Assembly (NCBI GenBank): GCA_043822785.1
Contig: JBDRBN010000026.1
Coordinates: 1 to 63,125 of the forward strand
Source: Pseudomonadota bacterium
GTDB lineage: Bacteria > UBA10199 > 2-02-FULL-44-16 > JAAZCA01
DNA: 63,125 nt
Direction: 5' to 3'
In this document: one piece after another, positions 1 to 63,125 of the stretch
Layout: each line of letters starts with the position of its first letter
Position numbering within the stretch: the stretch's first letter is position 1
Position numbers and translations under genes: made by a program
Notes under the pieces: generated by a model
What the model saw: the letters and a program-made list of their open reading frames with translations, nothing else
Databases searched by the model: none
Told to the model about the DNA's origin: nothing

Positions 1-129
1 ATCATGCATCGGGCCTCCTTGCCGTTGAGCCTTGGGCGGTTCACGGTTCGGAGGCTGTTTTTTACTCCCGCAAATGTCAAACCCTGTGAGTCCCCCAGCA
101 GAGCTGGGGGTTTACCTTGAAGCAATTAT

Positions 130-167
130 GGAGATCGCCACGCCTGCTATCGCAGGCTCGCGATGAC
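130..167. repeat. Hairpin repeat unit, type B (GGAGATCGCC...CTCGCGATGAC)
   Basis: ggagatcgccacgcctgctatcgcaggctcgcgatgac. Matches the family seen at 18 other loci. Internal GCCTGC/GCAGGC stem. Confidence 0.8.
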
Positions 168-174
168 ATTACCA

Positions 175-2748
175 CTACTGACCAACATTAAATATCTCCA
201 CACCGCTTGCCTGAGAGCTTGCCAGTAGATAATTTGGGAAAAAGCTGAATACTTTTACATCAAAAAATTTCGTAAGCGAGGTCTCTGCAGCAAGGGAGAT
301 GGAGCTGGCATCCACATTGTATAGCGAAAATGTAGCAGCTGCTCCATAGGGAGAAGCTAGTGCCAAGATGTTTCCGCTCATTCCCAGACGAGCATCGATA
401 AGCCTTGATAGAGTAGATCCTTCTTTTTTCGCAACATCAAAGGACAAACCCGCAGCAGATGGATTAGCCAAATCCTTTATTATGATCTTATCGCCTGAGA
501 CGATCGCAACCTTAGATTTATTCTTTGCATCCACAGTTGCATCCACAAACTTGGGTATCTCAAATATCGATGTGAGCGTGCCTGCAGGCGGGCTGCTCTG
601 ATTGCCCGTAACCTTCCATGAATAAATCTTTTCTGCGTTTGAAAATATGATCTCGTGATCAGAGCCTATTTTTTGAATCCTGAGTATCTTTCCAGCATGC
701 GAAGCAGATGTGCCGGCAGATGTTAATGTATCGGATATGCCTATGAGCGCGGGTGGGTCATAGTTATCGCCTGTCTTGCTCAATGTATAAAGCGCCATCT
801 GGTGATACCACTTGTTGCTGGCATAGCCTGAAAACAGAACAGCGAGCTTTACATCATCTGAAAGCATAAGGGAGCCTATGCCCCGAAGCATGCTAGGGTC
901 TTCTGACTGCTGGCTCACGGCAGGAAAGTTTTTGAACTCGCCCGCACTTCCGCCAGAACGGCTTATCGATACTTCACCGCGCGTGGATGCACTTGAACCG
1001 CTTTGAACTGAAATGCGCCATGGTTGGGACGACTCGGGGTTTGCTGTATTGCCCGTAGAAGACCATGAAAACGCGAGCCTTGTTCCATCGTAAGCTGCGT
1101 GGCTAACAAATGCGCCATCAAACGTAATGTCGATAGGCTTTCGCGTAACCGCGTTTTCCAAATAAAGTTTCCCACCGCGCCCTGATGCCATCTCTATGGC
1201 AGCCACAAGCCCGCTGGTCTCGCCTGCGCCATCGACGCGAATAAAAATAGCGCCCGTATCTATGACCTTGAAGGTCATATTGGCCATGTCCATATACTCA
1301 AGCTCTGATGCTCCAGACCCATCAGGCTGTCTGACAGCAGTAAAGCTGGACACAGCTCCTCCGCCATATGGTGCTATGCGATTGGGAAGACCAGTGGTCA
1401 GACCTACATTTGTGGGATCTGCCACTGCCGTGAAGGTCCACGATTCGCTCTCTGATCCAGAGCGTATCTTGGCGACCATGAAGTTAGGTCCTCTGACAAA
1501 CACCTGATCGCCCAGCACCGCGATGGCATATTGAAATGGAGGCGCGTTCTCATCTGACTTATAGAGGGAGATATGTATGACCTCAAAGTGATCTGCTTTA
1601 GAAAGATCGGTCATGTCACGGTATACAAAAAAGCCTGCCACAAACCTATCGATGCCAGATCCTCCGGTATAATCCGCAAGCTTTCCATCGCGCGCAGCTT
1701 CGCGTAAGCATTCCACAACATCTGATGCGCCAGCGCAGTTTGCTGCTATGAACTCGCCCACCGATGCCTGGGTATAGGCAAGTCCTACCACATAAAAGTT
1801 CGTGCCATCTGAAGCAACATCTGTAGGAATGAAACGATCGTAGCTGTCAAAGCTTCCATTGTTAGCAGCAAATGCCACATCCCTAGCCTTGCCACTGGCA
1901 AGATCTATGGCGGTAACAGTCGAAAGCACTGTATCTTCTGCCATGGCGTTGAATATTGGATCATAGGCTTGATCAAAGGTGGGCGCAGTGGTCATGACCG
2001 AATTTGCTAGCTTCCAGAGCACAAAGGCATTATCGCCTGCAAGCTTTGCCTTTGTTGGCACCATATCTGCGCCAGCTGTTTCAGAATAAACTGGAGAGGA
2101 GATTATGCCAGAGCAATTTTGACCTTCGGTTATTGCCTTTGCAGAGATCTGTTGGAGATATCCGTCTGCTGATGTAAACACGACTCTAGAACCATCATCA
2201 TTTGAAGTTAGCGAAAGCACGCCTGCAGGCACTGATCTCCATGCGCCCTGTTTTGACTTGTCCTCGAGACTTCCGGATGCATCAGAGCCGACAAGGCCTA
2301 CTCCGCGTTCAGTTCCATACACGAGCATCTGCTTTCCATCATATAGGATAGGAGCCAAATCAGTAACCGCGCCTGGCTTTTTGAGAATCACGCTTCCTGC
2401 TTGAACATCTGGAGTTCCGTATCTCACTGATGCACCATTGCCCCAGAATAGAACTTCGTTAGGTTCTTCTCCAGGCAGCGCAATGTTCATAGAGGCAACG
2501 CCGCGAATCTGTCCTCCTATGCTGCCTTCATAAGCCTGTGCCAGAGGATCTGGATTTAACTCATATGAGCTGGGCTTTGCACCTTCGAGTTCTACAGTAT
2601 AAGTATACGCATCGCTTAAGCACAGGCTTCCTGTGCTTCCAGAAAGACCTGCTACGCCAGTAGACTTTCCACCCTTGCAGGCGCCCATAATGAAAACGAG
2701 CGCCACTGCTGCGACGCTCCCAAAAATTCGTACTGTATTCTTATTCAT
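175..2748 (-). CDS. Large secreted lipoprotein, function unknown
   Basis: Long ORF. N-terminus MNKNTVRIFGSVAAVALVFIMGAC is a signal peptide with a lipobox Cys. Start placed at an internal Met (the track starts at 2760). No catalytic motif recognised. Confidence 0.7.
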   Translation of the reverse strand: MNKNTVRIFGSVAAVALVFIMGACKGGKSTGVAGLSGSTGSLCLSDAYTYTVELEGAKPSSYELNPDPLAQAYEGSIGGQIRGVASMNIALPGEEPNEVLFWGNGASVRYGTPDVQAGSVILKKPGAVTDLAPILYDGKQMLVYGTERGVGLVGSDASGSLEDKSKQGAWRSVPAGVLSLTSNDDGSRVVFTSADGYLQQISAKAITEGQNCSGIISSPVYSETAGADMVPTKAKLAGDNAFVLWKLANSVMTTAPTFDQAYDPIFNAMAEDTVLSTVTAIDLASGKARDVAFAANNGSFDSYDRFIPTDVASDGTNFYVVGLAYTQASVGEFIAANCAGASDVVECLREAARDGKLADYTGGSGIDRFVAGFFVYRDMTDLSKADHFEVIHISLYKSDENAPPFQYAIAVLGDQVFVRGPNFMVAKIRSGSESESWTFTAVADPTNVGLTTGLPNRIAPYGGGAVSSFTAVRQPDGSGASELEYMDMANMTFKVIDTGAIFIRVDGAGETSGLVAAIEMASGRGGKLYLENAVTRKPIDITFDGAFVSHAAYDGTRLAFSWSSTGNTANPESSQPWRISVQSGSSASTRGEVSISRSGGSAGEFKNFPAVSQQSEDPSMLRGIGSLMLSDDVKLAVLFSGYASNKWYHQMALYTLSKTGDNYDPPALIGISDTLTSAGTSASHAGKILRIQKIGSDHEIIFSNAEKIYSWKVTGNQSSPPAGTLTSIFEIPKFVDATVDAKNKSKVAIVSGDKIIIKDLANPSAAGLSFDVAKKEGSTLSRLIDARLGMSGNILALASPYGAAATFSLYNVDASSISLAAETSLTKFFDVKVFSFFPNYLLASSQASGVEIFNVGQ

Positions 2749-2774
2749 GACATATCCCATATGTTATTGATTTA

Positions 2775-2802
2775 CTTTTCTCGCTTGTCTCGCCTTTCTC
2801 GC
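2775..2802. repeat. Tandem 9-mer array (TTTCTCGC-type, three units)
   Basis: cttttctcgcttgtctcgcctttctcgc. This is the reverse complement of the GCGAGAnAn arrays at 8750 and 34190. Confidence 0.7.
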
Positions 2803-2807
2803 ATTTT

Positions 2808-3743
2808 TTAAGATACTATACACGTAAGTAAAGGTCCCGTAGCTATCTCTACGCGCGTGGCTGGTTCCTCAGGAAAATCGCCATCAATGGTGTAGGTCAT
2901 AGGTCGCTGAAACTCGAGGACCATATCAGTGCACATCTCGTCAACGTAGTGCTCGGACTTTGACGGCTTTGCCAAAAAAGCTCTGGGGAACGTGTAAAGA
3001 AGCTGCCTGCCTGTGGCTGATATGCCCACGGCCTGAAACTTGCCTGGCTCAGATGTAGATCGATAAAGCGGCCTGAAATTAAAGCCCAATGTGGACATGG
3101 TGCCGGCAAAGACCATCATATAGTTCTTGAATGGCTGTTTTTTTCCGTCGATTGTGATCTCGCAATCAAAGCGTTCAGTAAGCTGCCTGGCAAACCTTCC
3201 GTTTATGGCAGATGAACCCATGGCGCGGCTTAAAAGCCACGCTGCCCTAACTGGTGTTGGTCCATCCTCTACGTTCTGATAGACCTCTATAAATCTGGTT
3301 ATCAGTCCCATGCCAAAGAGAAAACCATACGCGCCATTTACGCGTATCATATTTATCTTTTTTTCCTCGAATGGAATGCTCTCATGATATTTGATGATGA
3401 GGTTTGAAAGGATCTTCTCTGGCGTTCCTTTAATTCCCAGCTGATTGGCAAGATTGTTCATGGTGCCACCGCGCAAAAGCGCTATGCGTGGCAAAGGCAT
3501 GTCGCCATACACTTCGAGGAATGTAGAGAGCGTGCGATGGTTAGTTCCATCCCCGCCCGATATTCCGAGTATGTCTATCTCGCGCTCCTTAAATTCATGA
3601 GCCAGCTCGCGCACTTCATCCAAAGTCTCGGTAGAATGGCACGAGCCTTTATCGCCCACGATAAAACCCAGCTTGCGCATCCTCTCTGGGTTTAGTTTAT
3701 TGGAGCGTGAATATGGATTTAATATGATTCCTATTCCTGGCAT
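2808..3743 (-). CDS. Diacylglycerol/lipid kinase catalytic-domain protein (YegS/BmrU-like)
   Basis: ILGISGGDGT motif typical of the DAGK catalytic domain. The start lies 3 nt after the kamE stop, implying co-transcription. Confidence 0.7.
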   Translation of the reverse strand: MPGIGIILNPYSRSNKLNPERMRKLGFIVGDKGSCHSTETLDEVRELAHEFKEREIDILGISGGDGTNHRTLSTFLEVYGDMPLPRIALLRGGTMNNLANQLGIKGTPEKILSNLIIKYHESIPFEEKKINMIRVNGAYGFLFGMGLITRFIEVYQNVEDGPTPVRAAWLLSRAMGSSAINGRFARQLTERFDCEITIDGKKQPFKNYMMVFAGTMSTLGFNFRPLYRSTSEPGKFQAVGISATGRQLLYTFPRAFLAKPSKSEHYVDEMCTDMVLEFQRPMTYTIDGDFPEEPATRVEIATGPLLTCIVS

Positions 3744-3746
3744 GTC

Positions 3747-4607
3747 TTATTCCTCCACCCGCATCCGCGTCCGCGCCCGACCTCCGCGTCTTCCCCTGCG
3801 CCGCGATTTTTCATATGCCTTCTTTGGGGCAGGAGGTGGGGCCTCCTGGTGCTCTTTAATTCCGCGTCTTCTCATATACTCACGAACGATAAAATTAGCA
3901 ACATGCGAAGGCTTTGTGCCAAGACCAAACCCTGCATCAAATCCTAACTTGAGAGCGTGCGCATGATCAAGCCTTGGGCCTCCTACTATAACGATAACGT
4001 CCTTGGAGAGCCTGCTTTCCTTCTTCCAGAGGTCCTTGAATTCGTTTAAGTTCTTTATGTGAGTATTGCGCTGTGTGACCACCTGAGAAACAAGTATGGC
4101 GTCTGCCTTAAGCTCCACAGCCTTGTCTATGAGCTGTTTGTTAGAAAGCTGACTCCTTAAGTTATATGTCTTAAAAAGCGGATAGCGCTCTAAGCCATAA
4201 TCGTGCGCATAGCCCTTCATGTTCATGATAGCATCTATCCCTACCGTATGTGCATCAGCCCCTGTACATGCACCTATCACAACTATGGGCTCGGTAAGAT
4301 GGCTTGCCATGTGCTCCTTCAGCTCTTCATAGCCTAACGCAGGTATGTCTAGCTTTGGAATCTTTATCTTTGTAAAGTCGATTGTGTGTTTTGCATAGCC
4401 GTATGCCACAAAGTAAGTGAAACCTTCTCCCATGGATTCCATATAGCAGACGCTAACATCTTTTAGGCCGAGCTTTTCTACATAAAGGCGAGCTGCCTCC
4501 TTAGCCTCTAAAGAGGCCCTAAGAGGCAGGGTAAAAGAGAGCTGCATGGCACCATCGTCAAGCCGATCGCCATAGGATTTTATCTTCTTTTCGTCGATCT
4601 TAAGCAT
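3747..4607 (-). CDS. kamE: Lysine 5,6-aminomutase beta subunit (B12-binding)
   Basis: N-terminus MLKIDEKKIKSYGDRLDDGAMQLSFTLPL. B12-binding DxHxxG motif (GADAHTVGIDAI). Adjacent to kamD. Carries an unusual Arg-rich C-terminal extension. Confidence 0.85.
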   Translation of the reverse strand: MLKIDEKKIKSYGDRLDDGAMQLSFTLPLRASLEAKEAARLYVEKLGLKDVSVCYMESMGEGFTYFVAYGYAKHTIDFTKIKIPKLDIPALGYEELKEHMASHLTEPIVVIGACTGADAHTVGIDAIMNMKGYAHDYGLERYPLFKTYNLRSQLSNKQLIDKAVELKADAILVSQVVTQRNTHIKNLNEFKDLWKKESRLSKDVIVIVGGPRLDHAHALKLGFDAGFGLGTKPSHVANFIVREYMRRRGIKEHQEAPPPAPKKAYEKSRRRGRRGGRARTRMRVEE

Positions 4608-4629
4608 TTTTACCCCTGTCCATCATGCA

Positions 4630-4678
4630 CCCGTTACTTTTCTCGCGTTGCTGGCGTTTCTCGCTTTTCGGTAACGGG
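4630..4678. repeat. Intercistronic hairpin (CCCGTTAC/GTAACGGG stem) enclosing TTTCTCGC motifs
   Basis: cccgttac-ttttctcgcgttgctggcgtttctcgcttttcg-gtaacggg, lying between kamD and kamE. Confidence 0.6.
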
Positions 4679-4705
4679 CACGGATGCGGAAATTACATTA
4701 TCGAT

Positions 4706-6250
4706 TCATCCTTTAAGAATATCCAATATCGGATTCATATATCTCGCATCTTTTTGGAAAACCCCTTCCAAACCCTTGCCGCCATTCTCATCTCGCTCTA
4801 CTTCTGCAAACATGCCTTTGCTTATAGCTTTCATAAGGCCTACAGATTCAACCCTGCGCAGATGTTTATATGCATTCTCCAACACGGTGTGTGCACGGCG
4901 CGTGATCTTTCCATTTGGATTAAAACTTATCTCATCACCTATGTGGCGAGCTGAATTGAATATGTAGTTTGCATTCTTGAGTGCCCAGAAACGATCCTGA
5001 ATATGAGGATTGTGAATCGCCTCGGTGGGAATGCCAAGAAGCTGAACAGACTGCTCGGTCATGATGCCGCATATGTTGAACATAGCATCCATGACATTGC
5101 CAAACATTATATCGCCCTTCATGTGCTTGGTAGGCGGCATGAATTTGATGGGTGAACGCGGGAAAATCTCGCGCACCATCTCTGCCTGCGCAAGCTCATG
5201 CAAAAAACCGTCTTCCATATCCGGATCGATCTCAAACGCATGGCCTAAGCCCATGAGCTCATAAGGAAGGCCGGCGCGCAGGGCAAACTGCTCGTTTATG
5301 AACTGGCTTGTGAGTACATGATGTGCGTTTCTGTATGCATCTGTTGTGGTGAGATAGTTGTCCTCACCAGTGTTTATCATGATGCCGGCACGTGCACAAA
5401 TGAGGCGTGAAAAGTACTGATCGATGAACGTCCTCTTCATGTTGATATCGCGAAACAGGATGCCGTACATGGAATCGTTTAGCAAAACATCCAATCGTTC
5501 ATACGCAGCCATCACGGCGATCTCAGACATGCATAGGCCCGAAGAATAATTTGTTAGCTTTACATAGCGCCCAACCCCTTGGGCAGCCTTATCAAGCGCC
5601 TCTCTCATAATACGAAAGTTGGCTTGCGTGGCATAGGTGCCGCCATAACCCTCTGTCGTTATGCCATGCGGCACATAATCAAGAAGCGACTGGGCAGTGG
5701 ACCTTATCACTGCGATGATGTCAGCGCCTTCCTCTACTGCTGAAAAAGCCTGGGCACAGTCATCATATATATTGCCGGTGGCTACGATGAGATATTTGTG
5801 AGGCGTTGGCCCTTCGCCAACCTTGCGCTTAAAATCATCTCGCATTTGCTTGGCTTGGCTTAAGCGCTTAATGCCCTCATCGGCAAGCTGCCTCACTGTT
5901 TGTCTTACTTTATCCTCAGGCACATCAGGTATGTTTTCGAGTTTTATTTCATCCTGCGCGAGTTTTGAAGCAAGGTCCTTGAAGGAAAGTTTTGTGTGAA
6001 CCAAAGCTTTTCCGAACCACCATGCGATGCCACGGCGCAGCCTATCGCGATGAAGGCGATCTACGATTAGGTTTACATGGGGCATTTCATGATGCGCATC
6101 TTCGATGCCGAAGAAACGCAAAACAGAGCGCTCTATGGACGTGGTGGAATGCCTGTCGATATACTTTTGAACAGGCGATACAATACGAGCCGCGATATTT
6201 CGACATTGATCGATCTTGTCTCGGTCTAGATTTAGTTTGCGGTAAGACAT
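4706..6250 (-). CDS. kamD: Lysine 5,6-aminomutase alpha subunit
   Basis: 514-aa ORF whose N-terminus (MSYRKLNLDRDKIDQCRNIAARIV...ERSVLRFFGI) and length fit KamD. Synteny with kamA and kamE. Confidence 0.85.
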   Translation of the reverse strand: MSYRKLNLDRDKIDQCRNIAARIVSPVQKYIDRHSTTSIERSVLRFFGIEDAHHEMPHVNLIVDRLHRDRLRRGIAWWFGKALVHTKLSFKDLASKLAQDEIKLENIPDVPEDKVRQTVRQLADEGIKRLSQAKQMRDDFKRKVGEGPTPHKYLIVATGNIYDDCAQAFSAVEEGADIIAVIRSTAQSLLDYVPHGITTEGYGGTYATQANFRIMREALDKAAQGVGRYVKLTNYSSGLCMSEIAVMAAYERLDVLLNDSMYGILFRDINMKRTFIDQYFSRLICARAGIMINTGEDNYLTTTDAYRNAHHVLTSQFINEQFALRAGLPYELMGLGHAFEIDPDMEDGFLHELAQAEMVREIFPRSPIKFMPPTKHMKGDIMFGNVMDAMFNICGIMTEQSVQLLGIPTEAIHNPHIQDRFWALKNANYIFNSARHIGDEISFNPNGKITRRAHTVLENAYKHLRRVESVGLMKAISKGMFAEVERDENGGKGLEGVFQKDARYMNPILDILKG

Positions 6251-6262
6251 CAGTTCTCCGTT

Positions 6263-6368
6263 GTCATTGCGAACCCTTCGACTCGCGTAGCTCGCTCAGG
6301 GCAAGCTCCGCGAAGCAATCTCCTGAATCACGGGGATCGCCACGCTCATTTCATTCGCTCGCGATGAC
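6263..6368. repeat. Hairpin repeat doublet (long-type unit plus type B unit), intercistronic between kamA and kamD
   Basis: gtcattgcgaacccttcgac...gctccgcgaagcaatctcc, a spacer, then gggatcgccacgc...cgctcgcgatgac. Confidence 0.85.
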
Positions 6369-6374
6369 AAATCC

Positions 6375-7628
6375 CTACACCTCCGGTTTTAACGTAATCC
6401 TCTTTCCGTCTACCAGATCAATATATGCCGTGTTCTTCGGCTTCTCTTGCACAAGCTTCTCTCTTATCGCCTCTGTAGTAGAGCAAGCGCTCTCCCTTTC
6501 TCTTGGATTTGTGTAGCCGCTCATAAGACCCCTGTAGTTTCTAACCACTGCGCGATCGTCTGTGAGCGTGAGCATGTAGTTTGGCATTATAGGAATCTTG
6601 CCGCCGCCGCCTGGAGCATCGATCACAAATGTAGGTAGCGCAAGTCCTGAGGTATGTCCCCTCATGTGTTCTATGATTTCAAAACCCTTTGAAACTGACG
6701 TACGAAAGTGCTCTATGCCCTCTGCCAAATCGCACTGATAAATGTAGTAGGGTAAAACGCGAGTTTTAAGCAGTTCATGAGAGAGCTTTTTCATAATTAC
6801 TGAATGCGAGTTTATCTTTCTTAGAAGAACTGATTGATTGTGAACGGATATGCCTGCATCTGCAATCTTAGTGCATGCTTTTTTTGCATGCTCTGTAACC
6901 TCGTAAGGATGATTGAAGTGGGTCATGAAATAGATGGGTTGATATTTTTTAAGCATATCCACCAGCTCGTCCGTTATGCCCATGGGCAAAACGCACGGAA
7001 AACGGCTGGCTACTCTTATGATCTCAATATGTTTTATATCGCGCAGCTTTTTGATGATGCGCTCGAGCATATCTACCGGCAACATGAGGGCATCCCCGCC
7101 AGAGAGGATCACGTCTCTTACCTGCGGAGTTTTGGCAATGTAGTCCATGGCAATATCGTGCTCTGTCTTAAGCTCCGTAACGGTGCGGTCCAGTATAAGC
7201 CGGCGCCTGGTGCAAAAACGACAGTACATGGAGCACACCTCCGACACCAAAAAGAGCACACGGTCCGGATAGCGATGGACAAGCCTTGGAACAGGCGAAT
7301 CTTGATTCTCAGCTAAAGGATCGAACATATCGCCAAGGCCTGGCTCAAGTTCACGTGCTGTGGGAATTGTTTGCATCTTAATGGGGCATTCTGGATTAGC
7401 CTCGTCGATAAGAGAAAGATAATAGGGCGTGGCCTGAAACTTGGAATGCGCGCATGCTATCTCTACCTCTTCCATTTCATCATCAGTAAGCTCAACTACT
7501 TTGGCAAGGCTCTTTGCATCTGTGACGGCATTGGCCAGTTGCCATTTGGGATCATTCCACTCTTTAGGCGAAACATCCTTCCATATCTTGATGCGCTGAA
7601 AATATTTTGGATCACTCGTATCGATCAT
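6375..7628 (-). CDS. kamA: Lysine 2,3-aminomutase (radical SAM)
   Basis: CSMYCRFCTRRR CxxxCxxC motif in the KamA context. 417 aa. Overlaps the kdd stop by 4 nt. Confidence 0.9.
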   Translation of the reverse strand: MIDTSDPKYFQRIKIWKDVSPKEWNDPKWQLANAVTDAKSLAKVVELTDDEMEEVEIACAHSKFQATPYYLSLIDEANPECPIKMQTIPTARELEPGLGDMFDPLAENQDSPVPRLVHRYPDRVLFLVSEVCSMYCRFCTRRRLILDRTVTELKTEHDIAMDYIAKTPQVRDVILSGGDALMLPVDMLERIIKKLRDIKHIEIIRVASRFPCVLPMGITDELVDMLKKYQPIYFMTHFNHPYEVTEHAKKACTKIADAGISVHNQSVLLRKINSHSVIMKKLSHELLKTRVLPYYIYQCDLAEGIEHFRTSVSKGFEIIEHMRGHTSGLALPTFVIDAPGGGGKIPIMPNYMLTLTDDRAVVRNYRGLMSGYTNPRERESACSTTEAIREKLVQEKPKNTAYIDLVDGKRITLKPEV

Positions 7629-8668
7629 GTAAACCTCTCATCAAACCACCTCTTCACTGCTGCATTTTTTCTATATAGATCCATCGTAAAGTTCGCATGA
7701 TTCGGCGCATAGCCGTTGCCGATTATCATCTCCACATCCATGCCCACCCCTTCTGCTCCCAAAGCCGCCTTTTGAAAATTCGTGGCCATGTTAAAGAAAT
7801 AGACCTTGCCTCCTTGGCGGCACGAAAGCACTGACGCAAGCTCAGTGCCTTCAACGTTGGCCGCGTTGATCACTAGATCGCACATCTTGCCCTTCGTTGT
7901 CTTCGCCACTTTATCCATGACCTCAGAAGGATGAAGAGCATTGGCGACAAAGCATTTGTCGGCAAGCCCCAGCTCCTTAAAACTCTCTACGCTCGACTCG
8001 CGCGTTGCAGAGGCGAGTATAGTGCAATCCTTACCCAGCTTCTCTCGTATGCTGGCAGCACAGAGCACACCTGATTTTCCCGTGCCTATGATATAAATGG
8101 TATCGCCCTTGTGTGCGAGTCGAAAGGCCTGGGGCGAGGCACCAGCCACATCCAAAAGCGCAAGGCATACGCCCAGCTCAATATCATCTGGAATCTTTGC
8201 CAAAACGCCTGAATCAAAAAGAATTGCCTTGCCCTGGATATCGATCTGCTCTGATTCGCGCACTGTTTTTATTTTCTCGACGATGAGCGGGGTGAGGGTA
8301 AGCGACACCAGCGTGCAGATTTTATCGCCCTTCTTTACATTTGCAGGGTTAGAATATTTTAGGCCCATATCTTCTACGGCGCCCAGAAGCATGCCGCCGG
8401 AGCCGGTCACGGGATTTTGCTGCTTGCCCATATGCTTAACATTATCCAGCACCTGTTTGGCAATGCCCTGCAGATCGTCGCCTGCTACGCCTTTCATCTG
8501 CCTAAAGGAGGCTGAGTCGATATTTAACGTGCTGACATCTATTAAGATTTCATTGTCGTAGATGGGCAGCGTATTATCCAGCTTGGTAGCTGCTTGGGGC
8601 AGGGCACCCTCAGGGTAGATTACCCTGTGACGGCCAAGCCTATCGCCACCCGCGCGACACTCAGACAC
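7625..8668 (-). CDS. kdd: L-erythro-3,5-diaminohexanoate dehydrogenase
   Basis: YDNEILIDVSTLNIDSASF and NPVTGSGGML blocks match what I recall of Kdd. Rossmann motif GTGKSG. Synteny with the kam genes. Confidence 0.75.
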   Translation of the reverse strand: MSECRAGGDRLGRHRVIYPEGALPQAATKLDNTLPIYDNEILIDVSTLNIDSASFRQMKGVAGDDLQGIAKQVLDNVKHMGKQQNPVTGSGGMLLGAVEDMGLKYSNPANVKKGDKICTLVSLTLTPLIVEKIKTVRESEQIDIQGKAILFDSGVLAKIPDDIELGVCLALLDVAGASPQAFRLAHKGDTIYIIGTGKSGVLCAASIREKLGKDCTILASATRESSVESFKELGLADKCFVANALHPSEVMDKVAKTTKGKMCDLVINAANVEGTELASVLSCRQGGKVYFFNMATNFQKAALGAEGVGMDVEMIIGNGYAPNHANFTMDLYRKNAAVKRWFDERFT

Positions 8669-8749
8669 TCAATACCTCCTTATTTTCAATAATGTAGCGG
8701 ATCTTTAAATCATAAAGGACGGAGGTATGGCAAGGGGAATCTAGATAGG

Positions 8750-8785
8750 GCGAGAAAGGCGAGACACGCGAGAAAAGCGAGACAC
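8750..8785. repeat. Tandem 9-mer array GCGAGAnAn, four units
   Basis: gcgagaaag gcgagacac gcgagaaaa gcgagacac, upstream of kdd. Confidence 0.75.
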
Positions 8786-8800
8786 GTTGCTAGCTGCTTT

Positions 8801-8998
8801 TTATAATAAATTCATCTGCGCTTTTTGCTCAGCCTCATCTCCCCTGCGATCCGCCGAGGGTATAAGACGACCATCTATTGCCACACGCTGGCCGCAGCGC
8901 TCACAAAATTTCGATCCGTCCAAACGCTTTTGCATGCGCGTGGACTTGCACCTCACACAGCGGGGTTTGGGTTTTTTTGATTTAAGCTCGTGATCCAT
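8801..8998 (-). CDS. Small zinc-ribbon protein
   Basis: CVRC...CERC, two CxxC pairs. Weak SD, so coding status is uncertain. Confidence 0.4.
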   Translation of the reverse strand: MDHELKSKKPKPRCVRCKSTRMQKRLDGSKFCERCGQRVAIDGRLIPSADRRGDEAEQKAQMNLL

Positions 8999-9030
8999 GC
9001 GGAGGCTTCATCTGCCTTAAAATCGAATAG

Positions 9031-9049
9031 CTCGCAAGATGATTTTGTA
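9031..9049 (+). repeat. Left copy of a 19-bp perfect direct repeat flanking ATPase cassette 1
   Basis: ctcgcaagatgattttgta, identical to 10391-10409. Confidence 0.9.
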
Positions 9050-9053
9050 TCGA

Positions 9054-9097
9054 GTTATACGTTGAAATGTGGGATATTGCGTAAATCAACGTATAAC
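9054..9097. promoter_or_regulatory. 13-bp perfect inverted repeat (operator-like or hairpin) upstream of ATPase 1
   Basis: agttatacgttga, 18-nt spacer, tcaacgtataact. Confidence 0.5.
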
Positions 9098-9176
9098 TTA
9101 ACATATCTTACTTCTTGATTATTGGTGTGTTTTAAGTATAATTAAAATATAGCTAAATGTTTACTGAATTTTAATT

Positions 9177-10382
9177 ATGATTAAAAAATATATTAAACGA
9201 AATTACTATCTCACTAAGATCAAACCATTCCTCGACAAGGACATTATCAAGGTCATTGTGGGGCAACGCAGGGTTGGAAAGAGCTATATGCTCTTTCAGA
9301 TTATGGATATGATCAAAGAGAAGCACAATGCAGCTGAGATCATTTATATCAACAAAGAGCTGCATGAATTTGAGCACATTCAAAATCATAAAGACCTCAT
9401 AAACCACATAGAAAAAACTGCTCCCAAGAAAAAAGCAAAAACCTACCTCTTTATAGATGAAATTCAGGACATACAGAATTTTGAAAAGGCGCTAAGAAGC
9501 CTCAAAGCGACCGGCAAATACGACATCTATTGCACCGGCAGCAACGCGACTCTTCTCTCAGGTGAACTGGCAACCTATCTGAGCGGCCGTTATGTGGAAA
9601 TAAAAGTTCACAGTCTTTCCTATCTTGAATTCCTCACCTTTCACAAACTCAAAGAAACTGAAGAGTCTTTTCTGAAATACATTAAATACGGCGGTTTGCC
9701 ATATCTTAAGCACCTAGAGCTCACAGACGAAGTTGTCTATGATTACTTGCGAAACGTTAATAACACGATTCTCTTCAAAGACATCATCGCCCGTTTTAAT
9801 ATCAGGAATGTTTCCTTTCTTGAACAGCTCGTGGATTACCTTGCAGACAATGTCGGCAGCATTGTGTCGGCAAAGAAAATCAGCGATTTTCTAAAGTCTC
9901 AGCGTATTAATATTTCTCCGAATGTTGTTCTGGATTACCTATCTCATCTGTGCTCCACTTTCTTTATTCACAAGGTGCAAAGGACCGACATTCGAGGCAA
10001 AAAGATCTTTGAGATAAATGACAAATATTATTTTGAGGACCTGGGGCTTCGCCACTCGATAATCCGTTATAAACAGACAGATATTAACAAGGTGCTTGAA
10101 AACATCATATATAACCACTTGGCCATTGCTGGTTATGATGTGATGGTCGGCCAGTTAGGAAGCAAAGAAATCGATTTTGTGTGCGAAAAGGGCGGCGAAC
10201 GCACATACATTCAGGTTGCCTACGTGATAACTGATGAAAACCGTGAGAGAGAGTTTGGAAACCTACTCGCCATACCAGATAATTATAGAAAAATCGTCAT
10301 TTCAACGGATTCACTTATTAGCGACACGAGTTTCAAAGGCGTGGAGCATGTAAATCTCAGGAGTTTTATAGGTTCTTTATAG
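9177..10382 (+). CDS. AAA+ ATPase with DUF4143-like C-terminal domain (COG1373-type)
   Basis: Walker A GQRRVGKS. Walker B LFIDEIQ. C-terminal EIDFV block, with the downstream E-x-K degenerated to IQVA. Confidence 0.8.
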   Translation: MIKKYIKRNYYLTKIKPFLDKDIIKVIVGQRRVGKSYMLFQIMDMIKEKHNAAEIIYINKELHEFEHIQNHKDLINHIEKTAPKKKAKTYLFIDEIQDIQNFEKALRSLKATGKYDIYCTGSNATLLSGELATYLSGRYVEIKVHSLSYLEFLTFHKLKETEESFLKYIKYGGLPYLKHLELTDEVVYDYLRNVNNTILFKDIIARFNIRNVSFLEQLVDYLADNVGSIVSAKKISDFLKSQRINISPNVVLDYLSHLCSTFFIHKVQRTDIRGKKIFEINDKYYFEDLGLRHSIIRYKQTDINKVLENIIYNHLAIAGYDVMVGQLGSKEIDFVCEKGGERTYIQVAYVITDENREREFGNLLAIPDNYRKIVISTDSLISDTSFKGVEHVNLRSFIGSL

Positions 10383-10390
10383 GGCGATGT

Positions 10391-10409
10391 CTCGCAAGAT
10401 GATTTTGTA
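10391..10409 (+). repeat. Right copy of the 19-bp direct repeat flanking ATPase cassette 1
   Basis: ctcgcaagatgattttgta, beginning 8 nt after the ATPase stop. Confidence 0.9.
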
Positions 10410-10489
10410 ATACCGAACTTGCAAAATCGAGTCGGTTGACAGAAATAAGCCTAAAATGAGACACTATCTTTGAATTGAGGTGCATACAC

Positions 10490-10729
10490 ATGGGGCTGGC
10501 AAAATATAAGACATTTGAGGATGCAAGAAAGAAGGATCTTGAAGATATCATCAAAAATAGCGTCAGTGCTTCGCGCTCCCAACAAAAAGAAAAAACATCT
10601 TCTGCAGCCAAACCTTTTGAGGCAAGTCATTATCCTAAAGGCATCTATCGCTTCAAATCATGGGAAGAAGCCAGAAATTCAGATCTTGAGCATATGATAC
10701 GTCATTCTATCAGGAGAAAGAGCGCATGA
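10490..10729 (+). CDS. Small protein with an internal duplication; putative partner of the downstream nucleotidyltransferase
   Basis: ATG follows GAGG. KYKTFEDARKKDLEDIIKNS and RFKSWEEARNSDLEHMIRHS are a duplicated segment. The stop overlaps the next start (ATGA). Confidence 0.5.
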   Translation: MGLAKYKTFEDARKKDLEDIIKNSVSASRSQQKEKTSSAAKPFEASHYPKGIYRFKSWEEARNSDLEHMIRHSIRRKSA

Positions 10730-11196
10730 TTCGTCTAGAGCAACTTCTCGATGTCTGCCAAAGGCTCAATGAAAGCGGAGTAAGTTATGTCCTGATCGGA
10801 GGATGGGCTATTTTCCTGCACGGCTATGAGCGCGCTACTCGCGATATCGACATCCTTGTAGATGATTCAGAAGATAACATTTCAGCCTTGAAAAAGGCTC
10901 TTAATGACCTGCTTCCAGAGGCCTGTGCAGAGCTGCAGGCTAATGATATACGCCAGAATGTGGTTGTCAGGATGGCGGGCGAGAATATCGTGCTCGATCT
11001 GATTAGAAACGTTGGCGATATGGATTTTGCCCGTATGAAAACTCATATAGAAAAACAAAAAATTAATGACGTGCTTATACCCTTTGCAGACCTGCCTGCT
11101 ATGCTCGATCTCAAGGGTGGCGTTCGCGATGTGGACCAGCGTGACTATCTGTTTTTGAAAGGAAAGATGGAGTATCTGCAAAGAGGCAAGAAGTGA
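10726..11196 (+). CDS. Nucleotidyltransferase-fold protein (MNT/AbiEii-like)
   Basis: LIGGWAIFLHGYERATRDIDILV matches the GG-x-A...HG...T-x-D-x-D NTase signature. Confidence 0.6.
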   Translation: MIRLEQLLDVCQRLNESGVSYVLIGGWAIFLHGYERATRDIDILVDDSEDNISALKKALNDLLPEACAELQANDIRQNVVVRMAGENIVLDLIRNVGDMDFARMKTHIEKQKINDVLIPFADLPAMLDLKGGVRDVDQRDYLFLKGKMEYLQRGKK

Positions 11197-11349
11197 AACC
11201 CGCTCGCGACTCATTCAGGCACTTTTGTATCTTGGTGGAACGGTATTGAGTTGAAGTTCCAAAATTCAGATTTTTATATTATTTCAGATATAAAAATCAT
11301 GGGGTTGTGTGTCGAGAAACGTCCCTTTGTTTTTCTTTCTCATTTTGGT

Positions 11350-13164
11350 TCATAAAAATGGCATGAATCTTCTGTTCTGCGATGAGGCGTGGATTGCGAG
11401 CGCAAGCCAGTCATCATCTTCCGTGTAAATAACCTTGAGCCTAAAGAGCTGGCGCAGCACCCTGCGGAGCTCTTTTTCAGGAATGTCCCTAAATCTTTCG
11501 CGCATCTCCTTGAAGCTTCGGATAGAGTCGCAGAAGAGATATAGCTCACGTGACCACCCGTCTAGACGATGACAACTATAAGAAGATCTAAAATCATTAA
11601 TTTCTATAGTCTTATCGTGATCCAAATAAAAAAGTAGAGGCATGCCTTCGGAAAGAGATTCTTCATAAACGGAGCTCCATCTTTTAATGTGCTTCTCAAG
11701 CGGGTGTTCCTTTTCTACCCCATTTCTTCCTTTAAATTTCTTATGCCAGAGTGAAAGATTAGAATATTTAGATGGAACGAGGTTCCCAAGTACACCTGCC
11801 TCGTTGATAGAGTGAATATGATATTTTCGTTGTTGTTGATGAACTAAAGATTGTTCTTGCAATTCAAAGAGCGTACATGACGGTGGATGGTAGGAAAGGC
11901 AATATTCAATGTTATTGATGCTTCTTTCAATATCCTTCCGAGATTCCAATGGATAACCTAATATTATATTCGAGGCATCGTAGCGAATTCCAAGTTCTTC
12001 ACAATGTTTCATTGTCTGATAATTATCAATTACCCTCAAACCTTTATTCATTTTTTTCAGAAGCGAAGAAGCAAGCGCTTCTATCCCAATAGTAACTCCA
12101 TCCACTCCTGATTTCTTCATAATTGAAAGAGTATCTTTTGGAATTCCAGCGCGTATTTCACAAAACAATTTGTAGTCGAGATGATGCTTGGAAAGAAGTG
12201 TAAATATTTTTCGTGCGTACCGGAAATCAACAAACCGATCGACAATAAATACTCTGTAGGTGCTATATTTCCGGCACACCCTTTCAATTGATTGTGAAAC
12301 TACCTTCACAGGCTTTACTCTGTATTTTTTAAAATAATTCCGATCACTACAGAAAGCACAATTATGAATACATCCTCTGCTCATTTCTACAGGGATGAAT
12401 GGGGATATTTCGGTTCCAGCTAACAAAGGACTATTTTCAATAAATGCAAAATATGAATCATAGTCAGGATCACCCATTTGTTTCATACTTCTAAGCTCAG
12501 TGCATTTATTGACTTGTATCCTACCATCCCTACGGTAAATTAGTCCTGGAATCTGACTCTCACTATTTTCATTCCAATCATTAGAAATGTTTAATAGTTT
12601 AAGATAAGGCTGTTCTCCTTCACCATCAATACACCAATCAACAAAATCAAAATGACGAAGGAGTGATTTTCCAAGATTTCCGGAACTACATTTACCACCT
12701 AGAACGACCTTTGTATTTCGATTATCCCTTTTAATCCATTTGGATAGAACCAATGCTGTAAACAACTGTTGGTAATCAACAGTAATACCAATCAGAGAAT
12801 ATTTTTTCTTTTTCAGCTGGCAATAATATTTCCAAAGTGCTGTCTTAAATTCACCACGAACAACCCTTCCTACGGAGGGTGATAGTAATCGATCAACATA
12901 CTTAATAAATTTAATATTATCTCTGAAAAGAAGGGAACCACTGATAGCGTCACCAAGATATTTATCCTGAAAGACAATCTGATTATATAATTCTAATCCA
13001 AGAATCGAAGCAATTTCCAAATGGAGATGATGCGTTTCTATCGGATGCCCATGCTGATTTGCAAAAGCTGACAAACAACCAATTGCAAGCGATGGTCTCT
13101 GGTAGTCCGCCCACGGCGGTGATATTAAGAGTGCTCGTTTTTTTTCATGTAATAAATTGACCAT
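11350..13164 (-). CDS. B12-binding-domain radical SAM enzyme, paralog 1 (RiPP-maturase-like)
   Basis: SRGCIHNCAFC CxxxCxxC. N-terminal Rossmann/B12-like region (VVLGGKCSSG). C-terminal module ...LRRVLRQLFRLKVIYTEDDDWLALAIHASSQNRRFMPFL is shared with paralogs 2 and 3. Confidence 0.85.
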   Translation of the reverse strand: MVNLLHEKKRALLISPPWADYQRPSLAIGCLSAFANQHGHPIETHHLHLEIASILGLELYNQIVFQDKYLGDAISGSLLFRDNIKFIKYVDRLLSPSVGRVVRGEFKTALWKYYCQLKKKKYSLIGITVDYQQLFTALVLSKWIKRDNRNTKVVLGGKCSSGNLGKSLLRHFDFVDWCIDGEGEQPYLKLLNISNDWNENSESQIPGLIYRRDGRIQVNKCTELRSMKQMGDPDYDSYFAFIENSPLLAGTEISPFIPVEMSRGCIHNCAFCSDRNYFKKYRVKPVKVVSQSIERVCRKYSTYRVFIVDRFVDFRYARKIFTLLSKHHLDYKLFCEIRAGIPKDTLSIMKKSGVDGVTIGIEALASSLLKKMNKGLRVIDNYQTMKHCEELGIRYDASNIILGYPLESRKDIERSINNIEYCLSYHPPSCTLFELQEQSLVHQQQRKYHIHSINEAGVLGNLVPSKYSNLSLWHKKFKGRNGVEKEHPLEKHIKRWSSVYEESLSEGMPLLFYLDHDKTIEINDFRSSYSCHRLDGWSRELYLFCDSIRSFKEMRERFRDIPEKELRRVLRQLFRLKVIYTEDDDWLALAIHASSQNRRFMPFL

Positions 13165-13281
13165 GTTCCATATTAATCAATTTGTAGATCATATATGACA
13201 TATTCTAATTTGATTTGATTGACACTTTAGGAAGGAATACCGTAGGTGCCCCGCGCTTTCTCTCGAAATTGAGTACGATTG

Positions 13282-13382
13282 ATCTTACCCCAAGAACTAG
13301 CACACGACAAAGTTGAGTCCCTTTGGAGTTATCCCACCGAAGGGACTCAACATCAAACCATCTTAGTTTCCTGGGGTAAGAT
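13282..13382 (-). promoter_or_regulatory. Nested stem-loop between the precursor-like ORF P1 and radical SAM paralog 1
   Basis: Outer 11-bp arms atcttacccca (13282-13292) and tggggtaagat (13372-13382). Inner 12-bp arms gttgagtccctt (13312-13323) and aagggactcaac (13340-13351). Confidence 0.6.
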
Positions 13383-13386
13383 TACA

Positions 13387-13542
13387 TTATTTTTTTCTTG
13401 CGAGACCGCTACCGCCAATTTCCTTTATCTTCTGAATGCCACCAATTTCCTTTATCTTCCGAACATTTAATGCGGATTTTGGAGTTCTAGCAGTGTAGCT
13501 TTTGGTTCTTGCCGAACTACTGGTCTTCTTTATCTGTGCCAT
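13387..13542 (-). CDS. Small ultra-basic peptide P1 (51 aa), candidate precursor peptide
   Basis: Hand translation: MAQIKKTSSSARTKSYTARTPKSALNVRKIKEIGGIQKIKEIGGSGLARKK. GAGGAG SD lies 7 nt upstream. Same strand as, and upstream of, radical SAM 1. Not in the ORF track. Confidence 0.6.
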   Translation of the reverse strand: MAQIKKTSSSARTKSYTARTPKSALNVRKIKEIGGIQKIKEIGGSGLARKK

Positions 13543-13606
13543 AGATAATCTCCTCTCTTATTGTCTTTAATTTACTTCTTTATTAAGAATACATTGAAAG
13601 AATAGT

Positions 13607-14701
13607 GTGTTGCAAGTTATAAACAAAGATACTATGAATACGCTTAATATAATCCTGCAGCGTTGGCAAGAGTATCTACGCAAAAAAAATAAGAAAGATT
13701 ACATAACTGCTTATATTCATATTCCATTCTGTTCCAGAAGATGCCGCTATTGTGATTTTCCCTCACGAGTAATAAAAAGTTCGAATGACATCGATGGATA
13801 TCTAGACTTTCTTCAGAAAGAAATGTCTTTGTTAGCGCCCCTTTTTAAGGGGCACTCTATTTCCGGTCTATATATCGGGGGTGGCTCGCCTTCAATATTG
13901 GAACTTCATCAGATGAAACGATTGTTTAAAATGATCGGAAGTTGTTTTGAGTTAGATCTTGATGATCAAAATATGTTCACGATCGAAATTAATCCGATTC
14001 ACTTAAATGAAGATAAAATTGACTTAATATCCTCGTCGATCGTTAACCGCGTAAGTTTGGGAATTCAATCACTTGATTCTAATGTTTTAGCAATAGAAGG
14101 AAGAGAATGCTTACCAATGGATAGAATGTTTTATTTACTCAGCCATTTGATGACTAAGATGAGGCATAAAGGTTGTAGGATCAACACTGATCTCATATTC
14201 GGATTGAATCAACAATCATTGAAGATCTTTCGTAATGACTTTTCGCGACTTGTTCAATGGGATATTCCTCGCATTACAATTTATCCTTGCAGACGAAATT
14301 ATGATAATGGTTGGAACCAGGCATTTAAGAGAAGAGTTGTAGCAACTGTGAAATCTATTCATGAAAGCTTTCCCAACTATGATTTAATTCAATCAATGGG
14401 TCATTTTAAGGGAATTAACCATTTTGAACCCGAGTACAATTTCATTAATAAAAACTATAATCACTGCTATAAAAAGAGATACCAGGATTTTCCCTTTATT
14501 CATAATAGCAATATCGGATTTGGTTATTATGCAGATTCCTTTATTCATCCAGGACGATGCTACTACCGGAGAACTAGAAGGGAATACATTATATTGCATG
14601 ATAAAGAATCGGGAATTGTTAATCCATGGCTAGACAAGTATTTTATTAATGCCGAGATGTGTAGAAAAGCAAAAATCAGCGCTGATAATATCCCCTATTG
14701 A
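13607..14701 (+). CDS. HemN-like (class C) radical SAM enzyme
   Basis: YIHIPFCSRRCRYCDF and LYIGGGSPS motifs of the HemN/coproporphyrinogen-oxidase-like family. Divergent from the P1/radical SAM 1 pair. Confidence 0.8.
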   Translation: MLQVINKDTMNTLNIILQRWQEYLRKKNKKDYITAYIHIPFCSRRCRYCDFPSRVIKSSNDIDGYLDFLQKEMSLLAPLFKGHSISGLYIGGGSPSILELHQMKRLFKMIGSCFELDLDDQNMFTIEINPIHLNEDKIDLISSSIVNRVSLGIQSLDSNVLAIEGRECLPMDRMFYLLSHLMTKMRHKGCRINTDLIFGLNQQSLKIFRNDFSRLVQWDIPRITIYPCRRNYDNGWNQAFKRRVVATVKSIHESFPNYDLIQSMGHFKGINHFEPEYNFINKNYNHCYKKRYQDFPFIHNSNIGFGYYADSFIHPGRCYYRRTRREYIILHDKESGIVNPWLDKYFINAEMCRKAKISADNIPY

Positions 14702-14989
14702 TTCTATTCACTATAAATCTGCAAATATTGCTACTCATATGGTTACGACCTGTAGTGCCCCCGGTAAGTCGAGACAATAATTTGGCTGAATGTAGCAGGG
14801 GTTTCGAGTCATCAGACAGCTTGTCTCCGTATGTGTGATCTCGACAAGTTGAGGGATACCATATCCTTCATTGCATCGAGATCGTCGTTCATATCGAATC
14901 CTCGTTTGCCGTTTTTCTTCTCACTCATGCAGCGGCCTTCATGGTGTTCAAGAACGCCTCCTAAACGATAGTGTCCGACACCTTTTTTT

Positions 14990-15160
14990 AAGAGTTTTGA
15001 TGAAATCAAAAAGCGCCTTCCTGATGTGAGCGATAAGGAGCTTAAGAGAACGCTCAATAAGCTTTTCAAGCTCAAGGTCATGTTTAAGGAAGGAAACGAC
15101 TGGCTCTCACTCGCAATCCACGCCTCACCAGAAAACCGCCGGCATATGCCGTTTCTATAA
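14990..15160 (+). pseudogene. Orphan 3' fragment (last 56 codons) of a radical SAM paralog
   Basis: Translates to KSFDEIKKRLPDVSDKELKRTLNKLFKLKVMFKEGNDWLSLAIHASPENRRHMPFL*. Nearly identical at DNA level to 17287-17457. No upstream gene body. Confidence 0.85.
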
Positions 15161-15295
15161 TAACATGCCCATGCCCCTGCCCCTGCCCGTTATCGAGAAT
15201 GTAGGACAAGCGAAATCCTGATCCCTTTTGCATTGAAATTTACGCTATTCCACGATATACAGCATGTCACTCACTTTCGATGGAAGGAGCCATTT

Positions 15296-15442
15296 ATGCC
15301 AAGGGGTCAAAAAAAATTTTTAAAACCTATACTCAAAATATCTGAAAAACCAAGAGGCCAAGGTAACAAACCACCAAGTAAACAAGGAAAAAAACCAGCT
15401 CCTGGTGGTGGAAAGAAAAGACGAGTCTCGCATCTTGTCTAA
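15296..15442 (+). CDS. Small ultra-basic peptide P2a (48 aa), candidate precursor peptide
   Basis: MPRGQKKFLKPILKISEKPRGQGNKPPSKQGKKPAPGGGKKRRVSHLV. GGAAGGAG SD upstream. The track shows a longer ORF from 15233. Confidence 0.6.
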   Translation: MPRGQKKFLKPILKISEKPRGQGNKPPSKQGKKPAPGGGKKRRVSHLV

Positions 15443-15505
15443 AAAAGCTCGCAGGACACTCAATCAACTCTTCAAGCGTCATTCACGCAATGAAAGGGGT
15501 CATTT

Positions 15506-15649
15506 ATGGTAAGAAAAAGAAATACATATTCAGCATCTACAGTCAAAAGCGTATCAAAAAAAACGGGTCGCACACGAGTTAAAGTGAAAACAAAAGGCTT
15601 ACGCACCCCTGTTGGTGTTAAGAAAAAACGAGTCGCGTATCCTGTCTAA
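15506..15649 (+). CDS. Small ultra-basic peptide P2b (47 aa), candidate precursor peptide
   Basis: Hand translation: MVRKRNTYSASTVKSVSKKTGRTRVKVKTKGLRTPVGVKKKRVAYPV. GAAAGGGG SD upstream. The stop is 11 nt before the radical SAM 2 start. Not in the ORF track. Confidence 0.6.
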   Translation: MVRKRNTYSASTVKSVSKKTGRTRVKVKTKGLRTPVGVKKKRVAYPV

Positions 15650-15660
15650 AAAGAACTCGA

Positions 15661-17388
15661 ATGAGCGCTCCCAAGTTTCTTCTTGTATCTCTACCCTGGG
15701 CCACATATCAGGGGCCCAGCCTTCCTATAGGCACGCTCGCAGCATACGCCCAAAACAAAGGATTCGACGTTGAGGCAAAACACCTTCATCTAAAAGCTGC
15801 GGCTCTTTTTGGACTAGAAATTTACGATCACTATTCCTATCACACTTTTGTTGGAGATGCCATTTCTGCCGCAATACTCTTTCCGGAAAAAGAAAAAGAG
15901 CTCGTTGAATATTGCGAATGCTGCGTCAAAGGGGCAAAGAGCCATCTCATCGATCTCAAGCATGCACTAAAAAGAATCTATGAAGAAGTGGATTGGGCTA
16001 AATACGATGTGGTAGGCTTCACCACTAGCTACCGTCAGATCTTTACCTCGCTCATCATAGCCAAATGGATAAAGCGCGACTATCCAGAAGTTAGAATTAT
16101 CCTGGGAGGACGCTTAGTGAGCGGAGCACAGGGTCATTCGATAATAAAACTCTTTCCACAGATCGATTATTGCGTGGATGGAGAAGGCGAGATAGCACTT
16201 GTATCTCTTTTAGATGAGATGAGGCATGCAAATGCCGATTTTGAAGCCAAGGTGCCTGGACTCATATACCGCAAGGAAGAAGAAATTTATGCAAATCCTA
16301 GGCAGCATCTCGAAAGCCTCGAGGACATGCCTGATCCGGATTACAGACATTACTATAAAACAATTGATAAACATCCATCTCTAAAGAATAGCGCATTGCC
16401 ACTCTATCTCCCGATAGAGGCAAGCCGTGGATGCAACTATAGGTGTGCCTTTTGTTCCCACAATATATTCTATGGCAACAACCGCAATCGACCGCCAAAG
16501 GAAGTTGCATCCTCAATCCAGCGTTTGACCGACCTCTATCGAATATCCTCTATTATTTTTATGGATCTGACCGTCCAGCCCGAGCATTCTGAAAAGCTGT
16601 TTGCGCACATTGCTGCGCAAAAACGCGATTACAAAATCTTCTGCGAAATGCGCGCCAATATATCCAAGGAAGTGCTCTTGATGATGAAGCAAGCTGGCTT
16701 AAGTGCGGTGCAGGTCGGGATAGAGGCGCTAGACACTCGCCTTCTTAAAAAAATAAATAAAGGAACTAGGCTTATAGATAATCTTCAAATCATGAAATTC
16801 TGTGAGGAGCTGGGAATTGGTTTAGATTATAATCTCATCTTGGGCTTTCCTACTGAAACCCAGACAGATATCGAGCGGTCCATTCAAGCCATCGAGTATG
16901 CCTCATCCTTTCCGCCTCCGTTAACGCTTATAAACTTCACACTCATTGATGGCTCTCCTGTTTTTTGCTCGCCACAGAAGTATGGCATCTATAAAAATGA
17001 CGATTGCTCAGAACTCTCATCCAGATTACCACGACATATCACTGCTGAAATGAAGCTGCTTTATAAAACTTATAAATCCAAGTATAAACCACGAGACTAT
17101 TCTAGACTGAACAGAAGGGTAGAGCGCTGGAGAAAACTATATAAGGAGGCAAGGAAAGAAGGCTGCCCTCTTTTTTACTATGTGGACTTCAATAGCTTTC
17201 TAAATATCGAAGATTACAGAACGGGTGTGGATTCCATCACCCTTGATAGCTGGGCACGCGAACTTTACCTCTTCTGTGACTCTATAAAGAGTTTTGACGA
17301 AATCAAAAGACGATTTCCTGATGTGAGCGATAAGGAGCTTAAGAGAACGCTCAATAAGCTTTTCAAGCTCAAGGTCATGTTTAAGTAA
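15661..17388 (+). CDS. B12-binding-domain radical SAM enzyme, paralog 2; C-terminal tail cut off by a TAA
   Basis: SRGCNYRCAFC motif. Ends ...KLKVMFK*. The 22 in-frame codons after the stop (17389-17457) encode GNDWLSLAIHASPENRRHMPFL. Confidence 0.85.
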   Translation: MSAPKFLLVSLPWATYQGPSLPIGTLAAYAQNKGFDVEAKHLHLKAAALFGLEIYDHYSYHTFVGDAISAAILFPEKEKELVEYCECCVKGAKSHLIDLKHALKRIYEEVDWAKYDVVGFTTSYRQIFTSLIIAKWIKRDYPEVRIILGGRLVSGAQGHSIIKLFPQIDYCVDGEGEIALVSLLDEMRHANADFEAKVPGLIYRKEEEIYANPRQHLESLEDMPDPDYRHYYKTIDKHPSLKNSALPLYLPIEASRGCNYRCAFCSHNIFYGNNRNRPPKEVASSIQRLTDLYRISSIIFMDLTVQPEHSEKLFAHIAAQKRDYKIFCEMRANISKEVLLMMKQAGLSAVQVGIEALDTRLLKKINKGTRLIDNLQIMKFCEELGIGLDYNLILGFPTETQTDIERSIQAIEYASSFPPPLTLINFTLIDGSPVFCSPQKYGIYKNDDCSELSSRLPRHITAEMKLLYKTYKSKYKPRDYSRLNRRVERWRKLYKEARKEGCPLFYYVDFNSFLNIEDYRTGVDSITLDSWARELYLFCDSIKSFDEIKRRFPDVSDKELKRTLNKLFKLKVMFK

Positions 17389-17582
17389 GGAAACGACTGG
17401 CTCTCACTCGCAATCCACGCCTCACCAGAAAACCGCCGGCATATGCCGTTTCTATAATAACATGCCCATGCCCCTGCCCCGTTACCGAATATATCTATAT
17501 TTTACAAGAAGTTAATTGATTCAAAATTCCTGACAACACTTTTAGACTTGCTAACGTTTATAACGTTAAGTATACTAACGTT

Positions 17583-18917
17583 ATGGACGTTAAGACAATA
17601 AACGAGCTGCTTTCTAGCGGAGAAATAGACAGAGAAGACCTCTGGCCACGTATCGTTGAAATGGAATCAAAAGCAGCCCAATTCAGGTTTGAATTCGGTT
17701 TGGATGAGCTGCCAAAAGAACCTGGCATTATAACTATCAGAGGACCACGCCAATATGGAAAAAGCACCTGGCTAGAAATGAATCTGAGAATATCTATTCA
17801 AGACTTTGGAAAGGGATCGGCATTTTATATCAATGGTGACGAGCTGGCATCCGCTGATGAGCTTGCAGAACAAATGAAAGTTTTGTGCAGAGCTTATTCT
17901 CGAGATGCAAAAATCAAAAGGTTGTTCATCGATGAGATAACCGCGGTAAAGAATTGGGAAAAAGCCATCAAAAAGGTGGTCGATCAGGGGCTTTTTAAAG
18001 ATATCCTCATAATTACGACAGGGTCAAAGGCTTCTGATCTGCGCCATGGCACAGAGCGTTTACCTGGGAGAAAAGGTCGTCTCAAGAAAAGCGAATATAT
18101 TTTTCTGCCAATCTCTTATCGTGAATTCAATTATCAAACCAGAAATGAGCTCGGCAATAAAGCTTGGATAGCCTACCTTCTGACTGGCGGTTCCCCAGTG
18201 GCATGCAACGATATTTATCAATTCGAAAAACTACCTGAATATTTTATTCAAATGACCCGCGATTGGGTATTGGGAGAGACGGTCTCGTCCGGCAGAAGCC
18301 GTATGCTGTTGACGCAGGTATTGCACACAATAATGAAATACGGAGGCCAGCCAGTTGGTTTTGCAAAACTCGCACGAGAATCAGGCCTTGCAAACAACAC
18401 AGTTGCTAGCGGTTATATAGAACAATTATCGGACCTGCTTTCGTTGCTTCCATCTTGGCCGTGGGATAGTCAGAGGGACATCTTTCTATTAAGAAAACCC
18501 TGCAAATTTCACTTCATCAATCTTGCAGCTGCCTTGTCTTTTCACCCTTCAATGCCGCGCCATATTCACGAATATGAAGCTTTGGATTCGCATGTGCAAT
18601 CATACTTGCTTGAATGGCTTGTTGCCCAAGAATTATGGCGACGCGCTGTTCTTGCACAAGTTGAAAATCCTGAAGTCATTGGTTTTTGGGCATCGAAGGA
18701 GCATGAAATTGATTTTGTAACGCATGACAGACAAATGATTGAAGTGAAACGTGGACGCGCGGGTCCGCTGGATTTTGGCTGGTTTAACAAAACTTTTCCA
18801 AATGAGAAGCTCACAGTCATTTGTGACACTCCCTTTGCAAGCGATCAGTTAATTGGCATCACAATTGACAAATTTCTTATGAACACACCTACTACACTCT
18901 ATTTTAATGAAGAGTAA
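17583..18917 (+). CDS. AAA+ ATPase with DUF4143/PD-(D/E)xK-like C-terminal domain (COG1373-type)
   Basis: Walker A GPRQYGKST. Walker B LFIDEIT. C-terminal EIDFV...IEVK nuclease-like motif. Confidence 0.8.
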   Translation: MDVKTINELLSSGEIDREDLWPRIVEMESKAAQFRFEFGLDELPKEPGIITIRGPRQYGKSTWLEMNLRISIQDFGKGSAFYINGDELASADELAEQMKVLCRAYSRDAKIKRLFIDEITAVKNWEKAIKKVVDQGLFKDILIITTGSKASDLRHGTERLPGRKGRLKKSEYIFLPISYREFNYQTRNELGNKAWIAYLLTGGSPVACNDIYQFEKLPEYFIQMTRDWVLGETVSSGRSRMLLTQVLHTIMKYGGQPVGFAKLARESGLANNTVASGYIEQLSDLLSLLPSWPWDSQRDIFLLRKPCKFHFINLAAALSFHPSMPRHIHEYEALDSHVQSYLLEWLVAQELWRRAVLAQVENPEVIGFWASKEHEIDFVTHDRQMIEVKRGRAGPLDFGWFNKTFPNEKLTVICDTPFASDQLIGITIDKFLMNTPTTLYFNEE

Positions 18918-18926
18918 TGAACATAA

Positions 18927-18978
18927 TCCCATCCATCCGCGCCTCGCCCGAAAACCGCCGGCATATGCCGTTTCTTTA
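18927..18978 (+). repeat. Orphan copy (D) of the radical SAM 3' tail
   Basis: ccatccgcgcctcgcccgaaaaccgccggcatatgccgtttctttaa. The 26-nt core gaaaaccgccggcatatgccgtttct is identical to 17428-17453. Confidence 0.85.
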
Positions 18979-18995
18979 AAAAAAGTTCAACTAAG

Positions 18996-20530
18996 AGAGG
19001 CTGTTGATAAAGTAGGGGGTTTAGGTCATTAAAAATCGGGCGATTTTTTGAAAAAAGGCTGAAATTTCGGTTTGCCCCCTGTATCGCCTCCTTCTGTTTT
19101 CCCTTTCCCCGGCTCTCGGGGGCATGGCTCTTAGGGAAGGGGTACTGTTACGCAACCGCCGCCATCGGAACAAGTCTCACCGGCGGAGCATTGATTAGGA
19201 TATTTATCAACCGCTGAATATTTGCAGCCAGCGCCGTGAAGAAACACTGAAACCTGAATTTTGCCAGACCACGATACCGGCACCGCCTCATCCCAAACCC
19301 GTTTTTCAATTGTCCGTTCTTTCGCTCGATCGCTCCGCGCTTTTTCATGAGCTCCTTGTATGTTGCAGTCTCGTTAAACGCTGCCTTACGCTTCCTATAC
19401 ATAAAACTCGGTGATGCCAGCACAGTAATGCCGCCCCCGCCATGTCACATAACTTGCCGACGTCTCTTCACCTCCAGGACATCGCATGCTCGGCGCTCCA
19501 CTCTGGCCCTGGATCAATTCAGACATATCATTCGCAAAAACGCTGCTCTCGCTCCTCTGTTTCAGAGGCGTCACCACCTTCGTGCCTTTTCCTTCCAGAT
19601 ACATACCCAAGCCTTCATCCGCATCTCCCACCACTGATGCGGGCTTGATCCCAGCACACGAAAGCTCCGCCATCATCTCACCCACTCCCCACGTGTCATG
19701 CCGATTCCCAAGCATCCCTTCGATCGCCGTGATGAATCCATCCCCGCTCTTCTCCAGATACTCCAACAGCCGACGTGCTGCCTGTACCAGCTCCACCAAA
19801 TGATTCTTCTCCTCCCCGCGCTTTGCAATCTCAAACACAACTCCTAACTCCAAATTCTTTGCCAACTGATTCCCCACTCCCCCTGGAAGCCTCTCCGCGC
19901 TTCGCAACACCCCCTTAATCCCCATCCGCAATAACTCGATCGTGTTCGGTATCGCGATATCCGCGATCACATGCGTGGTGTCGATCACTCCAGTCTCCCC
20001 AGCTTTTATTAGCCCAGCCTGGATAAGCGCCTCTCGAAATCTATCAAAACATACCGCCGTCTGATCATTCTCCACCAGCATCCCCCGAAACTTGCACAAC
20101 ACCGTGTGATCGAATCCTCCGTCATCCATCGGCAATCCCAATGCGTACTTCGTAGCCAAATTAAACCGGATCTGCCGCTCCATCTCCCGATCCGACAACC
20201 GATACCGCTGCTGCAATATCAGAGAACATGCAATCAACGATGGCGGGATCGCTCCTCTCCCTCGGTCCGGACTCTAAGCCCATGCAAAATCCTCGTCGCT
20301 GATCAGAGGCCGAACCACTCGCCTGAAATGCCACTCGAAACTCTCCTCGTCGATCAAATGCTCGATCCATTCCGTACCCCAAAAACTCCCTTGCCCACCA
20401 CCGCGCTTTAGCATTTTTTACCCCCGTCGATTTTATGACGCATCCTCAAATCACCTGCTGATATGCATAAATACTACATCTCCACCTATTTTCATACCTA
20501 ATATGCATCGAGAGAAAATCAACAGCCTCT
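18996..20530 (-). mobile_element. Decayed IS5/IS1182-like insertion sequence
   Basis: 13-bp terminal inverted repeats agaggctgttgat (18996-19008) and atcaacagcctct (20518-20530). They enclose a disrupted DDE transposase. Confidence 0.75.
19148..20411 (-). pseudogene. DDE transposase (DUF772 N-terminal type) with an in-frame TAG and a frameshift
   Basis: N-terminus MLKRGGGQGSFWGTEWIEHLIDEESFEWHFRRVVRPLISDEDFAWA*SPDRGRGAIPPSL... continues into ORF 19395-20237. The C-terminal domain (ERKNGQLKNGFGMRRCRYRGL) is in another frame (19148-19423). Confidence 0.75.
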
Positions 20531-20727
20531 AAGACGTGTCAAATTTTTAACTTCCAAAAGGCGCTATTTTTCATTATGGTAACAGGTATGATTTTAAATG
20601 TTATTATGTTATCAAGATGTTATGGTATAGTGTTTTTTTGCACAGAACTTGCATAAATTCAGTGCTCGAACTGATTGGGCACTTATAACTGAAACAAGAG
20701 GAATAATAGAAAAATGAGGAGGTTGTT

Positions 20728-20826
20728 ATGAAAAAGACAGGAAGTATCACCGCAAAGAAAGCTGGTTTTAAGAGTAAGCTCGGCCGTCGCGCTGTTCTTC
20801 CTGCTAAAAGTACGCGGTCAAGATAG
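20728..20826 (+). CDS. Small ultra-basic peptide P3 (32 aa), candidate precursor peptide
   Basis: Hand translation: MKKTGSITAKKAGFKSKLGRRAVLPAKSTRSR. GAGGAGG SD lies 6 nt upstream. The stop is 29 nt before the radical SAM 3 start. Not in the ORF track. Confidence 0.6.
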   Translation: MKKTGSITAKKAGFKSKLGRRAVLPAKSTRSR

Positions 20827-20855
20827 ATCTGAAATGGGTCGATTAGAAGATTAAT

Positions 20856-22673
20856 ATGAATGCTAACAGGGCTGCCATCATATCACTCCCCTGGGCTGAA
20901 TATCGTGCGCCATCAGTGGCAATCGGCGCACTTGCATCCTTTGCAAGAAGATATGGGCATAAAGTCGATGCGCTTCAGCTCCACCTTCCTTTTGCTGCTC
21001 TCTTTGGTATAGATCGATACGATAAAATTCTAGATGATGTAGCAGACGAGTCATCAAAAGGCCATGTTGGAGAGGCGCTGTGCGCAGCTCTTTTGTATAA
21101 AGACGAAAAACATAAGCTTTTGGAATATATTGGAAGATCTATAGATTATCCCCAGAAAAATCTTCGTTCACTCGAGCGCTCGCTTACTCAAATATATAAA
21201 ACCCATGATTGGAGCCACTACAGGCTGATAGGGTTTTCAACAACTTTGGGCCAGCTCTTTGCTTCACTTCTGTTTGCCTCATGGATAAAGAAGGACCATC
21301 CCAACATCCGCATAGTCCTTGGAGGAGATCCAGTAAGGGGTGCGCTAGGCGCATCGATATTGAAAACAAATCCACACATCGATTGGTGCGTTGACGGGGA
21401 AGGGGAGCTGGCCTTCACAGCCCTGCTTAATGGACTAAAGCAGAAAACTGGAACCTTTGAGACAGAGGTTCCGGGTCTTATATATCGCGATGGTGATAGG
21501 ATTTGTCATAATGAGAAAAAACAGATCCCTGATCTTTCAAATCTTCCAGATCCAGATTTTGATGATTATTATAATACTCTTAACGAGCTTGATAGCCTAG
21601 CTAACAAGGAACTCTATGCGTTTTTGCCGATAGAGACAAGCAGAGGGTGCCTGTTCAGGTGTGCCTTTTGCGGAGATCGAAGCGTATGGCAGGGTTATCG
21701 CATGCGCAAACCAGAGGCTGTAGCTAAGCTTGTTAAGAGATTAACCAAAAAAAATCGAGTCGACAGGATTATCTTCACTGCACTTATGATGTCGCCTGAC
21801 TATCTTAAAACGTTATCAAGATTGCTATCCAAACATCGCAGAGATTATAAAATCGTCACTCAATTGAGAGCCGACACCCCTAAAGAGGTTCTCATCGAGT
21901 TAAAGAAAGCAGGTGCATGCGAAGCGCAGATTGGTATAGAAGCGCTTGATTCAAAGCTTCTTAAAAAGATGAATAAAGGCACGACAACTATTCAGAATCT
22001 TGCTGCCCTCAAATATTGTGCAGAAATCGGCTTAGATGCAGGGCAGAGCAATTTAATGATAAATTTTCCCACAGAAACAGGGGCAGATTTAGATAGGACA
22101 ATATCGACAATCGATTTCGCAATACAATATAGCACGCCTAACGTAGCTTGGTTTATTCTTAAAATTGGATCACTTGTTGCAGAACAGCCACAAAAATATG
22201 GGGTTACATCTATTAATCATAATACGTACTTTTATGAATATTTACCAACAAGGATAGCGCATGAAATCAAGTTGCAATATCTCTCGTTCAAATCCAGGAA
22301 CATGACAAAGCAACATCACGAATTTTTGAATAAAATGAAGAAGTGGAAGAAGAGCTATGAAGAAGCTAAAAAGGCAGGCCGCTATTTCCTTTCATATACC
22401 GACTGTAAAGATTTTTTACGAATTGAAGACTTCAGAGAAGGTTCCAGTTCAGTAACACTCGAAGGCTGGATAAGAGATTTATATCTCTATTGCGATAAGA
22501 TAAGAAAGCTGGATGAGATTCAAAGGCAATTTTCAGAAATCGATTCAAAGGAACTAAAGCGGACTCTTCAAGAACTCTATAAGCTCAAGGTCATGTTCAA
22601 GGAGGGCAATGACTGGCTCTCGCTTGCCATCCATGCATCACCTGAAAACCGCCGGCATATGCCGTTTCTTTAA
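20856..22673 (+). CDS. B12-binding-domain radical SAM enzyme, paralog 3 (full-length tail)
   Basis: SRGCLFRCAFC motif. IVLGGDPVRG B12-like region. C-terminus ...ELKRTLQELYKLKVMFKEGNDWLSLAIHASPENRRHMPFL. Confidence 0.85.
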   Translation: MNANRAAIISLPWAEYRAPSVAIGALASFARRYGHKVDALQLHLPFAALFGIDRYDKILDDVADESSKGHVGEALCAALLYKDEKHKLLEYIGRSIDYPQKNLRSLERSLTQIYKTHDWSHYRLIGFSTTLGQLFASLLFASWIKKDHPNIRIVLGGDPVRGALGASILKTNPHIDWCVDGEGELAFTALLNGLKQKTGTFETEVPGLIYRDGDRICHNEKKQIPDLSNLPDPDFDDYYNTLNELDSLANKELYAFLPIETSRGCLFRCAFCGDRSVWQGYRMRKPEAVAKLVKRLTKKNRVDRIIFTALMMSPDYLKTLSRLLSKHRRDYKIVTQLRADTPKEVLIELKKAGACEAQIGIEALDSKLLKKMNKGTTTIQNLAALKYCAEIGLDAGQSNLMINFPTETGADLDRTISTIDFAIQYSTPNVAWFILKIGSLVAEQPQKYGVTSINHNTYFYEYLPTRIAHEIKLQYLSFKSRNMTKQHHEFLNKMKKWKKSYEEAKKAGRYFLSYTDCKDFLRIEDFREGSSSVTLEGWIRDLYLYCDKIRKLDEIQRQFSEIDSKELKRTLQELYKLKVMFKEGNDWLSLAIHASPENRRHMPFL

Positions 22674-22704
22674 TAACATGCCCGTTTCTGTGCCCGATGC
22701 AGTA

Positions 22705-23835
22705 CTACGTAATGAACTCAAGATAATTTTGCCTGGTTATTAATTCGTATTTTGAATCCTTATAAGCCTCGATCCAATCTTTAGGAGCCTTAGCTTTCCT
22801 TGGAGCCCATTTTACTTCATATGCATGGAGCAAGCCTTCGCGCTCTTCGATAAGATCGATTTCTTTTTTATCGTATGTTCTCCAAAAATAGTTGTTGGTG
22901 CTTATCTGCAGATATTCCTGTTTTTTGATTCGCTCTACAATGACATAGTTCTCCCAGAGCATGCCAATATCATTTCTGAGATTTAACGAATTAAAATTGT
23001 TGATGATGGCATTGCGAATACCTACATCGTAGAAAAAATACCGTGAGGTCTTGGATATCTCTTTACGGAGATTTCTGCTAAAACCCGATAGGTGAAAGAC
23101 GACAAAGGTCTTTTCAAGAAGATCCAAATATTTATCAATCGTATTCTTGCTAATGCCTAGCTGTGTACCAAGCTCATCACAAGAAACCTCTTTGCCAATC
23201 TGAAAAGCAAGTAACTGTAAGAGCCTTACTATTTTGTCGGAGTGTCTAATCCCATCAAGCTCTAGTATATCTTTATATAGATATGAGGCGACTATTTCCT
23301 TTAGATATCGTTCTCGCTCATGGTCATCATTAGTTATTACCACTTCAGGATATGAACCATAAATCAACCTGCTTTCCAGATGTGCATCGATTTCGAATTG
23401 CTCTTCCATTTGCATTATCTCCAGCTGAGCCAGGGGATACATTTTGAGCGTTTTCTTTCTTCCTGTAAGGGGTTCACCTACATTTCTAGCAAGATCAAAT
23501 GATGAAGAACCTGTTGCTATGATCTCAATGCCTTCGACGTGATCGACCAGCAGCTTAAGGTTCAAACCGATGTTTTGAATTTTTTGAGCCTCATCCACTA
23601 CGAGCAGCCTATTCTTTCCAACAAACCCTTTGAGTTTTGCGATAGATTGGCTGCTTAAATACTCTTGAACATTTATGTCTTCTCCACTCACCATCAAAAA
23701 TGACCTTTTTTCCTTTTCAAGAAACTTCTTCAAAAGGGTGGTCTTACCGCACCTGCGAGGGCCATAAATAGTAACAACCATGTTGGGCGAAAGTGCCTTT
23801 TTTAGGTTTTTAAGCTGATATTGCGGAATATACAT
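22705..23835 (-). CDS. AAA+ ATPase with DUF4143/PD-(D/E)xK-like C-terminal domain (COG1373-type)
   Basis: Walker A GPRRCGKTT. Walker B LVVDEAQ. C-terminal EIDLI...YEVK motif. Confidence 0.8.
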   Translation of the reverse strand: MYIPQYQLKNLKKALSPNMVVTIYGPRRCGKTTLLKKFLEKEKRSFLMVSGEDINVQEYLSSQSIAKLKGFVGKNRLLVVDEAQKIQNIGLNLKLLVDHVEGIEIIATGSSSFDLARNVGEPLTGRKKTLKMYPLAQLEIMQMEEQFEIDAHLESRLIYGSYPEVVITNDDHERERYLKEIVASYLYKDILELDGIRHSDKIVRLLQLLAFQIGKEVSCDELGTQLGISKNTIDKYLDLLEKTFVVFHLSGFSRNLRKEISKTSRYFFYDVGIRNAIINNFNSLNLRNDIGMLWENYVIVERIKKQEYLQISTNNYFWRTYDKKEIDLIEEREGLLHAYEVKWAPRKAKAPKDWIEAYKDSKYELITRQNYLEFIT

Positions 23836-24045
23836 AGACTCTATTTATTATAATTCAGTCAATTAACTGACTATATTTTATCAAATACAGTCAATTAATC
23901 AATACATATCTGCTATCCTTGCCTCGCCGCAATCAATCTCTACATGTTTTCTTTGAAATATATCATATAATATCAATATGTTATATGATGTATATATGAT
24001 CGGATAACATAAATTGAGAAAATGATTATTTTAACTGACACCTGG

Positions 24046-24084
24046 GTCGTCATTTATCATGATAAATGACGACTGAAGTTTTTT
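24046..24084 (+). other. Perfect 13-bp-arm palindrome followed by a T6 run
   Basis: gtcgtcatttatc-at-gataaatgacgac then tgaagtttttt. There is no plus-strand gene upstream for it to terminate. It sits just inside the orphan tail E. Confidence 0.5.
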
Positions 24085-24114
24085 GGAAAAACTGTGGGGC
24101 CGCAAGTTTTGTTG

Positions 24115-24178
24115 ATGACTGGCTCTCGCTTGCCATCCACGCATCGCCCTGAACCAGCCAGCATATGCCGTTTCTATG
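24115..24178 (+). repeat. Orphan copy (E) of the radical SAM 3' tail
   Basis: gactggctctcgcttgccatccacgcatcgccctgaaccagccagcatatgccgtttctatgaa. The first 23 nt are identical to the tail of paralog 3, which ends at 22673. Confidence 0.85.
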
Positions 24179-24242
24179 AAAATGAAAAAGGCCCGCAAGA
24201 AATGATATTCCCCGTGGGCCATGTTTCATATTGTAGCCGAAA

Positions 24243-24461
24243 TTACTTCTGTGTTGCTGTCGGCTCTTCCAATTTCTTCTGCTCCTCATCGATACACTTT
24301 TTCAAAGCATCGCCAGCCAGATTCTTTGCCTTGCAAACTTCCTCTGCTTTCTTCTCAGTAGCTGTCTTTGTGGCTGCGGCTGTCTTTGTTTCCTCTGCCT
24401 TTAGGCCTGCTGCGACCAGCACGAAAGCTAGTGCTACCATTACGCCAATTAGTTTCTTCAT
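24243..24461 (-). CDS. Small secreted Lys/Glu/Ala-rich protein
   Basis: Strong SD (AAAGGAGGTG). Signal peptide MKKLIGVMVALAFVLVAAGLKA. Two Cys residues. Confidence 0.65.
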   Translation of the reverse strand: MKKLIGVMVALAFVLVAAGLKAEETKTAAATKTATEKKAEEVCKAKNLAGDALKKCIDEEQKKLEEPTATQK

Positions 24462-24588
24462 ATTATCACCTCCTTTCGGGTGGTCTTCTATAGCCCTCTC
24501 ATGAGGTGAAGATTAAACGAAAATGATTTTTTCTTAATTTTAAAGATACTTGACGGCAATACCCTCTTATATGCTATACGCGCTGGCC

Positions 24589-25269
24589 ATGAAGATCCTT
24601 GTTGTAGAAGATGAACAAAAGGTAAGGGATTTTGCGGCAGAAGCCCTAAATCAGGCTGGTATGGTAGTGGATTCAGTCGGTTCAGAAGATGAGATGATGG
24701 CTGCTATACGGACCTTTAAGTATGATGTCATCGTGCTGGATCGCCTGCTTGGAAACATTGATTCCATAACATCCATCCCCCATATACGACGCCTTGCACC
24801 GCAAACCCGCATTTTAGTCTTAAGCGCCCTTGCTGAAGTTAATGAGCGTGTAAGGGGTCTTGTTGAAGGGGCGGACGATTACCTCGGCAAGCCCTTTCAT
24901 GTATCGGAGTTTGTAGCTCGCATACGCAGCCTATGCCGTCGCACAGATGGGTCGCCTGCCGGCAAGCGTAAAACAGTGATCGAATATTCTGATCTGCACA
25001 TAGACCTTGAAACCCAACGCGTAGTGCGCGGAATCAGGCGAGTGGATCTAACTGCCAAGGAGTTCAAAACGCTCTGCGCCCTTGCCCGCAACCCGGGGCA
25101 CATACTTTCCAAGACCATGATCCTGGATGAAGTGTGGGATATGAATCACATCCCCGGGAGCAATGTGGTAGAGGTGACTATTGCAACTCTTAGGGCCAAG
25201 ATCGATCGAGGCGCAAAACCGCTCATCCAAAGTCGCCGCGGCGTCGGATACTGGCTTGGAGAATCGTGA
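24589..25269 (+). CDS. OmpR-family response regulator
   Basis: MKILVVEDEQ receiver start, DVIVLD, and a winged-helix C-terminus (RGVGYWL). The track ORF starts earlier, at 24550. Confidence 0.85.
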   Translation: MKILVVEDEQKVRDFAAEALNQAGMVVDSVGSEDEMMAAIRTFKYDVIVLDRLLGNIDSITSIPHIRRLAPQTRILVLSALAEVNERVRGLVEGADDYLGKPFHVSEFVARIRSLCRRTDGSPAGKRKTVIEYSDLHIDLETQRVVRGIRRVDLTAKEFKTLCALARNPGHILSKTMILDEVWDMNHIPGSNVVEVTIATLRAKIDRGAKPLIQSRRGVGYWLGES

Positions 25270-25270
25270 T

Positions 25271-26647
25271 ATGAAGTTCACGCTTCAAACCAAAGTCGCC
25301 GTAGCCATGTGGCTCATGGCAACCGCCAGCACCATAGCTGCTGCAATCGTTACCGGAAGCCTTCTCATCCAGAGCCACCGCGATTCCATACATCAGCAGC
25401 TTCAGGCAACAACGGCCACGCTCATGTCCTTGGGCATACAGGACTTTGCCGAACTTGAGGACTTCAATCAGCTAAACAGCTTTATCGAATCCGCGCTTCA
25501 GATGGATCGCGTCGACAAAGTGATTCGAATTTTCGACAAGTCCAACAAGCTCATCTACACCACAGCCGGCGAGGGTTATGACTTGCTGCCTGATATGCTC
25601 AGGCAGCGCATTGACAAGCCTGTATTTGAAACAATCGACAGGGACATGCGTGATTATGAAAGCCTTACTGTCCCCTATTTGGGCCGAAAGCATATGCCGC
25701 TGTATTTGCAGGTTGTGATTCCGTTGCCGAAATATTCCGATATCATGGAAGGGTTGTGGCCGCGCATGCTCATCGTCCTGGGCGTCCTGATCGCGCTCTC
25801 TATTGCGTTGGCGCGCTTTATCGCCACACGGCTGCTTAAGCCCGTCACGACGATCTCAAATCATTTAAGCCTTATGAATCCAGAAGCAGCAGATCAGTGG
25901 ACGCTTCTTAACATGGGAGGACACGGACAATATCTTCACGACATAATCGACGGCATCAATAATCTTATCAAAAGAACGCGCGCCACCATGTTCAGGATGC
26001 AGCGCATGAGCCGTTATGTTGCTCATGAGCTAAGAACACCTCTCACCATTCTTCAAGGCGAAGCGGAGATCGCTTTGCAAAAGCAAGATGCCACTGTAGA
26101 GGATTTTCGCCGCACACTTATGAGTTCGCTAGAAGAGATTCAGCGCATAGCAGGCATTGTGGATGCAGTCATGCAGCTTGGCGATGCGGCAGTGGAAAAA
26201 AATCTCTATCAGCCTTATGAATTTGAACTGGTTCAATGGTTGGATGATCATATCTCAGGATGGGAAAAACTCCTCGGCCGCAAAATACAATTCTCTGCTG
26301 CTGAAAAAATCGACGTGCGCACTGACCCCCGGCTATTGTTTCCGATCATCGATAACCTCATTCGCAATATAAAAAAGCACACATCGCCATCTACAGGATG
26401 CGCACTGTCCATAGCAAAAGACCGTGAAGAAACCGCTATAGTGCTGGAGGACGAAGGGCCGGGCCTTTCTTGCGAACTCATCGATGCACTCAACGATCGC
26501 AACGATTTTACCGACTCGATCGGCGTGGGACTGAGCCTTTGCATTAAGATAGCAAACTTATGCGGGTTAAAGCTTTTATTTGCAAACAGAGCTGGGGACG
26601 GGCTCAGCGTGTCTATCGTGTTTTCGGAATTGGACAACGTCTCATGA
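25271..26647 (+). CDS. Sensor histidine kinase
   Basis: Two TM segments. H-box VAHELRTPLT. ATPase G-box region (DEGPGL). The start overlaps the regulator stop. Confidence 0.85.
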   Translation: MKFTLQTKVAVAMWLMATASTIAAAIVTGSLLIQSHRDSIHQQLQATTATLMSLGIQDFAELEDFNQLNSFIESALQMDRVDKVIRIFDKSNKLIYTTAGEGYDLLPDMLRQRIDKPVFETIDRDMRDYESLTVPYLGRKHMPLYLQVVIPLPKYSDIMEGLWPRMLIVLGVLIALSIALARFIATRLLKPVTTISNHLSLMNPEAADQWTLLNMGGHGQYLHDIIDGINNLIKRTRATMFRMQRMSRYVAHELRTPLTILQGEAEIALQKQDATVEDFRRTLMSSLEEIQRIAGIVDAVMQLGDAAVEKNLYQPYEFELVQWLDDHISGWEKLLGRKIQFSAAEKIDVRTDPRLLFPIIDNLIRNIKKHTSPSTGCALSIAKDREETAIVLEDEGPGLSCELIDALNDRNDFTDSIGVGLSLCIKIANLCGLKLLFANRAGDGLSVSIVFSELDNVS

Positions 26648-26657
26648 GGAGATATTC

Positions 26658-27050
26658 ATGAAAAAATTATACTTAGTCGTTTTTATTGTAGCAGCGGTGT
26701 TACAACTTTTTCCAATCCTAGCCCATGCAGGCTACCCCATGATCTCAGGCATTCCAGATCAATACATAAGCGTGAATTCATCAACGGGTGTGATTGGCTT
26801 TAATGTTTATGACGATGAGACGCCGGCTGATCAACTTAAGCTCTCATACACATCCGATACACCCACCCTTGTGCCTGCAACCAACGCCAACATAACCCTT
26901 GGCGGGTCCGGCTCAGAGCGCACCGTGAAAGTAACGCCAGCGCAAAATCAAACCGGCACTGCCACGATCACGATTATCGTAAGAGACACTGATAACGAAA
27001 CAAATCAGGATTCGTTTGAGGTGGAGGTAACGAGACAACCAAAAACATAA
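26658..27050 (+). CDS. Small secreted protein with an Ig/cadherin-like repeat
   Basis: GAGGAG SD. Signal peptide MKKLYLVVFIVAAVLQLFPILAHA. TATITIIVRDTD...FEVEVT beta-sandwich-like pattern. Confidence 0.6.
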   Translation: MKKLYLVVFIVAAVLQLFPILAHAGYPMISGIPDQYISVNSSTGVIGFNVYDDETPADQLKLSYTSDTPTLVPATNANITLGGSGSERTVKVTPAQNQTGTATITIIVRDTDNETNQDSFEVEVTRQPKT

Positions 27051-27063
27051 ATGAGCAAGCAAC

Positions 27064-27138
27064 GGAGATTGCTTCGCTTCACTCGCAATGACATCCGATG
27101 TGTCATTGCGAGGAGCGTTTAGCGACGAAGCAATCTCC
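27064..27138. repeat. Hairpin repeat doublet abutting the stop of GIY-YIG gene 1
   Basis: ggagattgcttcgcttcactcgcaatgac, a spacer, then gtcattgcgaggagcgtttagcgacgaagcaatctcc. Confidence 0.85.
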
Positions 27139-27139
27139 T

Positions 27140-27433
27140 TCAAAACCAGCCCTCGCTCAAATCTTTCCAATCAGAGTTATTCTCCTCTATTAATGCGATT
27201 TTCTTTTTTCTTGAACCAGTCTTAATTTGTTTCTCTATAGATATAGCAACTTTTATTTCATCTGTTTCTTCAAAGTATACTAGTTTCATTGCACGATATT
27301 TTGAAGTAAAACCTTGTATCAATGAATTCTTATCTTCGTAAACGCGACGTTCAATGTTATTTGTCACACCTGTATATAGCACAGTGTTGTATTCGTTGGT
27401 CATAATATACACATAGTAAGTTTTCTTGTTCAT
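27140..27433 (-). CDS. GIY-YIG nuclease family protein (COG2827/UPF0213-like), copy 1
   Basis: YYVYIMTN...LYTGVTNNIERRVYEDK...EKQIK matches the GIY-YIG motifs. 97 aa. Confidence 0.85.
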   Translation of the reverse strand: MNKKTYYVYIMTNEYNTVLYTGVTNNIERRVYEDKNSLIQGFTSKYRAMKLVYFEETDEIKVAISIEKQIKTGSRKKKIALIEENNSDWKDLSEGWF

Positions 27434-27443
27434 ATTCTATACA

Positions 27444-27472
27444 GGAGATTGCTTCGCTTCGCTCGCAATGAC
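27444..27472. repeat. Single hairpin repeat unit upstream of GIY-YIG gene 1
   Basis: ggagattgcttcgcttcgctcgcaatgac. Confidence 0.8.
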
Positions 27473-27481
27473 ACACAGGAC

Positions 27482-30400
27482 TTACTTCACAATCAACTCT
27501 GTTACTGGGTCGCCCTGCCTACGAAAGGCAATGAAGTTGGCTGCAAGCGTTTCTAACTCGTCGTCGCGGGCGCGCATGCAACCGTGTGTTGGGTGTATGG
27601 GATTGTTGTTTCTGCCGCCGTGGATGAAAAGCTCTCTGCGCCATGCTGTCAGGTCCACACCTGAGGTAGGTGCGCCAGCTCTAACCCTTATAGATCCTTG
27701 CAATAAACTGTAGTTACCCTGGCGGCCTTGACCCCTGCTCCAGTACGGCCCACTAACGCGGCTTTCGCCCTTTTTTGGCGTGCCTAATCCAAATCGTTCA
27801 TAGAACTTGTCGCGATACTCTTTGGTATAAAACTCAGGCACGCCTAGTGAGAAAGTACCATCTGGAAATGGGCCATACTTTCCTTCGGCTAAAGGATTGG
27901 CATTTGGTCTTACTGTACGATTTGCTACTTCGTATATACTAACAACATAACCATTCTTATCCTCCAAAACCATTTTCTCTGTGCTTCGTTCGAATATGAG
28001 CTTGGCAAGGCCAAACGGATCCCAATACGTGGAAGGATCGCCGCCTGCATATACATAAAGACTCATCTCTCCTTGATATGCTCTAGCAGATAATCCGCTA
28101 AAAAATCTGCCGTATGGATATGCTTCATAAGCGTTGCTTATTGAAAGCGGTCTGTTGGGAATGGATGCGCGCGATGTTGTGCCTTGCGATGCATGATATG
28201 AAAGCCCAGGTCCAAAAGCTGATTCATCATTATAATAGTGCACGATCTTGTACCCCAACGGATCAGGCGTTATGAACCGCATAAGCTCTGGATCATAATT
28301 GCGATAGCGCATGTATGTTAGCTTGCCATCCGCTCCTCTTATTTGTCCTGCAAATCCAAAGAGGCTTTCATATTTCGATTGATCTGTTTCGCAGCCTATC
28401 TCTTCACCATAGGGGCTATAGTCGCACCTGGCTGAAAGCTCGTTATCAATGCCGTCTATGCCGCGCACTGAATCCATGCGGTCGGTTATGAATAAGGAAG
28501 GAAAGTCCGATGTTACCGAAGCAACAGGAGCGCCAAGTCCATCTGCATATACAAAGCTCTGTGCTGCTTCGGTTGAATCTAAATGTGCTAAGCGCCAGCC
28601 ATCCCAGATGAACTCGTGCGAGATATCGGCAAAGTTCTCTTCGATCCTTCTATCAAAGGCATCGTAGCTATATCGAGCAATGGTCTCTTCGCCATAGCGC
28701 GCTGAAGTAAGCCTGCCCCAAGCATCGTATTCATAGTTCCACTTACCATCGGAGATGAGATTGCCGCTGGAATCATATTGAAATTGTTGGACGGGGATTG
28801 CTTCGTCGTCCCGCAAAGCGGGACTCCTCGCAATGACAAACTGGTTGTCATCGCGAGCCTCGATAGAGGCGTGGCGATCTCCTAGAATCTTAATAACCTG
28901 ATTCAGTTCATTGTACTTCATCTGCCTTGTGCCGTTTTCATCTTTAGCGCTTAAGATATTGCCCACAGGATCAAGCTCATATGTCCACTTTCTGTTCGAA
29001 TCTTCAAAAGCGCCTGTTAGCTGCCCCATGGCATCGCGCACATACTGCCTGGATACGTCCCTTAACGAATCCTTCTCGGTTTTCACGCGGCCTGCTTCGT
29101 CGAGCTCATATTTCCATTGAGCCACAGGTCTGCCATCAGAAGATTTATACTGCCGCGCTATCTCTCTTCCCCAATCATCTCGCTCAAGACCAAGCGCAAT
29201 CCTGCCTGCCATATTCTGACGGATGATATTTCCCAACTCGTCACGCTCAAAGGACGCTATGCGACTATTTTTGCCCATGACCGCCTTCAACAAACCTGCA
29301 GGCGTATAGTAATAAAAGAATGAATCTTTACCAGGAAGGCCAAGCGATACCACTTGATTTGCATCGTCAAACCCGCGTGTTATCCACCAGCTGCCTACTG
29401 ATTCTGCAAAAGGGCGGGATAGCGAATCATAAACAAATCTGGAGATAGCTTCTCCATCCTCTGCGTAAGTTAATCTGCCCATGCCATCGTGCCAAAAGCG
29501 CTGCACGCCCTTTGCCTCTTTTGTGTGGGCCTCGCGCAAGGCAAGCCGGCCTGCTGCATCGTAGGTAATTGTTACTGACCTGCCCGGTCCTTGTATGCTC
29601 AGCACCCTGCCTGCTCCATCGTATTGAGTGCGCTTTATGCCGCCATCTGCAAAACGCTCTAAGACCAAACGATCCAGATCATCATAGCCAAACTCCGTGG
29701 CGTTTCCATTTGCATCTGTTGCGTTTGTCAGCCGGCCGTTGTAATCCCAAACAAATTTTGTGATCGCGCCCTCGTGATTTACGGCCGTGCGCCTGCCAAT
29801 ATCATCCACATCAAAAATAGTAATACCTTCTACAGGGTCCCTTATGCGTATGAAATTTCCCTGGCCATCGTATTCGTACTGCCTGGGTTTTGTCCAGCCG
29901 TGGTTAAAGCTCGTAAGATCTCCGGCTTCATTATATGAAAACACCTCAAGGTCTAGCTTGAGATTGCTTTGCGGAGCCTGCCCTGAGCTAGGTCGAAGGG
30001 CTCGCAATGACAAACCGTGTTCCTTACTCTCTATGTATGATTCAACAACTCGGCCGAGTTTGTCGCGAACATATTCTTGTTTCATTCCGTCTGCATCTAT
30101 TTCAGCAACAACCAAACCCAACCCATCGCGCAAGATTTTTGCGCGCGCACCTAGCGGATCCATTGATCCAATAATGTTGCCGGCTTCATCATATTCGAAG
30201 CTCGTCTTCACCCATCTGGATTTTGATGGATCATCGAGCCAAAGCCTTTGTGCGCGTTGTACAAGAAGTTCGCCTTCATAGGTTAGATGCTCTTCGGCAA
30301 GAAGTTTGCCGGAAGCATCAAGGTTTTTGATCGCATTTATGCGGCCGGCATCGTCTCTTGCAAACTCAGTGCGATTTCCCAGTGCATCTTTTTTTGCAAC

Positions 30401-33400
30401 CTGCTCGCCAAAGCCATTGAGTTCAAACTCAGTGCGCACGGCGCTGCCGTCTATATGGGCAATTACCTCTCCATCCTGATTGCGCTTAACACATTCACGC
30501 GCTCGCTCTAAAGAACTCGCGCCCCTTATCACACACATGATGCGGCCTTCCGGATCATATTCAAATTCTATGGAGTTGCCTTCTGGCTTGATTATTTGAA
30601 CTAGCCTTCCTGCTGCATCATAGACAAAGCGCGTCTTAGCATGCTTGCCATCTGATATTTGCTCTGTCTTAGCCACCAGCTTATCCAAGGCACTGTACTC
30701 AAGCTCATGCTCTATTGGATGGTTTGGGCGCTCTATTTTAACGCGCACGAGATTGTCGTTTGCATCAAACGAATATCGAATAGGCCAAAGCCCAGGATTT
30801 TCATCGCGCAATACCTGGTTGAGCGCGTTAACAAGATATTTAGAAGTTCTTCCTAAGGGATCAGTGGAAGATACGATGTTGCCCATAGGGTCGTACTCAA
30901 AGGATGTGGCAGCTTTGACAGGCGCACCTTTTGCCTTTCTTTGTTCAGAATCAACAGCATCACCGACTATTGCTTTTAAATACCCGCCGGTTTTTACGTT
31001 GTCATTCCGATCGATAGAAACTCCATCGCCATCTGGATCATTAGCTGGATAATATTTGTATTCTGTAACCACCCCCAGCGCATCTGTTTCGCTCATGAGT
31101 TGGCCAAATGAGTTAAAGGAATAGGCTGCGATTTTTTTCCAGTTGTCATTGCGAGGGCAAAGCCCGAAGCAATCTCCCGAAGGCCATGGGATTGCTTCGC
31201 TTCGCTCGCAATGACAACCCTGACTTATTTTTCTATATAGAGCAATTGGATCAGCCGCCCTATCATCCGCATATTCCACCCGCTCTGACACGCCTGTAGG
31301 AAGATCGATGCGCGATATCCTTGCGTACTTTGGCTCGTGTTCGATGCGAATAGTGCGTGACTTTTTGCCATTTTGGGGAATTTCGCTAATCTCCTTTGGC
31401 AGGCCGGCCATCTCTCCAGAGCCATATTTAATTGCCGTGCACCTGCCTGAAGGCAAACAATCGAGCGTGCGCTCTCCGTCCCTATTATAATGATATGAAT
31501 TTAGAAGCTCATAGGCCTTATCATTATATAGCCAACGCCTGAGCAGGTGCCCGCTGGCATCGTGCTCATAAAGGTGCGTGATCCCTAGCTGATCTGTAAC
31601 CCATGTTCTTTCGGCCACATCGCCCGACCCATCTGCATAGACCACCTTCATCCATGGCCCATCGCCATAGCGCTGGGCTATCACCCTACCCTGATTATCG
31701 TAGCGCAGCCTTAGCCACACCCTGCCCGTGGGATCCATGATCATGGAGATAGCATGAATGGGTCCATAGCCGTCGCGCGCGTATCTGTATGAGGTCTCCT
31801 TTCCTTTGGGGAAGTCTACAGATGAAGGCGATGTTACGCCGATTAGCTCTTTTGCATCATTATATTGAAACAATATGGTGCGGCCTGCAAAATCCTCTAT
31901 CTTAGAGATGAGCCCGCCCTCTTGGCGCTCAAACCTTACTTTTCTGCCAAACACATCAATGACAGCAGCAAGCAATCCTTTGCTGTCGTACTCATATTGA
32001 ATGCAGTTGCCATGCCTGTCTTCTTTAAAACGCGGCCTTCCATGTGCATCAAAGGTCGTTACCACACCATCGCGCAAATAAAGCGCATGCCCGCTGCCTC
32101 TTTGGTACACAAGCTTTGCATAAATGCCAGGCGGAGAGATGAAACCTGTAGCATTTTTTTGAAAGAAAAACTTGCGACCATCTTCGTCTATATATGTGAG
32201 GCCATCCTTCCAAGGTAAAAGCCTTTCAGCATATGAGTGCGTCCACCTCCATCCCAACTCTCCTAGAAATTCGGATCTTCCGCGATATGTTCGTGTAAAT
32301 CGAAAATCTATGCCCCGGCCTGGGATCACAACGTCTGTAACCTTTTGCACATACTCGCCATTGTGCAAAAGCACAGGATCTAGCGCGCTCTCATCAGATG
32401 GATTTTGCGCAGGCACGCGCTCTACATCCAAAATCTCTGCAGCGGGCCCAAGCAGGTGCACGCCCTCAAGCGCCTCAGAAGCAACGGTTGCAAGATCTTC
32501 TGATATAGCATCGTTTAGTTCCTCAAGATCTTGCTTAACTTTGTCGGCAGCATCGCCAAGCACATCCTTTGGCTTAAAATCTCCAAACTCACCCAATACG
32601 CCGTCCTTTAGGCCCAATGCCTCTTTGGCATCTTCCCATGAACCAGGTATTCCGTTAAAGCCTTCCGGCAGGGCGCCTTCGATATTCCACCTAGCCCTAT
32701 CGAGTTCATCCTGAATCCAACCTTTGGTGTTTTCCAACTCATCTCTTATGGGAGCTATCAACTGCTCTTGAAGGGCTGTAAGTTCCTGTTGGACCTGACC
32801 CACCAAGGTTTGGAGCTCAGCGCGCACCTGGTTTATGGGCTTCATAAGCATGCCATCTATTCTGTCGGTAAGATCTTGCACGCGCTCCAAGGGCTTTTTG
32901 ATCTGACTCATGATGTTATCAAACCCAGCGCCAAGGCCAAGGCCACAAGCAATATCGCGCGCAAGGTTGCCAAGCTGCATAAGAGAGAGGCTTATGTGCT
33001 TTTTGTTTTGGATCTGCCACACCATAACGCGCGTAACCTCCACGGCACGCTTTAGCTCATATGCATCCACATACACACCGTTGAAAGCGCGCGCATAGTG
33101 CGTTGTAGCGCTTGCAGCCAGCATGGATGCATAAGCAGGCGTGGGGAGTTTTATGAAGGGTTTGTTCAAAACCGAGTTCGTAAGATTTTGTAATTGATTG
33201 CCGGGCAGATATTGCTGCACCTGATTTATGTATTTTTCAAATTCTTCTGGCCCAGCCTTTAGGGCCTGCGCGACCTCTGGCGGTAGATTTCCATTAAGCG
33301 CATCTTCTATGCGGCCACGAATACCAACCACTACGCCATCGCCTACAAGGCGCGAGATTTCGCCCGATGCAAGCTCTGTCAATGTGCCTGTGTTAAGTGC

Positions 33401-34054
33401 GCGCTCTATGGAGCCTCGCAGATCGGTTACATCCAGCCATTGGGATATGCCCTTTTCTGAAAGCTCCTGTTTAAGGCGATCGATCGTGGAATCGTAAAAA
33501 CCAGATGCAATGGCATCGATTCTTTCATTAAGGCTGGTGTTTAATTCTTGCACAACCCTGTCTGCTATTTTCTTTGCTTCTTCTAGCCCCTCTTCGCCAA
33601 GGGCAGCGCCCAAGAGTTGGTTTGTGACCACGTCTTTTACTTGTCCGGGCAGCCACTCTTTTAGCCTTTGTTTGATGTTCTCCTTAACCCTCTGTTTGAG
33701 CTCCTCATCCTGCTTAAACAGCGCGGCAAGATCAAAGCCATTTCCACCGTTTTTGCGCGCGTTTAAGGCATCTGCAAATGCATCGCACATCCAGTCTGCT
33801 CCCTGTTTTGAGAGCGCAAACTTAATGGTCTCGCGCGCGCGGCCCTCTACAAAGCCTGCCACGCCGTCCATGGAAAAAGCATCTTTAAGCGAAAGCATGT
33901 CTTTTTTTGAAAAGGGATTTATGGGTGGCATGTCGCTTCCTTGCGGCTGAGATTGTGCACCAGGGATATCTATCTTTTGCCTGGCTGCGTGCACAGATGC
34001 AGCGCACGCTGATATTAGGATAAGTGCTATAAGAATAATCTTGGCGCGTTTCAT
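27482..34054 (-). CDS. RHS/YD-repeat polymorphic toxin, Sec signal peptide, L,D-transpeptidase-like C-terminal domain
   Basis: Signal peptide MKRAKIILIALILISACAASVHA. Many YD repeats (YxYDxxGxL). The DPFGL cleavage-type motif (YWDPFGLA, about 28012-28040) precedes a roughly 185-aa tip containing FIHGGRNNNPIHPTHGCMRARDDE. Confidence 0.9.
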   Translation of the reverse strand: MKRAKIILIALILISACAASVHAARQKIDIPGAQSQPQGSDMPPINPFSKKDMLSLKDAFSMDGVAGFVEGRARETIKFALSKQGADWMCDAFADALNARKNGGNGFDLAALFKQDEELKQRVKENIKQRLKEWLPGQVKDVVTNQLLGAALGEEGLEEAKKIADRVVQELNTSLNERIDAIASGFYDSTIDRLKQELSEKGISQWLDVTDLRGSIERALNTGTLTELASGEISRLVGDGVVVGIRGRIEDALNGNLPPEVAQALKAGPEEFEKYINQVQQYLPGNQLQNLTNSVLNKPFIKLPTPAYASMLAASATTHYARAFNGVYVDAYELKRAVEVTRVMVWQIQNKKHISLSLMQLGNLARDIACGLGLGAGFDNIMSQIKKPLERVQDLTDRIDGMLMKPINQVRAELQTLVGQVQQELTALQEQLIAPIRDELENTKGWIQDELDRARWNIEGALPEGFNGIPGSWEDAKEALGLKDGVLGEFGDFKPKDVLGDAADKVKQDLEELNDAISEDLATVASEALEGVHLLGPAAEILDVERVPAQNPSDESALDPVLLHNGEYVQKVTDVVIPGRGIDFRFTRTYRGRSEFLGELGWRWTHSYAERLLPWKDGLTYIDEDGRKFFFQKNATGFISPPGIYAKLVYQRGSGHALYLRDGVVTTFDAHGRPRFKEDRHGNCIQYEYDSKGLLAAVIDVFGRKVRFERQEGGLISKIEDFAGRTILFQYNDAKELIGVTSPSSVDFPKGKETSYRYARDGYGPIHAISMIMDPTGRVWLRLRYDNQGRVIAQRYGDGPWMKVVYADGSGDVAERTWVTDQLGITHLYEHDASGHLLRRWLYNDKAYELLNSYHYNRDGERTLDCLPSGRCTAIKYGSGEMAGLPKEISEIPQNGKKSRTIRIEHEPKYARISRIDLPTGVSERVEYADDRAADPIALYRKISQGCHCERSEAIPWPSGDCFGLCPRNDNWKKIAAYSFNSFGQLMSETDALGVVTEYKYYPANDPDGDGVSIDRNDNVKTGGYLKAIVGDAVDSEQRKAKGAPVKAATSFEYDPMGNIVSSTDPLGRTSKYLVNALNQVLRDENPGLWPIRYSFDANDNLVRVKIERPNHPIEHELEYSALDKLVAKTEQISDGKHAKTRFVYDAAGRLVQIIKPEGNSIEFEYDPEGRIMCVIRGASSLERARECVKRNQDGEVIAHIDGSAVRTEFELNGFGEQVAKKDALGNRTEFARDDAGRINAIKNLDASGKLLAEEHLTYEGELLVQRAQRLWLDDPSKSRWVKTSFEYDEAGNIIGSMDPLGARAKILRDGLGLVVAEIDADGMKQEYVRDKLGRVVESYIESKEHGLSLRALRPSSGQAPQSNLKLDLEVFSYNEAGDLTSFNHGWTKPRQYEYDGQGNFIRIRDPVEGITIFDVDDIGRRTAVNHEGAITKFVWDYNGRLTNATDANGNATEFGYDDLDRLVLERFADGGIKRTQYDGAGRVLSIQGPGRSVTITYDAAGRLALREAHTKEAKGVQRFWHDGMGRLTYAEDGEAISRFVYDSLSRPFAESVGSWWITRGFDDANQVVSLGLPGKDSFFYYYTPAGLLKAVMGKNSRIASFERDELGNIIRQNMAGRIALGLERDDWGREIARQYKSSDGRPVAQWKYELDEAGRVKTEKDSLRDVSRQYVRDAMGQLTGAFEDSNRKWTYELDPVGNILSAKDENGTRQMKYNELNQVIKILGDRHASIEARDDNQFVIARSPALRDDEAIPVQQFQYDSSGNLISDGKWNYEYDAWGRLTSARYGEETIARYSYDAFDRRIEENFADISHEFIWDGWRLAHLDSTEAAQSFVYADGLGAPVASVTSDFPSLFITDRMDSVRGIDGIDNELSARCDYSPYGEEIGCETDQSKYESLFGFAGQIRGADGKLTYMRYRNYDPELMRFITPDPLGYKIVHYYNDESAFGPGLSYHASQGTTSRASIPNRPLSISNAYEAYPYGRFFSGLSARAYQGEMSLYVYAGGDPSTYWDPFGLAKLIFERSTEKMVLEDKNGYVVSIYEVANRTVRPNANPLAEGKYGPFPDGTFSLGVPEFYTKEYRDKFYERFGLGTPKKGESRVSGPYWSRGQGRQGNYSLLQGSIRVRAGAPTSGVDLTAWRRELFIHGGRNNNPIHPTHGCMRARDDELETLAANFIAFRRQGDPVTELIVK
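28793..28882. repeat. Hairpin repeat doublet in frame inside the RHS CDS
   Basis: Translated in the ORF as GDRHASIEARDDNQFVIARSPALRDDEAIP. The DNA matches type A and type B units. Confidence 0.8.
29960..30011. repeat. Long-type hairpin repeat unit in frame inside the RHS CDS
   Basis: The reverse complement reads gtcattgcgagcccttcgacctagctcagggcaggctccgcaaagcaatctc. Translated as ...SLRALRPSSGQAPQSNL... Confidence 0.75.
31145..31215. repeat. Hairpin repeat doublet in frame inside the RHS CDS
   Basis: gtcattgcgagggcaaagcccgaagcaatctcc, a spacer, then gggattgcttcgcttcgctcgcaatgac. Translated as CHCERSEAIPWPSGDCFGLCPRNDN. Confidence 0.85.
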
Positions 34055-34189
34055 GCTTTATTGCTTAAGCATGATCCGTGCCAATATCTACGAAAGGAAA
34101 ACCTTCGTTATCTTAGGGAGATAGAAAAGCCAGCTGTTTTGCAAAGTGCTTTAAAACAATATAGTGATGACGAGAATGATACACATACT

Positions 34190-34214
34190 GCGAGAAAGGC
34201 GAGACACGCGAGAC
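34190..34214. repeat. GCGAGAnAn 9-mer array (about three units)
   Basis: gcgagaaaggcgagacacgcgagac, upstream of the RHS gene. Confidence 0.7.
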
Positions 34215-34225
34215 CGGATTCCAAC

Positions 34226-34296
34226 GGAGATTGCTTCGCTTCGCTCGCAATGACAACCAATATGTCATTGCGAGGGCGCAGCCCGAAGCAATCTCC
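34226..34296. repeat. Hairpin repeat doublet abutting the stop of GIY-YIG gene 2
   Basis: Same architecture and junction (..caatctcc-ttcaaaaccagccctcgctcaaatc) as at 27064-27138. Confidence 0.85.
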
Positions 34297-34297
34297 T

Positions 34298-34591
34298 TCA
34301 AAACCAGCCCTCGCTCAAATCATTCCAATCAGGATTCTTCTCCTCTATCAATGTAATTTTCTTTTTTCTTGGACCTGCCTTAACCTGTTTCTCTCTCGTT
34401 ATAGCAACTTCTATATCATTAGTTTGCTCAAAGAATACCAACTTCTTTATGCTGTATTTTGAAGTAAAACCACGAATCAATAAATTTTTGTGTTCATAAA
34501 CTCTTCGATGAATATCATTTGTCACACCTGTGTACAGCACTGTGTTGTATTCATTCGTCATAATGTACACATAATATGTTTTTTGATTCAT
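34298..34591 (-). CDS. GIY-YIG nuclease family protein, copy 2
   Basis: 97 aa. About 23 differences from copy 1, counted by eye. Same motifs. Confidence 0.85.
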   Translation of the reverse strand: MNQKTYYVYIMTNEYNTVLYTGVTNDIHRRVYEHKNLLIRGFTSKYSIKKLVFFEQTNDIEVAITREKQVKAGPRKKKITLIEEKNPDWNDLSEGWF

Positions 34592-34605
34592 ATGATTATC
34601 GGTTT

Positions 34606-34720
34606 GTCATTGCGAGAAGGCGAAGCCGACGAAGCAATCTCCTGCAATGGGGGATTGCTTCGCTTCGCTCGCAATGACAAGCGCGGAGATTGTTTCGCCC
34701 CTGTCGGGGCTCGCAATGAC
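34606..34720. repeat. Hairpin repeat triplet upstream of GIY-YIG gene 2
   Basis: Three consecutive units. The third has a GCCCC-TGTC-GGGGC inner stem. Confidence 0.85.
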
Positions 34721-34758
34721 AGACTTAGTTCCCTTTCTTGCCGCTCTCGCATCTGTGT

Positions 34759-36444
34759 TTACCTGCACCACATTGTTGTTCTGTCCCCGAACCTCGCAAA
34801 ACATCTCTTCGTTTGGCCGTCTTCTATATTCACGCTTCGCGATATCGTACGGCCGGTTGGTGGATGGATGACCTTTACAAGATGGGTGCCTGCCTTGACT
34901 TTGATGCCTGCAAGCGGCGTCTCGCGCGATTGCACATAATCTGAAACAGTTGCCAGCCCCCAAGGCTGTGCATTTACAAAAATCTTTGCATCATACTTTG
35001 GCTTAAGCTTTATCTCGCGCACAAATGCTGTTGATGAAGGGCTAAATGAAAAGCTCTCTTTGGCTACATCAAAACCAGGCGCTGATATCTTAACCAGGGC
35101 ATCGACTCCTTGGCTTATCTCGATATCGCTTCTTGCAAACGGGGTTGTGATCTTCATCGTCTTATCGCCCAGGGTGAACGTGCCTTTAGCGCCAGACGGC
35201 TCGCTATCTATTGCAATAACGCCTTTCACTTTCGGTGTGGCGTTTTTTGTCATTGCGAGGGAGGAACGACCGAAGCAATCTCCTTCAATGCATTGATTTC
35301 GGAGATCGCCACGCCCCCCAACGATCTTTGGGGGGCTCGCGATGACATGCCCGCTAGCACTATGAGAAGTAACTAAGGCCGCAAGAAGAATTGCAGTGCA
35401 CGCAACATGCCACCTGCTTATAAACACGCTCACGACACTGCGAGGCTTTGGCGACTTTACAACGAACGGATGGCTCATGACCTGGGTGCAAACTTTTGGA
35501 GCCTTATTATCCTCAAGATCCTCAGGAAAAGTTTCGCGAAGATAATGCGCAAATTCCAGGCTAGAATAGATTTGACCCAAGCCCTGCATGGCGTTTCGCA
35601 CATCAAATAGCATCTCGCCGGCTTCCTGATAGCGAGAGTCTGGATCTTTTGCTAAAGCCAGCATAACAGGCGCGCGCACCCCGGCCGGCAATGAATCGAT
35701 TGGTTTTAAATCAAAATCCGCGTCGCTTACCTTTCCCAGCACCTCCGCATCGGTAGCGCCTTTGAACAAGCGCTTGGCTGTGAGCAACTCAAACAAAACA
35801 ATTCCGCATGCAAAGATATCTGCGCGCTTATCAATGGGCTCGCCTTTGGCCTGCTCTGGCGCCATGTATGAGTACTTGCCCTTAACCTGACCAGCATCGG
35901 TAAGCTGGGTGCGATGAGCTCCTTTGGCAATGCCAAAATCCGTAACCTTTACCTCTCCATTCCAAGACAAAAGGATGTTTGATGGAGAGATATCCCTATG
36001 AACAAGATTTATAGGATGGCCACGTTCATCTTTTGTGCGATGGGCAAACTCCAGAGCAGTGAGCACCTGAGATATAATGAACAGGGCAGCAATGGGGGGA
36101 AGGGGCGCCTCATCTCTTATAGCCCTTGTCAAAAGTCGCGCGCAGTCAATGCCGTCAACATATTCCATGGCAATAAAGTAATGCCCATCTTCGCACCCCA
36201 GTTCATATACCTGCACTATGCACTGGTGCGCCAGATGGCACAGCACATTTGCCTCATCAATGAGCATGGCTTCATTGTCATCCCATGAAGGAAGCAGCTT
36301 TTTGATGGCAACGGTCTTTGCAAACCCGTTATCCGATTGGAGGGTGGCTTTGTACACCTCGGCTGTTCCGCCGCAGGCGATTTTTTCAACAATCTTATAC
36401 CGCCCAAACCCACTTCCGGGGACGTTTCCCATTCCGTAACCCAT
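34759..36444 (-). CDS. Hanks-type Ser/Thr protein kinase with a TM segment and an extracytoplasmic C-terminal domain
   Basis: GGTAEVYKA...AIKK, HRDISPSNILL, DFGIAK and MAPE motifs. TM CTAILLAALV. Contains an in-frame repeat insertion. Confidence 0.85.
   Translation of the reverse strand: MGYGMGNVPGSGFGRYKIVEKIACGGTAEVYKATLQSDNGFAKTVAIKKLLPSWDDNEAMLIDEANVLCHLAHQCIVQVYELGCEDGHYFIAMEYVDGIDCARLLTRAIRDEAPLPPIAALFIISQVLTALEFAHRTKDERGHPINLVHRDISPSNILLSWNGEVKVTDFGIAKGAHRTQLTDAGQVKGKYSYMAPEQAKGEPIDKRADIFACGIVLFELLTAKRLFKGATDAEVLGKVSDADFDLKPIDSLPAGVRAPVMLALAKDPDSRYQEAGEMLFDVRNAMQGLGQIYSSLEFAHYLRETFPEDLEDNKAPKVCTQVMSHPFVVKSPKPRSVVSVFISRWHVACTAILLAALVTSHSASGHVIASPPKIVGGRGDLRNQCIEGDCFGRSSLAMTKNATPKVKGVIAIDSEPSGAKGTFTLGDKTMKITTPFARSDIEISQGVDALVKISAPGFDVAKESFSFSPSSTAFVREIKLKPKYDAKIFVNAQPWGLATVSDYVQSRETPLAGIKVKAGTHLVKVIHPPTGRTISRSVNIEDGQTKRCFARFGDRTTMWCR
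35249..35346. repeat. Hairpin repeat doublet in frame inside the kinase CDS
   Basis: Translated as GHVIASPPKIVGGRGDLRNQCIEGDCFGRSSLAMTKN. Inner stem CCCCCCAA/TTGGGGGG. Confidence 0.85.
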
Positions 36445-36457
36445 TGTAATTAAAATG

Positions 36458-37102
36458 CTATTTTTTAAGTTTTTCGATTTTTGGAACTTTTGCCTTATCT
36501 ACATCATACCGCTTCTGCTCAAACTCTCTTTTGAGTCGCCGATAATCCAAATCAATGCCCGCACGAACAAACTCTTGGTATGCACTGTTTTGCCTGCCCC
36601 GCCTCCATTTCGATTCTCCGGGCACAGTAAACACCTCGTAAATCAACGGATCGTACGCCCCGTAAGCATGATGGCGATAACTCGTCCAGCAATACTCTTT
36701 TGGATCCTTACATATTCCTGCATACACAGGATTCAATTCGATGTAGCGAGCGCACTGAAGCCATTGACTATCATCTGAAATGATAATGCTTCTATAGCGG
36801 CTATGCCAAAGGTGGCCTTTATAAGAATACCGTCGACTATAATAATATTGATAAGAAACCATCACAGCTTTCATAAGTGCAGCTAACCGTTCTGTTCTTG
36901 CTACCCACGCAAGCAGATGGAAATGTGTATGCATAAACGCATAGTGTTGAATCGCGCACTGATCTTTATGGAGAAAACGGTGAAGCGTATTTTTGAAACG
37001 CAAAAAATCCACACGATGTCGAAAGAGCTTTTCTTTGTTATTTGCCCTTCCTATGAGGTGGAGCATTCCCTCCGAAGGCAATATGCGTGCGCTACGTGGC
37101 AT
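36458..37102 (-). CDS. IS200-like/REP-associated HUH tyrosine transposase (RAYT-like)
   Basis: HUH motif HTHFHLL. GHLWHSRYRS. RYIELNPVYAGI with the catalytic-type Tyr. Start taken at MPRSARIL. Confidence 0.8.
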   Translation of the reverse strand: MPRSARILPSEGMLHLIGRANNKEKLFRHRVDFLRFKNTLHRFLHKDQCAIQHYAFMHTHFHLLAWVARTERLAALMKAVMVSYQYYYSRRYSYKGHLWHSRYRSIIISDDSQWLQCARYIELNPVYAGICKDPKEYCWTSYRHHAYGAYDPLIYEVFTVPGESKWRRGRQNSAYQEFVRAGIDLDYRRLKREFEQKRYDVDKAKVPKIEKLKK

Positions 37103-37275
37103 GTGATACCGACATAAAGCAAAAGAAGTGCCAAAAACATTGAGCTTGAAATTATTGAGAAATGTGGGATTGCGCACTGGCTAGTGTCTAGAATGCTGAA
37201 CAGGCCAGTTCCAAAATCAGAAATATCGCCATAATTCGCTTTGTAATTTAACGAGTTATAGACCGGGAAACGTCC

Positions 37276-37311
37276 CCAATTTGCTGCCCAATTTGCTGCC
37301 CAATTTGCTGC
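37276..37311. repeat. Perfect 12-bp tandem repeat, three copies
   Basis: ccaatttgctgc, three times. Confidence 0.9.
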
Positions 37312-37491
37312 AAGAATGCATAACTATTTGTTTCATCAGTAGAAATTGCTAGAAATTACTTGCGTTATGCGGCGCTAGCGTATTATACGGCGCTTAATCA
37401 CTATAATGATAAAAGATACGCAACTTCGTATTTCTTGTGCCGATAAGGTAACAAGCGTTTCAATGTTTGAATAAAAAACTCGGAGGAAACT

Positions 37492-38337
37492 ATGCCCATA
37501 CCAATACCGTTTCTTATTGCAGGCGTAATTGCCTTAGTCACTCTTGTCGCTGGATGCGATGATTCAGAGCCGCCAGCACCAAAACAGACAGAAGAACCAC
37601 CAGCACCACCGCCGCCTGATCCTTTTGCCAAAGACGAGACACATCCAAACGTCGAGCCAGATTCGCTCGCAGCCTACAAATATCTTTGGGGTAAAGACCC
37701 AAATAAGGCAAATCTCGACAAGTGGCATAGGGATGCGCGCATCTACTTTGGCGCAGCAGATCGCCTTTATAAAATCGCAAGCGATGATGAAGACGTTAAA
37801 AAAGTAAGTGGTGCATATACAGATGCAGTTAAATCCTTTTTTGAAAAGCACTATGAGGGTGCGGCCAATCAATCTGAGGAAGGCCTGCTTGTGCTCATCG
37901 CAGGCCTTGCGCCCACGAGCATCGAGGAGTCTGTTGTGTTCGGAGCAATCCAGGCAATGGGCGCAAAGGTCTCAGAAGAATTGGCATTCGTGGATCTCAT
38001 AAAAGCCTTCTTCTATTTTAACAAGGCAGTGGAGAAGGCTGATAACCGCTATGCAAAGCCCGATGGCCATACGTTGAAATTAGAAGAAAAGAAAGAGGCA
38101 ATGGTACAGCTTGAAAAGTTAGATAAGATTCTAAAGAAGTTTGATGAGATGGATAAGGCTGATCTCAACAAAGCACTCACTGATGAACAACAGGTGCTTC
38201 TAGAAACGCTCAAGCAAGCTGCAGCTGATTATGGAAAGACACTCATCGCTAGAGGTGGCAGAGGAAAACCACCACCACCGCCGCCTCCGCCACCGCCGCC
38301 AAGTGGAGGTTGGAAAGTACCAAATCCAGGAAAGTAA
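37492..38337 (+). CDS. Lipoprotein with a poly-Pro tract and C-terminal GWKVPNPGK motif
   Basis: MPIPIPFLIAGVIALVTLVAGC lipobox. Ends GKPPPPPPPPPPPSGGWKVPNPGK. Confidence 0.8.
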   Translation: MPIPIPFLIAGVIALVTLVAGCDDSEPPAPKQTEEPPAPPPPDPFAKDETHPNVEPDSLAAYKYLWGKDPNKANLDKWHRDARIYFGAADRLYKIASDDEDVKKVSGAYTDAVKSFFEKHYEGAANQSEEGLLVLIAGLAPTSIEESVVFGAIQAMGAKVSEELAFVDLIKAFFYFNKAVEKADNRYAKPDGHTLKLEEKKEAMVQLEKLDKILKKFDEMDKADLNKALTDEQQVLLETLKQAAADYGKTLIARGGRGKPPPPPPPPPPPSGGWKVPNPGK

Positions 38338-38366
38338 GCCATCGATGTTTTTACAAGTGACTTTTA

Positions 38367-38400
38367 CAACCCCGCCTTAAGCAAGTGGCGGGGTTGCTTT
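38367..38400 (+). terminator. Putative intrinsic terminator
   Basis: caaccccgcc-N10-ggcggggttg followed by cttt (short T run). Confidence 0.55.
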
Positions 38401-38595
38401 AGAGAGAAGCCGGCAATGAAAGGCCTAACGCATTGAAATATAAGCATGTTTTGAAGGTGCTGAATAAATAAAAAAAACCACGCAACAAAATCAGCGCTCG
38501 TTCGATAATGCTTATGAGTACAAATGAGTGCAGGTGGGGATATTCCGATAATTAAAAGGGGCGGTAATTAGAAATACAATGAGGAGGAGTTAGTC

Positions 38596-40080
38596 ATGCC
38601 ATTCCCAATTATTCCTATAGTGGTAGCAGCAGGCTTAGGAGCACTAATTTTTGGTGTTTCCGGATGTGGTAGCGATGAAGAGAAAAAGCCGGCAAGTCAG
38701 CCAGCAGATCCTGCGGGCAACCAGCCTGCGGCCCCTGTACCCACAGCAGATCCCTCTGCAACCCCAGCATCTTCTGCAGCTCCTATTCCAGCAGCGTCTG
38801 ATGGCAACGAAGCTAAATCATCTGCAAAAAGCGCTTACAGGCTCATGGAGCCGTATGAGGGCCTTGATCCAAGCAATGGAATTACGACAACAATCCCCGG
38901 GCTCACCCAGGATGCATTGCAAAATGCCATGCGCATGACCCTGCAACTGAACTTTGATGACAAAGATACGAAAAAAGCGCTCGACGATATCAGAGAAGAT
39001 GATGATATCAATGACTGGCTTGTTGCGACCAACTACAACCTGGATGCAACAGAGTCTACATGGCTTTTGCACAACTTCTCTTCTTTACCTCGCGTAGCAT
39101 TTAATAGGATTTTTGAGCAGGATCATTGGTACACATGGCAGGATGGTCCTTCCTTCAGCATTGAGTCTGTCACCGGCACTAACGGCACGAATTACGATCT
39201 CAACGAAGAAGTGGATAAAACCGAGCAGAAAGCGCTTCTTACCGCTGTACAAACCCTGGGAATGGAAAAATGGGCCCCTGCCACCACCATTTATTTTGGT
39301 GCTGCATTTGCCCTTATGCAGCCTGCGATGAGCAATAAAGATCTAGCAACTTACTTCTATCAGGTAACAACAAAACTCAGAGAGGCAGACCATACTCTCA
39401 AGGGAACGAATAAATTCGGGATAGAGACAAGAGGCGAGGAGCTTAATGAGCATGCCATCAAGACCCTGCTCGATGCATTTGCATTCGCAAAAAATAACAA
39501 AGGCGAAGAAGTCACCGATGAAACAATGAAGGGCTGGCTTAACTCTTTGGGCGAAAACTCCGGTCAGGCTGATTTTGCCAATGTGCTGCTGGCAAGCTTT
39601 TACTCTCATAAAGCAAAACTCAGTTACAAAACATATCAAGACACATTAACACAAAAACTCGCTGAGTTGGCGACTAAGGATGAATATAAAAACAAAGATA
39701 AGTCGCTATATGTTCAAAAGCGTTTTGAAAACGCCGTTGAAGAATTATTTGCCAGTCAAGACATACAAACACTTGCAAAACCAGTGCGTGATTATCTCGA
39801 CAAAGTAGATGCGATAGCAGGCAAGACCCAGTTTAATGATGCCGGAAAACTCGAAGTTGTAAAGCATGGCACGGTCGATGTTACAAAACTCAATGCGCCT
39901 CAAAGCGATTTCTTTTTATACGTGTATAGAGAAGCGGCTCAGATGCGCAGAGGCCTTATTGCTGTGAAGAAGCCAACGCCAGCACCCAGGCCCGCACAGC
40001 CGAGGCCAGTGAATCCAAGGCCAAAGCCACAGCCAAAGCCACAGCCAAAGGGATGGGGCATACCGAATCCAGGAAAATAA
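38596..40080 (+). CDS. Lipoprotein paralog with PKPQ repeats and C-terminal GWGIPNPGK motif
   Basis: MPFPIIPIVVAAGLGALIFGVSGC lipobox. Shares an IYFGAA block with the previous gene. Ends PKPQPKPQPKGWGIPNPGK. Confidence 0.8.
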   Translation: MPFPIIPIVVAAGLGALIFGVSGCGSDEEKKPASQPADPAGNQPAAPVPTADPSATPASSAAPIPAASDGNEAKSSAKSAYRLMEPYEGLDPSNGITTTIPGLTQDALQNAMRMTLQLNFDDKDTKKALDDIREDDDINDWLVATNYNLDATESTWLLHNFSSLPRVAFNRIFEQDHWYTWQDGPSFSIESVTGTNGTNYDLNEEVDKTEQKALLTAVQTLGMEKWAPATTIYFGAAFALMQPAMSNKDLATYFYQVTTKLREADHTLKGTNKFGIETRGEELNEHAIKTLLDAFAFAKNNKGEEVTDETMKGWLNSLGENSGQADFANVLLASFYSHKAKLSYKTYQDTLTQKLAELATKDEYKNKDKSLYVQKRFENAVEELFASQDIQTLAKPVRDYLDKVDAIAGKTQFNDAGKLEVVKHGTVDVTKLNAPQSDFFLYVYREAAQMRRGLIAVKKPTPAPRPAQPRPVNPRPKPQPKPQPKGWGIPNPGK

Positions 40081-40127
40081 TTAACTAACAATGTTCGGAC
40101 GGGGGGAGCAACAGTCCGGAGGACAAC

Positions 40128-43097
40128 ATGATTAGCGCGGGACAAGACACAGTAACTCCAAAGAAAAGACAACAGGACCTGCTCTGCGGTCGCGACTGGG
40201 CAAATCAAGCTCCAGATGCGGCTGGAAAGACGTGGGCCGAAGAGAACACGGTCAACACACAGTGCGAAAACAAGGTTGGCACGGTGTACGACAAATACAC
40301 CCAAGGCCTAAACGCGGACCAGCTCAAGTACTTTCACGCCGTGTATGCCAAGGTGGGCGGTACGCAGCCCTACTTTAATTGCGAAAATAACCCAGGGCTT
40401 AGAGCACCTCTTGGTCCTGATATAATCAAACCGTTTGCAGTGTGTACTGCAGATCATGTGATGAATGCAGACAGAAAATTTGTGCACAACGGCCAAGAGC
40501 TTTCTTACGAACCGATGATGGCGTTAATAAAGAATGAGGCACTGGGCCTTGTTACCATAGCTCCTGAAAAAATCGAAATACCCGAATCCCTGCGCAAGTA
40601 TATCAAGAGCTTAAGAGACCAGAAGCTGGATAAATTCGCTGATCTTGCCAAACGCCTGTTCCGCGAGGGTTTGGCAAAGGTTGAGCCTTCGGGTGAGAGG
40701 GTCCTTGCAGCACAGCCCATAGCTGATCAGGTTGAAGCTGATGTGAAAAAGCGCGTGCTCCCACATATAGCAGCGGCTAAAGATGCAAAAAAGAAAAAGG
40801 CCATTGAAGACGATCTTGACTATGTGTTCGTGCTAAAGACCGGCCCAAAGGACAAAGACACGGCAAAGGCTTATAAACTCACTATCCAGCAGGCCCCTGC
40901 CGACTTGATGAAGGCCTTTGAGAAATATCCGCCCGAAGTCAGGCGCGAGCTCATGCGCCTTTATGGCGAGGCATTAGAAAAGGCCCCCACGGCAGATCAA
41001 AAATCCGTAGCCGATGCTTTGGTTACAGCTGTGGATGCAAAGCTTGGCGAAGAGAAAGACGCCAAAAAGATGGCTGACAAACTTGGCACCTTGACAGTAG
41101 ATAACGTGAAGACCAGCGATGACGGCAAAAAGGCCGAGTCTGTCTCTCTTAAAGAAGTCAAAGTTATCGGACCTTCGCAAACACTTATCGATGGGTTCGA
41201 AGCACAAGACAATCTGGTCAAAAAAGCCCTGCTCTACGGTATCTGGTCTATGATACGCAAAGAGCTGGGAGCCAAGCCAGGTGAAACCATCGATCCTGAG
41301 CTGAAGAAAAAAATAGAAACCAGCGTACTCCAACATAAAGACAAAACCCTCTCTGAGCTCGCAGCAATGTATGTTGCGTCTGTTGATGGTAAGAACGGCA
41401 CTGTCCATTTCAACTCAGTTCCAAAAGATGCATTGGGCATCCCTCAAGACCTTGAAAAGAGGGGGATTACGCTTGGAAGCGATCAGATGGGAGCAGTTGG
41501 CATCATCGTGACTATCCGCAAGATCTACGTGCAAGCTTTGCAAGCTGCATCCGGTGAAAAGAGCCTTAAAGATTATAAAGGCGATGCGCTCAAGGCCGAG
41601 GTTGCCAAGAGGGTGGATAGAGTAGCCCGAAAGCAACTCGATGCAGATATGCTCAAAGACCTTCCTGAAAAGGATGCCCAGGCCATCACGCATAATTTCA
41701 CTGGTCTTACGTTCAGCAAGTTCGATGAAAAAACCGGCGACATCCTGCTCACGTACATGCCAGGCTTTGCCGGTGTAGGCGGCCCTGGCGATGGCCAGTT
41801 GAGGGCAACGTTAGCCGAAGGCGCCGAGTTCGTCTTTGGAGTTGAAAGCTCCCTAGGCATTGGCGGCGTGATCGGCGTTAACAGGCCTGAGAACGATAAA
41901 ACCTCTGATGTTGTAGCTGCTGCGTTTGTAAGGGCTTACGCAGGCGTCAGTATAGACAAAAAGTACACTATCGATGCGGCACTTGCCGCTTTAGGCGTGT
42001 ATTCACCTAGTATATATACTGTCGGATTGCCCAATGGCGATAGGTCCGTTGCAGTCAACGACGATGACGGCGCATACGGATTTGTGCGTTTGAACGAAGC
42101 CACCGTAGGCTTTAAAGGCAAATGGGGTCTAAAAGATGACGGCACACCTGACGACATTACCTATCAGCTCGGCAGGATAGCAGCCGGTATTCAATCCGGA
42201 CATATCGGCGACGGCACAGACCTTGCCCTGCCGGACGACCTGGATCCCTTCAATTCATACCAGCCGTTCTCATCGCCCGGCGGAAGCCGTTTGTTTGGCG
42301 TAACAGTGCCGTTCACCCTCGGCATTGCCTCTGAACGCCTAAAAATTACACCGCGCTTTGTGCTCGGCACTGCATCAGCAGGGCTTAATAATAAAGAAAC
42401 ATATTTTGGCGGCGGAAGGGTAGGCGGCGATCTTAAGGTTGATCTCGATGCCGGAAAGCTGGCCGGATTTGAAGAAACAGACTGGCGAATCCTTCTCGCC
42501 GGCGGCGCGCAACATTCATGGGGCGACAAGGATGATGTTCCCAACAAGCTCGCAGGCACGGCCTTTGCCATCGGCGGATCTACCATGGTTCAACCAACCG
42601 ACTATCTGCAGCTTGCGTTAGGCGGCGGATATGGTCGCATGGATGCAGACTTAGACGGCCTCACGCAGCGCGCTGTTATCGGCGGCAACGTCATGTTCCC
42701 GATCAAGATGGCTGACGGCAAATGGCATTTGATACCTGGTGCAGGCGTCTCATGGTCAACCACTTGGAAAGATCAGCAGGTTGCGGGAACGTCGCGCAAT
42801 CCTGGCGAAGCTCCTGCCCCGAACCCTGGGTGTGAACCCGGATATGATTGCCCAGGTACGGCTGTTGACGTGGGCGAAGGCGCAGGCGACAGGGTAGCTG
42901 CATTGGGTTCAGAGTACGATTTCTTTATGATCGGCCGAAATGTCGTGGCCATCAACGCTTTGCTTGGGCTTACGTTCGAAGACGCTCCATGGTTAAATCC
43001 TTTTGCCGGATTTTCGCTCTTCAATGCTACAACCCATGAAACCGGTTCGAGCGATTTGGCAGGGATGGTGCGCGCTGGTGTAAAAGTTGAATATTAA
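40128..43097 (+). CDS. 989-aa protein: Lys/Glu/Ala-rich helical N-terminal half plus Gly-rich beta-barrel-like C-terminal half
   Basis: GGAGG SD 5 nt upstream. The C-terminal roughly 450 aa show an alternating hydrophobic pattern and end ...VRAGVKVEY (aromatic terminus). No obvious signal peptide. Confidence 0.7.
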   Translation: MISAGQDTVTPKKRQQDLLCGRDWANQAPDAAGKTWAEENTVNTQCENKVGTVYDKYTQGLNADQLKYFHAVYAKVGGTQPYFNCENNPGLRAPLGPDIIKPFAVCTADHVMNADRKFVHNGQELSYEPMMALIKNEALGLVTIAPEKIEIPESLRKYIKSLRDQKLDKFADLAKRLFREGLAKVEPSGERVLAAQPIADQVEADVKKRVLPHIAAAKDAKKKKAIEDDLDYVFVLKTGPKDKDTAKAYKLTIQQAPADLMKAFEKYPPEVRRELMRLYGEALEKAPTADQKSVADALVTAVDAKLGEEKDAKKMADKLGTLTVDNVKTSDDGKKAESVSLKEVKVIGPSQTLIDGFEAQDNLVKKALLYGIWSMIRKELGAKPGETIDPELKKKIETSVLQHKDKTLSELAAMYVASVDGKNGTVHFNSVPKDALGIPQDLEKRGITLGSDQMGAVGIIVTIRKIYVQALQAASGEKSLKDYKGDALKAEVAKRVDRVARKQLDADMLKDLPEKDAQAITHNFTGLTFSKFDEKTGDILLTYMPGFAGVGGPGDGQLRATLAEGAEFVFGVESSLGIGGVIGVNRPENDKTSDVVAAAFVRAYAGVSIDKKYTIDAALAALGVYSPSIYTVGLPNGDRSVAVNDDDGAYGFVRLNEATVGFKGKWGLKDDGTPDDITYQLGRIAAGIQSGHIGDGTDLALPDDLDPFNSYQPFSSPGGSRLFGVTVPFTLGIASERLKITPRFVLGTASAGLNNKETYFGGGRVGGDLKVDLDAGKLAGFEETDWRILLAGGAQHSWGDKDDVPNKLAGTAFAIGGSTMVQPTDYLQLALGGGYGRMDADLDGLTQRAVIGGNVMFPIKMADGKWHLIPGAGVSWSTTWKDQQVAGTSRNPGEAPAPNPGCEPGYDCPGTAVDVGEGAGDRVAALGSEYDFFMIGRNVVAINALLGLTFEDAPWLNPFAGFSLFNATTHETGSSDLAGMVRAGVKVEY

Positions 43098-43127
43098 CGT
43101 TGACTAATTCAACGAGAGGATAGGGAC

Positions 43128-45749
43128 ATGAAGATACTTAAAACACATGCATGGCAGCTCTTGGGGATCATTGCCCTGCTCTTTGTTGTAGCTGGCTGCT
43201 CTGACGGCGAGCTTATGAGCAATGTAGGCCCCTCAATCACCCCGCCCGCACCGCTGGTCATCAGCTTCTTTGCTGATCCCACTACGATCAACTCGGGCCA
43301 GTCCACGACCATATCGTGGGAGGTGGCAGGAGCTGATACTGTGCAGATCACAGCTGTCGAGTCTGCCACAGGCACGCCTGTGAACTTCAACGTAGAAACC
43401 AGCGAGCTTTCAGGCACAGCGCCTGCAGTGCTTACTGCAACTACCGACTTTACGCTCACAGCCACCAAATCGACACAGAGCCTGGAAACCGAAGGAGAGC
43501 CTGCAGCGCAAATGACAAAGAGCGGCCAGATCCAGTTTGGCCCAGAAGGCGGTGGAGAAGGCGATGGATCAGCTCCCGCGCCAGAGCCTGCCATATCAAC
43601 CATATCCCAAACCATAACCGTAACCGTGATAGATGGCGGAAATCTTACCGCTGATATCGAAGCGGACAAGCCTTTGGTAGATGCAGGTGAGCAAACGGTG
43701 ATTCGCTGGACAGTATCACCCACCGAGAACGTTTCTGTACAGGTGGTGGCAGAAAACACTGGCGAGCAATTTGCCGTAACCGATCAGTGCGAAGGCTCTA
43801 TCACCGATATTCTTGGTAAGCCTCCGGTTGACCCAACACCTACAGTAGGTTGCGCAGTGGTGGCACCTGAGGTAAAGACCAACTATACCGTGACCGCCAC
43901 CGATAGCTTTGGCAATGAGGCAACCGCCTCTGCCATAGTGGATGTGGGCGAGTCTGATGTAACAGCCAACATCATGGCTGCTAAGGACGAAAGCTCTGCG
44001 CCCGAGGATAACCTCCTCCAGGTGGACTCGTTTAATAAGCCCGTGATTATATCCTGGAAGGCAGAGCCTTCTACAGCAAAGGTAACCATCACAGCATCAC
44101 CTTCTGTAACCGTTACCTCTGATGCGCCTTGCGAACTGCCGGTTGATGCCGAAAACGCAACCCAAGGCAGCACAAAGTGCCAGGTCTCTGGCGAGACCGA
44201 GTTCACGATAACAGCTACGGTCGGCTCAAAGTCCGATACTGATAAGGTAGCTATCGTAAGCGTTGGCGGCGCAGCAGGGCTTATCGTGGCCGACCAGTGG
44301 GCATTTGAAACCGAGGATGTAACGCTCGACATGAAGCTCACTGCCAAGTCCAACACATCCGCAGTAGCTAGAGTGCTTGTAAATAATAAGGATATCGAAT
44401 CAACCGCGCTTGACGCACTCAAGATAGGCCAGTTGGCTCAGGTATTAGTCAAAGATGTTAAGGCCCCACACGTTAAGGTGCAAATCCTTGACCAGAACGA
44501 CGAAGAGGTATTCAGCACGGATACAGTGCAAGTAGTAAACCTCGTAGTCAACGAACTGGCTGCTGATGAAGTGGCAATGACAAGCCTCATCTTCGACTCA
44601 TCCAACGGCAAGCGCTACTCCGGCGTAATGCTTGATGGATATCATGATGGAAACGGCAGGATATATAAGGATGGCGGCGCACATGAGTTTAATTTTGGAA
44701 AGGCTATCAAATCGATGTACGGCATGGATAAACTGTGGAACGATGCATTCTTTAACAACCTCAAGACCTATCCGGCCGTGGTTGCGCTAAAAGAAGGCAG
44801 CTCCACAGAAGTCTATGCAGGCGTAACCGGCGCGGTCATGCGCTCTAAGGACGGCGGCAATAAGTGGGAAAACATCATGGTTACCAGGCGCAGGGCGCTT
44901 GAGGATTATCCTGAAGGCGACACCGGCCATCCGACCTGCGGCCGCGCTGCAAACGGCGCACAGAAAACACAGGCGAACGGACCCGCCGAGTTCGTGGGCG
45001 ACTTTATCTCGCTCAACCAGATTTGCGATATCATTGCCCAAAAAGACGGCCGCGTGATAGTTGCCACTGACTTTGGCGTGATGGTGGAGAAGAACATAAA
45101 CGACAGCAATATTGCCTGGGTGGGCGTTCCCGCTGAAGGTGTGGATCCTGTAAAGCTTGGCGCCCTTACCTTCGGTCACGTGGTAAACGACCTGCTCGAA
45201 GTGGACGGTAATATCTACGCTGCCACAGACAAAAAGGTGTATGTAAGCGACTCAAGCCAAGGCGGAATCGGCTGGGCAGAATTTGGCGGCGGCGCATTGC
45301 CACCGCTTACAAACATCTGGACGCTTGCGTACGACGAGCGCAACCAGAAGATCTATGCCGGCACCGAAGATGGCCTGTACGCAACATCCAAAGATGCGGC
45401 TGATTGGGTGCCGCTTACGCTAACTGAACCCGTGATCTCTCTGGCCATTGATGCTTACTCGCCTCTTACAAAGATGACAATTCTAGCTGGCACGCCTAAC
45501 GGCGCACAGATCAGCCGTGATAGCGGCGCAACATGGCATGAGCTTGAACTCGAAGGCGGAAGCCAGCCGATAAGTGCCATGGCCATGCACGCAGAGCAAG
45601 ACGGCAACGTCATTCGCTACGGCATAGCCATGGGCTCGGATCAGGGCGAGCTGTTCCAGGAGATGGCAGTAGGTGCGCAGACCATTACTGAGGAACCTGA
45701 AACCGGTCTTGAACACTTCCATCTAATTCCTCAGATAGTTAAAAAATAA
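43128..45749 (+). CDS. Lipoprotein with Ig-like repeats and a BNR/sialidase-like beta-propeller region
   Basis: Lipobox LLFVVAGC. BNR motifs SKDGGNKW and SRDSGATW. Confidence 0.75.
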   Translation: MKILKTHAWQLLGIIALLFVVAGCSDGELMSNVGPSITPPAPLVISFFADPTTINSGQSTTISWEVAGADTVQITAVESATGTPVNFNVETSELSGTAPAVLTATTDFTLTATKSTQSLETEGEPAAQMTKSGQIQFGPEGGGEGDGSAPAPEPAISTISQTITVTVIDGGNLTADIEADKPLVDAGEQTVIRWTVSPTENVSVQVVAENTGEQFAVTDQCEGSITDILGKPPVDPTPTVGCAVVAPEVKTNYTVTATDSFGNEATASAIVDVGESDVTANIMAAKDESSAPEDNLLQVDSFNKPVIISWKAEPSTAKVTITASPSVTVTSDAPCELPVDAENATQGSTKCQVSGETEFTITATVGSKSDTDKVAIVSVGGAAGLIVADQWAFETEDVTLDMKLTAKSNTSAVARVLVNNKDIESTALDALKIGQLAQVLVKDVKAPHVKVQILDQNDEEVFSTDTVQVVNLVVNELAADEVAMTSLIFDSSNGKRYSGVMLDGYHDGNGRIYKDGGAHEFNFGKAIKSMYGMDKLWNDAFFNNLKTYPAVVALKEGSSTEVYAGVTGAVMRSKDGGNKWENIMVTRRRALEDYPEGDTGHPTCGRAANGAQKTQANGPAEFVGDFISLNQICDIIAQKDGRVIVATDFGVMVEKNINDSNIAWVGVPAEGVDPVKLGALTFGHVVNDLLEVDGNIYAATDKKVYVSDSSQGGIGWAEFGGGALPPLTNIWTLAYDERNQKIYAGTEDGLYATSKDAADWVPLTLTEPVISLAIDAYSPLTKMTILAGTPNGAQISRDSGATWHELELEGGSQPISAMAMHAEQDGNVIRYGIAMGSDQGELFQEMAVGAQTITEEPETGLEHFHLIPQIVKK

Positions 45750-45781
45750 GACTAAGAAAGGGCCCAAAAGGGGAAACCTAA

Positions 45782-45815
45782 ACACCCTGCACCACATACG
45801 GTGCAGGGTGTTTTT
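45782..45815 (+). terminator. Intrinsic terminator
   Basis: acaccctgcac-N8-gtgcagggtgt followed by ttttt. Confidence 0.8.
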
Positions 45816-45820
45816 ACTTT

Positions 45821-45902
45821 GTCATTGCGAGCCCCCAACGATCTTTGGGGGCGAAGCAATCCCATGAAATTAAGGAGATTGCTTCGCTCCGCTCGCAATG
45901 AC
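45821..45902. repeat. Hairpin repeat doublet
   Basis: gtcattgcgagcccccaacgatctttgggggcgaagcaatccc, a spacer, then ggagattgcttcgctccgctcgcaatgac. Confidence 0.85.
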
Positions 45903-46049
45903 AGCCTTTATCTTATCAACCACCTTCTGCACCTCCGCATCCTTCGCCATATTCGCCAACGTGTTGATTGCAATGTTGACATTTACAATCAACATGGTTT
46001 TCGCATTTTTTTATGGCATTTTGTACATCTGTCGGATAGTCCTTCTCCC

Positions 46050-46457
46050 ATGAAAAAATCATACATAGCTATAGGATTAACGGTTTTTGTGGCGGCAGCA
46101 GCCTTCATATTTCTTGCCTCCTCATCACAGGCCGGATCAAGAAAGCCTGCAAAGGATGCATCATTTGAGGGCTCGCCAGCATGGGAGAAGTTGGATCTAA
46201 GAATGCGGCAGGCGTGGAAAGAAGCTACATCAAAAGGGGGCGATAAGGATCAGGTGCTCGAGTGCATCATGAAGGCAAAGAACCGACTTAGCGAAGATGA
46301 CAAGGCAGCACTTAGTGCAGCTGGTTTTCAGGGCCGAACCTTTGCAGGCCGCATTGTAACAGGCAGCCTTAAGGCAGACGATGTGCCTGATGTTGCAAGG
46401 CTGCCATTTATTGTGGCAATGGAGTTGGCTGTGCCGATGACGTTAAAAAAACAGTAA
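46050..46457 (+). CDS. Small secreted protein resembling the N-terminal pro-region of the adjacent S8 protease
   Basis: Signal peptide MKKSYIAIGLTVFVAAAAFIFLASSSQA. The ...DVPDVARLPFIVAMELAVPMTL segment parallels ...GLGEISQLPEVTALEASKPMRL in the protease. The 5' part of the track ORF is repeat-derived. Confidence 0.6.
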   Translation: MKKSYIAIGLTVFVAAAAFIFLASSSQAGSRKPAKDASFEGSPAWEKLDLRMRQAWKEATSKGGDKDQVLECIMKAKNRLSEDDKAALSAAGFQGRTFAGRIVTGSLKADDVPDVARLPFIVAMELAVPMTLKKQ

Positions 46458-46504
46458 TCAGTGACCAGTGATCAGTTATCAGTGATCAGAAAAAGCTAGA
46501 AGAT

Positions 46505-46608
46505 GTCATTGCGACGGCGTAGCCTGAAGCAATCTCCGTAATTTCTGATTCTTAGGAGATTGCTTCAGGCTACGCCTTCGCAATGACAAAAACGGAGTTC
46601 CGCGATGA
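46505..46608. repeat. Hairpin repeat doublet plus a truncated third unit
   Basis: gtcattgcgacggcgtagcctgaagcaatctcc, a spacer, ggagattgcttcaggctacgccttcgcaatgac, then ggagttccgcgatgac. Confidence 0.85.
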
Positions 46609-46630
46609 CAAATCAAGGAGAATCTAAGAT

Positions 46631-49006
46631 ATGGAAAAACATTACTCCCTTTTCTCTAAGATCCTAATCCTTACGTTCCTATTCGGCGTTTTTGTTCTTT
46701 TACCAAAATCTGCATCCACAGACATTCCCTCGGGCGCAGACAAAATGGATTTACCGCTTCGCATGCTCATGGACAGGCCTACTGTTGCAAAGGCCATGCT
46801 GGGCAAGGCCATCACAGTGCAAGACGGCGTGGAGCTTGTGGATGTGCTCATTAAGTCATCTGACACATGGCAAACAGAACAATCGGTGAAAATGGCCGGC
46901 GGATGGGTGCGCTCTACAATCAAAAACATCATGACCGCTTATGTACCAGTGGATGGATTGGGCGAGATATCACAACTGCCAGAAGTCACAGCGCTTGAGG
47001 CATCAAAGCCCATGCGCCTTCTTATGGATACAGCCCGCTCTGCAAACAATACCGACGTAGTGAGCGTGCAAAACAATGGCTATAATGGCGAAAATGTCGT
47101 GGTGGGCGCAATTGACTCGGGCCTCGACTACTCGCGTTCTGACTTTGATGACCCTGCAGGCGGAACCAGGGTGCAGTATTTGCGCTTTCAGAGCGTGAGC
47201 AGCGGAAGCGTATCAACAACAGAGTGCGCAAAAGACATGATAGACGGTGGCACATGCTCCATAAGCGCAAGCAATGACTCGGCCATAAGCCATGGCACGC
47301 ACGTCACAGGCATAGCTGCTGGAAGCGACTCCACATATACAGGAGTGGCGTCCGCAGCAGACATCATGCTCGTGCGCAATGACTTTGACGACGATGTAAC
47401 CGAGGGCGGCGCAACCAGCGGCACGTTCAGCGGCGGTGTGATCGACGGAGTGGTAGAGATATTTGAGAAAGCCGACATACTGGATAAACCTGCTATCATA
47501 AACATCTCCCAGGGCACTAACATCGGCGCGCACGATGACACCTCTCTTATGGAGCAGGCGTTAAACGATGCGGTTGCAGGTGGTTACTCGAGCACTGGCA
47601 AAGCCTATGGCCGCATCATAGCAGCTGCTGCCGGCAATGAAGAGGTGGTCGATTCCTTGTTGCAAGCATTGGGCATTGGCGCATTTATCGGTGGTGTGCA
47701 CGCAGAGGTAAACGTACCTGATGGTTCAAGCCACGCATGGCGCCTATGGCTAATAGGCTCAACTTCTCCAGGCCGCACGCCTCTTGTGATCGATTCCTGG
47801 TTTGGCAAAGGCCAGTCAGGTACATGCAAGGTAGCTGCAAACGCTTACCAGTATGGCGATGTATTTGGTGCCAATTTTGGCGCACCAGCTGGTGCAACCA
47901 CAGACAGCGCAAGAGCATCCATCAGTGATACTGCGCTAAGCAGCGATACCTCTGCTTCAGGTCAGGACACAAATGCTGCAGTCGTTCTGGCGACTGACTC
48001 ATCAGATAGTCAAAACGAGCGGCCTCGCGCCTTATTCACCTATGGTCCGGCCAGCGGCACATCGTGGGATAAGATAGCCATCATAAAGAGCGATGGCACT
48101 ACCAACAATAATTCATACTATCTTGACGTGATAGTTCGTGCTGTTGGCGGTACGTGCAGCGGTGATATCTGGATCGAAGGTGGCGGTACCTATGTAAATT
48201 TCATGGGAGGAATCGACTCTGGCGCATATGACCTTGCAAACGGAGCCAGCGGCAATGGATATGTCATGCAAAATGGCGATGGCAACCAAACAGTAACCCT
48301 TCCAGGTACAGCATCTGGCGTGATAGCTGTGGGCGCTTACTTACAAACAAAACCTGAGTCAGGTTGTCCTAGCCAATCGTGCTGGACCGCAAGCAACAGC
48401 ACGCAATATGACGCTACAGATGTTACTCAACCAGCAGACGCGCAAATAAACGGCGGCACCGTGCAAAATCGCTGCCCGTTCTCAAGCATGGGCCCGCCTG
48501 CGTATGCGTATTCTGGAAGAAAGCCCGACGTGATGGCGCCTGGCGATCCAATCATCTCGACTCTTGCTACAGGGTACAGCCCTGCTGCTGCGGTTTTGGT
48601 CAACAGCACGCACTTTAAGAACCAGGGTACCTCTCAGGCCAGCCCGCACATCGCTGGCATCGTGGCTTTGCTCTTGCAAAAGAACAACACGCTAACAGCT
48701 GCACAGGCAAAAGCAGCTCTCACTGGTAGCGCATCTCTCGTATCCAACCCTAATGACGAAGTGGGTTATGGCAATGCAAATGCGCCTGGCGCGATGGCAG
48801 CAGTGTCTTCTAATACCTCCGGATACAGCGGCACAGGTGATCTTAAGCAATCCGATCTAAACGGCGGTGGCGGTGGTGGTGGCAGCTCAAGCGGAAGTTG
48901 CGGAGGATCCATAGTGCCTGCTTCTGTTACATCGGTGAGTTCGATTGCTATAATAGCTATGTTGCCGCTTGTGCTTTTTGCAGTAAGAAGGAGAATGAGA
49001 AAATAA
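46631..49006 (+). CDS. Subtilisin-like S8 serine protease with a C-terminal sorting-type tail
   Basis: Catalytic triad contexts VVGAIDSGLD, HGTHVTGIAAG and GTSQASPHIAG. C-terminus GGGGGGSSSGSCGGS-(TM)-RRRMRK. Confidence 0.85.
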   Translation: MEKHYSLFSKILILTFLFGVFVLLPKSASTDIPSGADKMDLPLRMLMDRPTVAKAMLGKAITVQDGVELVDVLIKSSDTWQTEQSVKMAGGWVRSTIKNIMTAYVPVDGLGEISQLPEVTALEASKPMRLLMDTARSANNTDVVSVQNNGYNGENVVVGAIDSGLDYSRSDFDDPAGGTRVQYLRFQSVSSGSVSTTECAKDMIDGGTCSISASNDSAISHGTHVTGIAAGSDSTYTGVASAADIMLVRNDFDDDVTEGGATSGTFSGGVIDGVVEIFEKADILDKPAIINISQGTNIGAHDDTSLMEQALNDAVAGGYSSTGKAYGRIIAAAAGNEEVVDSLLQALGIGAFIGGVHAEVNVPDGSSHAWRLWLIGSTSPGRTPLVIDSWFGKGQSGTCKVAANAYQYGDVFGANFGAPAGATTDSARASISDTALSSDTSASGQDTNAAVVLATDSSDSQNERPRALFTYGPASGTSWDKIAIIKSDGTTNNNSYYLDVIVRAVGGTCSGDIWIEGGGTYVNFMGGIDSGAYDLANGASGNGYVMQNGDGNQTVTLPGTASGVIAVGAYLQTKPESGCPSQSCWTASNSTQYDATDVTQPADAQINGGTVQNRCPFSSMGPPAYAYSGRKPDVMAPGDPIISTLATGYSPAAAVLVNSTHFKNQGTSQASPHIAGIVALLLQKNNTLTAAQAKAALTGSASLVSNPNDEVGYGNANAPGAMAAVSSNTSGYSGTGDLKQSDLNGGGGGGGSSSGSCGGSIVPASVTSVSSIAIIAMLPLVLFAVRRRMRK

Positions 49007-49013
49007 TTAGGAG

Positions 49014-49093
49014 TGTCATTGCGAGGGCAAAGCCCGAAGCAATCTCCCCTATGTAAGGGGATCGCTACGCCCGCTATCGCGGGCTCGCGATGA
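49014..49093. repeat. Hairpin repeat doublet (type A plus type B)
   Basis: gtcattgcgagggcaaagcccgaagcaatctcc, a spacer, then gggatcgctacgcccgctatcgcgggctcgcgatgac. Confidence 0.85.
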
Positions 49094-49097
49094 CAAT

Positions 49098-51143
49098 ATG
49101 ACAAAATTTCCAAAACAACTCCTTCGCATATTTGTAATCGCCATATTTGCAACCGCGGTTGCCTGGGGCGCATCGCATCTTAAAGCTGCGCGCGACCTTG
49201 AAGAGATGACCTTTGACATAAGAGTGCTCGCATTTTCTCCAGAAACAAAGCCATCTCCTGATATCGTCATGATCTGGCTTGATGAAGCTACGATGAAAGG
49301 GCTGCCCTATCGCACACCTATCCCTCGCGATTTTTTGGCAACACTTCATTCAAACATTCTAAAAGCAAAGCCCTGGCTCATAGCATATGATATCTTCTTT
49401 AAGGATCCTTCTTTTCCAAAAGCAGATAGCGAATTTGCAAAAGCTCTGGAAATGGGCGCTGCATACGGCATTGTTCCAAGGCGGCCTGATGGAGTTGTGG
49501 ATATGCCCCTTGCTTTGTTTATGGAGGCGCTGGCTGGAGTTGGGCTCGCAGATCTTCCGTTTAACCCCTTTGATGCAACAGTGCGAATGGCAAAGCTTGG
49601 CTTTGATACAGACAGGGGTGAGATGGATTCGTTTGCTGCCATGATCTTCAAAGCCGCAACTGGCATCGATGCAGCCACATCTATAAAAGAACAAAATAAC
49701 GCACCAGGATGGGGCCCGCTTAAAACCACCCCATATACAGGTAAAGATAAGCTCATCATCCGGTTTGCAGGTCCTCCTGGTAAGATTGGAGATCCAAACA
49801 ACGCTTTTAAAACATACTCTGCATCGTTAGTGAAAAAAGGGCTCATTCCTGATGCATGGCTTAAGGACAAGATCGTCATGGTGGGCGCATCATACCAAGA
49901 TCTGAAAGACGCCTATCTCACGCCATATTATGCAAAGGTTACAAATTATGCCCGCATGCCTGGCGTTGAAATCCATGCAAATGTTTTATCGAGCCTTATC
50001 ACAAATCAGCTCTATTACACGCTTGCGCCTTGGCAGGGTTGGGCATGGAGCTTTGTCATTGCACTTATCGTATCTATAGCTGTTGTGCTTGCCTCACCAT
50101 GGCGAGCCACGTTTGCATATATTCTAACAGTGGCAGCAGCATCTGTTGCTTGTATTCTTATGTTTCGCTTAAGCGCGGTGACCATACCCATGATCTCGCC
50201 TTTGATAGGTGCTACCGCGTCGTTTGGCGCAGGGCTTGGTTGGCGCGCGCTCACCGAAGGCAAACAAAAGCGTTTTATAAAGAGCGCGTTCGCCAAATAC
50301 GTGCCACATGCGGTGGTTGAGCGCATGACAGAAAACCCACAGCTTTTAAAACTCGGTGGCGAGACCCGCCAGATAACAAGCTTGTTCACTGATATTGCCT
50401 CGTTTACCACCATATCAGAGCGCATGGATCCAGAGGAGCTTGTGGCGTTTCTGAATGATTATCTGGGAAAAATGAACGAGGTGCTCTTTAGCTATGGCGC
50501 CACTTTGGACAAGTACGAAGGAGATGCGATCATCGCGTTCTTCAATGCGCCTCTTGATGTAGCTAATCACGAACTCTGCGCTGTAAAGGCAGCCTTGGGA
50601 ATTAAGCGCGCAAGTGCAGAGATAACAAAACAGTGGGGCGAGCGATGCGGCAGGGATATCATAACGCGTGCAGGTATAAACTCGGGATCAGCTGTTGTGG
50701 GCAACATGGGATCTTTGGGCCGTTTTGATTACACTGCAATAGGAGATACCATAAATCTGGCAAGTCGGCTGGAAGGGGCTAACAAGTTTTATAATACCAC
50801 TATAATGGCAAGCGAGCAGACTGTATCAAGGCTTGGCGATGAGATAATGGTTCGACCTTTGGATAAGGTACGCGTAAGAGGAAAGACAAAGCCGATTTTT
50901 CTATATGAAATTTTCGGAGTCAGCGATGAAGTAGAAGCTAAAGTTATAAGCGAGCTCGTCTCTCCTTATAAAAAGGCTTTTGAGCTTTTTGAAAAGAGAA
51001 GGGCTGAAGATGCAAAGAGTCTTCTTTCAAAAATCCTAGAGAACTTTGCAAACGACGGCCCTTCACAAAAACTCATAGCGAGGTGCGAACGATTGATAAA
51101 GGAACCTGAGTGGGATTTGGTTACGGATTTGGAAACAAAGTAA
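49098..51143 (+). CDS. CHASE2-domain class III adenylate/guanylate cyclase
   Basis: N-terminal TM and periplasmic region, a TM cluster, then the cyclase domain (ITSLFTDIASFTTISE...YEGDAIIAFFNAP). Confidence 0.8.
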   Translation: MTKFPKQLLRIFVIAIFATAVAWGASHLKAARDLEEMTFDIRVLAFSPETKPSPDIVMIWLDEATMKGLPYRTPIPRDFLATLHSNILKAKPWLIAYDIFFKDPSFPKADSEFAKALEMGAAYGIVPRRPDGVVDMPLALFMEALAGVGLADLPFNPFDATVRMAKLGFDTDRGEMDSFAAMIFKAATGIDAATSIKEQNNAPGWGPLKTTPYTGKDKLIIRFAGPPGKIGDPNNAFKTYSASLVKKGLIPDAWLKDKIVMVGASYQDLKDAYLTPYYAKVTNYARMPGVEIHANVLSSLITNQLYYTLAPWQGWAWSFVIALIVSIAVVLASPWRATFAYILTVAAASVACILMFRLSAVTIPMISPLIGATASFGAGLGWRALTEGKQKRFIKSAFAKYVPHAVVERMTENPQLLKLGGETRQITSLFTDIASFTTISERMDPEELVAFLNDYLGKMNEVLFSYGATLDKYEGDAIIAFFNAPLDVANHELCAVKAALGIKRASAEITKQWGERCGRDIITRAGINSGSAVVGNMGSLGRFDYTAIGDTINLASRLEGANKFYNTTIMASEQTVSRLGDEIMVRPLDKVRVRGKTKPIFLYEIFGVSDEVEAKVISELVSPYKKAFELFEKRRAEDAKSLLSKILENFANDGPSQKLIARCERLIKEPEWDLVTDLETK

Positions 51144-51151
51144 CACATATT

Positions 51152-51234
51152 GTCATCGCGAGCCTGCGATAGCAGGTGTGGCGATCTCCGGATTTTCAGG
51201 AGATTGCTTCGCCCCCAAATGGGCTCGCAATGAC
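51152..51234. repeat. Hairpin repeat doublet
   Basis: gtcatcgcgagcctgcgatagcaggtgtggcgatctcc, a spacer, then ggagattgcttcgcccccaaatgggctcgcaatgac. Confidence 0.85.
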
Positions 51235-51254
51235 ACCTTTCAGGAGGTCAGGTT

Positions 51255-52196
51255 ATGAAAAAACTTACACTCGTTTTAATAGCTCTCGTATCACTGCTTA
51301 TTCCGCTACACGTTGGTGCCTCCGGCATTCTTCTCGACGCAGAGGGAAAAGTGGCAATAACTATTGCTGGCAAATCATCTGTTAACGCGGTTTCTGGCCT
51401 TGAGCTTCCTGATGGAAGCGTCATCGATGTAGGCAATGGGGCAAAGGCATCGGTGCTCTTGGAAAGCGGAGCCGTTGACGAGATCGCCTCTAAAACAAAA
51501 TACACTGTTGGCGCCACTAAGGCCTCATCAAAGCGCACTGATTTTGGAAACGGCATTACTCTAGCCATGCGCGAGCTCGCCGCATCTGGAGAAGGTGCGG
51601 CAGTACACGGCATGGTAAAAAAGGCTGAAGGCCCAAAAGATATGCACATCAATTTTGGCGCGCTTGGCGGTACAGGGTTTAGAGGCACTTATCCTGTTGA
51701 TACAACTGTAAGGTTAAAAAACAACATTGAGTTCAGATGGAGCAGGCCGGTCGACTATTCAAATCCTCTCATCATAATAGACGATGCGCAAAAGAGACAT
51801 CTTTCAGAATCGCCCATCAAAGCAGGGGCTTCGCTCATCTTAACATCACCTGGTGCGCTGCGCTTAACAAAAGGAAATGTATACAGCTGGTATCTTGCCA
51901 CAAAAGAGGGAGAAAGCATAAGAGGTAAGACTACTAGGTATAAATTTACAACGCTCTCAGCTGCTGATGAAAAAACTTTGGATATAGATATAGCTAAAGT
52001 GAACGCCCTCAGCATGAGCTCTGCAGGAAAGGATCTTCTCGTCGCACAGTTTTATTTTCAACGCGGACTAATAGATGACATGGTAAAAACTCTTTTACCA
52101 CTATATCAAAAGCAGCCCAGCCCATTTGTAAAACAATTGCTCTTTCTTGGATATTCTAGAATGGGTAATGTGGAGGAGATGGAGAAGTACAGATAA
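51255..52196 (+). CDS. Secreted FecR-like protein, probable partner of the CHASE2 cyclase
   Basis: Signal peptide MKKLTLVLIALVSLLIPLHVGA. GKVAITIAGKSS...LPDGSVIDVGNGAKASV resembles a FecR-domain pattern. Confidence 0.55.
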   Translation: MKKLTLVLIALVSLLIPLHVGASGILLDAEGKVAITIAGKSSVNAVSGLELPDGSVIDVGNGAKASVLLESGAVDEIASKTKYTVGATKASSKRTDFGNGITLAMRELAASGEGAAVHGMVKKAEGPKDMHINFGALGGTGFRGTYPVDTTVRLKNNIEFRWSRPVDYSNPLIIIDDAQKRHLSESPIKAGASLILTSPGALRLTKGNVYSWYLATKEGESIRGKTTRYKFTTLSAADEKTLDIDIAKVNALSMSSAGKDLLVAQFYFQRGLIDDMVKTLLPLYQKQPSPFVKQLLFLGYSRMGNVEEMEKYR

Positions 52197-52217
52197 GCGA
52201 GAAACGTTACACAAGCT

Positions 52218-52295
52218 GTCATTGCGAGGGCGTAGCCCGAAGCAATCTCCAGCATACATTTTTTAAGGGGATTGCTTCGCTTTGCTCGCAATGAC
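52218..52295. repeat. Hairpin repeat doublet
   Basis: gtcattgcgagggcgtagcccgaagcaatctcc, a spacer, then gggattgcttcgctttgctcgcaatgac. Confidence 0.85.
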
Positions 52296-52311
52296 AGTTA
52301 CGTTGCTGGTA

Positions 52312-52755
52312 TTATCGTGAATCAGTTGTTCTTGTTTCTTTCTCAAAATCGCTTTCGCGTTTTTTGGTAAGCATGTGTTCTATCTTTCTTATAAGAGAAC
52401 GAAGGTGAAAGGGCTTTGATACATAATCATCTGCACCATGGGTCAGACCCTCGATGCGATCAGCCTGGGCATCTCGAGCAGATACAATGAGTATTAATAT
52501 GTCTTTGGTTTTAGAATCTGCCTTGAGCTTATTGCACACCTCAATGCCTGATACTTTGGGCATCATGATATCCAAAATTATAAGATCAGGCTTGGCGTTT
52601 TTTATGGATTTTAAGGCTTCATCAGCAGAATAGGCGCTATCTACGTCGTAACCCTCTTTGGAGAGGAGTTTTCCTAGGACCGCATGGATCTCGGGCTCGT
52701 CATCAACAACCAAGACTCGAGATGATTTGTCTTTTATCTGCATGATATTACTCAC
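52312..52755 (-). CDS. Stand-alone CheY-like response regulator receiver
   Basis: RVLVVDDEPE, DLIILDIMMP and DDYVSKPF receiver motifs. No output domain. Confidence 0.85.
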   Translation of the reverse strand: MSNIMQIKDKSSRVLVVDDEPEIHAVLGKLLSKEGYDVDSAYSADEALKSIKNAKPDLIILDIMMPKVSGIEVCNKLKADSKTKDILILIVSARDAQADRIEGLTHGADDYVSKPFHLRSLIRKIEHMLTKKRESDFEKETRTTDSR

Positions 52756-53168
52756 CTAATCGTCTGCCATGCTGGTCGTCAAGTAAAAACTTTGGTTTTG
52801 GAGCATTTAATTGCATTTTCGCCGTATAAATTAAAACTTGCTTAATTAATCCTGGTTTCCTCTTGCAGGTCTAAAGAAGATTCTTTAGAATTTCCCCCAG
52901 ATAGAAGCGCTCGTGCCTTCGCTTACTAATTCACTACGGAGGCATGCTTGACAGGGGGTAATCTTAAAGTTAGAGAGCTTCGATATTAATTCCTCTCGAC
53001 GCCATGCGGAAATCTGGCCCAGGAAAGGGGGTGCACTCTCCAAAAGGGGCAATCCGCGGGAAGACGTTATATAAACTTATCCGACATCTGTGCTCGGCAT
53101 TACATTCGGTCATGCAGGAATAATCCTGTTTAACCGAAGGCAAATAAGGAAAAAGGAGAGTAACAACT

Positions 53169-54317
53169 ATGAAAAAACTGTTAATTGCAGTCCTCGCTTT
53201 TAGCATGCTCGCACTTATCGCGAGCAGCGCTCAGGCGCAGGAAAAGTACGTTGCCGGTGGCTTTGAAATGGCCGGTCACGTGATGGCAGGTGGTGGTTAT
53301 CAGCATAACAACAACAGGGCTCAGACATACTTTACCTTCGACGGCGATAACGGATACTTCTCCGGCCCGATGGGCAAGTACCTGGGTCAGGCTCCAGCAG
53401 CACGCACGGATCACCTTTCGTTCTTCGTCGATGAAGTAGAACTCGACATCATGAAGAGCTTTGGTGAGAACATTCGTCTCCGTGCAGATCTCGACTTTGC
53501 CCGCGTAGCATCGTCTGGTCTGTTCGCAGCAGCATTGGTTGTTGAGCAGGCTTATGCTACAGCCAACATTCCAGTTGGCAACGGCATCGAGTTCTTTCTG
53601 GGCCGCTTCAACACCCCGATCGGTTTTGAATCAGTCGACGTAAGCGAGAACGACACAATCTCCAAGTCAGTGCTCGTAACTGGTCTGCGTCCGGCTAACA
53701 CAACCGGTCTGAAGATCTACTATCCTTTCAGCGATTTGGTTGACTTCCATTTCTACATCGTCAACTCGCTCACCCAGGATAGCGACGTGAAGATCAACGA
53801 CGTTCCTTCTTTTGGAATGCGTCTTGGCTTCAACTGGGGTGATGAAGGCACAGAAAGCACGTTTGGCATATCTGGTCTTTTCGGCCCAGAAACCCGTGCA
53901 AGCAACAAACACTTCACCTATGCTGGCGACATCGATCTAAACTGGTGGATCACAGAATCATTCGCACTCGGTCTTGAAGCGCTGTTCCGCCGTGACAATG
54001 CTTTTGGTGGCAGCAACTCCGAGTACATGGCTGGCCTACTCAACCTGCACTATGCTTTCAGTGATGTGTGGGATGGCACGCTCAAGTACGTGTTCGCAAA
54101 GCAGTTTGATCCGACCAACCTAGCAGCAGCAACGGTTTGGACGAACCTGACCGGCGCTGAGCAGTCAATGCATCAGATCGCTCTCGCTGGTGGTTACATG
54201 ATCGCTGATGGTGCGAAGTTCAAGCTCGAAGGCCGCTTCGACATCGTCAACCCAACTGGTGCTAGCAACACCGAGTACACCTACGGTGGCGCGATCGCAT
54301 TTGCCTATGACTTCTAA
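53169..54317 (+). CDS. Outer-membrane porin-like beta-barrel protein
   Basis: Signal peptide MKKLLIAVLAFSMLALIASSAQA. Alternating beta-strand pattern. C-terminal AFAYDF. Confidence 0.75.
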   Translation: MKKLLIAVLAFSMLALIASSAQAQEKYVAGGFEMAGHVMAGGGYQHNNNRAQTYFTFDGDNGYFSGPMGKYLGQAPAARTDHLSFFVDEVELDIMKSFGENIRLRADLDFARVASSGLFAAALVVEQAYATANIPVGNGIEFFLGRFNTPIGFESVDVSENDTISKSVLVTGLRPANTTGLKIYYPFSDLVDFHFYIVNSLTQDSDVKINDVPSFGMRLGFNWGDEGTESTFGISGLFGPETRASNKHFTYAGDIDLNWWITESFALGLEALFRRDNAFGGSNSEYMAGLLNLHYAFSDVWDGTLKYVFAKQFDPTNLAAATVWTNLTGAEQSMHQIALAGGYMIADGAKFKLEGRFDIVNPTGASNTEYTYGGAIAFAYDF

Positions 54318-54350
54318 TTGAATCTTATCATAGGTAAGAGAAGTAACAAA

Positions 54351-54386
54351 AAGCCCTGGGAGAAATCCCAGGGCTTTTTATTTTTT
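54351..54386 (+). terminator. Intrinsic terminator
   Basis: aagccctggg-agaaat-cccagggctt followed by a T-rich run. Confidence 0.8.
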
Positions 54387-54454
54387 GTCATTGCGAGCGA
54401 AAGCGAAGCAATCTCCGGAGATCGCCACGCCCGCTATCGCGGGCTCGCGATGAC
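54387..54454. repeat. Hairpin repeat doublet that supplies the last codons and stop of the radical SAM gene
   Basis: gtcattgcgagcgaaagcgaagcaatctcc directly joined to ggagatcgccacgcccgctatcgcgggctcgcgatgac. ORF 54434-55396 ends ...NAVIASPR*. Confidence 0.85.
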
Positions 54455-55396
54455 AGCATTCCTAATATCCTTCCAAATCTCTCGCAGAAGATTCGATGGC
54501 ATCTTCCATGCCTTAAGCGAAAAGGGTACGATGCAGCCGCATTTGTCGCAATCTGCTTTGGGTCCAATCACGCATGGCTTTTTCATATTGCCCCAAGCAT
54601 CAAACGCAGTGCCATTGTTTACGAACACGCACTTTGCACCTACAGCTTTGTGTTTGTTTTTTTCTTTCATCAGATCAAACGTCTTTGGAGGCCCACCGAT
54701 AAAATCACCGTAAATGCTCTTTAGTTCTTGTAGCTTATCTAGCACGCTGTCACGCTCTTCAAATGTAAGCCACAGATCCTCTTTTACGCCGCGTATGGGA
54801 GTGAAGAAGTCAAAAAGTATGTGGCGCACATGCGGAACCTTCTTCCACTCCTTGATGAGATCTTCTATGCTCCCCACGTTTGACCTGTTAAGACAGCATG
54901 CGATGGCTACGTTGATATCAGGGCATGAATCGCTGGCTAAATTTGTTTTTATTTTTTCGTAACACCCCATACCCCGTATGGAGTCGTGAATTTCTTCAGT
55001 GCCATCGATAGACACGTGGAATTCCACATCCTTCCAGTCGGGCAAAGGCAGGGTGCCATTTGTAACCACGCGGTTTGCCTTAAAGAATTTGCGCCCTTTT
55101 TCTACAAGTTCTTTGCGCAGAAGAGGTTCGCCCCCAACCCACGTGCAGCTAAAAAAAGCACTTCTGCCTTTTTGCATTTTTTGTATTCTTTGGAGCCACT
55201 CTTCGATTGTAAGCTCGGGCTTTTTATCCTGCTCATATGAGAAAAAATAACAGTGCTTGCAGCGCAGATTACATTTGTTGGTTACGTCAATGGAGCAAAA
55301 GGTATTTTTAGGCAGGGGTACTATCGTAAGCGCTAGTTTAGGCAGGATCTTGCCTCGCCAGAAATGGTGTTTGGGCTTAGTGTTTTTATTGTTCAT
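54434..55396 (-). CDS. Radical SAM protein with a C-terminal Cys cluster
   Basis: CNLRCKHCYF CxxxCxxC motif. GGEPLL. C-terminal CVIGPKADCDKCGC. The 3' end runs into a repeat. Confidence 0.75.
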   Translation of the reverse strand: MNNKNTKPKHHFWRGKILPKLALTIVPLPKNTFCSIDVTNKCNLRCKHCYFFSYEQDKKPELTIEEWLQRIQKMQKGRSAFFSCTWVGGEPLLRKELVEKGRKFFKANRVVTNGTLPLPDWKDVEFHVSIDGTEEIHDSIRGMGCYEKIKTNLASDSCPDINVAIACCLNRSNVGSIEDLIKEWKKVPHVRHILFDFFTPIRGVKEDLWLTFEERDSVLDKLQELKSIYGDFIGGPPKTFDLMKEKNKHKAVGAKCVFVNNGTAFDAWGNMKKPCVIGPKADCDKCGCIVPFSLKAWKMPSNLLREIWKDIRNAVIASPR

Positions 55397-55458
55397 GGGA
55401 ACGATCTCTGTAGCCTGCTAACTACCTGATTGGCAAGAGAAAAAATCGGAGCTCTGCT

Positions 55459-55547
55459 GTCATCGCGAGGAGCCGAAGGCGACGTGGCGATCTCCGTAAA
55501 TCAATGAGTTCAGGAGATTGCTTCGTCGCTACGCTTCTCGCAATGAC
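55459..55547. repeat. Hairpin repeat doublet
   Basis: gtcatcgcgaggagccgaaggcgacgtggcgatctcc, a spacer, then ggagattgcttcgtcgctacgcttctcgcaatgac. Confidence 0.85.
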
Positions 55548-55625
55548 AAATCAGTTTGACAACATGCCATAAATAAGGCACGTGTCTTGGGCTAAACACC
55601 TAATATTTCAACCAATTAGAACGTT

Positions 55626-57986
55626 TTGGATCTCATGAAGCACTTTGCAATAAATCCCATCTGGATCACCCTTGGGCCAATATTGGTCATTAACCTCGGT
55701 TTGCTCGCTTCTTACCTTATATATCAGTTATGGGGCCGTAAAAAACTTTCTCGTGAGTATAAAGGCGCCAAAAACGAGGGCTCTAAGATGCTCTCTAGCT
55801 CCACCAGAGAGTGGTGGTTTTGGACTACCGAACCCATCGTCAGGCTCTTTGTCAAACTGCGCATGGGACCAAATACGCTCACTGCTCTGGGATTTTTTAT
55901 AGCCTGCCTTGCTGCCTGCTTCTTTGCAAAGGGTTGGTTTGGCTATGCAGGATGGACAATGATCTTTGGGGCAACGTTTGACATCTTTGACGGTCGTGTT
56001 GCTCGTCTCACTGGCTCCACTTCAAGATCCGGAGCATTCTTTGATGCAGTTATGGATAGGTTTGGCGAAGGCGCATGTTTTTTGGGATTAGCATACTATT
56101 TTAGAGAAAGTTTCATGCTGCCCGTTGTGATCGCAGCGCTTATCGGCTCAACACTCGTAAGCTACACAAAAGCGCGCGGCGAAGGCGTGGGCGTAGACTG
56201 TAAGATTGGAATGATGCAGCGCCCAGAGCGCGTGGTCTATATGGGCGTTGCTGCTGTATTTGACCCAGTGATGGGTATAGCGCTTACGCGCTGGTGGACA
56301 AGCCCGCCTCCGGTCCTCATGATGATAGCCGTAGGTTTCATCGCTATCATGACCATAGCCACAGCGATCCATCGCATGATCTACATCATGAATGCGCTGG
56401 ACACTGCCGATGAGCGCGAAAAAGAATCAATCCCACAGATTATAAGCAAACTCTCCACTCCAGAGGGGCGAGAGAAGTTTTGGGACCATGCGCGCTATGG
56501 TTATGATCGCAGCCGCGCAGCATATTCACACGTGGTCTTGTTTGTAGCCAGCGCAATCGATCCTGCCACAATGAGGGATATGATGCAAAAGGGCGAGATG
56601 CCAAATGTTGCCAGGCATATCGCCGAACGGGGCTCTGCAAAGGATGCTGTTAGCGTATTTCCTTCTACGCTTGGACCAGCAGCAATACCATTTGTAACAG
56701 GCTGCTTTCCAGGCACGTGCGACATTCCTGGAACGCGCTGGTTCGATCGCAACGTGCATCCAGGTCGCGTTTTGACCATGAATCGCTTTCGCGACTATCT
56801 GGGTTGGGGCGCACATGCCATGGATTTCGACTTATCAAAATCAGTGCGTACCATCTATGAATACTCAAGGCAGGCGGTCAATATCTTCGGCGCGCTCAAT
56901 CGAGGCTGCGGCCTTGTTAGAGATCCATCATTCTTTAGAATACACCGTCTCTTTGCAGAGGCAAGCCAGCCGGAAGAGGTAGAGAAAGTTAGCGCTGCTG
57001 CCTTTTATTGGTTTGCCAAAGCCGCACGGCGTGAAACAGATTTTGTATTCTACAGATTCTCGCCCGCTCTAGCATTTGGACCTGATGGCAGAAACGATGA
57101 AAACGTGCGAGAGGCATGCAGAAAGATAGATTTATATGTAGGAAAAGCAGTGGATACTCTAAAATCCCAAGGCATGTATGAGAGCACAGCTCTGATGCTC
57201 ACCTGTGACCATTCATGCGCTCATGTGAGATCGACCTTTAATCTAGACGATTTCGTATCTAACAGGTTTAAAAGCTTAAGCCCATCGCCCTGCCTGCCGG
57301 CAGGCAGGCGCAGAATCAAAGACTGGCAAGACGCACAGGCCATCGCCCTTGTCTCCGGCACGTCAATGGCACACCTTTATGTCAGAAATCAAAGCAGCTG
57401 GTCAGCTCAAACGTTTTTTGAAGAGATAGAGAAGTTAGGACTCATAGGCTCTCTTTTAGAACAAGAAGGCGTAGATATCCTTGCAGGAAGAAGCGTTGAA
57501 GGCGGCATAGTCGTGCAATCCAGGCGCGGAAGAGCGCATATCCTTGAAGATGCTGACGGCAGAATTACCTATATGGCAAAGACCGGTGATCCATTCGGGC
57601 TTACAGATATGCCCCAGGTGCTGGATTCTACCAGGGCGTTTGATTTAACCGTGGGCAGTAATTATCCAGATTGCATCCTGCAAGCGCTCAACCTGTTTCG
57701 TTCTCAAAGAACCGGCGATCTTGTTATCAGCACAAAGGATGATATTGCTATTGCCTCAGATGCACAGACTGCGATGGGCGCAACTCACGGCTCGCTTGCA
57801 AGCAGCCACATGCTGGTGCCCTTTATGACGAGCGTGCCGGGTGATGAATCTACGATTCGAACATCAGATGTATTTGCTATCTCACTTAACCTGTTGGGCA
57901 TTGAACCCGAGCACACGCTTGATGGCACTTTGCCACAGGATATAAACTGGGATGTCATTGCGAGCCAAGCGAAGCAATCACAATGA
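55626..57986 (+). CDS. Fusion of CDP-alcohol phosphatidyltransferase (N) and an alkaline-phosphatase-superfamily phosphodiesterase-like domain (C)
   Basis: DGRVARLTGSTSRSGAFFDAVMDRFGE matches D-G-x2-A-R-x8-G-x3-D-x3-D. Multiple TM segments. The C-terminal half has type I phosphodiesterase-like blocks (FPSTLGPAAIPFVTGC, GATHGSL). The last 11 aa are repeat-derived. Confidence 0.7.
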   Translation: MDLMKHFAINPIWITLGPILVINLGLLASYLIYQLWGRKKLSREYKGAKNEGSKMLSSSTREWWFWTTEPIVRLFVKLRMGPNTLTALGFFIACLAACFFAKGWFGYAGWTMIFGATFDIFDGRVARLTGSTSRSGAFFDAVMDRFGEGACFLGLAYYFRESFMLPVVIAALIGSTLVSYTKARGEGVGVDCKIGMMQRPERVVYMGVAAVFDPVMGIALTRWWTSPPPVLMMIAVGFIAIMTIATAIHRMIYIMNALDTADEREKESIPQIISKLSTPEGREKFWDHARYGYDRSRAAYSHVVLFVASAIDPATMRDMMQKGEMPNVARHIAERGSAKDAVSVFPSTLGPAAIPFVTGCFPGTCDIPGTRWFDRNVHPGRVLTMNRFRDYLGWGAHAMDFDLSKSVRTIYEYSRQAVNIFGALNRGCGLVRDPSFFRIHRLFAEASQPEEVEKVSAAAFYWFAKAARRETDFVFYRFSPALAFGPDGRNDENVREACRKIDLYVGKAVDTLKSQGMYESTALMLTCDHSCAHVRSTFNLDDFVSNRFKSLSPSPCLPAGRRRIKDWQDAQAIALVSGTSMAHLYVRNQSSWSAQTFFEEIEKLGLIGSLLEQEGVDILAGRSVEGGIVVQSRRGRAHILEDADGRITYMAKTGDPFGLTDMPQVLDSTRAFDLTVGSNYPDCILQALNLFRSQRTGDLVISTKDDIAIASDAQTAMGATHGSLASSHMLVPFMTSVPGDESTIRTSDVFAISLNLLGIEPEHTLDGTLPQDINWDVIASQAKQSQ

Positions 57987-57987
57987 C
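57954..57987. repeat. Short or degenerate hairpin repeat unit forming the 3' end of the fusion gene
   Basis: gtcattgcgagccaagcgaagcaatcacaatgac, translated as VIASQAKQSQ*. Confidence 0.7.
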
Positions 57988-58004
57988 ACTCTGAGGGTAT
58001 TATT

Positions 58005-58598
58005 ATGAAACAAAAACACAAAAATTGTGATGATGGGCAACTTCTCTTGGATGAAGCTGTGGACACATTCATACAAGGCGCAGGAAAGGTTTCGTCTGCA
58101 CTCCTCGGCATGATAAACCGCATAGGCGGACAAATCTACGCCCTGCTCTTTCTTTCTGATGAGCCGCAATCTCTTGATGAGATCGGCGAACGCCTAGGCG
58201 TGTCCAAGAGCAACATATCCATTAACATTCGCATGCTCGAAGAGTTCAACCTTGTGCGCAAGGTATGGGTAAAGGGGTCGAGAAAAGACTACTATGCTGC
58301 AGAGCGCTCATATCCCAAAAAGGTAATTAAGGACTTCTTGGACAAGATCAAAGGAACGCTCACCGACGCCATTACCACTGTGGAGCGCACTCGCGCCAAG
58401 GCTACAGAAGCGCGGGTAACGCTAAGCAAAGAAAGTAAGGCACAAGCTGAATTCATACTGCAGCAGGTAAACCTCATAGGGCTTTTCTACTATGCTGCTG
58501 ATAACTTCTTCGAGAATTTCTTTTTGGGCAAACCGGTGAACGTCGATCTGCTCCGCAACATCATCCTCAACCCAGATGATTTGGGAAAAAAACAGTAA
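58005..58598 (+). CDS. GbsR/MarR-family winged-helix transcriptional regulator
   Basis: QIYALLFLSDEPQSLDEIGERLGVSKSNISINIRMLEEFNLVRKV is a typical GbsR-type HTH. Confidence 0.7.
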   Translation: MKQKHKNCDDGQLLLDEAVDTFIQGAGKVSSALLGMINRIGGQIYALLFLSDEPQSLDEIGERLGVSKSNISINIRMLEEFNLVRKVWVKGSRKDYYAAERSYPKKVIKDFLDKIKGTLTDAITTVERTRAKATEARVTLSKESKAQAEFILQQVNLIGLFYYAADNFFENFFLGKPVNVDLLRNIILNPDDLGKKQ

Positions 58599-58600
58599 GC

Positions 58601-58713
58601 GTCATTGCGAGCCCTTCGACTCACGTTGTTCGCTCAGGACAAGCTCCGCGAAGCAATCTCCTTAACACACTGATCTACGGGGATCGCCACGCCCCTTCGG
58701 GGCTCGCGATGAC
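58601..58713. repeat. Hairpin repeat doublet (long-type plus type B)
   Basis: Nearly the same composite as at 6263-6368. Confidence 0.85.
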
Positions 58714-58721
58714 ATTTACAT

Positions 58722-59096
58722 TCATTCAAGAACTGCATTCACAAAATCCCGTGCTGAATTTAAAAGGTGACCGGCCCTTGTTTCATCTATCTCGGGAATA
58801 GCATCATAATCCGAAAGCATCCTCACATTGAAAAGTTCGTCCAGTATGTTGCTGTATTTTACGTCTAACTTTTTGGTCCTAATGAAATGTTTGCGAAACT
58901 CAATGGCCGTTTGCTTGTGAGTCTTTGTCATTATATCCATCTCTATGAGTAATGAAGTCATGGCATAGTAAACCGCATAGTATGCGCGAGAAATGGATGC
59001 AGCATAAAAGCGACCTTCAAGCATTGCGCGGGATGCTTCTAGCTCTTCTTTTGCGCGGCTTCTATATCCTTGAGAGATTTTAATTCTTTGGGCCAT
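58722..59096 (-). CDS. HEPN-domain protein (toxin component of an MNT-HEPN pair)
   Basis: 124 aa, helical. AISRAYYAVYYAMTSLL is a HEPN-like pattern. Lies downstream of the MNT gene and overlaps it. Confidence 0.65.
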   Translation of the reverse strand: MAQRIKISQGYRSRAKEELEASRAMLEGRFYAASISRAYYAVYYAMTSLLIEMDIMTKTHKQTAIEFRKHFIRTKKLDVKYSNILDELFNVRMLSDYDAIPEIDETRAGHLLNSARDFVNAVLE

Positions 59097-59632
59097 AGTA
59101 TTATTCCTTCTCTTTGAATTTCTTCATAAAACGGAGATCCGTTTCCAGCTAATTGAACCCAGTGCGAAAGCGACATCCTGATGGGCGAGAGAAACTCATC
59201 AAACCCGCCCGCCGCCATTGCTTCGGAAGATATGGCTGAGATGCCTTGATCAGTTTCTTTTGTGCTCTGTGAGATAAGCACGAGAAGATCGATATCCGAG
59301 TTTTCACTGTAATCGCCACGCGCATAGGAGCCAAACAGGATCACCGCAATGATACTCTGCCTAAGCTCTTTTGGCGCGCCTTCTATTCCTTCAACAAAGC
59401 GCTGGGCTGCATTAGGAATTTCAGGTGTTATTTTGATGAACTGGGCAAGGTTTCCCTCGCGCATCATATAAGCCCGCAGAGCCTGCTCCGGAATGCGATA
59501 GGATTTGCCGATTCGGAAATAGGGGAGCTTTTCCTGATTTAGGAGCTTATAGACGGTTGCCGTAGAAAGCTTAAGCTTTTCAGCAAGTTCTTCTGGCGTA
59601 AAAAAAGCCTGTTTTGAAATATTGTTTAGCAT
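59039..59632 (-). CDS. HTH (excisionase-type) fused to a minimal nucleotidyltransferase (MNT)
   Basis: FFTPEELAEKLKLSTATVYKLLNQEKLPYFRIGKSYRIP HTH. ILFGSYARGDYSENSDIDLLVL NTase motif. Start taken at the internal Met. Confidence 0.7.
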   Translation of the reverse strand: MLNNISKQAFFTPEELAEKLKLSTATVYKLLNQEKLPYFRIGKSYRIPEQALRAYMMREGNLAQFIKITPEIPNAAQRFVEGIEGAPKELRQSIIAVILFGSYARGDYSENSDIDLLVLISQSTKETDQGISAISSEAMAAGGFDEFLSPIRMSLSHWVQLAGNGSPFYEEIQREGIILWPKELKSLKDIEAAQKKS

Positions 59633-59719
59633 AACATAATTCAATTTAGTCTTATTTAGTCTATTTTGCAATGAGTTATTTGAACATACCAATAACCGTC
59701 AGGCCCTAATTCGGAAGGA

Positions 59720-60388
59720 TTAAGCGGCTAATCTGAGGTTATCCAAACCTTCCAATAAGGCATCCAAGTAAGGTTGATTTTGGCTCCATACGATTGTTGA
59801 TCGTCCCTGTGGTCGAATAAAGCTGGCAGTTGTGTTAAAAAAACGCATTCGCATTGTTTTAATCGACAACTTTTCCTTTTCCCTTTGAAAACCGAGAAGT
59901 TGAATCCAACGATGGCAGTTATAAGCCAATTGCATAATTTGTAACCATGCAGCATTAGCATTGAATCGCTTACAAGGTACCTTGGTCATTCCAATTCCTT
60001 GCTTTAGCTCCTTGATATAATTTTCCACATTCCCACGCTGAAAATAAAAATCCAGAAACACGAATTTCCGTAGGCGCTTCTTTTTGCTGGACAGAACAAT
60101 ATTCCACCAAATCTGACCGCATTGACGCCCTTCACGATATTTATGCCATACCTTCTCGGATATCGTCTTGAGATGCTCCCAAAAAAATGTACCACCGTGC
60201 CCGCAAACTACGTAATAATAACCCTCTGCTCCCAAATGATCGATTAACTTGTTGGAGTAAAAACCCGCATCCATTCGTACGTTGATTTGATGTGCCTCAT
60301 ATCTCAAACTTCGCCTCGTCTGCTCTAAAAAATCCACTATCACTCCATGTACCGAATCGTTACCTTTAAGTAACTTCACCCGTATCAA
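59720..60388 (-). pseudogene. 5'-truncated IS1380-family DDE transposase
   Basis: RMDAGFY and GNVENYIKELK blocks (second D and E regions). The N-terminal roughly half, including the first catalytic D, is absent. Confidence 0.65.
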
Positions 60389-60626
60389 TTCGGCAGTTTC
60401 ATAAACAACTCTGAACTAATCACACATCTTTTAGCCGTTTCTGCAGATAATAAAAATAGTAGGGTTCGGAGGCAAGGCAATCATGTCTAAGAACCTCTAT
60501 ATCTCAGGCCAAAAAATGATTTATCTCATCTATCTGTATGCGAACAACCGTTTGACCGCTTATGTGTTAACGTGTATGGAGGCCGGATGAAGGACACGTT
60601 AATACTGCTGATCCTCGCAGCGAGCC

Positions 60627-63029
60627 TTGTCTTTGCCGGATTCGGCTGCGAAAAGGGTCCGTCCTGCCGAGATCACCGAAGCAGCTCCAGGTGCAGCGGG
60701 AGGAGTTCTCGGTCCTGAAGTCTTCAATACGCAGTTTTATCAGAGTCCAGTGCGCGCCGAACCTGATGACCTCCTGACAATTCCGGGGTATGGATTTGCG
60801 GAGGAAGCAATCGTGGTCTATAAGCAGACGACGGATGCCCTTTCCGCAACTCCTCCGGCCGACGCCCCCCTGACCCAGAACAGCGCTGCAGAAGGCATGA
60901 TGAGAGTCGTGAGTTCAGCTGAGATTCCCGATTCCATTACTGTTCTTTTGCCGGAAGTCATGAAATCAAGGCAGCCTTACGCCTTATGGGTGAAAAACCC
61001 GGAGAGCGGCTGGAGTGAGCCGGTATTTATAAATGACGCGCGTCCATTATGGATTACGCCTGTTGTATCCTATTCAACACAAAAATACGCTTCTTTACCA
61101 AGAGAGCTCAAGGTGGTCGGAAGGAATCTGGAGGGCTACAGTAATTACGAAACGCATGTTAAACTTGTCGGGCCACAGACTTACGATTTAAAGGCTGAGA
61201 ATGACAATGATCCAGGGACCGCAATCGAGCATTACGCTGCAAGAGTGAAACTTCCGAACCCGTTGCCTCCCGGGACCTATGAAGTCAAAGTATCCCGCGA
61301 TGGAATAAACTGGGTTGAGTTGCCCGAAGACAGTGTGTTTACCGTACTGCCTGATCCACAGCCGAAAAAAGTTTTTAATATTACAACTTACGGCTGTACA
61401 GCTAATGACGGTATGGATGATACCGGCTGCATCAATGCTGCAATTTCCGCCGCAAACGCGGCAGGCGGCGGAGAAGTCTTTTTTCCACCGGGCAAATGGG
61501 AGTTGAGGGATGCCTCTAAATCAAGCGTCGATTTTTACTGGTATTATGGCCTGGTTGTTCCGCGGAATGTAGACCTGGTTGGCGCAGGAGCAGCGTCAAC
61601 TACAATAGCACAGACAAAGGACTGGAAAGTGCCCGGCATGCCAAATGTTCTTTCTGCCTTTACGCTTATGGGGGATAACACGGTTAAGGATCTTCATCTT
61701 GATTCAGAAGGATGGAATTATGTCGACTTCCCTTATAATGCCGGTGCTTATTTAACTTTTTTTAACCTTGGAAAGCAACCGGCCCACAGCGAATTGAAAC
61801 AGGTTGAGAACATAAAGATCTATAACTGCAATTTCTCAAGAATGTATCACGGCATCAGCACTTCCGGTCTTCCCATTCGCGGACTGTTTGTAGTTAATAA
61901 CCGGTTCCAGGCGTATAAGAATGCTGTTTTCTTTAGTGGTGATCGGTTTAATTTAGAAGATTCAGTAATAAGGCATAACCTTTTTTATCCAGGAGATTAT
62001 GTCACAGAAGATAAACGGCAGGGAACAATTGCTTCTGAAATTGGCGCTTCCAGGCGTGTGGATTTTAGCAACAATATCGCCGATGGGCATGTAAACAACG
62101 GCTGGAGAGCCGCCTTCTTCTTCCATATGAACAACAATCACGAAAAGGTGCTGTTATCACAGAACACTGTCGCCTGTTCCGGAGATAAAGGTGGAGACGG
62201 CGAAGCCATAATTTTTGATAATAACCAGAATAAACTGGGGTTCAGGGAATTATACGCAGTTACTGCTGCGACTCTGGATTCTGTATCTGTAAACGGCCAA
62301 TGGAATGATAACACCCCGGATTATTATAATGGACACTATGTAATTATTGCCGACGGGAAAGGCTTTGGCCAGGTGCGCAAAATTTCAGAATACACTATCG
62401 GAAATTCATTGATGATCAAAGTTTCACCATCCTGGGATGTGGTCCCCGATGGTACCAGCAAGATAGTTGTAGCCAGGGCAGTGTGGAACAGTTACATGGT
62501 TGACAACCTGATAGATACACGCAATTGCCTGAAAACCAACTATAAAGATCAATCAGGGCTGACCGGCTGGTATTCTCTGACTTTTGATTCAACTATTGAA
62601 GGCAATCAATTATTTGAAACCGACGGGATTATTGTAGTGGCCAGCTTACAAGATTATCAGGATTTGGCATATAAAGATGGAGGAGGACTTTACCTGTTTT
62701 TACATTATGCCGATGAAATCAGAAATAATTTAATTGAAGGAAAATATAAAGTTCCGGGCAAGTACGGGGGTATTCAGTTGTGGTACGGCTCGGGATGGAT
62801 AAAAGGAGAGAAAGGCGGTCCCGAGGTTGTTAGCCCGGTATTAGGTTATAATCTGGCTGTTTCCCACAACCAGATTATAAAATCAGCTACTACCCAAGGA
62901 GAGGGGGCGATTGCCATCGTTCCCAGTTGGTATGTTTCAAGCATAACACCTTACCAGTGGAAAAACGTCTTAATATTCCATAACAAAGTCATGTACCCCC
63001 GGCAGAGCCGGGGGCTTGAAAAACCGTGA
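60627..63029 (+). CDS. Right-handed beta-helix (pectate-lyase-fold) protein; lipoprotein signal peptide is in a different frame
   Basis: FNITTYGCTANDGMDDTGCINAAISAANAAGGGEVFFPPGKWEL is typical of the pectate-lyase-3/GH55-like N-terminus. The ATG at 60587 encodes MKDTLILLILAASLVFAGFGC in another frame. Confidence 0.7.
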   Translation: MSLPDSAAKRVRPAEITEAAPGAAGGVLGPEVFNTQFYQSPVRAEPDDLLTIPGYGFAEEAIVVYKQTTDALSATPPADAPLTQNSAAEGMMRVVSSAEIPDSITVLLPEVMKSRQPYALWVKNPESGWSEPVFINDARPLWITPVVSYSTQKYASLPRELKVVGRNLEGYSNYETHVKLVGPQTYDLKAENDNDPGTAIEHYAARVKLPNPLPPGTYEVKVSRDGINWVELPEDSVFTVLPDPQPKKVFNITTYGCTANDGMDDTGCINAAISAANAAGGGEVFFPPGKWELRDASKSSVDFYWYYGLVVPRNVDLVGAGAASTTIAQTKDWKVPGMPNVLSAFTLMGDNTVKDLHLDSEGWNYVDFPYNAGAYLTFFNLGKQPAHSELKQVENIKIYNCNFSRMYHGISTSGLPIRGLFVVNNRFQAYKNAVFFSGDRFNLEDSVIRHNLFYPGDYVTEDKRQGTIASEIGASRRVDFSNNIADGHVNNGWRAAFFFHMNNNHEKVLLSQNTVACSGDKGGDGEAIIFDNNQNKLGFRELYAVTAATLDSVSVNGQWNDNTPDYYNGHYVIIADGKGFGQVRKISEYTIGNSLMIKVSPSWDVVPDGTSKIVVARAVWNSYMVDNLIDTRNCLKTNYKDQSGLTGWYSLTFDSTIEGNQLFETDGIIVVASLQDYQDLAYKDGGGLYLFLHYADEIRNNLIEGKYKVPGKYGGIQLWYGSGWIKGEKGGPEVVSPVLGYNLAVSHNQIIKSATTQGEGAIAIVPSWYVSSITPYQWKNVLIFHNKVMYPRQSRGLEKP

Positions 63030-63125
63030 ACCGCTCAAAGCGGTTAAAACCTACCGAAACATATTCAGCTGATCGAGCCGTTGGTCTTCCTTTTCCTGAT
63101 TCCTTATGTATTCGCGTACTGCGTT

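Follow-up and report, generated by a model that had tools for sequence, protein, structure and literature searches.

Does a bacterial locus in which cobalamin-type radical SAM genes lie behind tiny, strongly basic open reading frames (ORFs) encode a new kind of enzyme-modified peptide? The question arises from contig JBDRBN010000026.1 of a Pseudomonadota bacterium, whose 63,125 nt are analyzed here (hereafter, the window) and in which a first-pass annotation had proposed three such modules together with a HemN-like radical SAM gene.

Enzymes and small basic peptides in the window

The three enzyme genes proposed at 11350..13164 (−; enzyme 1, 604 aa), 15661..17388 (+; enzyme 2, 575 aa), and 20856..22673 (+; enzyme 3, 605 aa) are confirmed ORFs for paralogs of about 600 aa that are 38–43% identical to each other, and the SRGC-x3-CAFC cluster and the N-terminal LPWA..Y..PS..IG layout described for them are found in all three, with CxxxCxxC intact in each. 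The suggested kinship with PoyC/rSAM_ocin_1 was upheld by the profile search: the enzymes match NCBIfam TIGR03975 (“RiPP maturation radical SAM C-methyltransferase,” PoyB/PoyC-type, also known as rSAM_ocin_1) over the full model length of 606 positions and score 295.6, 333.3, and 308.9, respectively, against a cutoff of 281.85, this being the only curated family whose cutoff they pass, albeit by small margins of 14–51 bits. In addition, enzyme 1 matches Pfam Radical_SAM, and enzyme 2 scores 34.1 for Pfam B12-binding, above the gathering threshold of 32.1. Enzyme 1, a class B (cobalamin-type) radical SAM with a long ...HASSQNRRFMPFL tail, is 100% identical to its counterpart on the public contig L006 and enzyme 3 is full length; enzyme 2 is shortened by a premature stop, a single GAA-to-TAA change at 17386–17388 in a homologous frame that runs to 17457, which costs it the last 22 aa, namely the beta-hairpin wing and the tail.

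The AlphaFold model of enzyme 3 (pLDDT 90.5) has a class B fold, whose best Foldseek matches are OxsB, TokK, TsrM, CysS, and the protein methylase MgmA. By sequence, the closest solved relatives are TokK and CysS, both iterative C-methylases, and MgmA (9ccb) is also among the matches. The C-terminal module KELKRTL..L.KLKV....DWL.LAIHAS, previously described as helical and RRE-like, is real and conserved family-wide in TIGR03975 (with LMxREGNxYLSLAV as the outgroup version), but it is modeled as a winged helix with three strands, three helices, and a beta-hairpin. Such a predicted fold would be compatible with a peptide-recognition element, although Foldseek searches with this domain returned weak E-values of 0.02 or worse, the RiPP radical SAM TigE being among the matches.

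Four small ORFs, all starting with ATG and none annotated in the source assembly, accompany these genes. Peptide 1 (13387..13542, −; 51 aa MAQIKKTSSSARTKSYTARTPKSALNVRKIKEIGGIQKIKEIGGSGLARKK; net charge +12) follows the Shine–Dalgarno (SD) string GAGAGGAG and has an internal 9-aa repeat, with a 27-nt tandem repeat at 13412–13463; peptide 2a (15296..15442, +; 48 aa MPRGQKKFLKPILKISEKPRGQGNKPPSKQGKKPAPGGGKKRRVSHLV; +14; SD GGAAGGAG) and peptide 2b (15506..15649, +; 47 aa MVRKRNTYSASTVKSVSKKTGRTRVKVKTKGLRTPVGVKKKRVAYPV; +16) share a C-terminal KK(K/R)RV..x.V motif and 3' DNA; peptide 3 (20728..20826, +; 32 aa MKKTGSITAKKAGFKSKLGRRAVLPAKSTRSR; +11) follows GAGGAGG, and the remaining SD string is GAAAGGGG. 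All four are rich in Lys, Arg, and Thr (27–34% K+R) and devoid of Cys, as had been claimed. Among the 82 SD-led ORFs of 28–80 aa found in the six frames of the whole window, only peptides 1, 2a, and 3 have a K+R content of 25% or more together with a net charge of +10 or higher, and all three are located just upstream of the three enzymes; this charge screen used a strict SD pattern and missed the fourth basic ORF owing to its weaker SD string. Peptide 2b was never called as a gene, as its absence from the public protein collection indicates. Searches of Pfam and NCBIfam assigned the peptides to no family, the reported lack of an NHLP/Nif11 leader was confirmed, and no paper describing them was found.

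In modules 2 and 3, the peptide stop lies 11 and 29 nt, respectively, before the enzyme start. The assertion that each enzyme is directly preceded by its peptide fails for module 1, in which a 222-nt spacer contains a long RNA hairpin (13282..13382, −; −68.2 kcal/mol versus −48.8 ± 4.1 for shuffles in a fold energy test, z = −4.8), possibly an attenuator or a transcript-stabilizing element. A second small ORF of module 1 (13205–13303), which begins with GTG, encodes no basic peptide and is likely spurious.

A decaying array and its neighbors

Three enzymes with peptides do exist, but to call them triplicated modules understates the disorder of the locus, which is a decaying, rearranged array of peptide–enzyme modules interrupted by AAA_14/DUF4143 (PDC-S01) genes and an IS. 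Besides the truncated enzyme 2, peptide 2a is probably orphaned, a faint stretch resembling an enzyme 3' end following it at 15441–15527 (E = 0.036, tentative), and three relic 3' ends show that additional enzyme genes were lost. Relic A (14990..15183, +), the last 44 codons and ~25 nt of one such gene, matches the 3' end of enzyme 2 at 97% identity and those of two enzyme genes of a syntenic relative, L001, at 85–87%; relic B (18925..18982, +), starting ~15 nt after the AAA_14 stop, retains the last ~15 codons (...IRASPENRRHMPFL, then the stop); relic C (24066..24182, +) is a degraded 3' end (...DDWLSLAIHASP, a stop, then TSQHMPFL) of another. The reported lack of protease, exporter, and immunity genes holds for the window and for minimal modules elsewhere, but the arrays of syntenic relatives include an M29 aminopeptidase and a GNAT. 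The organism uses B12: a D-lysine 5,6-aminomutase is encoded at 3747–6250.

The HemN/HemW-like radical SAM gene at 13607..14701 (+; 364 aa, or 355 aa from the ATG at 13634) is confirmed as an ORF running divergently from module 1, but its membership of the system was not borne out. Its radical SAM core, like that of HemN/HemW/ChuW-type (class C) enzymes, aligns with the HemN, HutW, and HemW models (E = 1e-32 to 1e-38). This core is its only match, it falls below every NCBIfam cutoff, and the HemN_C domain that most of its relatives carry was not found in it; there is no evidence for reading it as a class C methylase. Only two relatives exceed 31% identity, the nearest ones lie in unrelated contexts, and none of the other clade loci has a homolog; we therefore see in this gene a neighbor and not a conserved part of the system.

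Recurrence of the pairing across a rare clade

The window enzymes belong to a rare, undescribed clade, which at 50% identity comprises about 22 clusters out of 1.84 billion representatives and stands clear of the remaining family: genes of the clade reach at least 36% identity and 300 bits, versus at most 29% and 233 bits for the rest of TIGR03975. A neighborhood comparison indicated that short K/R-rich ORFs precede clade enzymes in other genomes too. An SD-led ORF of net charge at least +8 lies immediately 5' of the enzyme in 18 of 30 distinct clade genes, another five being second or third in tandem behind such an ORF, and no basic ORF was detected at seven. The arrangement recurs with intact frames in unrelated metagenomes, across numerous samples and loci whose composition differs, including minimal peptide-plus-enzyme pairs amid housekeeping genes (L107, L110), and gene callers of other projects have annotated the peptides independently. 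Among other TIGR03975 genes, few upstream ORFs are “basic”; nearly all of these are Arg-rich and have no SD, and high-GC MAG lineages (Acidobacteriota and relatives) account for many of them. The pairing of basic peptide ORFs and clade enzymes is not due to chance, and no clade member with a known non-peptide substrate was found.

The peptides of the clade (32–69 aa, net charges +11 to +25) are hardly alignable, the single clearly homologous pair, from L007 and L049, having a pN of 0.37 versus a pS of 0.75. In composition, they retain Val, Ile, and Thr or are enriched in them, and they show a 3- to 14-fold depletion of Leu, Phe, Asp/Glu, Cys, Trp, and His; internal repeats occur in several. 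There is co-variation between peptide type and the C-terminal tail of the enzyme, a relationship confounded with phylogeny: an N-terminal [KR]x[ILV][ILVM][KET][VI]R motif occurs in 6/6 partners of enzymes with a short ...YLSLAIRANGPK tail and in 0/11 partners of those with a longer or different tail (mostly of the ...HASPENRRHMPFL type). The enzymes are basic as well, with a median net charge of +14 versus −8 in the rest of the family.

What the enzymes may do to the peptides

Going beyond these genes, their family membership, fold, recurrent pairing, and co-variation, we infer a substrate relationship, a chemistry, target residues, and a biological role. We favor, with fair rather than strong confidence, the reading in which each enzyme takes its peptide as substrate, docks it through the C-terminal winged-helix domain, and C-methylates several of its side chains. 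Each module consists of a short basic-peptide gene followed by the gene of a class B radical SAM enzyme of ~600 aa (cobalamin plus [4Fe-4S]/SAM); once the peptide is docked, reductive cleavage of SAM would yield a 5'-deoxyadenosyl radical that takes H from an unactivated side-chain carbon, methyl-cobalamin would supply the methyl group, and the cycle would be repeated at several positions. The most likely targets would be beta-branched Val, Ile, and Thr between basic residues, or alternatively Lys or Arg side chains, and the outcome would be a polycationic peptide, C-methylated at multiple sites and resistant to proteases, which the M29 aminopeptidase and GNAT of the relatives would probably trim or acylate.

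Such C-methylation of unactivated side-chain carbons, on Val, Ile, and Thr of small peptides, has a precedent in the B12 radical SAM enzymes PoyB and PoyC (PMC11285071). These proteusin C-methyltransferases of the TIGR03975 family have in common with the window enzymes the cobalamin-type N-terminal domain, the radical SAM core, a C-terminal winged-helix module with a conserved LMxxEGxxYLSLA hairpin, the occurrence of multiple paralogs per locus, and presumably the chemistry. They differ in that the window enzymes form a separate clade, basic rather than acidic and at most 29–33% identical to other members, with polybasic precursors of 32–69 aa that have no NHLP or Nif11 leader; minimal two-gene modules exist, and no epimerase, N-methyltransferase, dehydratase, or leader protease was found in the window. 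The clavusporins (Mpc) of Streptomyces offer another precedent for C-methylation of a small peptide: a short, easily missed precursor ORF likewise sits beside a B12 radical SAM gene, whose product MpcB adds several C-methyl groups to Val, Ile, Thr, and Pro, and the precursors were likewise located via position and composition, not homology (PMC10849626). Unlike the window peptides, however, Mpc precursors have hydrophobic cores and acidic followers, and their clusters, from a different lineage (Actinobacteria), include a DUF5825 partner, an MFS transporter, and an S9 peptidase, all of them absent here.

It is unlikely, in our view, that the peptides undergo another chemistry, such as cross-linking, epimerization, or some other radical rearrangement of Lys, Arg, Thr, Val, or Ile side chains. 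Some B12 radical SAM enzymes of RiPP pathways do cross-link rather than methylate, as in biphenomycin-like peptides (PMC12257519), two non-methylases, OxsB (ring contraction) and the dehydratase AprD4, are among the best structural matches, and the clade, at most 33% identical to other family members, scores just over the cutoff; yet the sole curated family passed is a C-methyltransferase family, TokK and CysS, the solved relatives nearest by sequence, are iterative C-methylases, and the aromatic and Cys residues that take part in known radical cross-links are missing from the peptides.

The small ORFs might also be translated as something other than substrates, be it regulatory uORFs, Lys/Arg-sensing attenuator leaders, or nucleic-acid-binding partners of enzymes that have a different substrate, perhaps RNA or some other polyanion. 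We judge this quite improbable, even though enzyme and peptide are both strongly basic, as if polyanion-binding, which makes the docking of so cationic a peptide awkward and counts against the substrate reading, and even though leader, protease, and exporter are all missing, a long hairpin separates the module 1 genes, and lysine-fermentation genes adjoin the array in this lineage. Against it, the gaps between peptide stop and enzyme start, 11–30 nt at modules 2 and 3 as at most of the other loci, leave no space for terminator/antiterminator structures, the length and variability of the peptides are unlike those of attenuator leaders, an Rfam search found no element, the family model passed is that of peptide maturases, and peptide type follows the enzyme tail; to our knowledge, no class B radical SAM enzyme has RNA as its substrate. 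That the ORFs are chance frames in A-rich spacers, the substrate being unlinked to them, is very unlikely: their lack of annotation and of family matches would fit, as would the frequency of Lys codons in AT-rich spacers (the region has 36–44% GC), but against it stand the 3 in 82 ORFs of such charge, all at enzymes, the recurrence of the arrangement, complete with SD sites and intact frames, at 18 of 30 clade genes in varied settings, and pN below pS in the alignable pair.

With regard to the substrate reading, a secreted natural product is not established, because there is no recognizable leader and neither the window nor the minimal modules encode a protease, exporter, or immunity protein. 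In this regard, the methyl-coenzyme M reductase methylases Mmp10 (Arg) and MgmA (Gln), likewise of the class B radical SAM type, C-methylate side chains of an intracellular ribosomal polypeptide, although they act on one large protein, with no dedicated small precursor gene and no such C-terminal winged-helix module, and the window enzymes score 59–66 with the NCBIfam model of that family, far below its cutoff of 360. These methylases set a precedent for an intracellular modification without export. Given that the peptide–enzyme pairing recurs in unrelated metagenomes, the locus probably encodes enzyme-modified peptides of a new kind.

The enzymes and their upstream basic ORFs

The three paralogous enzymes that the first-pass annotation had placed in this region are all present, with the following coordinates and lengths in the ORF listing: enzyme 1 at 11350-13164 (-), 604 aa; enzyme 2 at 15661-17388 (+), 575 aa; and enzyme 3 at 20856-22673 (+), 605 aa. 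They are 38-43% identical to one another and have in common an N-terminal LPWA..Y..PS..IG layout, an SRGC-x3-C-x2-C cluster, and a conserved C-terminal block. When searched against NCBIfam profiles, enzymes 1, 2, and 3 scored 295.6, 333.3, and 308.9 bits, all above the curated cutoff (281.85 bits) of TIGR03975, the RiPP maturation radical SAM C-methyltransferase family of the PoyB/PoyC type, over the full length of the model (positions 2-606, 2-595, and 2-606), and they fell far under the cutoffs of all other class B families. Pfam Radical_SAM was matched at 58.8-75.3 bits (threshold 29.5), while the gathering score of Pfam B12-binding (32.1) was passed by enzyme 2 only (34.1), enzyme 3 reaching 25.5 and enzyme 1 giving no match. 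An N-terminal cobalamin-binding (class B) domain is nonetheless supported by the AlphaFold model of enzyme 3 (pLDDT 90.5, from an input alignment of 23 clade sequences), whose top Foldseek matches were the class B enzymes OxsB, TokK, TsrM, CysS, and MgmA (510-590 columns and E 1e-15 to 1e-18 for the first four), and a PDB sequence profile search gave a concordant result. Membership in a known defence family was considered and rejected, the sole match being a weak, generic radical SAM one to PDC-M51A (E = 6e-10).

Upstream of these enzymes, on the same strand, lie four short ORFs that start with ATG after a Shine-Dalgarno-like string and encode no Cys: peptide 1 at 13387-13542 (-; 51 aa, net charge +12, 222 nt from the enzyme start), peptide 2a at 15296-15442 (+; 48 aa, +14, located 5' of peptide 2b), peptide 2b at 15506-15649 (+; 47 aa, +16, 11 nt from the enzyme start), and peptide 3 at 20728-20826 (+; 32 aa, +11, 29 nt from the enzyme start). 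Such ORFs are rare in the window: among the 82 Shine-Dalgarno-led ORFs of 28-80 aa found in six frames over the 63 kb, only three combine a net charge of at least +10 with at least 25% Lys plus Arg, and these are peptides 1, 2a, and 3, peptide 2b having a slightly weaker Shine-Dalgarno string that the strict pattern missed. The claim that each enzyme is preceded by small basic ORFs thus holds for all three modules. A second ORF that the first-pass annotation may have counted in module 1 (13205-13303, GTG start) is not basic and is probably spurious. Module 1 is also the only one in which the spacer between the peptide and enzyme genes bears a long stable RNA hairpin (13282-13382, (-); z = -4.8). 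At Rfam gathering thresholds, no riboswitch or other known RNA was found 5' of the peptides in the window and five clade loci.

The C-terminal module of the enzymes was modelled twice for enzyme 3, as part of the whole protein and as residues 484-605 alone (pLDDT 85), and both models predict a helix followed by three strands, three helices, and a beta-hairpin. Its Foldseek matches, winged-helix proteins and the RiPP radical SAM enzyme TigE, are weak (E 0.02 or worse), and a role of this predicted winged-helix module in peptide recognition is plausible. Because the hairpin motif LMxxEGxxYLSLA is conserved throughout the TIGR03975 family, the module is a feature of the family rather than of the clade. 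The tail that follows is disordered in the model (pLDDT <50) yet identical between paralogs of about 45% identity. The final 26 nt of the enzyme genes (GAAAACCGCCGGCATATGCCGTTTCT, containing the perfect palindrome CGGCATATGCCG; window 17432-17457, 22648-22673, 15135-15160, and 18954-18979; 7773-7792 and 9792-9811 in the syntenic locus L001) display almost zero synonymous variation across seven paralogs and orthologs, whereas the preceding codons vary, and this 26-nt element is exactly what gene relics keep. It may reflect a motif of the protein, an element of the RNA or a terminator, or else a hot spot of recombination.

Recurrence of the pairing across a rare clade

Compared with 5.8 billion proteins, enzyme 3 has about 21 relatives at 38-46% identity (445-619 bits), below which matches fall to 33% identity and 309 bits. 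Likewise, when a profile was run against 1.84 billion representatives clustered at 50% identity, about 22 clusters stood clear of the remaining family, and by these sequence comparisons enzymes 1-3 belong to a rare, distinct clade. We fetched 112 public loci for comparison and ran BLAST on the long ORFs of 106 of them, which separated clade genes (at least 36% identity and 300 bits to enzyme 3) from other TIGR03975-like genes, hereafter the outgroup (at most 29% and 233 bits).

The first-pass annotation had made its proposal depend on whether homologs elsewhere also adjoin short basic ORFs, and they do, so that the proposal survives this comparison: a Shine-Dalgarno-led ORF of 32-69 aa with a net charge of at least +8 lies directly 5' of 18 of the 30 distinct clade genes, 5 further genes are the second or third tandem enzyme behind such an ORF, and no basic upstream ORF was detectable at the other 7. 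Several of these peptides were independently annotated by the gene callers of other projects. Applied to 68 outgroup genes, the same filter yielded nine ORFs, almost all of them Arg-rich and without a Shine-Dalgarno site, and many from MAG lineages of Acidobacteriota and relatives, which are typically high in GC. In two loci, the pair stands bare in housekeeping surroundings, adjoining ATP-citrate lyase genes (L107) or between miaA and lolA/ftsK (L110). A short gene beside a co-oriented maturase is therefore kept across genomes, which is what is expected of a RiPP system.

The peptides themselves carry no NHLP- or Nif11-type leader, as the first-pass annotation had noted from the window. Ten of them, including all four of the window, were searched against Pfam (E up to 1) and NCBIfam, NHLP and Nif11 leader models included; NCBIfam returned no match and Pfam a single one (E = 0.08) that we take as chance, and the window peptides, at 32-51 aa, are by themselves shorter than NHLP or Nif11 leaders. 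Peptide 2b and homologs are absent from the public collection of 5.8 billion proteins. Clade peptides can barely be aligned, clear homology being limited to the pair from L007 and L049, for which pN is 0.37 and pS 0.75, with synonymous sites saturated (pN of the adjacent enzymes, 0.22); given this saturation, the values are consistent with a translated, fast-evolving ORF. Composition, on the other hand, is strongly conserved: Lys (18.8%), Arg (13.9%), and Thr (9.9%) are enriched, Val and Ile are at normal levels, and Leu, Phe, Asp, Glu, His, Trp, and Cys are 3- to 14-fold depleted. [KR][VIL][KRTS] triplets are in modest excess (36, vs 26 +/- 4.5 in shuffled sequences), and several peptides contain internal repeats, such as RKIKEIGG/QKIKEIGG in peptide 1 or ITRFPGR twice in L046. 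A short N-terminal motif, [KR]x[ILV][ILVM][KET][VI]R, is restricted to the partners of one enzyme subclade, that with a short tail ending in YLSLAIRANGPK (6/6), and occurs in none of the 11 partners of the remaining enzymes, most of which, those of the window included, have a long tail of the HASPENRRHMPFL type. This co-variation is the signature expected from enzyme-substrate co-evolution, although it is confounded with phylogeny.

Several observations on the compared loci are worth reporting in their own right. A block of about 70 nt located 5' of the peptides in L048, L049, L053, and L007, first taken as regulatory, turned out to be a relic of the 3' end of the neighbouring fadB-like gene that had travelled with the duplicating modules. 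In the L004/L048 lineage, such relics (ending in ERMKHTLMTGKPLRN at the stop) lie 5' of each duplicated peptide-enzyme module (L048 2349-2429, 7617-7682, 9774-9821, and 11124-11201), from which it follows that each duplication took along about 200 nt of sequence 5' of the module. This lineage also has (GAAGCCA)n heptamer arrays 3' of several enzyme stop codons. Five giant proteins of 1500-2300 aa (P0224, P0229, P0241, P0300, and P0312) match the enzyme profile in 4-6 separate stretches and look like several B12 radical SAM units fused together. Near two clade loci (L002 14984-15250 (-) and L109 16907-17152 (-)) lie small proteins in which a poly-Lys/Arg N-terminus is joined to a SWIB/MDM2-like C-terminus.

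A decayed array within a variable island

In the window, the modules lie in a region of lower GC (36-44%, vs about 48-50% in the flanks) that contains an IS fragment. Three orphan enzyme 3' ends are found there (14990-15183, 18925-18982, and 24066-24182), and syntenic relatives hold arrays: L001, with which the window has the flanking RHS-toxin gene in common, carries five tandem enzymes with interleaved peptides, and L046, which has the kamA/dehydrogenase genes in common, two peptide-enzyme modules on the available contig stretch. The window therefore contains, as read from these sequences, a decayed array that has lost several enzyme bodies or had them replaced, and peptide 2a is probably an orphan. 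Enzyme 2 is itself shortened by a single GAA-to-TAA change at 17386, past which the DNA keeps the reading frame and matches a relic copy at 97% identity. As this stop removes the conserved hairpin and tail, enzyme 2 would be either a gene that recently became a pseudogene or a truncated variant, unless the assembly is in error here.

Between 9 and 24.5 kb, the annotated ORFs of 110 aa or more comprise, besides the three enzymes, three AAA_14/DUF4143 ATPase genes, a nucleotidyltransferase, a transposase, and the HemN-like gene, which raises the question of which of them belong to the system. The ATPase genes (9177-10382 (+), 17583-18917 (+), and 22705-23835 (-)) match the PADLOC single-gene defence candidate PDC-S01 with E = 3e-144, 4e-21, and 6e-152, and ATPases of this kind sit beside modules in two lineages. 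However, neither the closest syntenic relatives nor the minimal modules have them, and they match a candidate that is stand-alone, for which reasons we rejected them as system parts. Like the nucleotidyltransferase and the IS, they are read as cargo of the island. Two of the ATPase genes are flanked exactly by an enzyme 3' end on one side and a relic copy of it on the other (17393-17460, then the gene at 17583-18917, then the relic at 18925-18982; and 22609-22676, 22705-23835, and 24066-24182, respectively). The HemN-like radical SAM (13607-14701), which the first-pass annotation had counted as a component, is tied to the modules by proximity only and was likewise dismissed. Only its radical SAM core is matched (HemN, HutW, and HemW; E = 2.5e-36 for the hemN model), under every NCBIfam cutoff, and it lacks the HemN_C domain (PF06969) present in most of its relatives, whereas class C (HemN-like) methyltransferases combine the core with a HemN_C-type domain. 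No homolog occurs in other clade loci, and of its two nearest relatives, one lies beside an anSME-like enzyme and the other in an HxsD cluster.

The remark that the locus has no protease or exporter is borne out within the window, where neither was found. The relatives depart from it in part: an M29 aminopeptidase gene lies inside the arrays of L001, L002, and L046, a GNAT gene inside those of L002 and L046, and in L108 an M29 gene is found about 8 kb from the clade enzyme. These two proteins are candidates for trimming and acylation.

As for the wider surroundings, the ATPase genes resemble cassettes that took the place of array parts, with the same interleaving in L004, L048, and L049, and two operator-like 30-nt direct repeats (GACT.TATTT...CAGTCAATTAA; 23837-23898, 32 nt spacing) lie immediately 5' of the one at 22705-23835. 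A split DUF772-type transposase lies inside the array (19148-20237 (-)) and an IS200-like Y1 transposase at 36458-37177 (-). The RHS-repeat protein, of polymorphic-toxin type (27482-34054 (-); 2190 aa), has an ortholog in L001 that adjoins its array. Directly upstream of the island, and arranged alike in L046, are lysine-fermentation genes (3747-8668 (-)) for lysine 2,3-aminomutase, D-lysine 5,6-aminomutase alpha and beta, and a probable 3,5-diaminohexanoate dehydrogenase; since other lineages place the modules elsewhere, the vicinity of Lys-rich peptide genes and Lys-degradation genes is probably a coincidence. Window positions 9424-13159 are 100% identical to the 3.9-kb contig L006 (JAHIYT010000019.1), from a MAG labelled "Patescibacteria group bacterium Modern_marine.mb.142". 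The lysine-fermentation operon and the RHS toxin that the 63-kb contig carries make this label doubtful, and it may stem from a binning artefact.

Proposed chemistry and significance

Comparative genomics gives good support to the core reading, in which polycationic peptides of a family not described before are modified by radical SAM enzymes. We consider it likely that the peptides are the substrates of their partner enzymes, and the full explanation, in which these enzymes C-methylate them, somewhat probable. By analogy with the class B radical SAM methylases PoyC, TokK, and CysS (PMC11285071), reductive cleavage of SAM at the [4Fe-4S] cluster would yield a 5'-deoxyadenosyl radical that attacks the bound peptide and removes a hydrogen from one of its sp3 carbons; a methyl group would then pass from methyl-cob(III)alamin to this carbon, and a second SAM would remethylate cob(I)alamin. 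The host has at least one further B12 enzyme, D-lysine 5,6-aminomutase. The targets may be the beta-branched residues Val, Ile, and Thr, as suggested by their retention while Leu is depleted and by the excess of [KR][VIL][KRTS] triplets; the alternative would be methylation of Lys or Arg, for which Mmp10 is a precedent. Beta-branched residues are methylated in polytheonamides and clavusporins as well (PMC11285071; PMC10849626).

Charge fits this picture less readily. The net charge of clade enzymes has a median of +14 (26 distinct proteins, including those of the window, L001, L002, L004, and L046), vs -8 for the remaining TIGR03975-like proteins, and neighbouring genes in clade loci encode neutral or acidic products. 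That an enzyme which is itself basic should act on a peptide of +11 to +25 is unexpected. Acidic residues conserved in the clade (IEDxR, CD, and a Glu, E583, that hardly varies) might form a locally acidic cleft. Alternatively, and beyond the standard picture, there may be a polyanionic third partner, at which the positive charge of the enzymes hints.

Known systems differ from this one in both precursor and gene content. Proteusin precursors bear an NHLP or Nif11-type leader, unlike the ten peptides searched here, and proteusin clusters encode a radical SAM epimerase, an N-methyltransferase, a dehydratase, and a leader protease, none of which is among the annotated ORFs of at least 110 aa between 9 and 24.5 kb. 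In clavusporin (Mpc) clusters, the B12 radical SAM is accompanied by a DUF5825 protein, an MFS transporter, and an S9 peptidase (PMC10849626), none of which was found among the window ORFs or the clade loci examined. With regard to the outgroup, a crude regular-expression search for GG-type or NHLP-like leaders near its enzymes gave convincing precursors in three loci only (L009, L030, and L037), and uniform leader use by the outgroup is therefore not claimed. The enzyme family is known, while for the clade, the precursor type, and the two-gene architecture, no description was found in Pfam, NCBIfam (June 2026 release), or the literature, nor was any of polybasic precursors paired with this family. 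We tentatively envisage, as a less probable extension, an undescribed RiPP-like class of near-leaderless or leaderless peptides of +11 to +25, multiply C-methylated by a basic PoyC-like branch within a self-contained two-gene module. As this module would come without a dedicated protease or exporter, its products may have intracellular or nucleic-acid targets (as peptides directed at the nucleoid, ribosome, or phages) instead of serving as classical secreted antibiotics. They might also take part in conflicts with phages or competitors, since the modules lie in a variable island, interleaved with candidate single-gene defence ATPases (PDC-S01).

Genome mining by known leaders would miss this clade, which is rare, known only from uncultured organisms, and endowed with candidate precursors that gene callers and family databases overlook in this assembly. 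If the proposed chemistry is true, its enzymes would be methylases of unactivated carbons in highly cationic sequences, and thereby of interest for making protease-resistant cell-penetrating or antimicrobial peptides. And if the peptides are indeed substrates, a well-studied maturase family would gain short polybasic precursors without NHLP or Nif11 leaders, and such systems would be reducible to two genes.

Follow-up and report, generated by a model that had tools for sequence, protein, structure and literature searches.

The window, that is, the whole stretch of 63,125 nucleotides (nt) that was analyzed, contains three paralogous radical SAM genes (P1, P2, and P3; Table 1). Their whole-protein scores against TIGR03975, the model of RiPP C-methyltransferases, were 295.6, 333.3, and 308.9 bits, respectively, all above the curated cutoff of 281.85 bits, and Pfam matches to Radical_SAM and B12-binding backed this assignment. 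Two short basic peptide genes, P2a and P2b, are candidate RiPP precursors, judging by their adjacency to the TIGR03975 genes. Nucleotide identity between P2 and P3 amounted to 50 to 58% in the gene body and 69% over the last 150 nt, with 26 identical nt at the end; as far as the sequences indicate, this tail is the only stretch of the paralogs alike enough for recombination. No close relative of the window genome was found, and since the nearest radical SAM homologue was only 46% identical, there was no syntenic relative and hence no empty or intermediate site for the window itself. Metagenome scans with a 23-nt core of the tail and a 23-nt core of the L015 repeat yielded no match by either.

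The tail forms the 3′-terminal coding sequence of the TIGR03975 radical SAM C-methyltransferase genes. As the original prediction had stated, it occurs in five copies on the plus strand, at coordinates that agree with the computed repeat families (68-nt tail family starting at 15096, 17393, 18915, 22609, and 24115); a sixth, degenerate copy without the palindrome described below lies on the minus strand at the end of P1. The proposed direct repeats of about 200 bp formed by orphan A and the end of P2 were likewise recovered (14990 to 15183 and 17287 to 17480; 194 nt, 97% identity), and positions 22503 to 22696 were 72% identical to this repeat. The predicted greater similarity of each short orphan to its nearest upstream paralog was right in direction, but the margin was slight: orphan D matched the P2 tail at 41/45 and the P3 tail at 40/45 positions, and orphan E matched the P3 tail at 55/66 and the P2 tail at 52/66, with 58/66 between the tails of P2 and P3. 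The reading frame of P2, which had been taken to run to its tail, in fact ends at an early TAA codon where orphan A reads GAA, so that P2's own tail is no longer translated; P2 is probably already a pseudogene. While the inventory of tails and orphans stood, the ATPase genes and a third repeat pair (9031/10391) had been overlooked.

All five plus-strand copies contain a 12-bp palindrome, CGGCATATGCCG (≤1 mismatch; 15140, 17437, 18959, 22653, and 24159, all on the plus strand), a count well in excess of chance (0.18 matches expected by shuffles). It is perfect in all tail-repeat copies but E (1 mismatch) and consists of codons for R-R-H-M-P within the conserved C-terminal peptide NDWLSLAIHASPENRRHMPFL; it is missing from P1 and from the homologues L001c and L002. 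The palindrome is a by-product of RRHMP codon choice.

Table 1. Genes, tail copies, and repeats in the window
Feature	Position	Strand	Description
W1 repeat, upstream copy	9031-9049	+	Perfect 19-bp CTCGCAAGATGATTTTGTA; 19/19, spacing 1360 bp
ATPase W1	9177-10382	+	AAA_14 + DUF4143; PDC-S01 E = 3.4e-144
W1 repeat, downstream copy	10391-10409	+	19 bp; 8 bp past W1 stop codon
Radical SAM paralog 1 (P1)	11350-13164	-	TIGR03975 RiPP C-methyltransferase; degenerate tail 11350-11415
Orphan A	14990-15192	+	3′-terminal ~170 nt of a radical SAM ORF + ~28 nt downstream DNA; in frame, intact
P2a and P2b	15296-15649	+	Two short basic peptide genes (15296-15442, 15506-15649)
Radical SAM paralog 2 (P2)	15661-17388	+	Shortened by TAA 17386-17388; old frame continues to 17457
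P2 tail copy of 48-bp repeat	17413-17460	+	Partner of D; homology with orphan A continues to 17483
Inserted segment with W2	17484-18934	+	W2 (17583-18917) its sole gene; AAA_14 + DUF4143; PDC-S01 E = 4.2e-21
Orphan D	18935-18982	+	Displaced radical SAM gene end, IRASPENRRHMPFL-stop; begins 17 bp after W2 stop codon
Transposase fragment	19395-20237	-	IS1182/IS5 type; between orphan D and P3
Radical SAM paralog 3 (P3)	20856-22673	+	Intact; 68-bp repeat tail copy at 22609-22676
ATPase W3	22705-23835	-	AAA_14 + DUF4143; PDC-S01 E = 5.9e-152; convergent with P3
Orphan E	24115-24182	+	Displaced, decaying radical SAM gene end, DDWLSLAIHASP-stop

What is new here is the content of the tail-to-orphan intervals: ATPase genes bracketed by repeats, a pattern that is general in their family. 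All three AAA_14/DUF4143 ATPase genes of the window (W1, W2, and W3) sit between direct repeats in one geometry, with a perfect repeat of 19 bp at W1, 48 bp at W2 (P2 tail and D), and 68 bp at W3 (P3 tail and E); they were the only repeat-flanked open reading frames (ORFs) among 13 comparable ORFs of the window. The mutual identity of the three is only 23 to 26%. Besides its gene, the W2 insert contains a promoter-like region and paired palindromes at 17552 to 17592. The stop codon of W3 is 28 bp from the P3 tail, and the DNA that W3 has in common with its relatives is confined to the stretch between about −60 and the stop codon; orphan E is followed by a hairpin shared with a convergent small gene. 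W1 to W3 adjoin toxin-antitoxin-like genes, as their relatives do.

Orphan D, with a stop codon and downstream DNA of its own, differs from the P2 tail by three synonymous substitutions and one nonsynonymous substitution; this argues that it came from another functional allele and not, as the suggested local duplication would have it, from copying in place. Orphan E, with an internal stop and nonsynonymous changes in 4 of its 9 differing codons, is decayed and therefore tells little. Orphan A is a separate case, namely, the stump of an upstream tandem paralog. With 97% identity to positions 17287 to 17483, it would share a very recent origin with the end of P2, whether by duplication or by gene conversion; the body of its parent paralog was presumably lost at the breakpoint at its left edge (14989/14990). 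Since the homology between A and P2 extends 28 bp beyond the stop codon, to 17483, the left edge of the W2 insert lies downstream of the gene, as in locus L120 described below.

All three proteins have an N-terminal AAA_14 (PF13173) and a C-terminal DUF4143 (PF13635) domain above the gathering scores (COG1373 type) and matched the profile hidden Markov model PDC-S01 of PADLOC, which lists it as a candidate only for a single-gene role in phage defense. In the C-terminal domain, the columns of the catalytic motif of a putative PD-(D/E)XK nuclease (D ... E-x-K) read EID ... EVK in W2 and W3 and EID ... QVA in W1; a PD-(D/E)XK-family domain is reported for this type of protein (PMC3424549). A low-confidence structure model (pLDDT 65) suggested an AAA+ fold of the clamp-loader/ORC/RuvB type, a fold search with this model gave generic AAA+ matches only, and no solved structure of a relative was found by sequence. 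W1 has homologues of 65 to 71% identity in Patescibacteria, Elusimicrobiota, Gammaproteobacteria, and Bacteroidota, and the search with W3 returned 13,417 clusters at 50% identity from many phyla; no Escherichia coli homologue was found. Viral contigs yielded only two loci, both unusable. A literature search found no paper linking PDC-S01 to flanking repeats.

The scar adjoins about a quarter of the DUF4143 ATPase genes sampled across bacterial phyla. Among 73 family members of different species, 18 carried flanking repeats of 16 to 195 bp, versus 2 of 73 in the inverted control (~3% in controls). In a gene-centered control, 25 of 94 ATPase ORFs were flanked, versus 2 of 63 neighboring ORFs. 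One of these two neighbors was itself a distant DUF4143-like ATPase. The sequences of the W1 repeat and of ~20 repeats in other genomes are unrelated, and even the elements of loci L068 and L069, which share 86% nucleotide identity, lie between unrelated repeats. The motif CATGCCC was rejected as a terminal inverted repeat, being missing at the opposite ends of W2 and W3. Among plasmid-borne members, a repeat was present in only 1 of 13 sampled (L090). L092 has a single-copy site for L090, but the L090 insert also includes a second, diverged origin/iteron region, so L092 was not counted as a clean empty site. L094, in which an internal gltX fragment of 394 bp follows beyond the ATPase gene with mixed types of substitution (differences at codon positions 1, 2, and 3, 3/2/7), is off the simple pattern.

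At W2, W3, and six other loci (L040, L051, L054, L067, L068, and L074), the repeat ends at the stop codon of the host gene. The differences between repeat copies (30 differences at 7 loci) were distributed over codon positions 1, 2, and 3 as 5/2/23 (p = 1.5e-6), and both copies retain an in-frame stop. The excess at third positions and the stop codon edges indicate that the orphan was once the working gene end of another lineage and not a fresh target duplication. For the perfect intergenic repeats of W1 (19/19) and L020 (17/17), a fresh target duplication fits equally well.

A series of rpoD loci captures both states: the ATPase gene was inserted repeat-free, and a repeat appeared only after later one-sided recombination. 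Two of these sites are empty (L117 and L125). In L120, the ATPase gene is a 1,237-bp insertion located 61 bp after rpoD, without any repeat. L067 carries the ATPase gene of L120 (84.5% nucleotide identity), truncated 29 bp short of its stop codon and followed by a 66-bp rpoD end of another lineage (DYLE-stop, versus DYLA-stop on the intact gene), with which a methyltransferase gene is joined. L124 was rejected as the donor lineage of this fragment and the methyltransferase gene, since it has a different gene there.

Our preferred reading, to which we assign a probability of roughly 0.55, is that orphans D and E are ends displaced by one-sided recombination of ATPase genes, whereas A is a paralog stump and the palindrome a codon by-product. 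In the most likely order of events, an ATPase gene would first have settled a few tens of base pairs downstream of a radical SAM gene, either in another lineage (a hypothetical donor) or at another paralog, and would then have been imported with the donor gene end attached. The first joint would be formed by homologous recombination, with the conserved tail as an anchor, and the second one would be illegitimate, directly beside the ATPase gene and within the resident tail. The ORF would now finish with the incoming end, and the resident end, together with a stop codon and downstream DNA of its own, would stay behind as an orphan. A circle that carries the gene end would, on integration, lead to the same product, and the same process may explain the 19-bp repeat of W1. 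The presence of two unrelated ATPase genes in the same 50 to 70 bp of two paralogs still calls for a target preference or an anchor argument.

We consider it unlikely that the repeats are true long target duplications, in which the ATPase-nuclease or a host enzyme would make staggered cuts 17 to 195 bp apart and gap filling would duplicate the target. Such a process would account for the repeat-element-repeat layout with its variable repeats and for the near-perfect repeats of W1, L020, L051, and L068, and it could draw on the PD-(D/E)XK-family domain of the ATPase protein (PMC3424549) and on a precedent in restriction-modification genes (PMC2853133). However, the copies differ mostly at synonymous positions and each has its own stop codon and downstream DNA, L120 has the same ATPase gene without duplication, the repeat edges fall at stop codons, which are invisible to a cut at the DNA level, and conserved element termini were not found. 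Stumps of further full-length tandem paralogs, with bodies replaced or deleted, would make D and E equivalents of A. Related clusters indeed contain 5 to 7 tandem radical SAM paralogs sharing this tail, D and E are no nearer to the neighboring tail than P2 is to P3, both have their own downstream DNA, and the cluster is decaying, as shown by the insertion sequence (IS) fragment and the nonsense codon in P2. Yet three deletions would be needed, each sparing only the last 48 to 200 bp, plus two replacements, each fitting one ATPase gene exactly, and there would be no explanation for the 19-bp repeat of W1 or for the occurrence of this scar beside host genes present in single copy, rpoD among them, which makes this explanation quite improbable.

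The recombination target that the original prediction had proposed finds partial support, in that the joints lie within the tail and, in two cases, a foreign single-gene cassette fills precisely the interval from tail to orphan. By contrast, it is hardly credible that cassettes are exchanged through a Xer/dif-like, integron attC-like, or similar site-specific recombination site with the palindrome as its core, even though every tail-repeat copy contains it and cassettes occur in both orientations to it. It is coding sequence that varies in P1, L001c, and L002. The repeats extend upstream from it by 24 nt in D and 44 nt in E to their inner edges and downstream by ~12 nt to their outer edges, which fall at the stop codon. 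The W1 repeat lacks it, and the repeats of different elements have unrelated sequences. No integrase- or Xer-like protein was detected among the island ORFs tested by domain search, and an Rfam search of positions 8500 to 25000 gave no match. A dif site consists of two 11-bp arms and a 6-bp spacer, and the spacer-less palindrome fits neither dif nor attC. A classical DNA transposon or IS was also rejected: the inserts contain no transposase domain, no terminus is common to the inner ends of 22 elements, and the repeats range from 17 to 195 bp.

The nearest known phenomenon is insertion with long target duplication, as described for restriction-modification genes (Nobusato et al. 2000, cited in Furuta, Abe, and Kobayashi 2010; PMC2853133), and solitary type IV nuclease genes are also among the cases (PMC2853133). 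Furuta et al. considered inserts of <20 kb without a mobility gene between direct repeats of >30 bp and cited a Mycoplasma transposon with long variable direct repeats (PMC2853133). W2 (48 bp) and W3 (68 bp), with a single ORF each, lie within these limits of size and repeat length, and W1 (19 bp) lies under 30 bp. Those cases resemble ours in that nuclease-bearing selfish or defense genes without transposase or integrase are flanked by direct repeats of tens to hundreds of base pairs and variable sequence, which in many cases extend over a host gene's 3′ end. The family here is COG1373/DUF4143 and not restriction-modification, however, and its repeats do not have the makeup of a resident target duplicated at insertion (23 of 30 differences at third positions, own stop codons, and the repeat-free insertion in L120), so that the "duplication" would be two alleles brought together. 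Homology-facilitated illegitimate recombination in natural transformation, reportedly described in 2002 by de Vries and Wackernagel and by Prudhomme et al., likewise imports foreign DNA beside a conserved gene through a homologous anchor and an illegitimate joint. It is said to produce mostly insertion with deletion, and we know of no description of a duplicated anchor end being kept as its regular product. Islands in the 3′ ends of tRNA or protein genes (attL/attR) share with our loci an incoming replacement end and a displaced orphan repeat stopping at the gene end, but the inserts here carry one gene and no integrase, and nearly identical elements occur at unrelated sites. Insertion sequences of the IS1634 family also produce long flanking direct repeats of variable length; they differ from the inserts described here by their DDE transposase and their terminal inverted repeats.

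DUF4143/PDC-S01 genes might even be self-promoting single-gene mobile elements, a tentative and rather doubtful proposal. Their nuclease would cause breaks beside its own gene or at a homologous target, and one-ended homologous repair would take the gene with a piece of its neighbor into another genome or paralog, at the corresponding gene end. If true, this would be a mode of mobility without transposase or integrase that would account as well for the growth of defense islands by stacking and for the long "target duplications" seen with restriction-modification genes. For the RiPP cluster, our preferred reading of displaced gene ends means that the orphan tails would be scars of invasion and decay rather than a site dedicated to cassette exchange. 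DUF4143 proteins form a very large family present in many phyla, and the scar would serve as a cheap marker of the recent arrival of such a gene. One-sided recombination offers a testable account of how defense-type genes move between hotspots without recombinases, and the 25-year-old puzzle of "long target duplication" may possibly be recast as two gene-end alleles joined in this way.

The 12-bp palindrome in the tail of the radical SAM genes, CGGCATATGCCG, recurred in line with the five tail copies originally noted: five copies with at most one mismatch were found, exclusively on the plus strand (15140, 17437, 18959, 22653, and 24159), compared to 0.18 matches expected by chance from dinucleotide shuffles. 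A repeat search also recovered the proposed direct repeat of ~200 bp, with 97% identity over 194 nt between 14990-15183 and 17287-17480; positions 22503-22696 were 72% identical to this pair. The 68-nt tail family comprises the ends of radical SAM paralogs 2 and 3 (P2 and P3) and the orphan copies A, D, and E, plus a degenerate sixth copy. The claim that orphans are closest to their neighbouring paralog held just barely: D matched P2 at 41/45 and P3 at 40/45 positions, and the counts for E were 55/66 with P3 and 52/66 with P2. P2 and P3 themselves agreed at 58/66.

Paralog 1 (P1), P2, and P3 were all assigned to the TIGR03975 RiPP-maturation B12/radical SAM C-methyltransferases (3 out of 3 above the curated cutoff), with mutual identities of 37 to 43%. 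One or two short genes ahead of each encode very basic, K/R-rich peptides (those of P2a and P2b terminate in RRVSHLV and KRVAYPV, respectively), which may be RiPP precursors. Two clusters related to that of the window, L001 and L002, additionally contain Peptidase_M29 and acetyltransferase genes. The tail translates into ...KVMFKEGNDWLSLAIHASPENRRHMPFL followed by the stop, a sequence conserved even in homologues of just 44 to 46% overall identity. Related MAG loci carry 5 to 7 tandem paralogs, with the same tail in several and orphans in none. Nucleotide identity between P2 and P3 rose from 50 to 58% in the gene body to 69% across the final 150 nt and to 20/21 at the extreme 3' end. Because identity is concentrated there, the tail is the sole stretch fit for homologous recombination between the paralogs. 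A tail copy was indeed present at what had been regarded as the true end of P2, but the ORF is already stopped by a nonsense codon (TAA, 17386-17388) 22 codons ahead of the conserved end; orphan A has GAA at this codon (15089-15091). The P2 tail is therefore untranslated now, and the conserved last 22 residues are missing from P2, which has probably become a pseudogene or encodes an enzyme impaired at its C terminus, with orphan A as the intact version at that codon.

The proposal that the palindrome is a recombination target for cassette exchange was not borne out. It corresponds to the codons CGG-CAT-ATG-CCG, common to A/P2, P3, and two L001 genes, and is broken in P1 (AGA TTC ATG CCA), in a further L001 gene, L001c (AGG CAT ATG CCG), and in L002 (CGT CAC ATG CCG). 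Thus, it is coding and variable among homologues, and repeat edges flank it, with none at it. Also speaking against site-specific exchange at the palindrome, the repeat at the ATPase gene W1 and every repeat in other genomes were unrelated in sequence, and the island ORFs tested contained no integrase-type domain. There was no Rfam match in 8500-25000.

The window contains three AAA_14/DUF4143 ATPase genes (W1 to W3), whose products share just 23 to 26% identity and all match the PADLOC single-gene defence candidate PDC-S01. Each is flanked by a direct repeat of common geometry: one copy ends 122 to 279 bp before the ATG, and the second begins 8 to 28 bp past the stop codon. Among the 13 ORFs of 300 to 566 aa in the window, only W1 to W3 were repeat flanked (scores of 37, 33, and 19 versus ≤14). 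Paired palindromes or direct repeats located immediately 5' of each ATPase start codon (17552-17592, 23837-23898, 24046-24073, and 9053-9098; for example, TAACGTTTATAACGTTA / TAACGTTATGGACGTTA, overlapping the W2 start) look like putative operators for autoregulation by the winged-helix region of the ATPase.

Coordinates of ATPase genes, flanking repeats, tail copies, and short peptide genes
Feature	Position	Strand	Description
W1	9177-10382	+	AAA_14 + DUF4143
W2	17583-18917	+	AAA_14 + DUF4143
W3	22705-23835	-	AAA_14 + DUF4143
W1 direct repeat	9031-9049 / 10391-10409		19 bp, perfect
W2 direct repeat	17413-17460 / 18935-18982		48 bp, 43/48; P2 tail / D
W3 direct repeat	22609-22676 / 24115-24182		68 bp, 57/68; P3 tail / E
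68-nt tail, A	15096		
68-nt tail, P2	17393		
68-nt tail, D	18915		last ~48 nt only
68-nt tail, P3	22609		
68-nt tail, E	24115		
Sixth tail copy	11350-11415	-	degenerate; end of P1
Short basic peptide gene	13387-13542	-	
Short basic peptide gene	15296-15442		P2a
Short basic peptide gene	15506-15649		P2b
Short basic peptide gene	20728-20826		

These genes lie in a low-GC island of ~9.0 to 24.5 kb (0.35 to 0.46, except for 0.53 in the kilobase with a transposase fragment; ~0.45 to 0.55 outside), which also carries a nucleotidyltransferase toxin-like gene and the IS1182/IS5 transposase fragment. Directly after the downstream W1 repeat, a small ORF overlaps the nucleotidyltransferase gene (10475-11196; weak AbiEii, DUF6036, and DUF2204 hits), forming a toxin-antitoxin-like pair. 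A HemN-like radical SAM gene (13607-14701) is located just upstream of a segment without match (14701-14989), which abuts the left breakpoint of orphan A and contains a short minus-strand ORF, MSEKKNGKRGFDMNDD.... Several copies of a short palindromic repeat, CTCGCAATGACA...TGTCATTGCGAG, were found at 27064-27115, 27444-27473, and 28824-28857. The same motif is present in the left flank of locus L079, adjoining the ATPase element of a Thermodesulfovibrionales MAG, which hints at a Nitrospirota-like origin of the window. Just outside the island, a 2190-aa RHS-repeat protein (DUF6531 plus RHS) is encoded on the minus strand (27482-34054), beyond which come a gene for a Ser/Thr kinase and a number of large ORFs without Pfam match.

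Scanning an alignment of W1 to W3 against one genome per species yielded 80 family loci, 73 of which were usable. Flanking direct repeats scoring at least 16 (16 to 195 bp, 85 to 100% identical), with the geometry of W1 to W3, were present in 18/73 loci, compared to 2/73 in an inverted-orientation control (Fisher p = 1.5e-4); shifted-window controls almost never reached this score. In a gene-centred control, 25/94 ATPase ORFs (from partly redundant loci) but only 2/63 same-size neighbouring ORFs were flanked (p = 7e-5), the latter two encoding a distant DUF4143-like ATPase and a Fic protein. No common element termini or common repeat sequence were detected among the family elements. Each repeat was different, and those of L068 and L069 were unrelated, with elements 86% identical in DNA. 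The DNA common to relatives spanned only from ~30 to 75 bp upstream of the ATG through the stop codon. W1 relatives (65 to 71% amino acid identity) occur in Patescibacteria, Elusimicrobiota, Gammaproteobacteria, and Bacteroidota, and the DUF4143 family comprises 13,417 clusters at 50% identity. Loci L090 and L094 were more complex than the simple repeat pattern. In L090, a Pseudomonas mendocina plasmid, two diverged origin-like regions (1443-1792 and 3291-3730), with an A+T-rich stretch, differing iteron sets, and a DnaA box, lie on either side of the DUF4143 gene; a single such region is present on L092, a related plasmid from P. aeruginosa. ATPase relatives are also found among MNT/HEPN, PIN/MazE, and AbiEii modules (L093-L108 and L122).

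In the reconstructed "empty" sites of L040, L051, L054, L067, L068, and L074, a co-oriented host ORF had its stop codon within 0 to 7 nt of the repeat end, as was also the case in W2 and in W3 (where the host gene is convergent). An in-frame stop codon was retained in both copies, and the DNA after it was unrelated. Differences between copies at codon positions 1/2/3 were 2/0/10 (L040), 0/0/5 (L054), 0/0/2 (L051), 2/0/2 (L067), 0/1/0 (L068), 1/0/1 (L074), and 0/1/3 (W2). This amounts to 5/2/23 over 7 loci, a position 3 excess (p = 1.5e-6) that is based on 30 differences in all, with perfect intergenic repeats falling outside such testing. Given this synonymous excess, the copies diverged as working gene ends and therefore stem from different lineages or paralogs.

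Duplication in place is disfavoured, because the orphan copy would then decay at random. DUF4143 (COG1373) appears in a listing of PD-(D/E)XK families, with its function given as unknown (PMC3424549), and no link of DUF4143 to mobility was found in the literature searched. Among described phenomena, "insertion with long target duplication", known from restriction-modification genes (solitary type IV nucleases included), comes closest, with repeats of 45 to 420 bp that often overlap host gene ends and a mechanism given as unknown (PMC2853133). W2 and W3 show its structural hallmarks. The DUF4143 family data fail its defining assumption, namely a repeat copied from the resident target. The process looks closer to homology-facilitated illegitimate recombination, or to the integration, Campbell-type, of a circular molecule bearing a gene end. 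The end product is the same as for islands that enter at the ends of tRNA genes, with no integrase-type domain detected here among the tested island ORFs.

Within the window, orphan D reads IRASPENRRHMPFL up to its stop and differs from P2 by 3 changes that are synonymous and 1 that is not. Over its first 12 codons, E showed only synonymous differences from P3 except N to D, with decay thereafter, and it continues into a hairpin shared with a convergent small gene. A stretch past the stop codon, TAATAACATGCCC..., is common to the P2 end, the P3 end, and orphan A (~28 nt between A and P2, ~20 nt with P3) and is absent from D and E. Judged from these sequences, D and E once served as working ends of radical SAM genes, and both have downstream DNA of their own. 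W2 and W3 would each have lain first just downstream of a "CATGCCC"-type radical SAM gene, in another genome or at another paralog, and would have recombined into the present genes with the tail as anchor, displacing D and E. Orphan A, with its frame intact and 97% identity to the P2 end, stands before P2a-P2b-P2 just as each tandem unit in L001 and L002 stands before the next. On the left, A breaks off at 14990 against DNA to which it is not related, and it has no partner copy on that side. The favoured reading is that A is what remains of a paralog once located upstream. Homologue searches and metagenome scans yielded no relative similar enough to reveal what the window's sites look like when empty.

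In a group of Anaerolineae, the rpoD-nuoA interval is a variable hotspot. In L125, rpoD is directly followed by nuoA; the interval contains a DUF5131 fragment in L117, and another gene (295 aa, unknown) and an intact DUF5131 gene in L124. In L120, the ATPase gene forms a clean 1237-bp insertion without repeat, 61 bp past the rpoD stop codon. As in L120, the left edge of W2 lies downstream of the gene (by ~28 bp), since A/P2 homology extends up to 17483. L067 carries the L120 ATPase gene at the same place (84.5% nucleotide identity, collinear), but broken 29 bp short of its stop codon. The break joins a 66-bp rpoD end reading DYLE-stop (DYLA-stop in the intact rpoD, DYLG-stop in many relatives), followed by a DNA methyltransferase gene, a DUF5131 fragment, and nuoA. 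The rpoD series therefore indicates that no repeat arises on primary insertion; it forms later, as a scar. Such scars would form by a homologous joint in the conserved neighbour gene and an illegitimate joint at the edge of the ATPase gene. This also accounts for the closeness of the downstream repeat copy to the ATPase stop codon: very little foreign DNA lies beyond the stop, and joints further out would fall into shared backbone and be scarless.

Follow-up and report, generated by a model that had tools for sequence, protein, structure and literature searches.

Polycationic small ORFs beside B12 radical SAM genes as candidate substrates of C-methyltransferases

Three B12 radical SAM genes and four short ORFs for strongly basic peptides lie close together on the 63,125-nucleotide stretch of DNA analysed here, the whole of which is called the window. 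Are these ORFs genes at all and, if so, are their products modified by the neighbouring enzymes, do they assist them, or do they merely regulate them? A first-pass annotation had described the ORFs as polycationic peptides with a shared C-terminal motif and internal repeats.

Four small ORFs and three radical SAM enzymes

All four ORFs were found as described, with translations that matched exactly (Table 1). Their ATG starts were located 6-9 nt downstream of strong Shine-Dalgarno (SD) sites (GGAAGGAG for P2a, GAAAGGGG for P2b, GAGGAGG for P3 and AGAGGAG for P1), and each ORF stood upstream of a TIGR03975 gene, in line with the initial view of them as genuine small genes associated with B12 radical SAM genes. 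They were the sole ORFs returned by a scan of both strands of the whole window for intergenic ORFs with ATG and SD site, at least 30 aa, K+R of at least 25% and D+E of at most 8%. Identical criteria were matched by 0.8% of random 415-nt windows drawn from the fetched loci.

Table 1. Features of the peptide-enzyme region (positions refer to the whole window)
Feature	Position	Strand	Description
rSAM1	11350-13164	-	604-aa B12 radical SAM enzyme, TIGR03975 (295.6 bits); Pfam Radical_SAM; CxxxCxxC; 3' of P1
Stem-loop between P1 and rSAM1	13286-13378	-	inner perfect 12-bp stem at 13312-13351; -45.4 kcal/mol, z = -6.45, 0 of 200 shuffles as stable
P1	13387-13542	-	51-aa polycationic ORF, net +12; KIKEIGG twice (9-codon internal duplication)
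HemN-like radical SAM gene	13607-14701	+	divergent from P1; membership in the system uncertain
Orphan rSAM 3'-end copy	14990-15183	+	97% identical to 17287-17480; without the stop mutation; ORF 15026-15160
P2a	15296-15442	+	48-aa polycationic ORF, net +14
rSAM remnant in P2a-P2b spacer	15453-15481	+	29 nt, 79% identical to rSAM 3' coding region (RTLNKLFK helix); P = 0.002 by shuffling
P2b	15506-15649	+	47-aa polycationic ORF, net +16; tandem duplicate of P2a; 11 nt from stop codon to rSAM2
rSAM2	15661-17457	+	B12 radical SAM gene, TIGR03975 (333.3 bits); ORF stops at 17388
P3	20728-20826	+	32-aa polycationic ORF, net +11; 29 nt from stop codon to rSAM3
rSAM3	20856-22673	+	intact 605-aa B12 radical SAM enzyme, TIGR03975 (308.9 bits)

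The duplicated KIKEIGG of P1 corresponded to a 25-nt direct repeat (92% identity, 27-nt spacing), and the doubling of PRGQ reported for P2a was also seen, with a repeat unit of four residues only. The sequence GRRAVLPA of P3, presented initially as an echo of the P2 C-termini, was not significant, P3 being outside the best 22 of 253 peptide pairs (z >= 2.0, shuffle-controlled). None of the four window peptides matched an NCBIfam or Pfam family at E <= 1, no tblastn match to them in any of the fetched loci had an E-value under 0.04, and P2b, as sole query against 5.8 billion proteins, yielded no candidate.

Family TIGR03975 groups RiPP maturation B12 radical SAM C-methyltransferases (606-position model, curated cutoff 281.85 bits). 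The three window enzymes scored above this cutoff and each spanned nearly the whole model. All displayed the CxxxCxxC motif, whose cysteines (C265, C269, C272) were invariant across their clade. The Pfam B12-binding domain was recognized in rSAM2 (34.1, above the gathering threshold of 32.1), fell below threshold in rSAM3 (25.5) and was not matched in rSAM1. Only rSAM2 was not full-length, rSAM1 and rSAM3 being intact: a GAA codon has become an in-frame TAA at 17386-17388, beyond which in-frame homology runs on to the end given in Table 1. As this premature stop removes the last 23 conserved residues, rSAM2 is a possible pseudogene.

In the model of rSAM3 (pLDDT 91.6), a radical SAM barrel is combined with a B12 Rossmann domain and, at the C-terminus, a winged-helix domain; the full-length model superposed on the B12 radical SAM methyltransferases OxsB, TokK, CysS and TsrM (E 1e-15 to 1e-18). 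The C-terminal domain (about residues 510-590) is composed of three strands, three helices and a wing. Foldseek searches with it gave generic winged-helix matches, the best TM-score (0.58, E = 0.09) being obtained with the RiPP radical SAM enzyme TigE; this match presumably covers the peptide-recognition element of TigE. Similarity to known recognition elements was not significant in Foldseek (best E = 0.03, none <= 0.001), and Pfam PqqD was not matched by the window enzymes. MgmA and RimO were among the structural and sequence matches of these enzymes, at a similarity far below that to TIGR03975. Membership in a defence system was discarded for the enzymes, which displayed only weak generic radical SAM matches to PDC-M51A.

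Two further components were considered. The HemN-like gene was rejected as a core component since it is absent beside the clade in related loci. Genes for lysine fermentation (kamA/kamDE/kdd) neighbour the system, and a functional link with the Lys-rich peptides was set aside because other clade members stand in unrelated contexts; for the same reason, the kam neighbourhood more likely reflects shared synteny of related genomes.

Duplication and decay around rSAM2

P2a and P2b did prove to be a tandem duplication. The DNA strings quoted for their 3' ends were located at 15413-15445 and 15620-15652 and were the sole two copies in the window (0 expected by chance); the ungapped repeat measured 45 nt, with 84% identity and a spacing of 207 nt. 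In a full alignment of the two units, identity was 69% in the upstream/ATG part, 48% in the body and 76% in the 3' block. The indels of the coding part were three and six nt long, so that the frame was kept. All seven nucleotide differences in the 45-nt block were nonsynonymous, and the proposed comparison of synonymous and nonsynonymous changes, made over the whole pair (pS 0.36, pN 0.48), gave no sign of purifying selection on the peptide. BLASTP produced no alignment of P2a with P2b (shuffle-controlled z = 2.0).

Since every difference in the 3' block alters an amino acid, the shared C-terminus is best explained by recent duplication; on these sequences, a recent copying event, by duplication or by gene conversion, accounts for its identity better than purifying selection does. 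The proposal of a C-terminus conserved as a follower recognition sequence or as a modified core was therefore not supported as stated, the identity being one of DNA, and the exact motif, which was to be sought near B12 radical SAM genes, was encountered in none of the 178 fetched loci. To our knowledge, bottromycin is the sole RiPP class that pairs B12 radical SAM C-methyltransferases with C-terminal follower recognition. This follower arrangement is the one proposed in the first-pass annotation, and the bottromycin enzymes BotRMT1-3 are B12 radical SAM methyltransferases (PMC11285071). In contrast to bottromycin clusters, the window was devoid of YcaO, amidohydrolase and P450 genes, and the peptides displayed no N-terminal 8-residue core. 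A bottromycin-type follower RiPP was rejected on the absence of the C-terminal pattern and of a YcaO-type gene, and on the uniformly nonsynonymous differences.

The orphan rSAM 3' end and its counterpart form a direct repeat that flanks the P2a-P2b-rSAM2 unit on both sides. The small remnant in the P2a-P2b spacer, also supported by blastn against the rSAM 3' ends of the closest relative (locus L001), is consistent with the decay of a former array of peptide-rSAM units. In L001, no cationic ORF was found before the rSAM2 orthologue.

Such surroundings could also accommodate ORFs without any role in the genome, namely chance frames in A-rich untranslated DNA left by a decayed tandem rSAM array. 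The P2 region is indeed A-rich (AT skew +0.19) and open in several frames, rSAM2 is truncated amid gene remnants, pN is not below pS between P2a and P2b, and the window peptides lack homologues. P1 and P3, however, precede intact enzymes, and the related loci provided further evidence against chance frames.

Peptide genes in related loci

A cationic ORF with ATG and SD site was present at most 400 nt upstream of 19 of the 31 distinct close-clade genes, versus none of the 49 more distant TIGR03975 genes and the 0.8% encountered at random. The pairing was thus not due to chance and was confined to one enzyme clade. Peptide stop and rSAM start were mostly 0-37 nt apart, and in locus L176 both genes overlapped by 11 nt. 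Those clade genes without a cationic ORF that were viewed singly were mostly located close behind another rSAM gene of the same operon; exceptions were L001 10001, L085 and L171. Several of the related ORFs had been called independently by gene callers.

The genomic contexts were diverse. L173 was a two-gene locus in a housekeeping context, between miaA and lolA. In L172, a clade enzyme was accompanied by an S9 peptidase and by a pair of paralogous precursors of 68/70 aa, in which a basic N-terminal part (KKPVGGLVARAAP), similar to that of L006 (RKPLVKVRGGLVGRP), was followed by a conserved core; judged by these sequences, L172 appears to tie the clade to a conventional RiPP cluster. M29 or S9 peptidase genes were found in some related clusters only, and genes for a GNAT acetyltransferase and an M29 aminopeptidase were recurrent in related clusters. 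Neither a leader protease nor a dedicated exporter was detected in the window island or in the two-gene loci. Full-text literature searches yielded no description of a pairing of cationic peptides with B12 radical SAM enzymes, and no curated family describing these peptides was found.

The 23 collected peptides (32-69 aa, net +11 to +22) had size, position and composition in common, and almost no sequence. Their K+R content was 27-45% while K/(K+R) varied from 0.2 to 0.93, in loci at 43-59% GC. This interchange of K and R at conserved total charge argues that the peptide is under selection, and not a codon or a tRNA. An artefact of nucleotide composition was excluded, as the class was also found in loci at 55-59% GC. 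Among the orthologues from L006, L087 and L007, pS was saturated (0.75-0.85) and pN reached 0.33-0.46, from which it follows that these ORFs are translated. Conservation as coding sequence in related loci, on which the first-pass annotation had made its claim depend, was therefore encountered at the level of the class, with one subgroup under coding constraint, and not for the window peptides, which have no sequence homologues. The enrichment with ATG and SD site required, the recurrence at high GC, the constrained subgroup and the independent gene calls together make chance frames highly improbable.

Sequence similarity within the class was scarce. Only eight of the 253 peptide pairs exceeded z = 3 in shuffle-controlled comparisons. 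A [KR]3 cluster occurred in the last 12 residues of 12 of the 23 peptides (5.5 expected, P = 0.003), and 11 of the 23 aromatic residues fell within the last eight positions (P = 0.0006). A C-terminal basic cluster with aromatic tail is thus only a statistical tendency of the family, in which a C-terminal element may exist. Two subgroups conserve N-terminal or central blocks, such as KKPxVxVRxGLVGRP. No family-wide motif emerged from reduced-alphabet k-mer enrichment (top k-mers in 3-6 of 24 peptides), the global peptide alignment was uninformative, and a profile built from the full set of 23 peptides retrieved two proteins only, both already known. Pfam and NCBIfam searches with all collected peptides gave chance-level matches, without any NHLP/Nif11 leader and with a marginal bL37 match (E = 0.3). 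An internal duplication was present in L088 as well as in P1.

A different possibility is that the small ORFs act as upstream regulators, for instance causing ribosome stalling at Lys/Arg codons, which tune rSAM expression while the peptide itself is functionless. Their position immediately 5' of the enzyme genes on the same strand would suit this role, Lys-rich AAA/AAG runs can slow ribosomes, and lysine fermentation genes are nearby. The strong hairpin 3' of P1 also points in this direction: it could be an attenuator, or else a processing hairpin after the peptide gene. Bacteriocin operons often have such a hairpin behind the precursor gene, and to this extent it also agrees with a RiPP-type role. 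However, the gaps between P2b and rSAM2 and between P3 and rSAM3 contained no terminator-like structure, and promoter and terminator scans gave counts equal to those of shuffled sequence. The interchange of K and R at conserved charge is also at odds with a purely regulatory function; lengths of 32-69 aa with constraint at the amino acid level in one orthologue subgroup are atypical of attenuator leaders, and duplication, in tandem for P2a/P2b and internal in P1 and L088, is better suited to evolution at the level of the product. Regulatory upstream ORFs are hence distinctly improbable. A structured 5' UTR or riboswitch at P2, which the first-pass annotation had named as the alternative to translation, was rejected: Rfam gave no match at E <= 1 between 9000 and 25000, and the P2 region displayed no excess structure (folding z-score +0.78).

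Proposed role of the peptides

We consider, with moderate confidence, that the four small ORFs are translated and most likely encode substrates of the adjacent B12 radical SAM C-methyltransferases. A RiPP-type substrate role, already put forward in the initial annotation, is the best reading and is supported by the enzyme family, the fold and the clade-restricted pairing. Each peptide-rSAM pair would constitute one module, co-transcribed and with tightly coupled translation. With methylcobalamin and its [4Fe-4S]/SAM site, the enzyme would transfer methyl groups onto unactivated side-chain carbons of an unstructured, strongly cationic peptide of 32-69 residues, perhaps docked at the C-terminal winged-helix domain. 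PoyB/PoyC and MpcB carry out this type of reaction on their own peptides. The expected product would be a C-methylated polycation, more hydrophobic and more protease-resistant, which the GNAT acetyltransferase or M29 aminopeptidase of related clusters could tailor or trim. As leader protease and exporter are lacking and some loci consist of two genes only, the product may act intracellularly or leave the cell without dedicated export. The class is best read as RiPP-like, without recognisable leader, protease or exporter.

Several observations argue against a substrate role. No leader/core boundary, cleavage motif, protease or exporter was present in the window or the two-gene loci, and the near absence of shared sequence leaves recognition of the peptides by the enzyme hard to explain. 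The window peptides have no homologues, the rSAM2 orthologue of L001 has no upstream ORF and rSAM2 is truncated. Clade enzymes are basic (pI about 8.5-9.5) and not obviously suited to binding a polycation; charge complementarity between an acidic enzyme and a basic peptide was ruled out, since distant relatives without such peptides are likewise basic. The insignificant similarity to recognition elements also weighs against the C-terminal domain as docking site.

Alternatively, the peptides could be real small basic proteins that partner the rSAM enzymes, as accessory or scaffold subunit or as nucleic-acid- or ribosome-binding polycation, while the enzyme modifies something else. Their composition resembles that of small ribosomal proteins (as in the marginal bL37 match), the enzymes are basic, protease and exporter are missing, two-gene loci such as L173 occur in a housekeeping context, and the peptides are too variable for classical leader recognition. 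Yet TIGR03975 is a peptide-modifying family whose characterised members modify an adjacent peptide (PMC11285071). An obligatory subunit should be as conserved as its enzyme, whereas enzymes share ~40% identity and peptides are near random beyond composition; in addition, a separate peptide gene is lacking for many enzymes of the clade. We regard a partner role as unlikely.

The pairs may, with rather low probability, be self-contained two-gene modules whose product, a leaderless C-methylated polycation, stays inside the cell and binds to nucleic acids or ribosomes. Such modules would be cassettes of defence-type islands with PDC-S01 (AAA_14/DUF4143) ATPases, inserting into resident rSAM genes at their palindromic 3' end; the CGGCATATGCCG site may be a candidate recombination site. 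The peptide would then be a stress or anti-phage effector rather than the product of an antibiotic cluster, and its sequence would diversify freely as only charge matters.

Several known systems come close to the one described here. Proteusins such as the polytheonamides (PoyA, PoyB, PoyC) likewise display an enzyme gene adjoining a ribosomal peptide gene and several paralogous methyltransferases per cluster. PoyB and PoyC, which we take to be members of TIGR03975, are grouped here with the window enzymes. The chemistry to be expected is also alike, with multiple methylations at unactivated side-chain carbons (PMC11285071). In proteusin precursors, in contrast, the core is hydrophobic and accompanied by a long leader of nitrile-hydratase-like or Nif11 type, unlike the short, strongly cationic peptides described here; epimerase, dehydratase, N-methyltransferase and protease genes are absent here, and PoyC carries Cx7Cx2C (PMC11285071) instead of CxxxCxxC.

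The clavusporins of Streptomyces (MpcA, MpcB and the DUF5825 protein MpcC) are similar in that they derive from a short ribosomal peptide (39 aa) on which the B12 radical SAM enzyme MpcB performs extensive beta-C-methylation; the product, charged through Lys/Arg, is a cationic surfactant (PMC10849626). The clavusporin core, flanked by a leader and an acidic follower, is nevertheless hydrophobic (Val, Ile, Thr, Pro), as opposed to the K+R-rich peptides here. Clavusporin clusters include an MFS transporter, an S9 peptidase and the obligatory DUF5825 partner, whereas the window harbored neither DUF5825 protein nor transporter. MpcB displays Cx7Cx2C, and the clavusporin system is restricted to Actinobacteria. 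The enzymes described here carry an extra domain fused to their C-terminus.

The B12 radical SAM enzymes Mmp10 (Arg) and MgmA/QCMT (Gln), acting on methyl-coenzyme M reductase, and the radical SAM enzyme RimO, acting on ribosomal protein S12, offer examples of intracellular side-chain modification of a folded or basic protein without leader, protease or export. Their substrates are, however, large, conserved and encoded elsewhere, in contrast to the fast-evolving small ORFs next to the enzyme genes.

The recurrence of these pairs in a rare enzyme clade of other bacteria suggests that ribosomal peptides of a type not yet described are modified by these enzymes. Polytheonamides and clavusporins are heavily C-methylated ribosomal peptides produced by B12 radical SAM enzymes (PMC11285071, PMC10849626); if the present peptides are substrates, they would represent the third such kind and the first polycationic one. 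The enzymes would then accept almost any basic unstructured sequence, which would be useful for protease-resistant cationic peptides, and the leader/core rule of RiPP enzyme recognition would be challenged by a system of two genes only. An entire class of small genes thus escapes gene callers and curated family libraries; its members can be found by composition and position rather than by sequence similarity.

Cationic ORFs and their B12 radical SAM partners

The four small polycationic peptide ORFs (P1, P2a, P2b and P3) reported in the first-pass annotation were all recovered at their positions with exact translations. Each started with ATG, displayed a strong Shine-Dalgarno (SD) sequence a few bases 5' and preceded a co-oriented gene of about 600 codons (P1 before rSAM1, P2a and P2b before rSAM2, P3 before rSAM3). 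No further ORF was found when the entire window was scanned on both strands for intergenic ORFs with ATG, SD, at least 30 codons, K+R of at least 25 % and D+E of at most 8 %. The three large genes encode B12 radical SAM enzymes; all exceeded the curated cutoff (281.85 bits) of NCBIfam TIGR03975, 'RiPP maturation radical SAM C-methyltransferase', and all displayed the CxxxCxxC motif.

The AlphaFold model of rSAM3 was confident (pLDDT 91.6) and superposed on the B12 radical SAM enzymes OxsB, TokK, CysS, TsrM and MgmA, which were also matched at the sequence level. In its final ~100 residues the model displayed three strands and three helices together with a two-strand wing, which is the topology of a RiPP recognition element. 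Searched alone, however, this domain gave generic winged-helix matches only, the best TM-score being 0.58 (RiPP enzyme TigE, E = 0.09), which is no more than suggestive.

Within TIGR03975 the window enzymes belong to a distinct clade of ~50 clusters (90 % identity) displaying 40-63 % identity to rSAM2, the next relatives reaching at most 34 %. When 1.84 billion representative proteins were searched exhaustively by profile, only ~21-23 representatives reached 590 bits or above, and the wider family numbered 8977 members at E <= 1e-30. Clade enzymes were basic (pI 8.5-9.5), which is nothing clade-specific because distant relatives were basic too.

Contigs were fetched for the close clade and for more distant TIGR03975 relatives, and a single fixed rule was applied to the 400 nt 5' of each gene. 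A cationic ORF with ATG and SD preceded 19 of the 31 distinct close-clade genes, compared with none of the 49 distant genes and a background of 0.8 % of random windows. This enrichment argues against chance ORFs in decaying DNA, a reading that we consider very improbable. Those clade genes lacking the ORF that were examined individually mostly lay close behind another rSAM gene of the same operon; the exceptions (L001 10001, L085 and L171) displayed an intergenic gap without cationic ORF. Distances from peptide stop to rSAM start were mostly 0-37 nt, with overlapping genes in one case. Distant relatives were accompanied by conventional candidate precursors with Cys, leader and core.

The alternative of a structured 5' UTR did not hold: no Rfam match at E <= 1 was found over 9-25 kb of the window, and the P2 region displayed no excess of folding over shuffled controls (z = +0.78). 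A very stable stem-loop (z = -6.45) was found in the 222 nt separating P1 from rSAM1; its position suits a partial terminator or processing site 3' of the peptide gene.

Features of the window and of related loci (L numbers)
Feature	Position or locus	Strand	Remarks
P1	13387-13542	-	small ORF
P2a	15296-15442	+	small ORF
P2b	15506-15649	+	small ORF
P3	20728-20826	+	small ORF
rSAM1	11350-13164	-	TIGR03975, 295.6 bits
rSAM2	15661-17388	+	TIGR03975, 333.3 bits
rSAM3	20856-22673	+	TIGR03975, 308.9 bits
AAA_14/DUF4143 ATPase genes (three)	9177-10382, 17583-18917, 22705-23835 (-)		match PADLOC candidate defence family PDC-S01
rSAM 3'-end repeats	15096, 17393, 18915, 22609, 24115
Lysine fermentation set	2808-8668	-	kdd-like dehydrogenase, lysine 2,3-aminomutase, D-lysine 5,6-aminomutase alpha and B12-binding subunits; adjoins island
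HemN-like (class C type) radical SAM gene	13607-14701	+	inside island, divergent from P1
DUF772-type transposase gene	19395-20237	-	GC-rich patch (0.53), between second AAA_14 gene and P3-rSAM3 module
RHS-repeat protein, 2190 aa	27482-34054	-	DUF6531 and RHS repeats; right boundary of variable region
L172 paralogous precursor-like genes, 68/70 aa	5626-5829, 5941-6150	-	basic N-terminal part, core
GNAT acetyltransferase genes	L002-L004, L165, L166, L175
M29 aminopeptidase genes	L001, L002, L170, L177
S9 peptidase gene	L172

Composition and constraint of the peptides

The 23 distinct peptides collected were 32-69 aa long with net charges of +11 to +22. They contained 19 % K, 14 % R, about 8 % each of T, S, A and V, 3 % D+E and practically no Cys, Trp or His. 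K+R was constant at 27-45 % while K/(K+R) spanned 0.2-0.93 across loci of 43-59 % GC, which indicates that charge, not A-rich DNA, is under selection. Two positional tendencies were significant across the family: [KR]3 clusters occurred within the final 12 residues of 12 of the 23 peptides (5.5 expected, P = 0.003), and of the 23 aromatic residues 11 fell in the final eight positions (P = 0.0006). No short motif was common to the whole family, and comparison with Pfam and NCBIfam models gave no match beyond chance level.

Similarity beyond composition was demonstrable in two subgroups only, L006/L087/L007 and L002_13254/L165/L088. In the former, synonymous sites were saturated (pS 0.75-0.85) while pN was 0.33-0.46, which shows translation under constraint. 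This amino-acid-level constraint and the interchange of K and R speak against regulatory upstream ORFs, an improbable reading in our judgement. Protein, profile and locus searches detected no homologues of the window's own peptides, and conservation as coding sequence, on which the first-pass annotation had staked its proposal, was thus encountered in one relative subgroup but not for the window's peptides themselves. In L001, the closest relative, flanking genes displayed ~80 % DNA identity to those of the window, and no cationic ORF was found 5' of the rSAM2 orthologue.

The P2 duplication and the mosaic island

P2a and P2b are indeed a tandem duplication, with a period of ~207 nt. Their final 45 nt through the stop codon were 84 % identical and ungapped, and the 33-nt strings cited earlier occurred only at these two sites. 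Aligned units displayed 69 % identity in the SD/ATG region, 48 % in the body and 76 % in the 3' block, with coding indels of 3 and 6 nt. The proposal that the common C-terminus is a selected motif was not sustained: each of the seven nucleotide changes in the 3' block is nonsynonymous (G→V twice, R→K, S→A, H→Y, L→P), and pN exceeded pS over the entire pair (0.48 and 0.36). Recent duplication or gene conversion therefore appears a better explanation than purifying selection, and the rSAM 3'-end repeats, a spacer remnant and the truncation of rSAM2 agree with it. Two 194-nt direct repeats, 97 % identical and both rSAM 3'-end copies (14990-15183 and 17287-17480), bracket the P2a-P2b-rSAM2 unit, and a further relic of that 3' end, 29 nt long, lies in the P2a-P2b spacer. 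rSAM2 displays an in-frame TAA (17386-17388) where the 97 %-identical orphan copy has GAA (15089-15091), and so lacks the final 23 residues, a stretch conserved in the clade; this is either recent pseudogenisation or an assembly error. Given this truncation and the relaxed P2a/P2b divergence, the P2 module may itself be in decay.

The duplicated KIKEIGG of P1 corresponded to a 27-nt tandem duplication, and the related peptide L088 also displayed an internal duplication (~27 residues). The suggested echo of the P2 C-terminus in P3 was not significant.

The island holding these pairs was low in GC (0.35-0.44 vs ~0.48-0.50 outside) and flanked by lysine-fermentation genes (kamA, kamD, kamE, kdd-like dehydrogenase) on one side, and by a two-component system followed by the RHS protein on the other. 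Two of the three AAA_14 genes lay between copies of the final 45-70 nt of the rSAM gene. An equal layout was found in an unrelated contig (L168/L169; L168 8307-19290), whose unit boundaries comprised six rSAM 3'-end copies and four 3'-end copies of an upstream fadB-like gene. This layout looks like serial cassette insertion duplicating the target 3' end, or decay of a tandem array. A perfect palindrome, CGGCATATGCCG, occurred four times (15140-15151, 17437-17448, 18959-18970 and 22653-22664; 0.01 expected) within the repeated segment; it codes for R-H-M-P, conserved in the enzyme tail, and might serve as a site of recombination. The transposase gene in its GC-rich patch is further evidence of a mosaic. 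The HemN-like gene scored far below every equivalog cutoff, aligned over its first ~230 residues only and was absent from related clusters.

A public contig of 3.9 kb (JAHIYT010000019.1), assigned to a 'Patescibacteria group bacterium' MAG, matched positions 9424-13159 at 100 % identity; this contig may be misbinned, since the 63-kb context includes lysine fermentation and RHS genes. Lysine fermentation genes also flanked rSAM clusters in L001, L002, L166, L170 and L175, probably reflecting shared synteny, although their presence beside Lys-rich peptides and B12-dependent enzymes is striking. An orthologue of the RHS protein likewise bounds the island in L001.

Related clusters and known systems

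Related clusters contained up to seven paralogous rSAM genes; L173/L174 had two genes only, between miaA and lolA. No related cluster combined a dedicated leader protease with an exporter. In the L172 precursors, a basic N-terminal part similar to that of L006 and its group precedes a conserved core, NYDFCPQPSPGIGGRTFTR; the core GGPRAEGNYDFCPQPSPGIGGRTFTR was identical in both, and their genes adjoin an S9 peptidase gene as well as densely packed radical SAM genes. L172 resembles a conventional RiPP cluster, as yet uncharacterised, with one clade enzyme, and it links the polycationic class to conventional RiPPs. In L178, a 70-aa ORF (7520-7732, +) 3' of a borderline-clade rSAM array and adjoining an ABC transporter gene fused a 25-residue polycationic head, MKRRTTKRKTFRRKTLKKKTAKKK, to a helical tail. 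Giant proteins of 1497-2331 aa with four to six separate rSAM-profile matches each (hits P0136, P0140, P0143, P0203 and P0213) seem to be B12 radical SAM enzymes in which several domains are fused.

PoyB/PoyC of the polytheonamides presumably belong to the same enzyme family as the window enzymes. Among the closest known systems are the polytheonamides (PoyB/PoyC enzymology, PMC11285071) and the clavusporins (MpcA/B/C), heavily beta-methylated peptides acting as cationic surfactants (PMC10849626); bottromycin is the closest as regards the follower idea. The polycationic class differs from all three in precursor type, in its canonical CxxxCxxC, and in being devoid of DUF5825, NHLP or YcaO components and of export or cleavage genes. 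A full-text literature search found no description of it.

The analysis establishes that cationic ORFs pair with rSAM genes, that this pairing is confined to the clade, to which family and fold the enzymes belong, and that the ORFs of one relative subgroup are under coding constraint. On balance, we lean towards the small cationic peptides being substrates of B12 radical SAM C-methyltransferases specific to this clade; we infer this relation, as well as the reaction, the residues affected and what the product does. That the peptides serve as partners without being substrates, or as basic proteins inside the cell, seems unlikely. As substrates, they would represent a RiPP-like class, polycationic and lacking a recognisable leader, protease or exporter.
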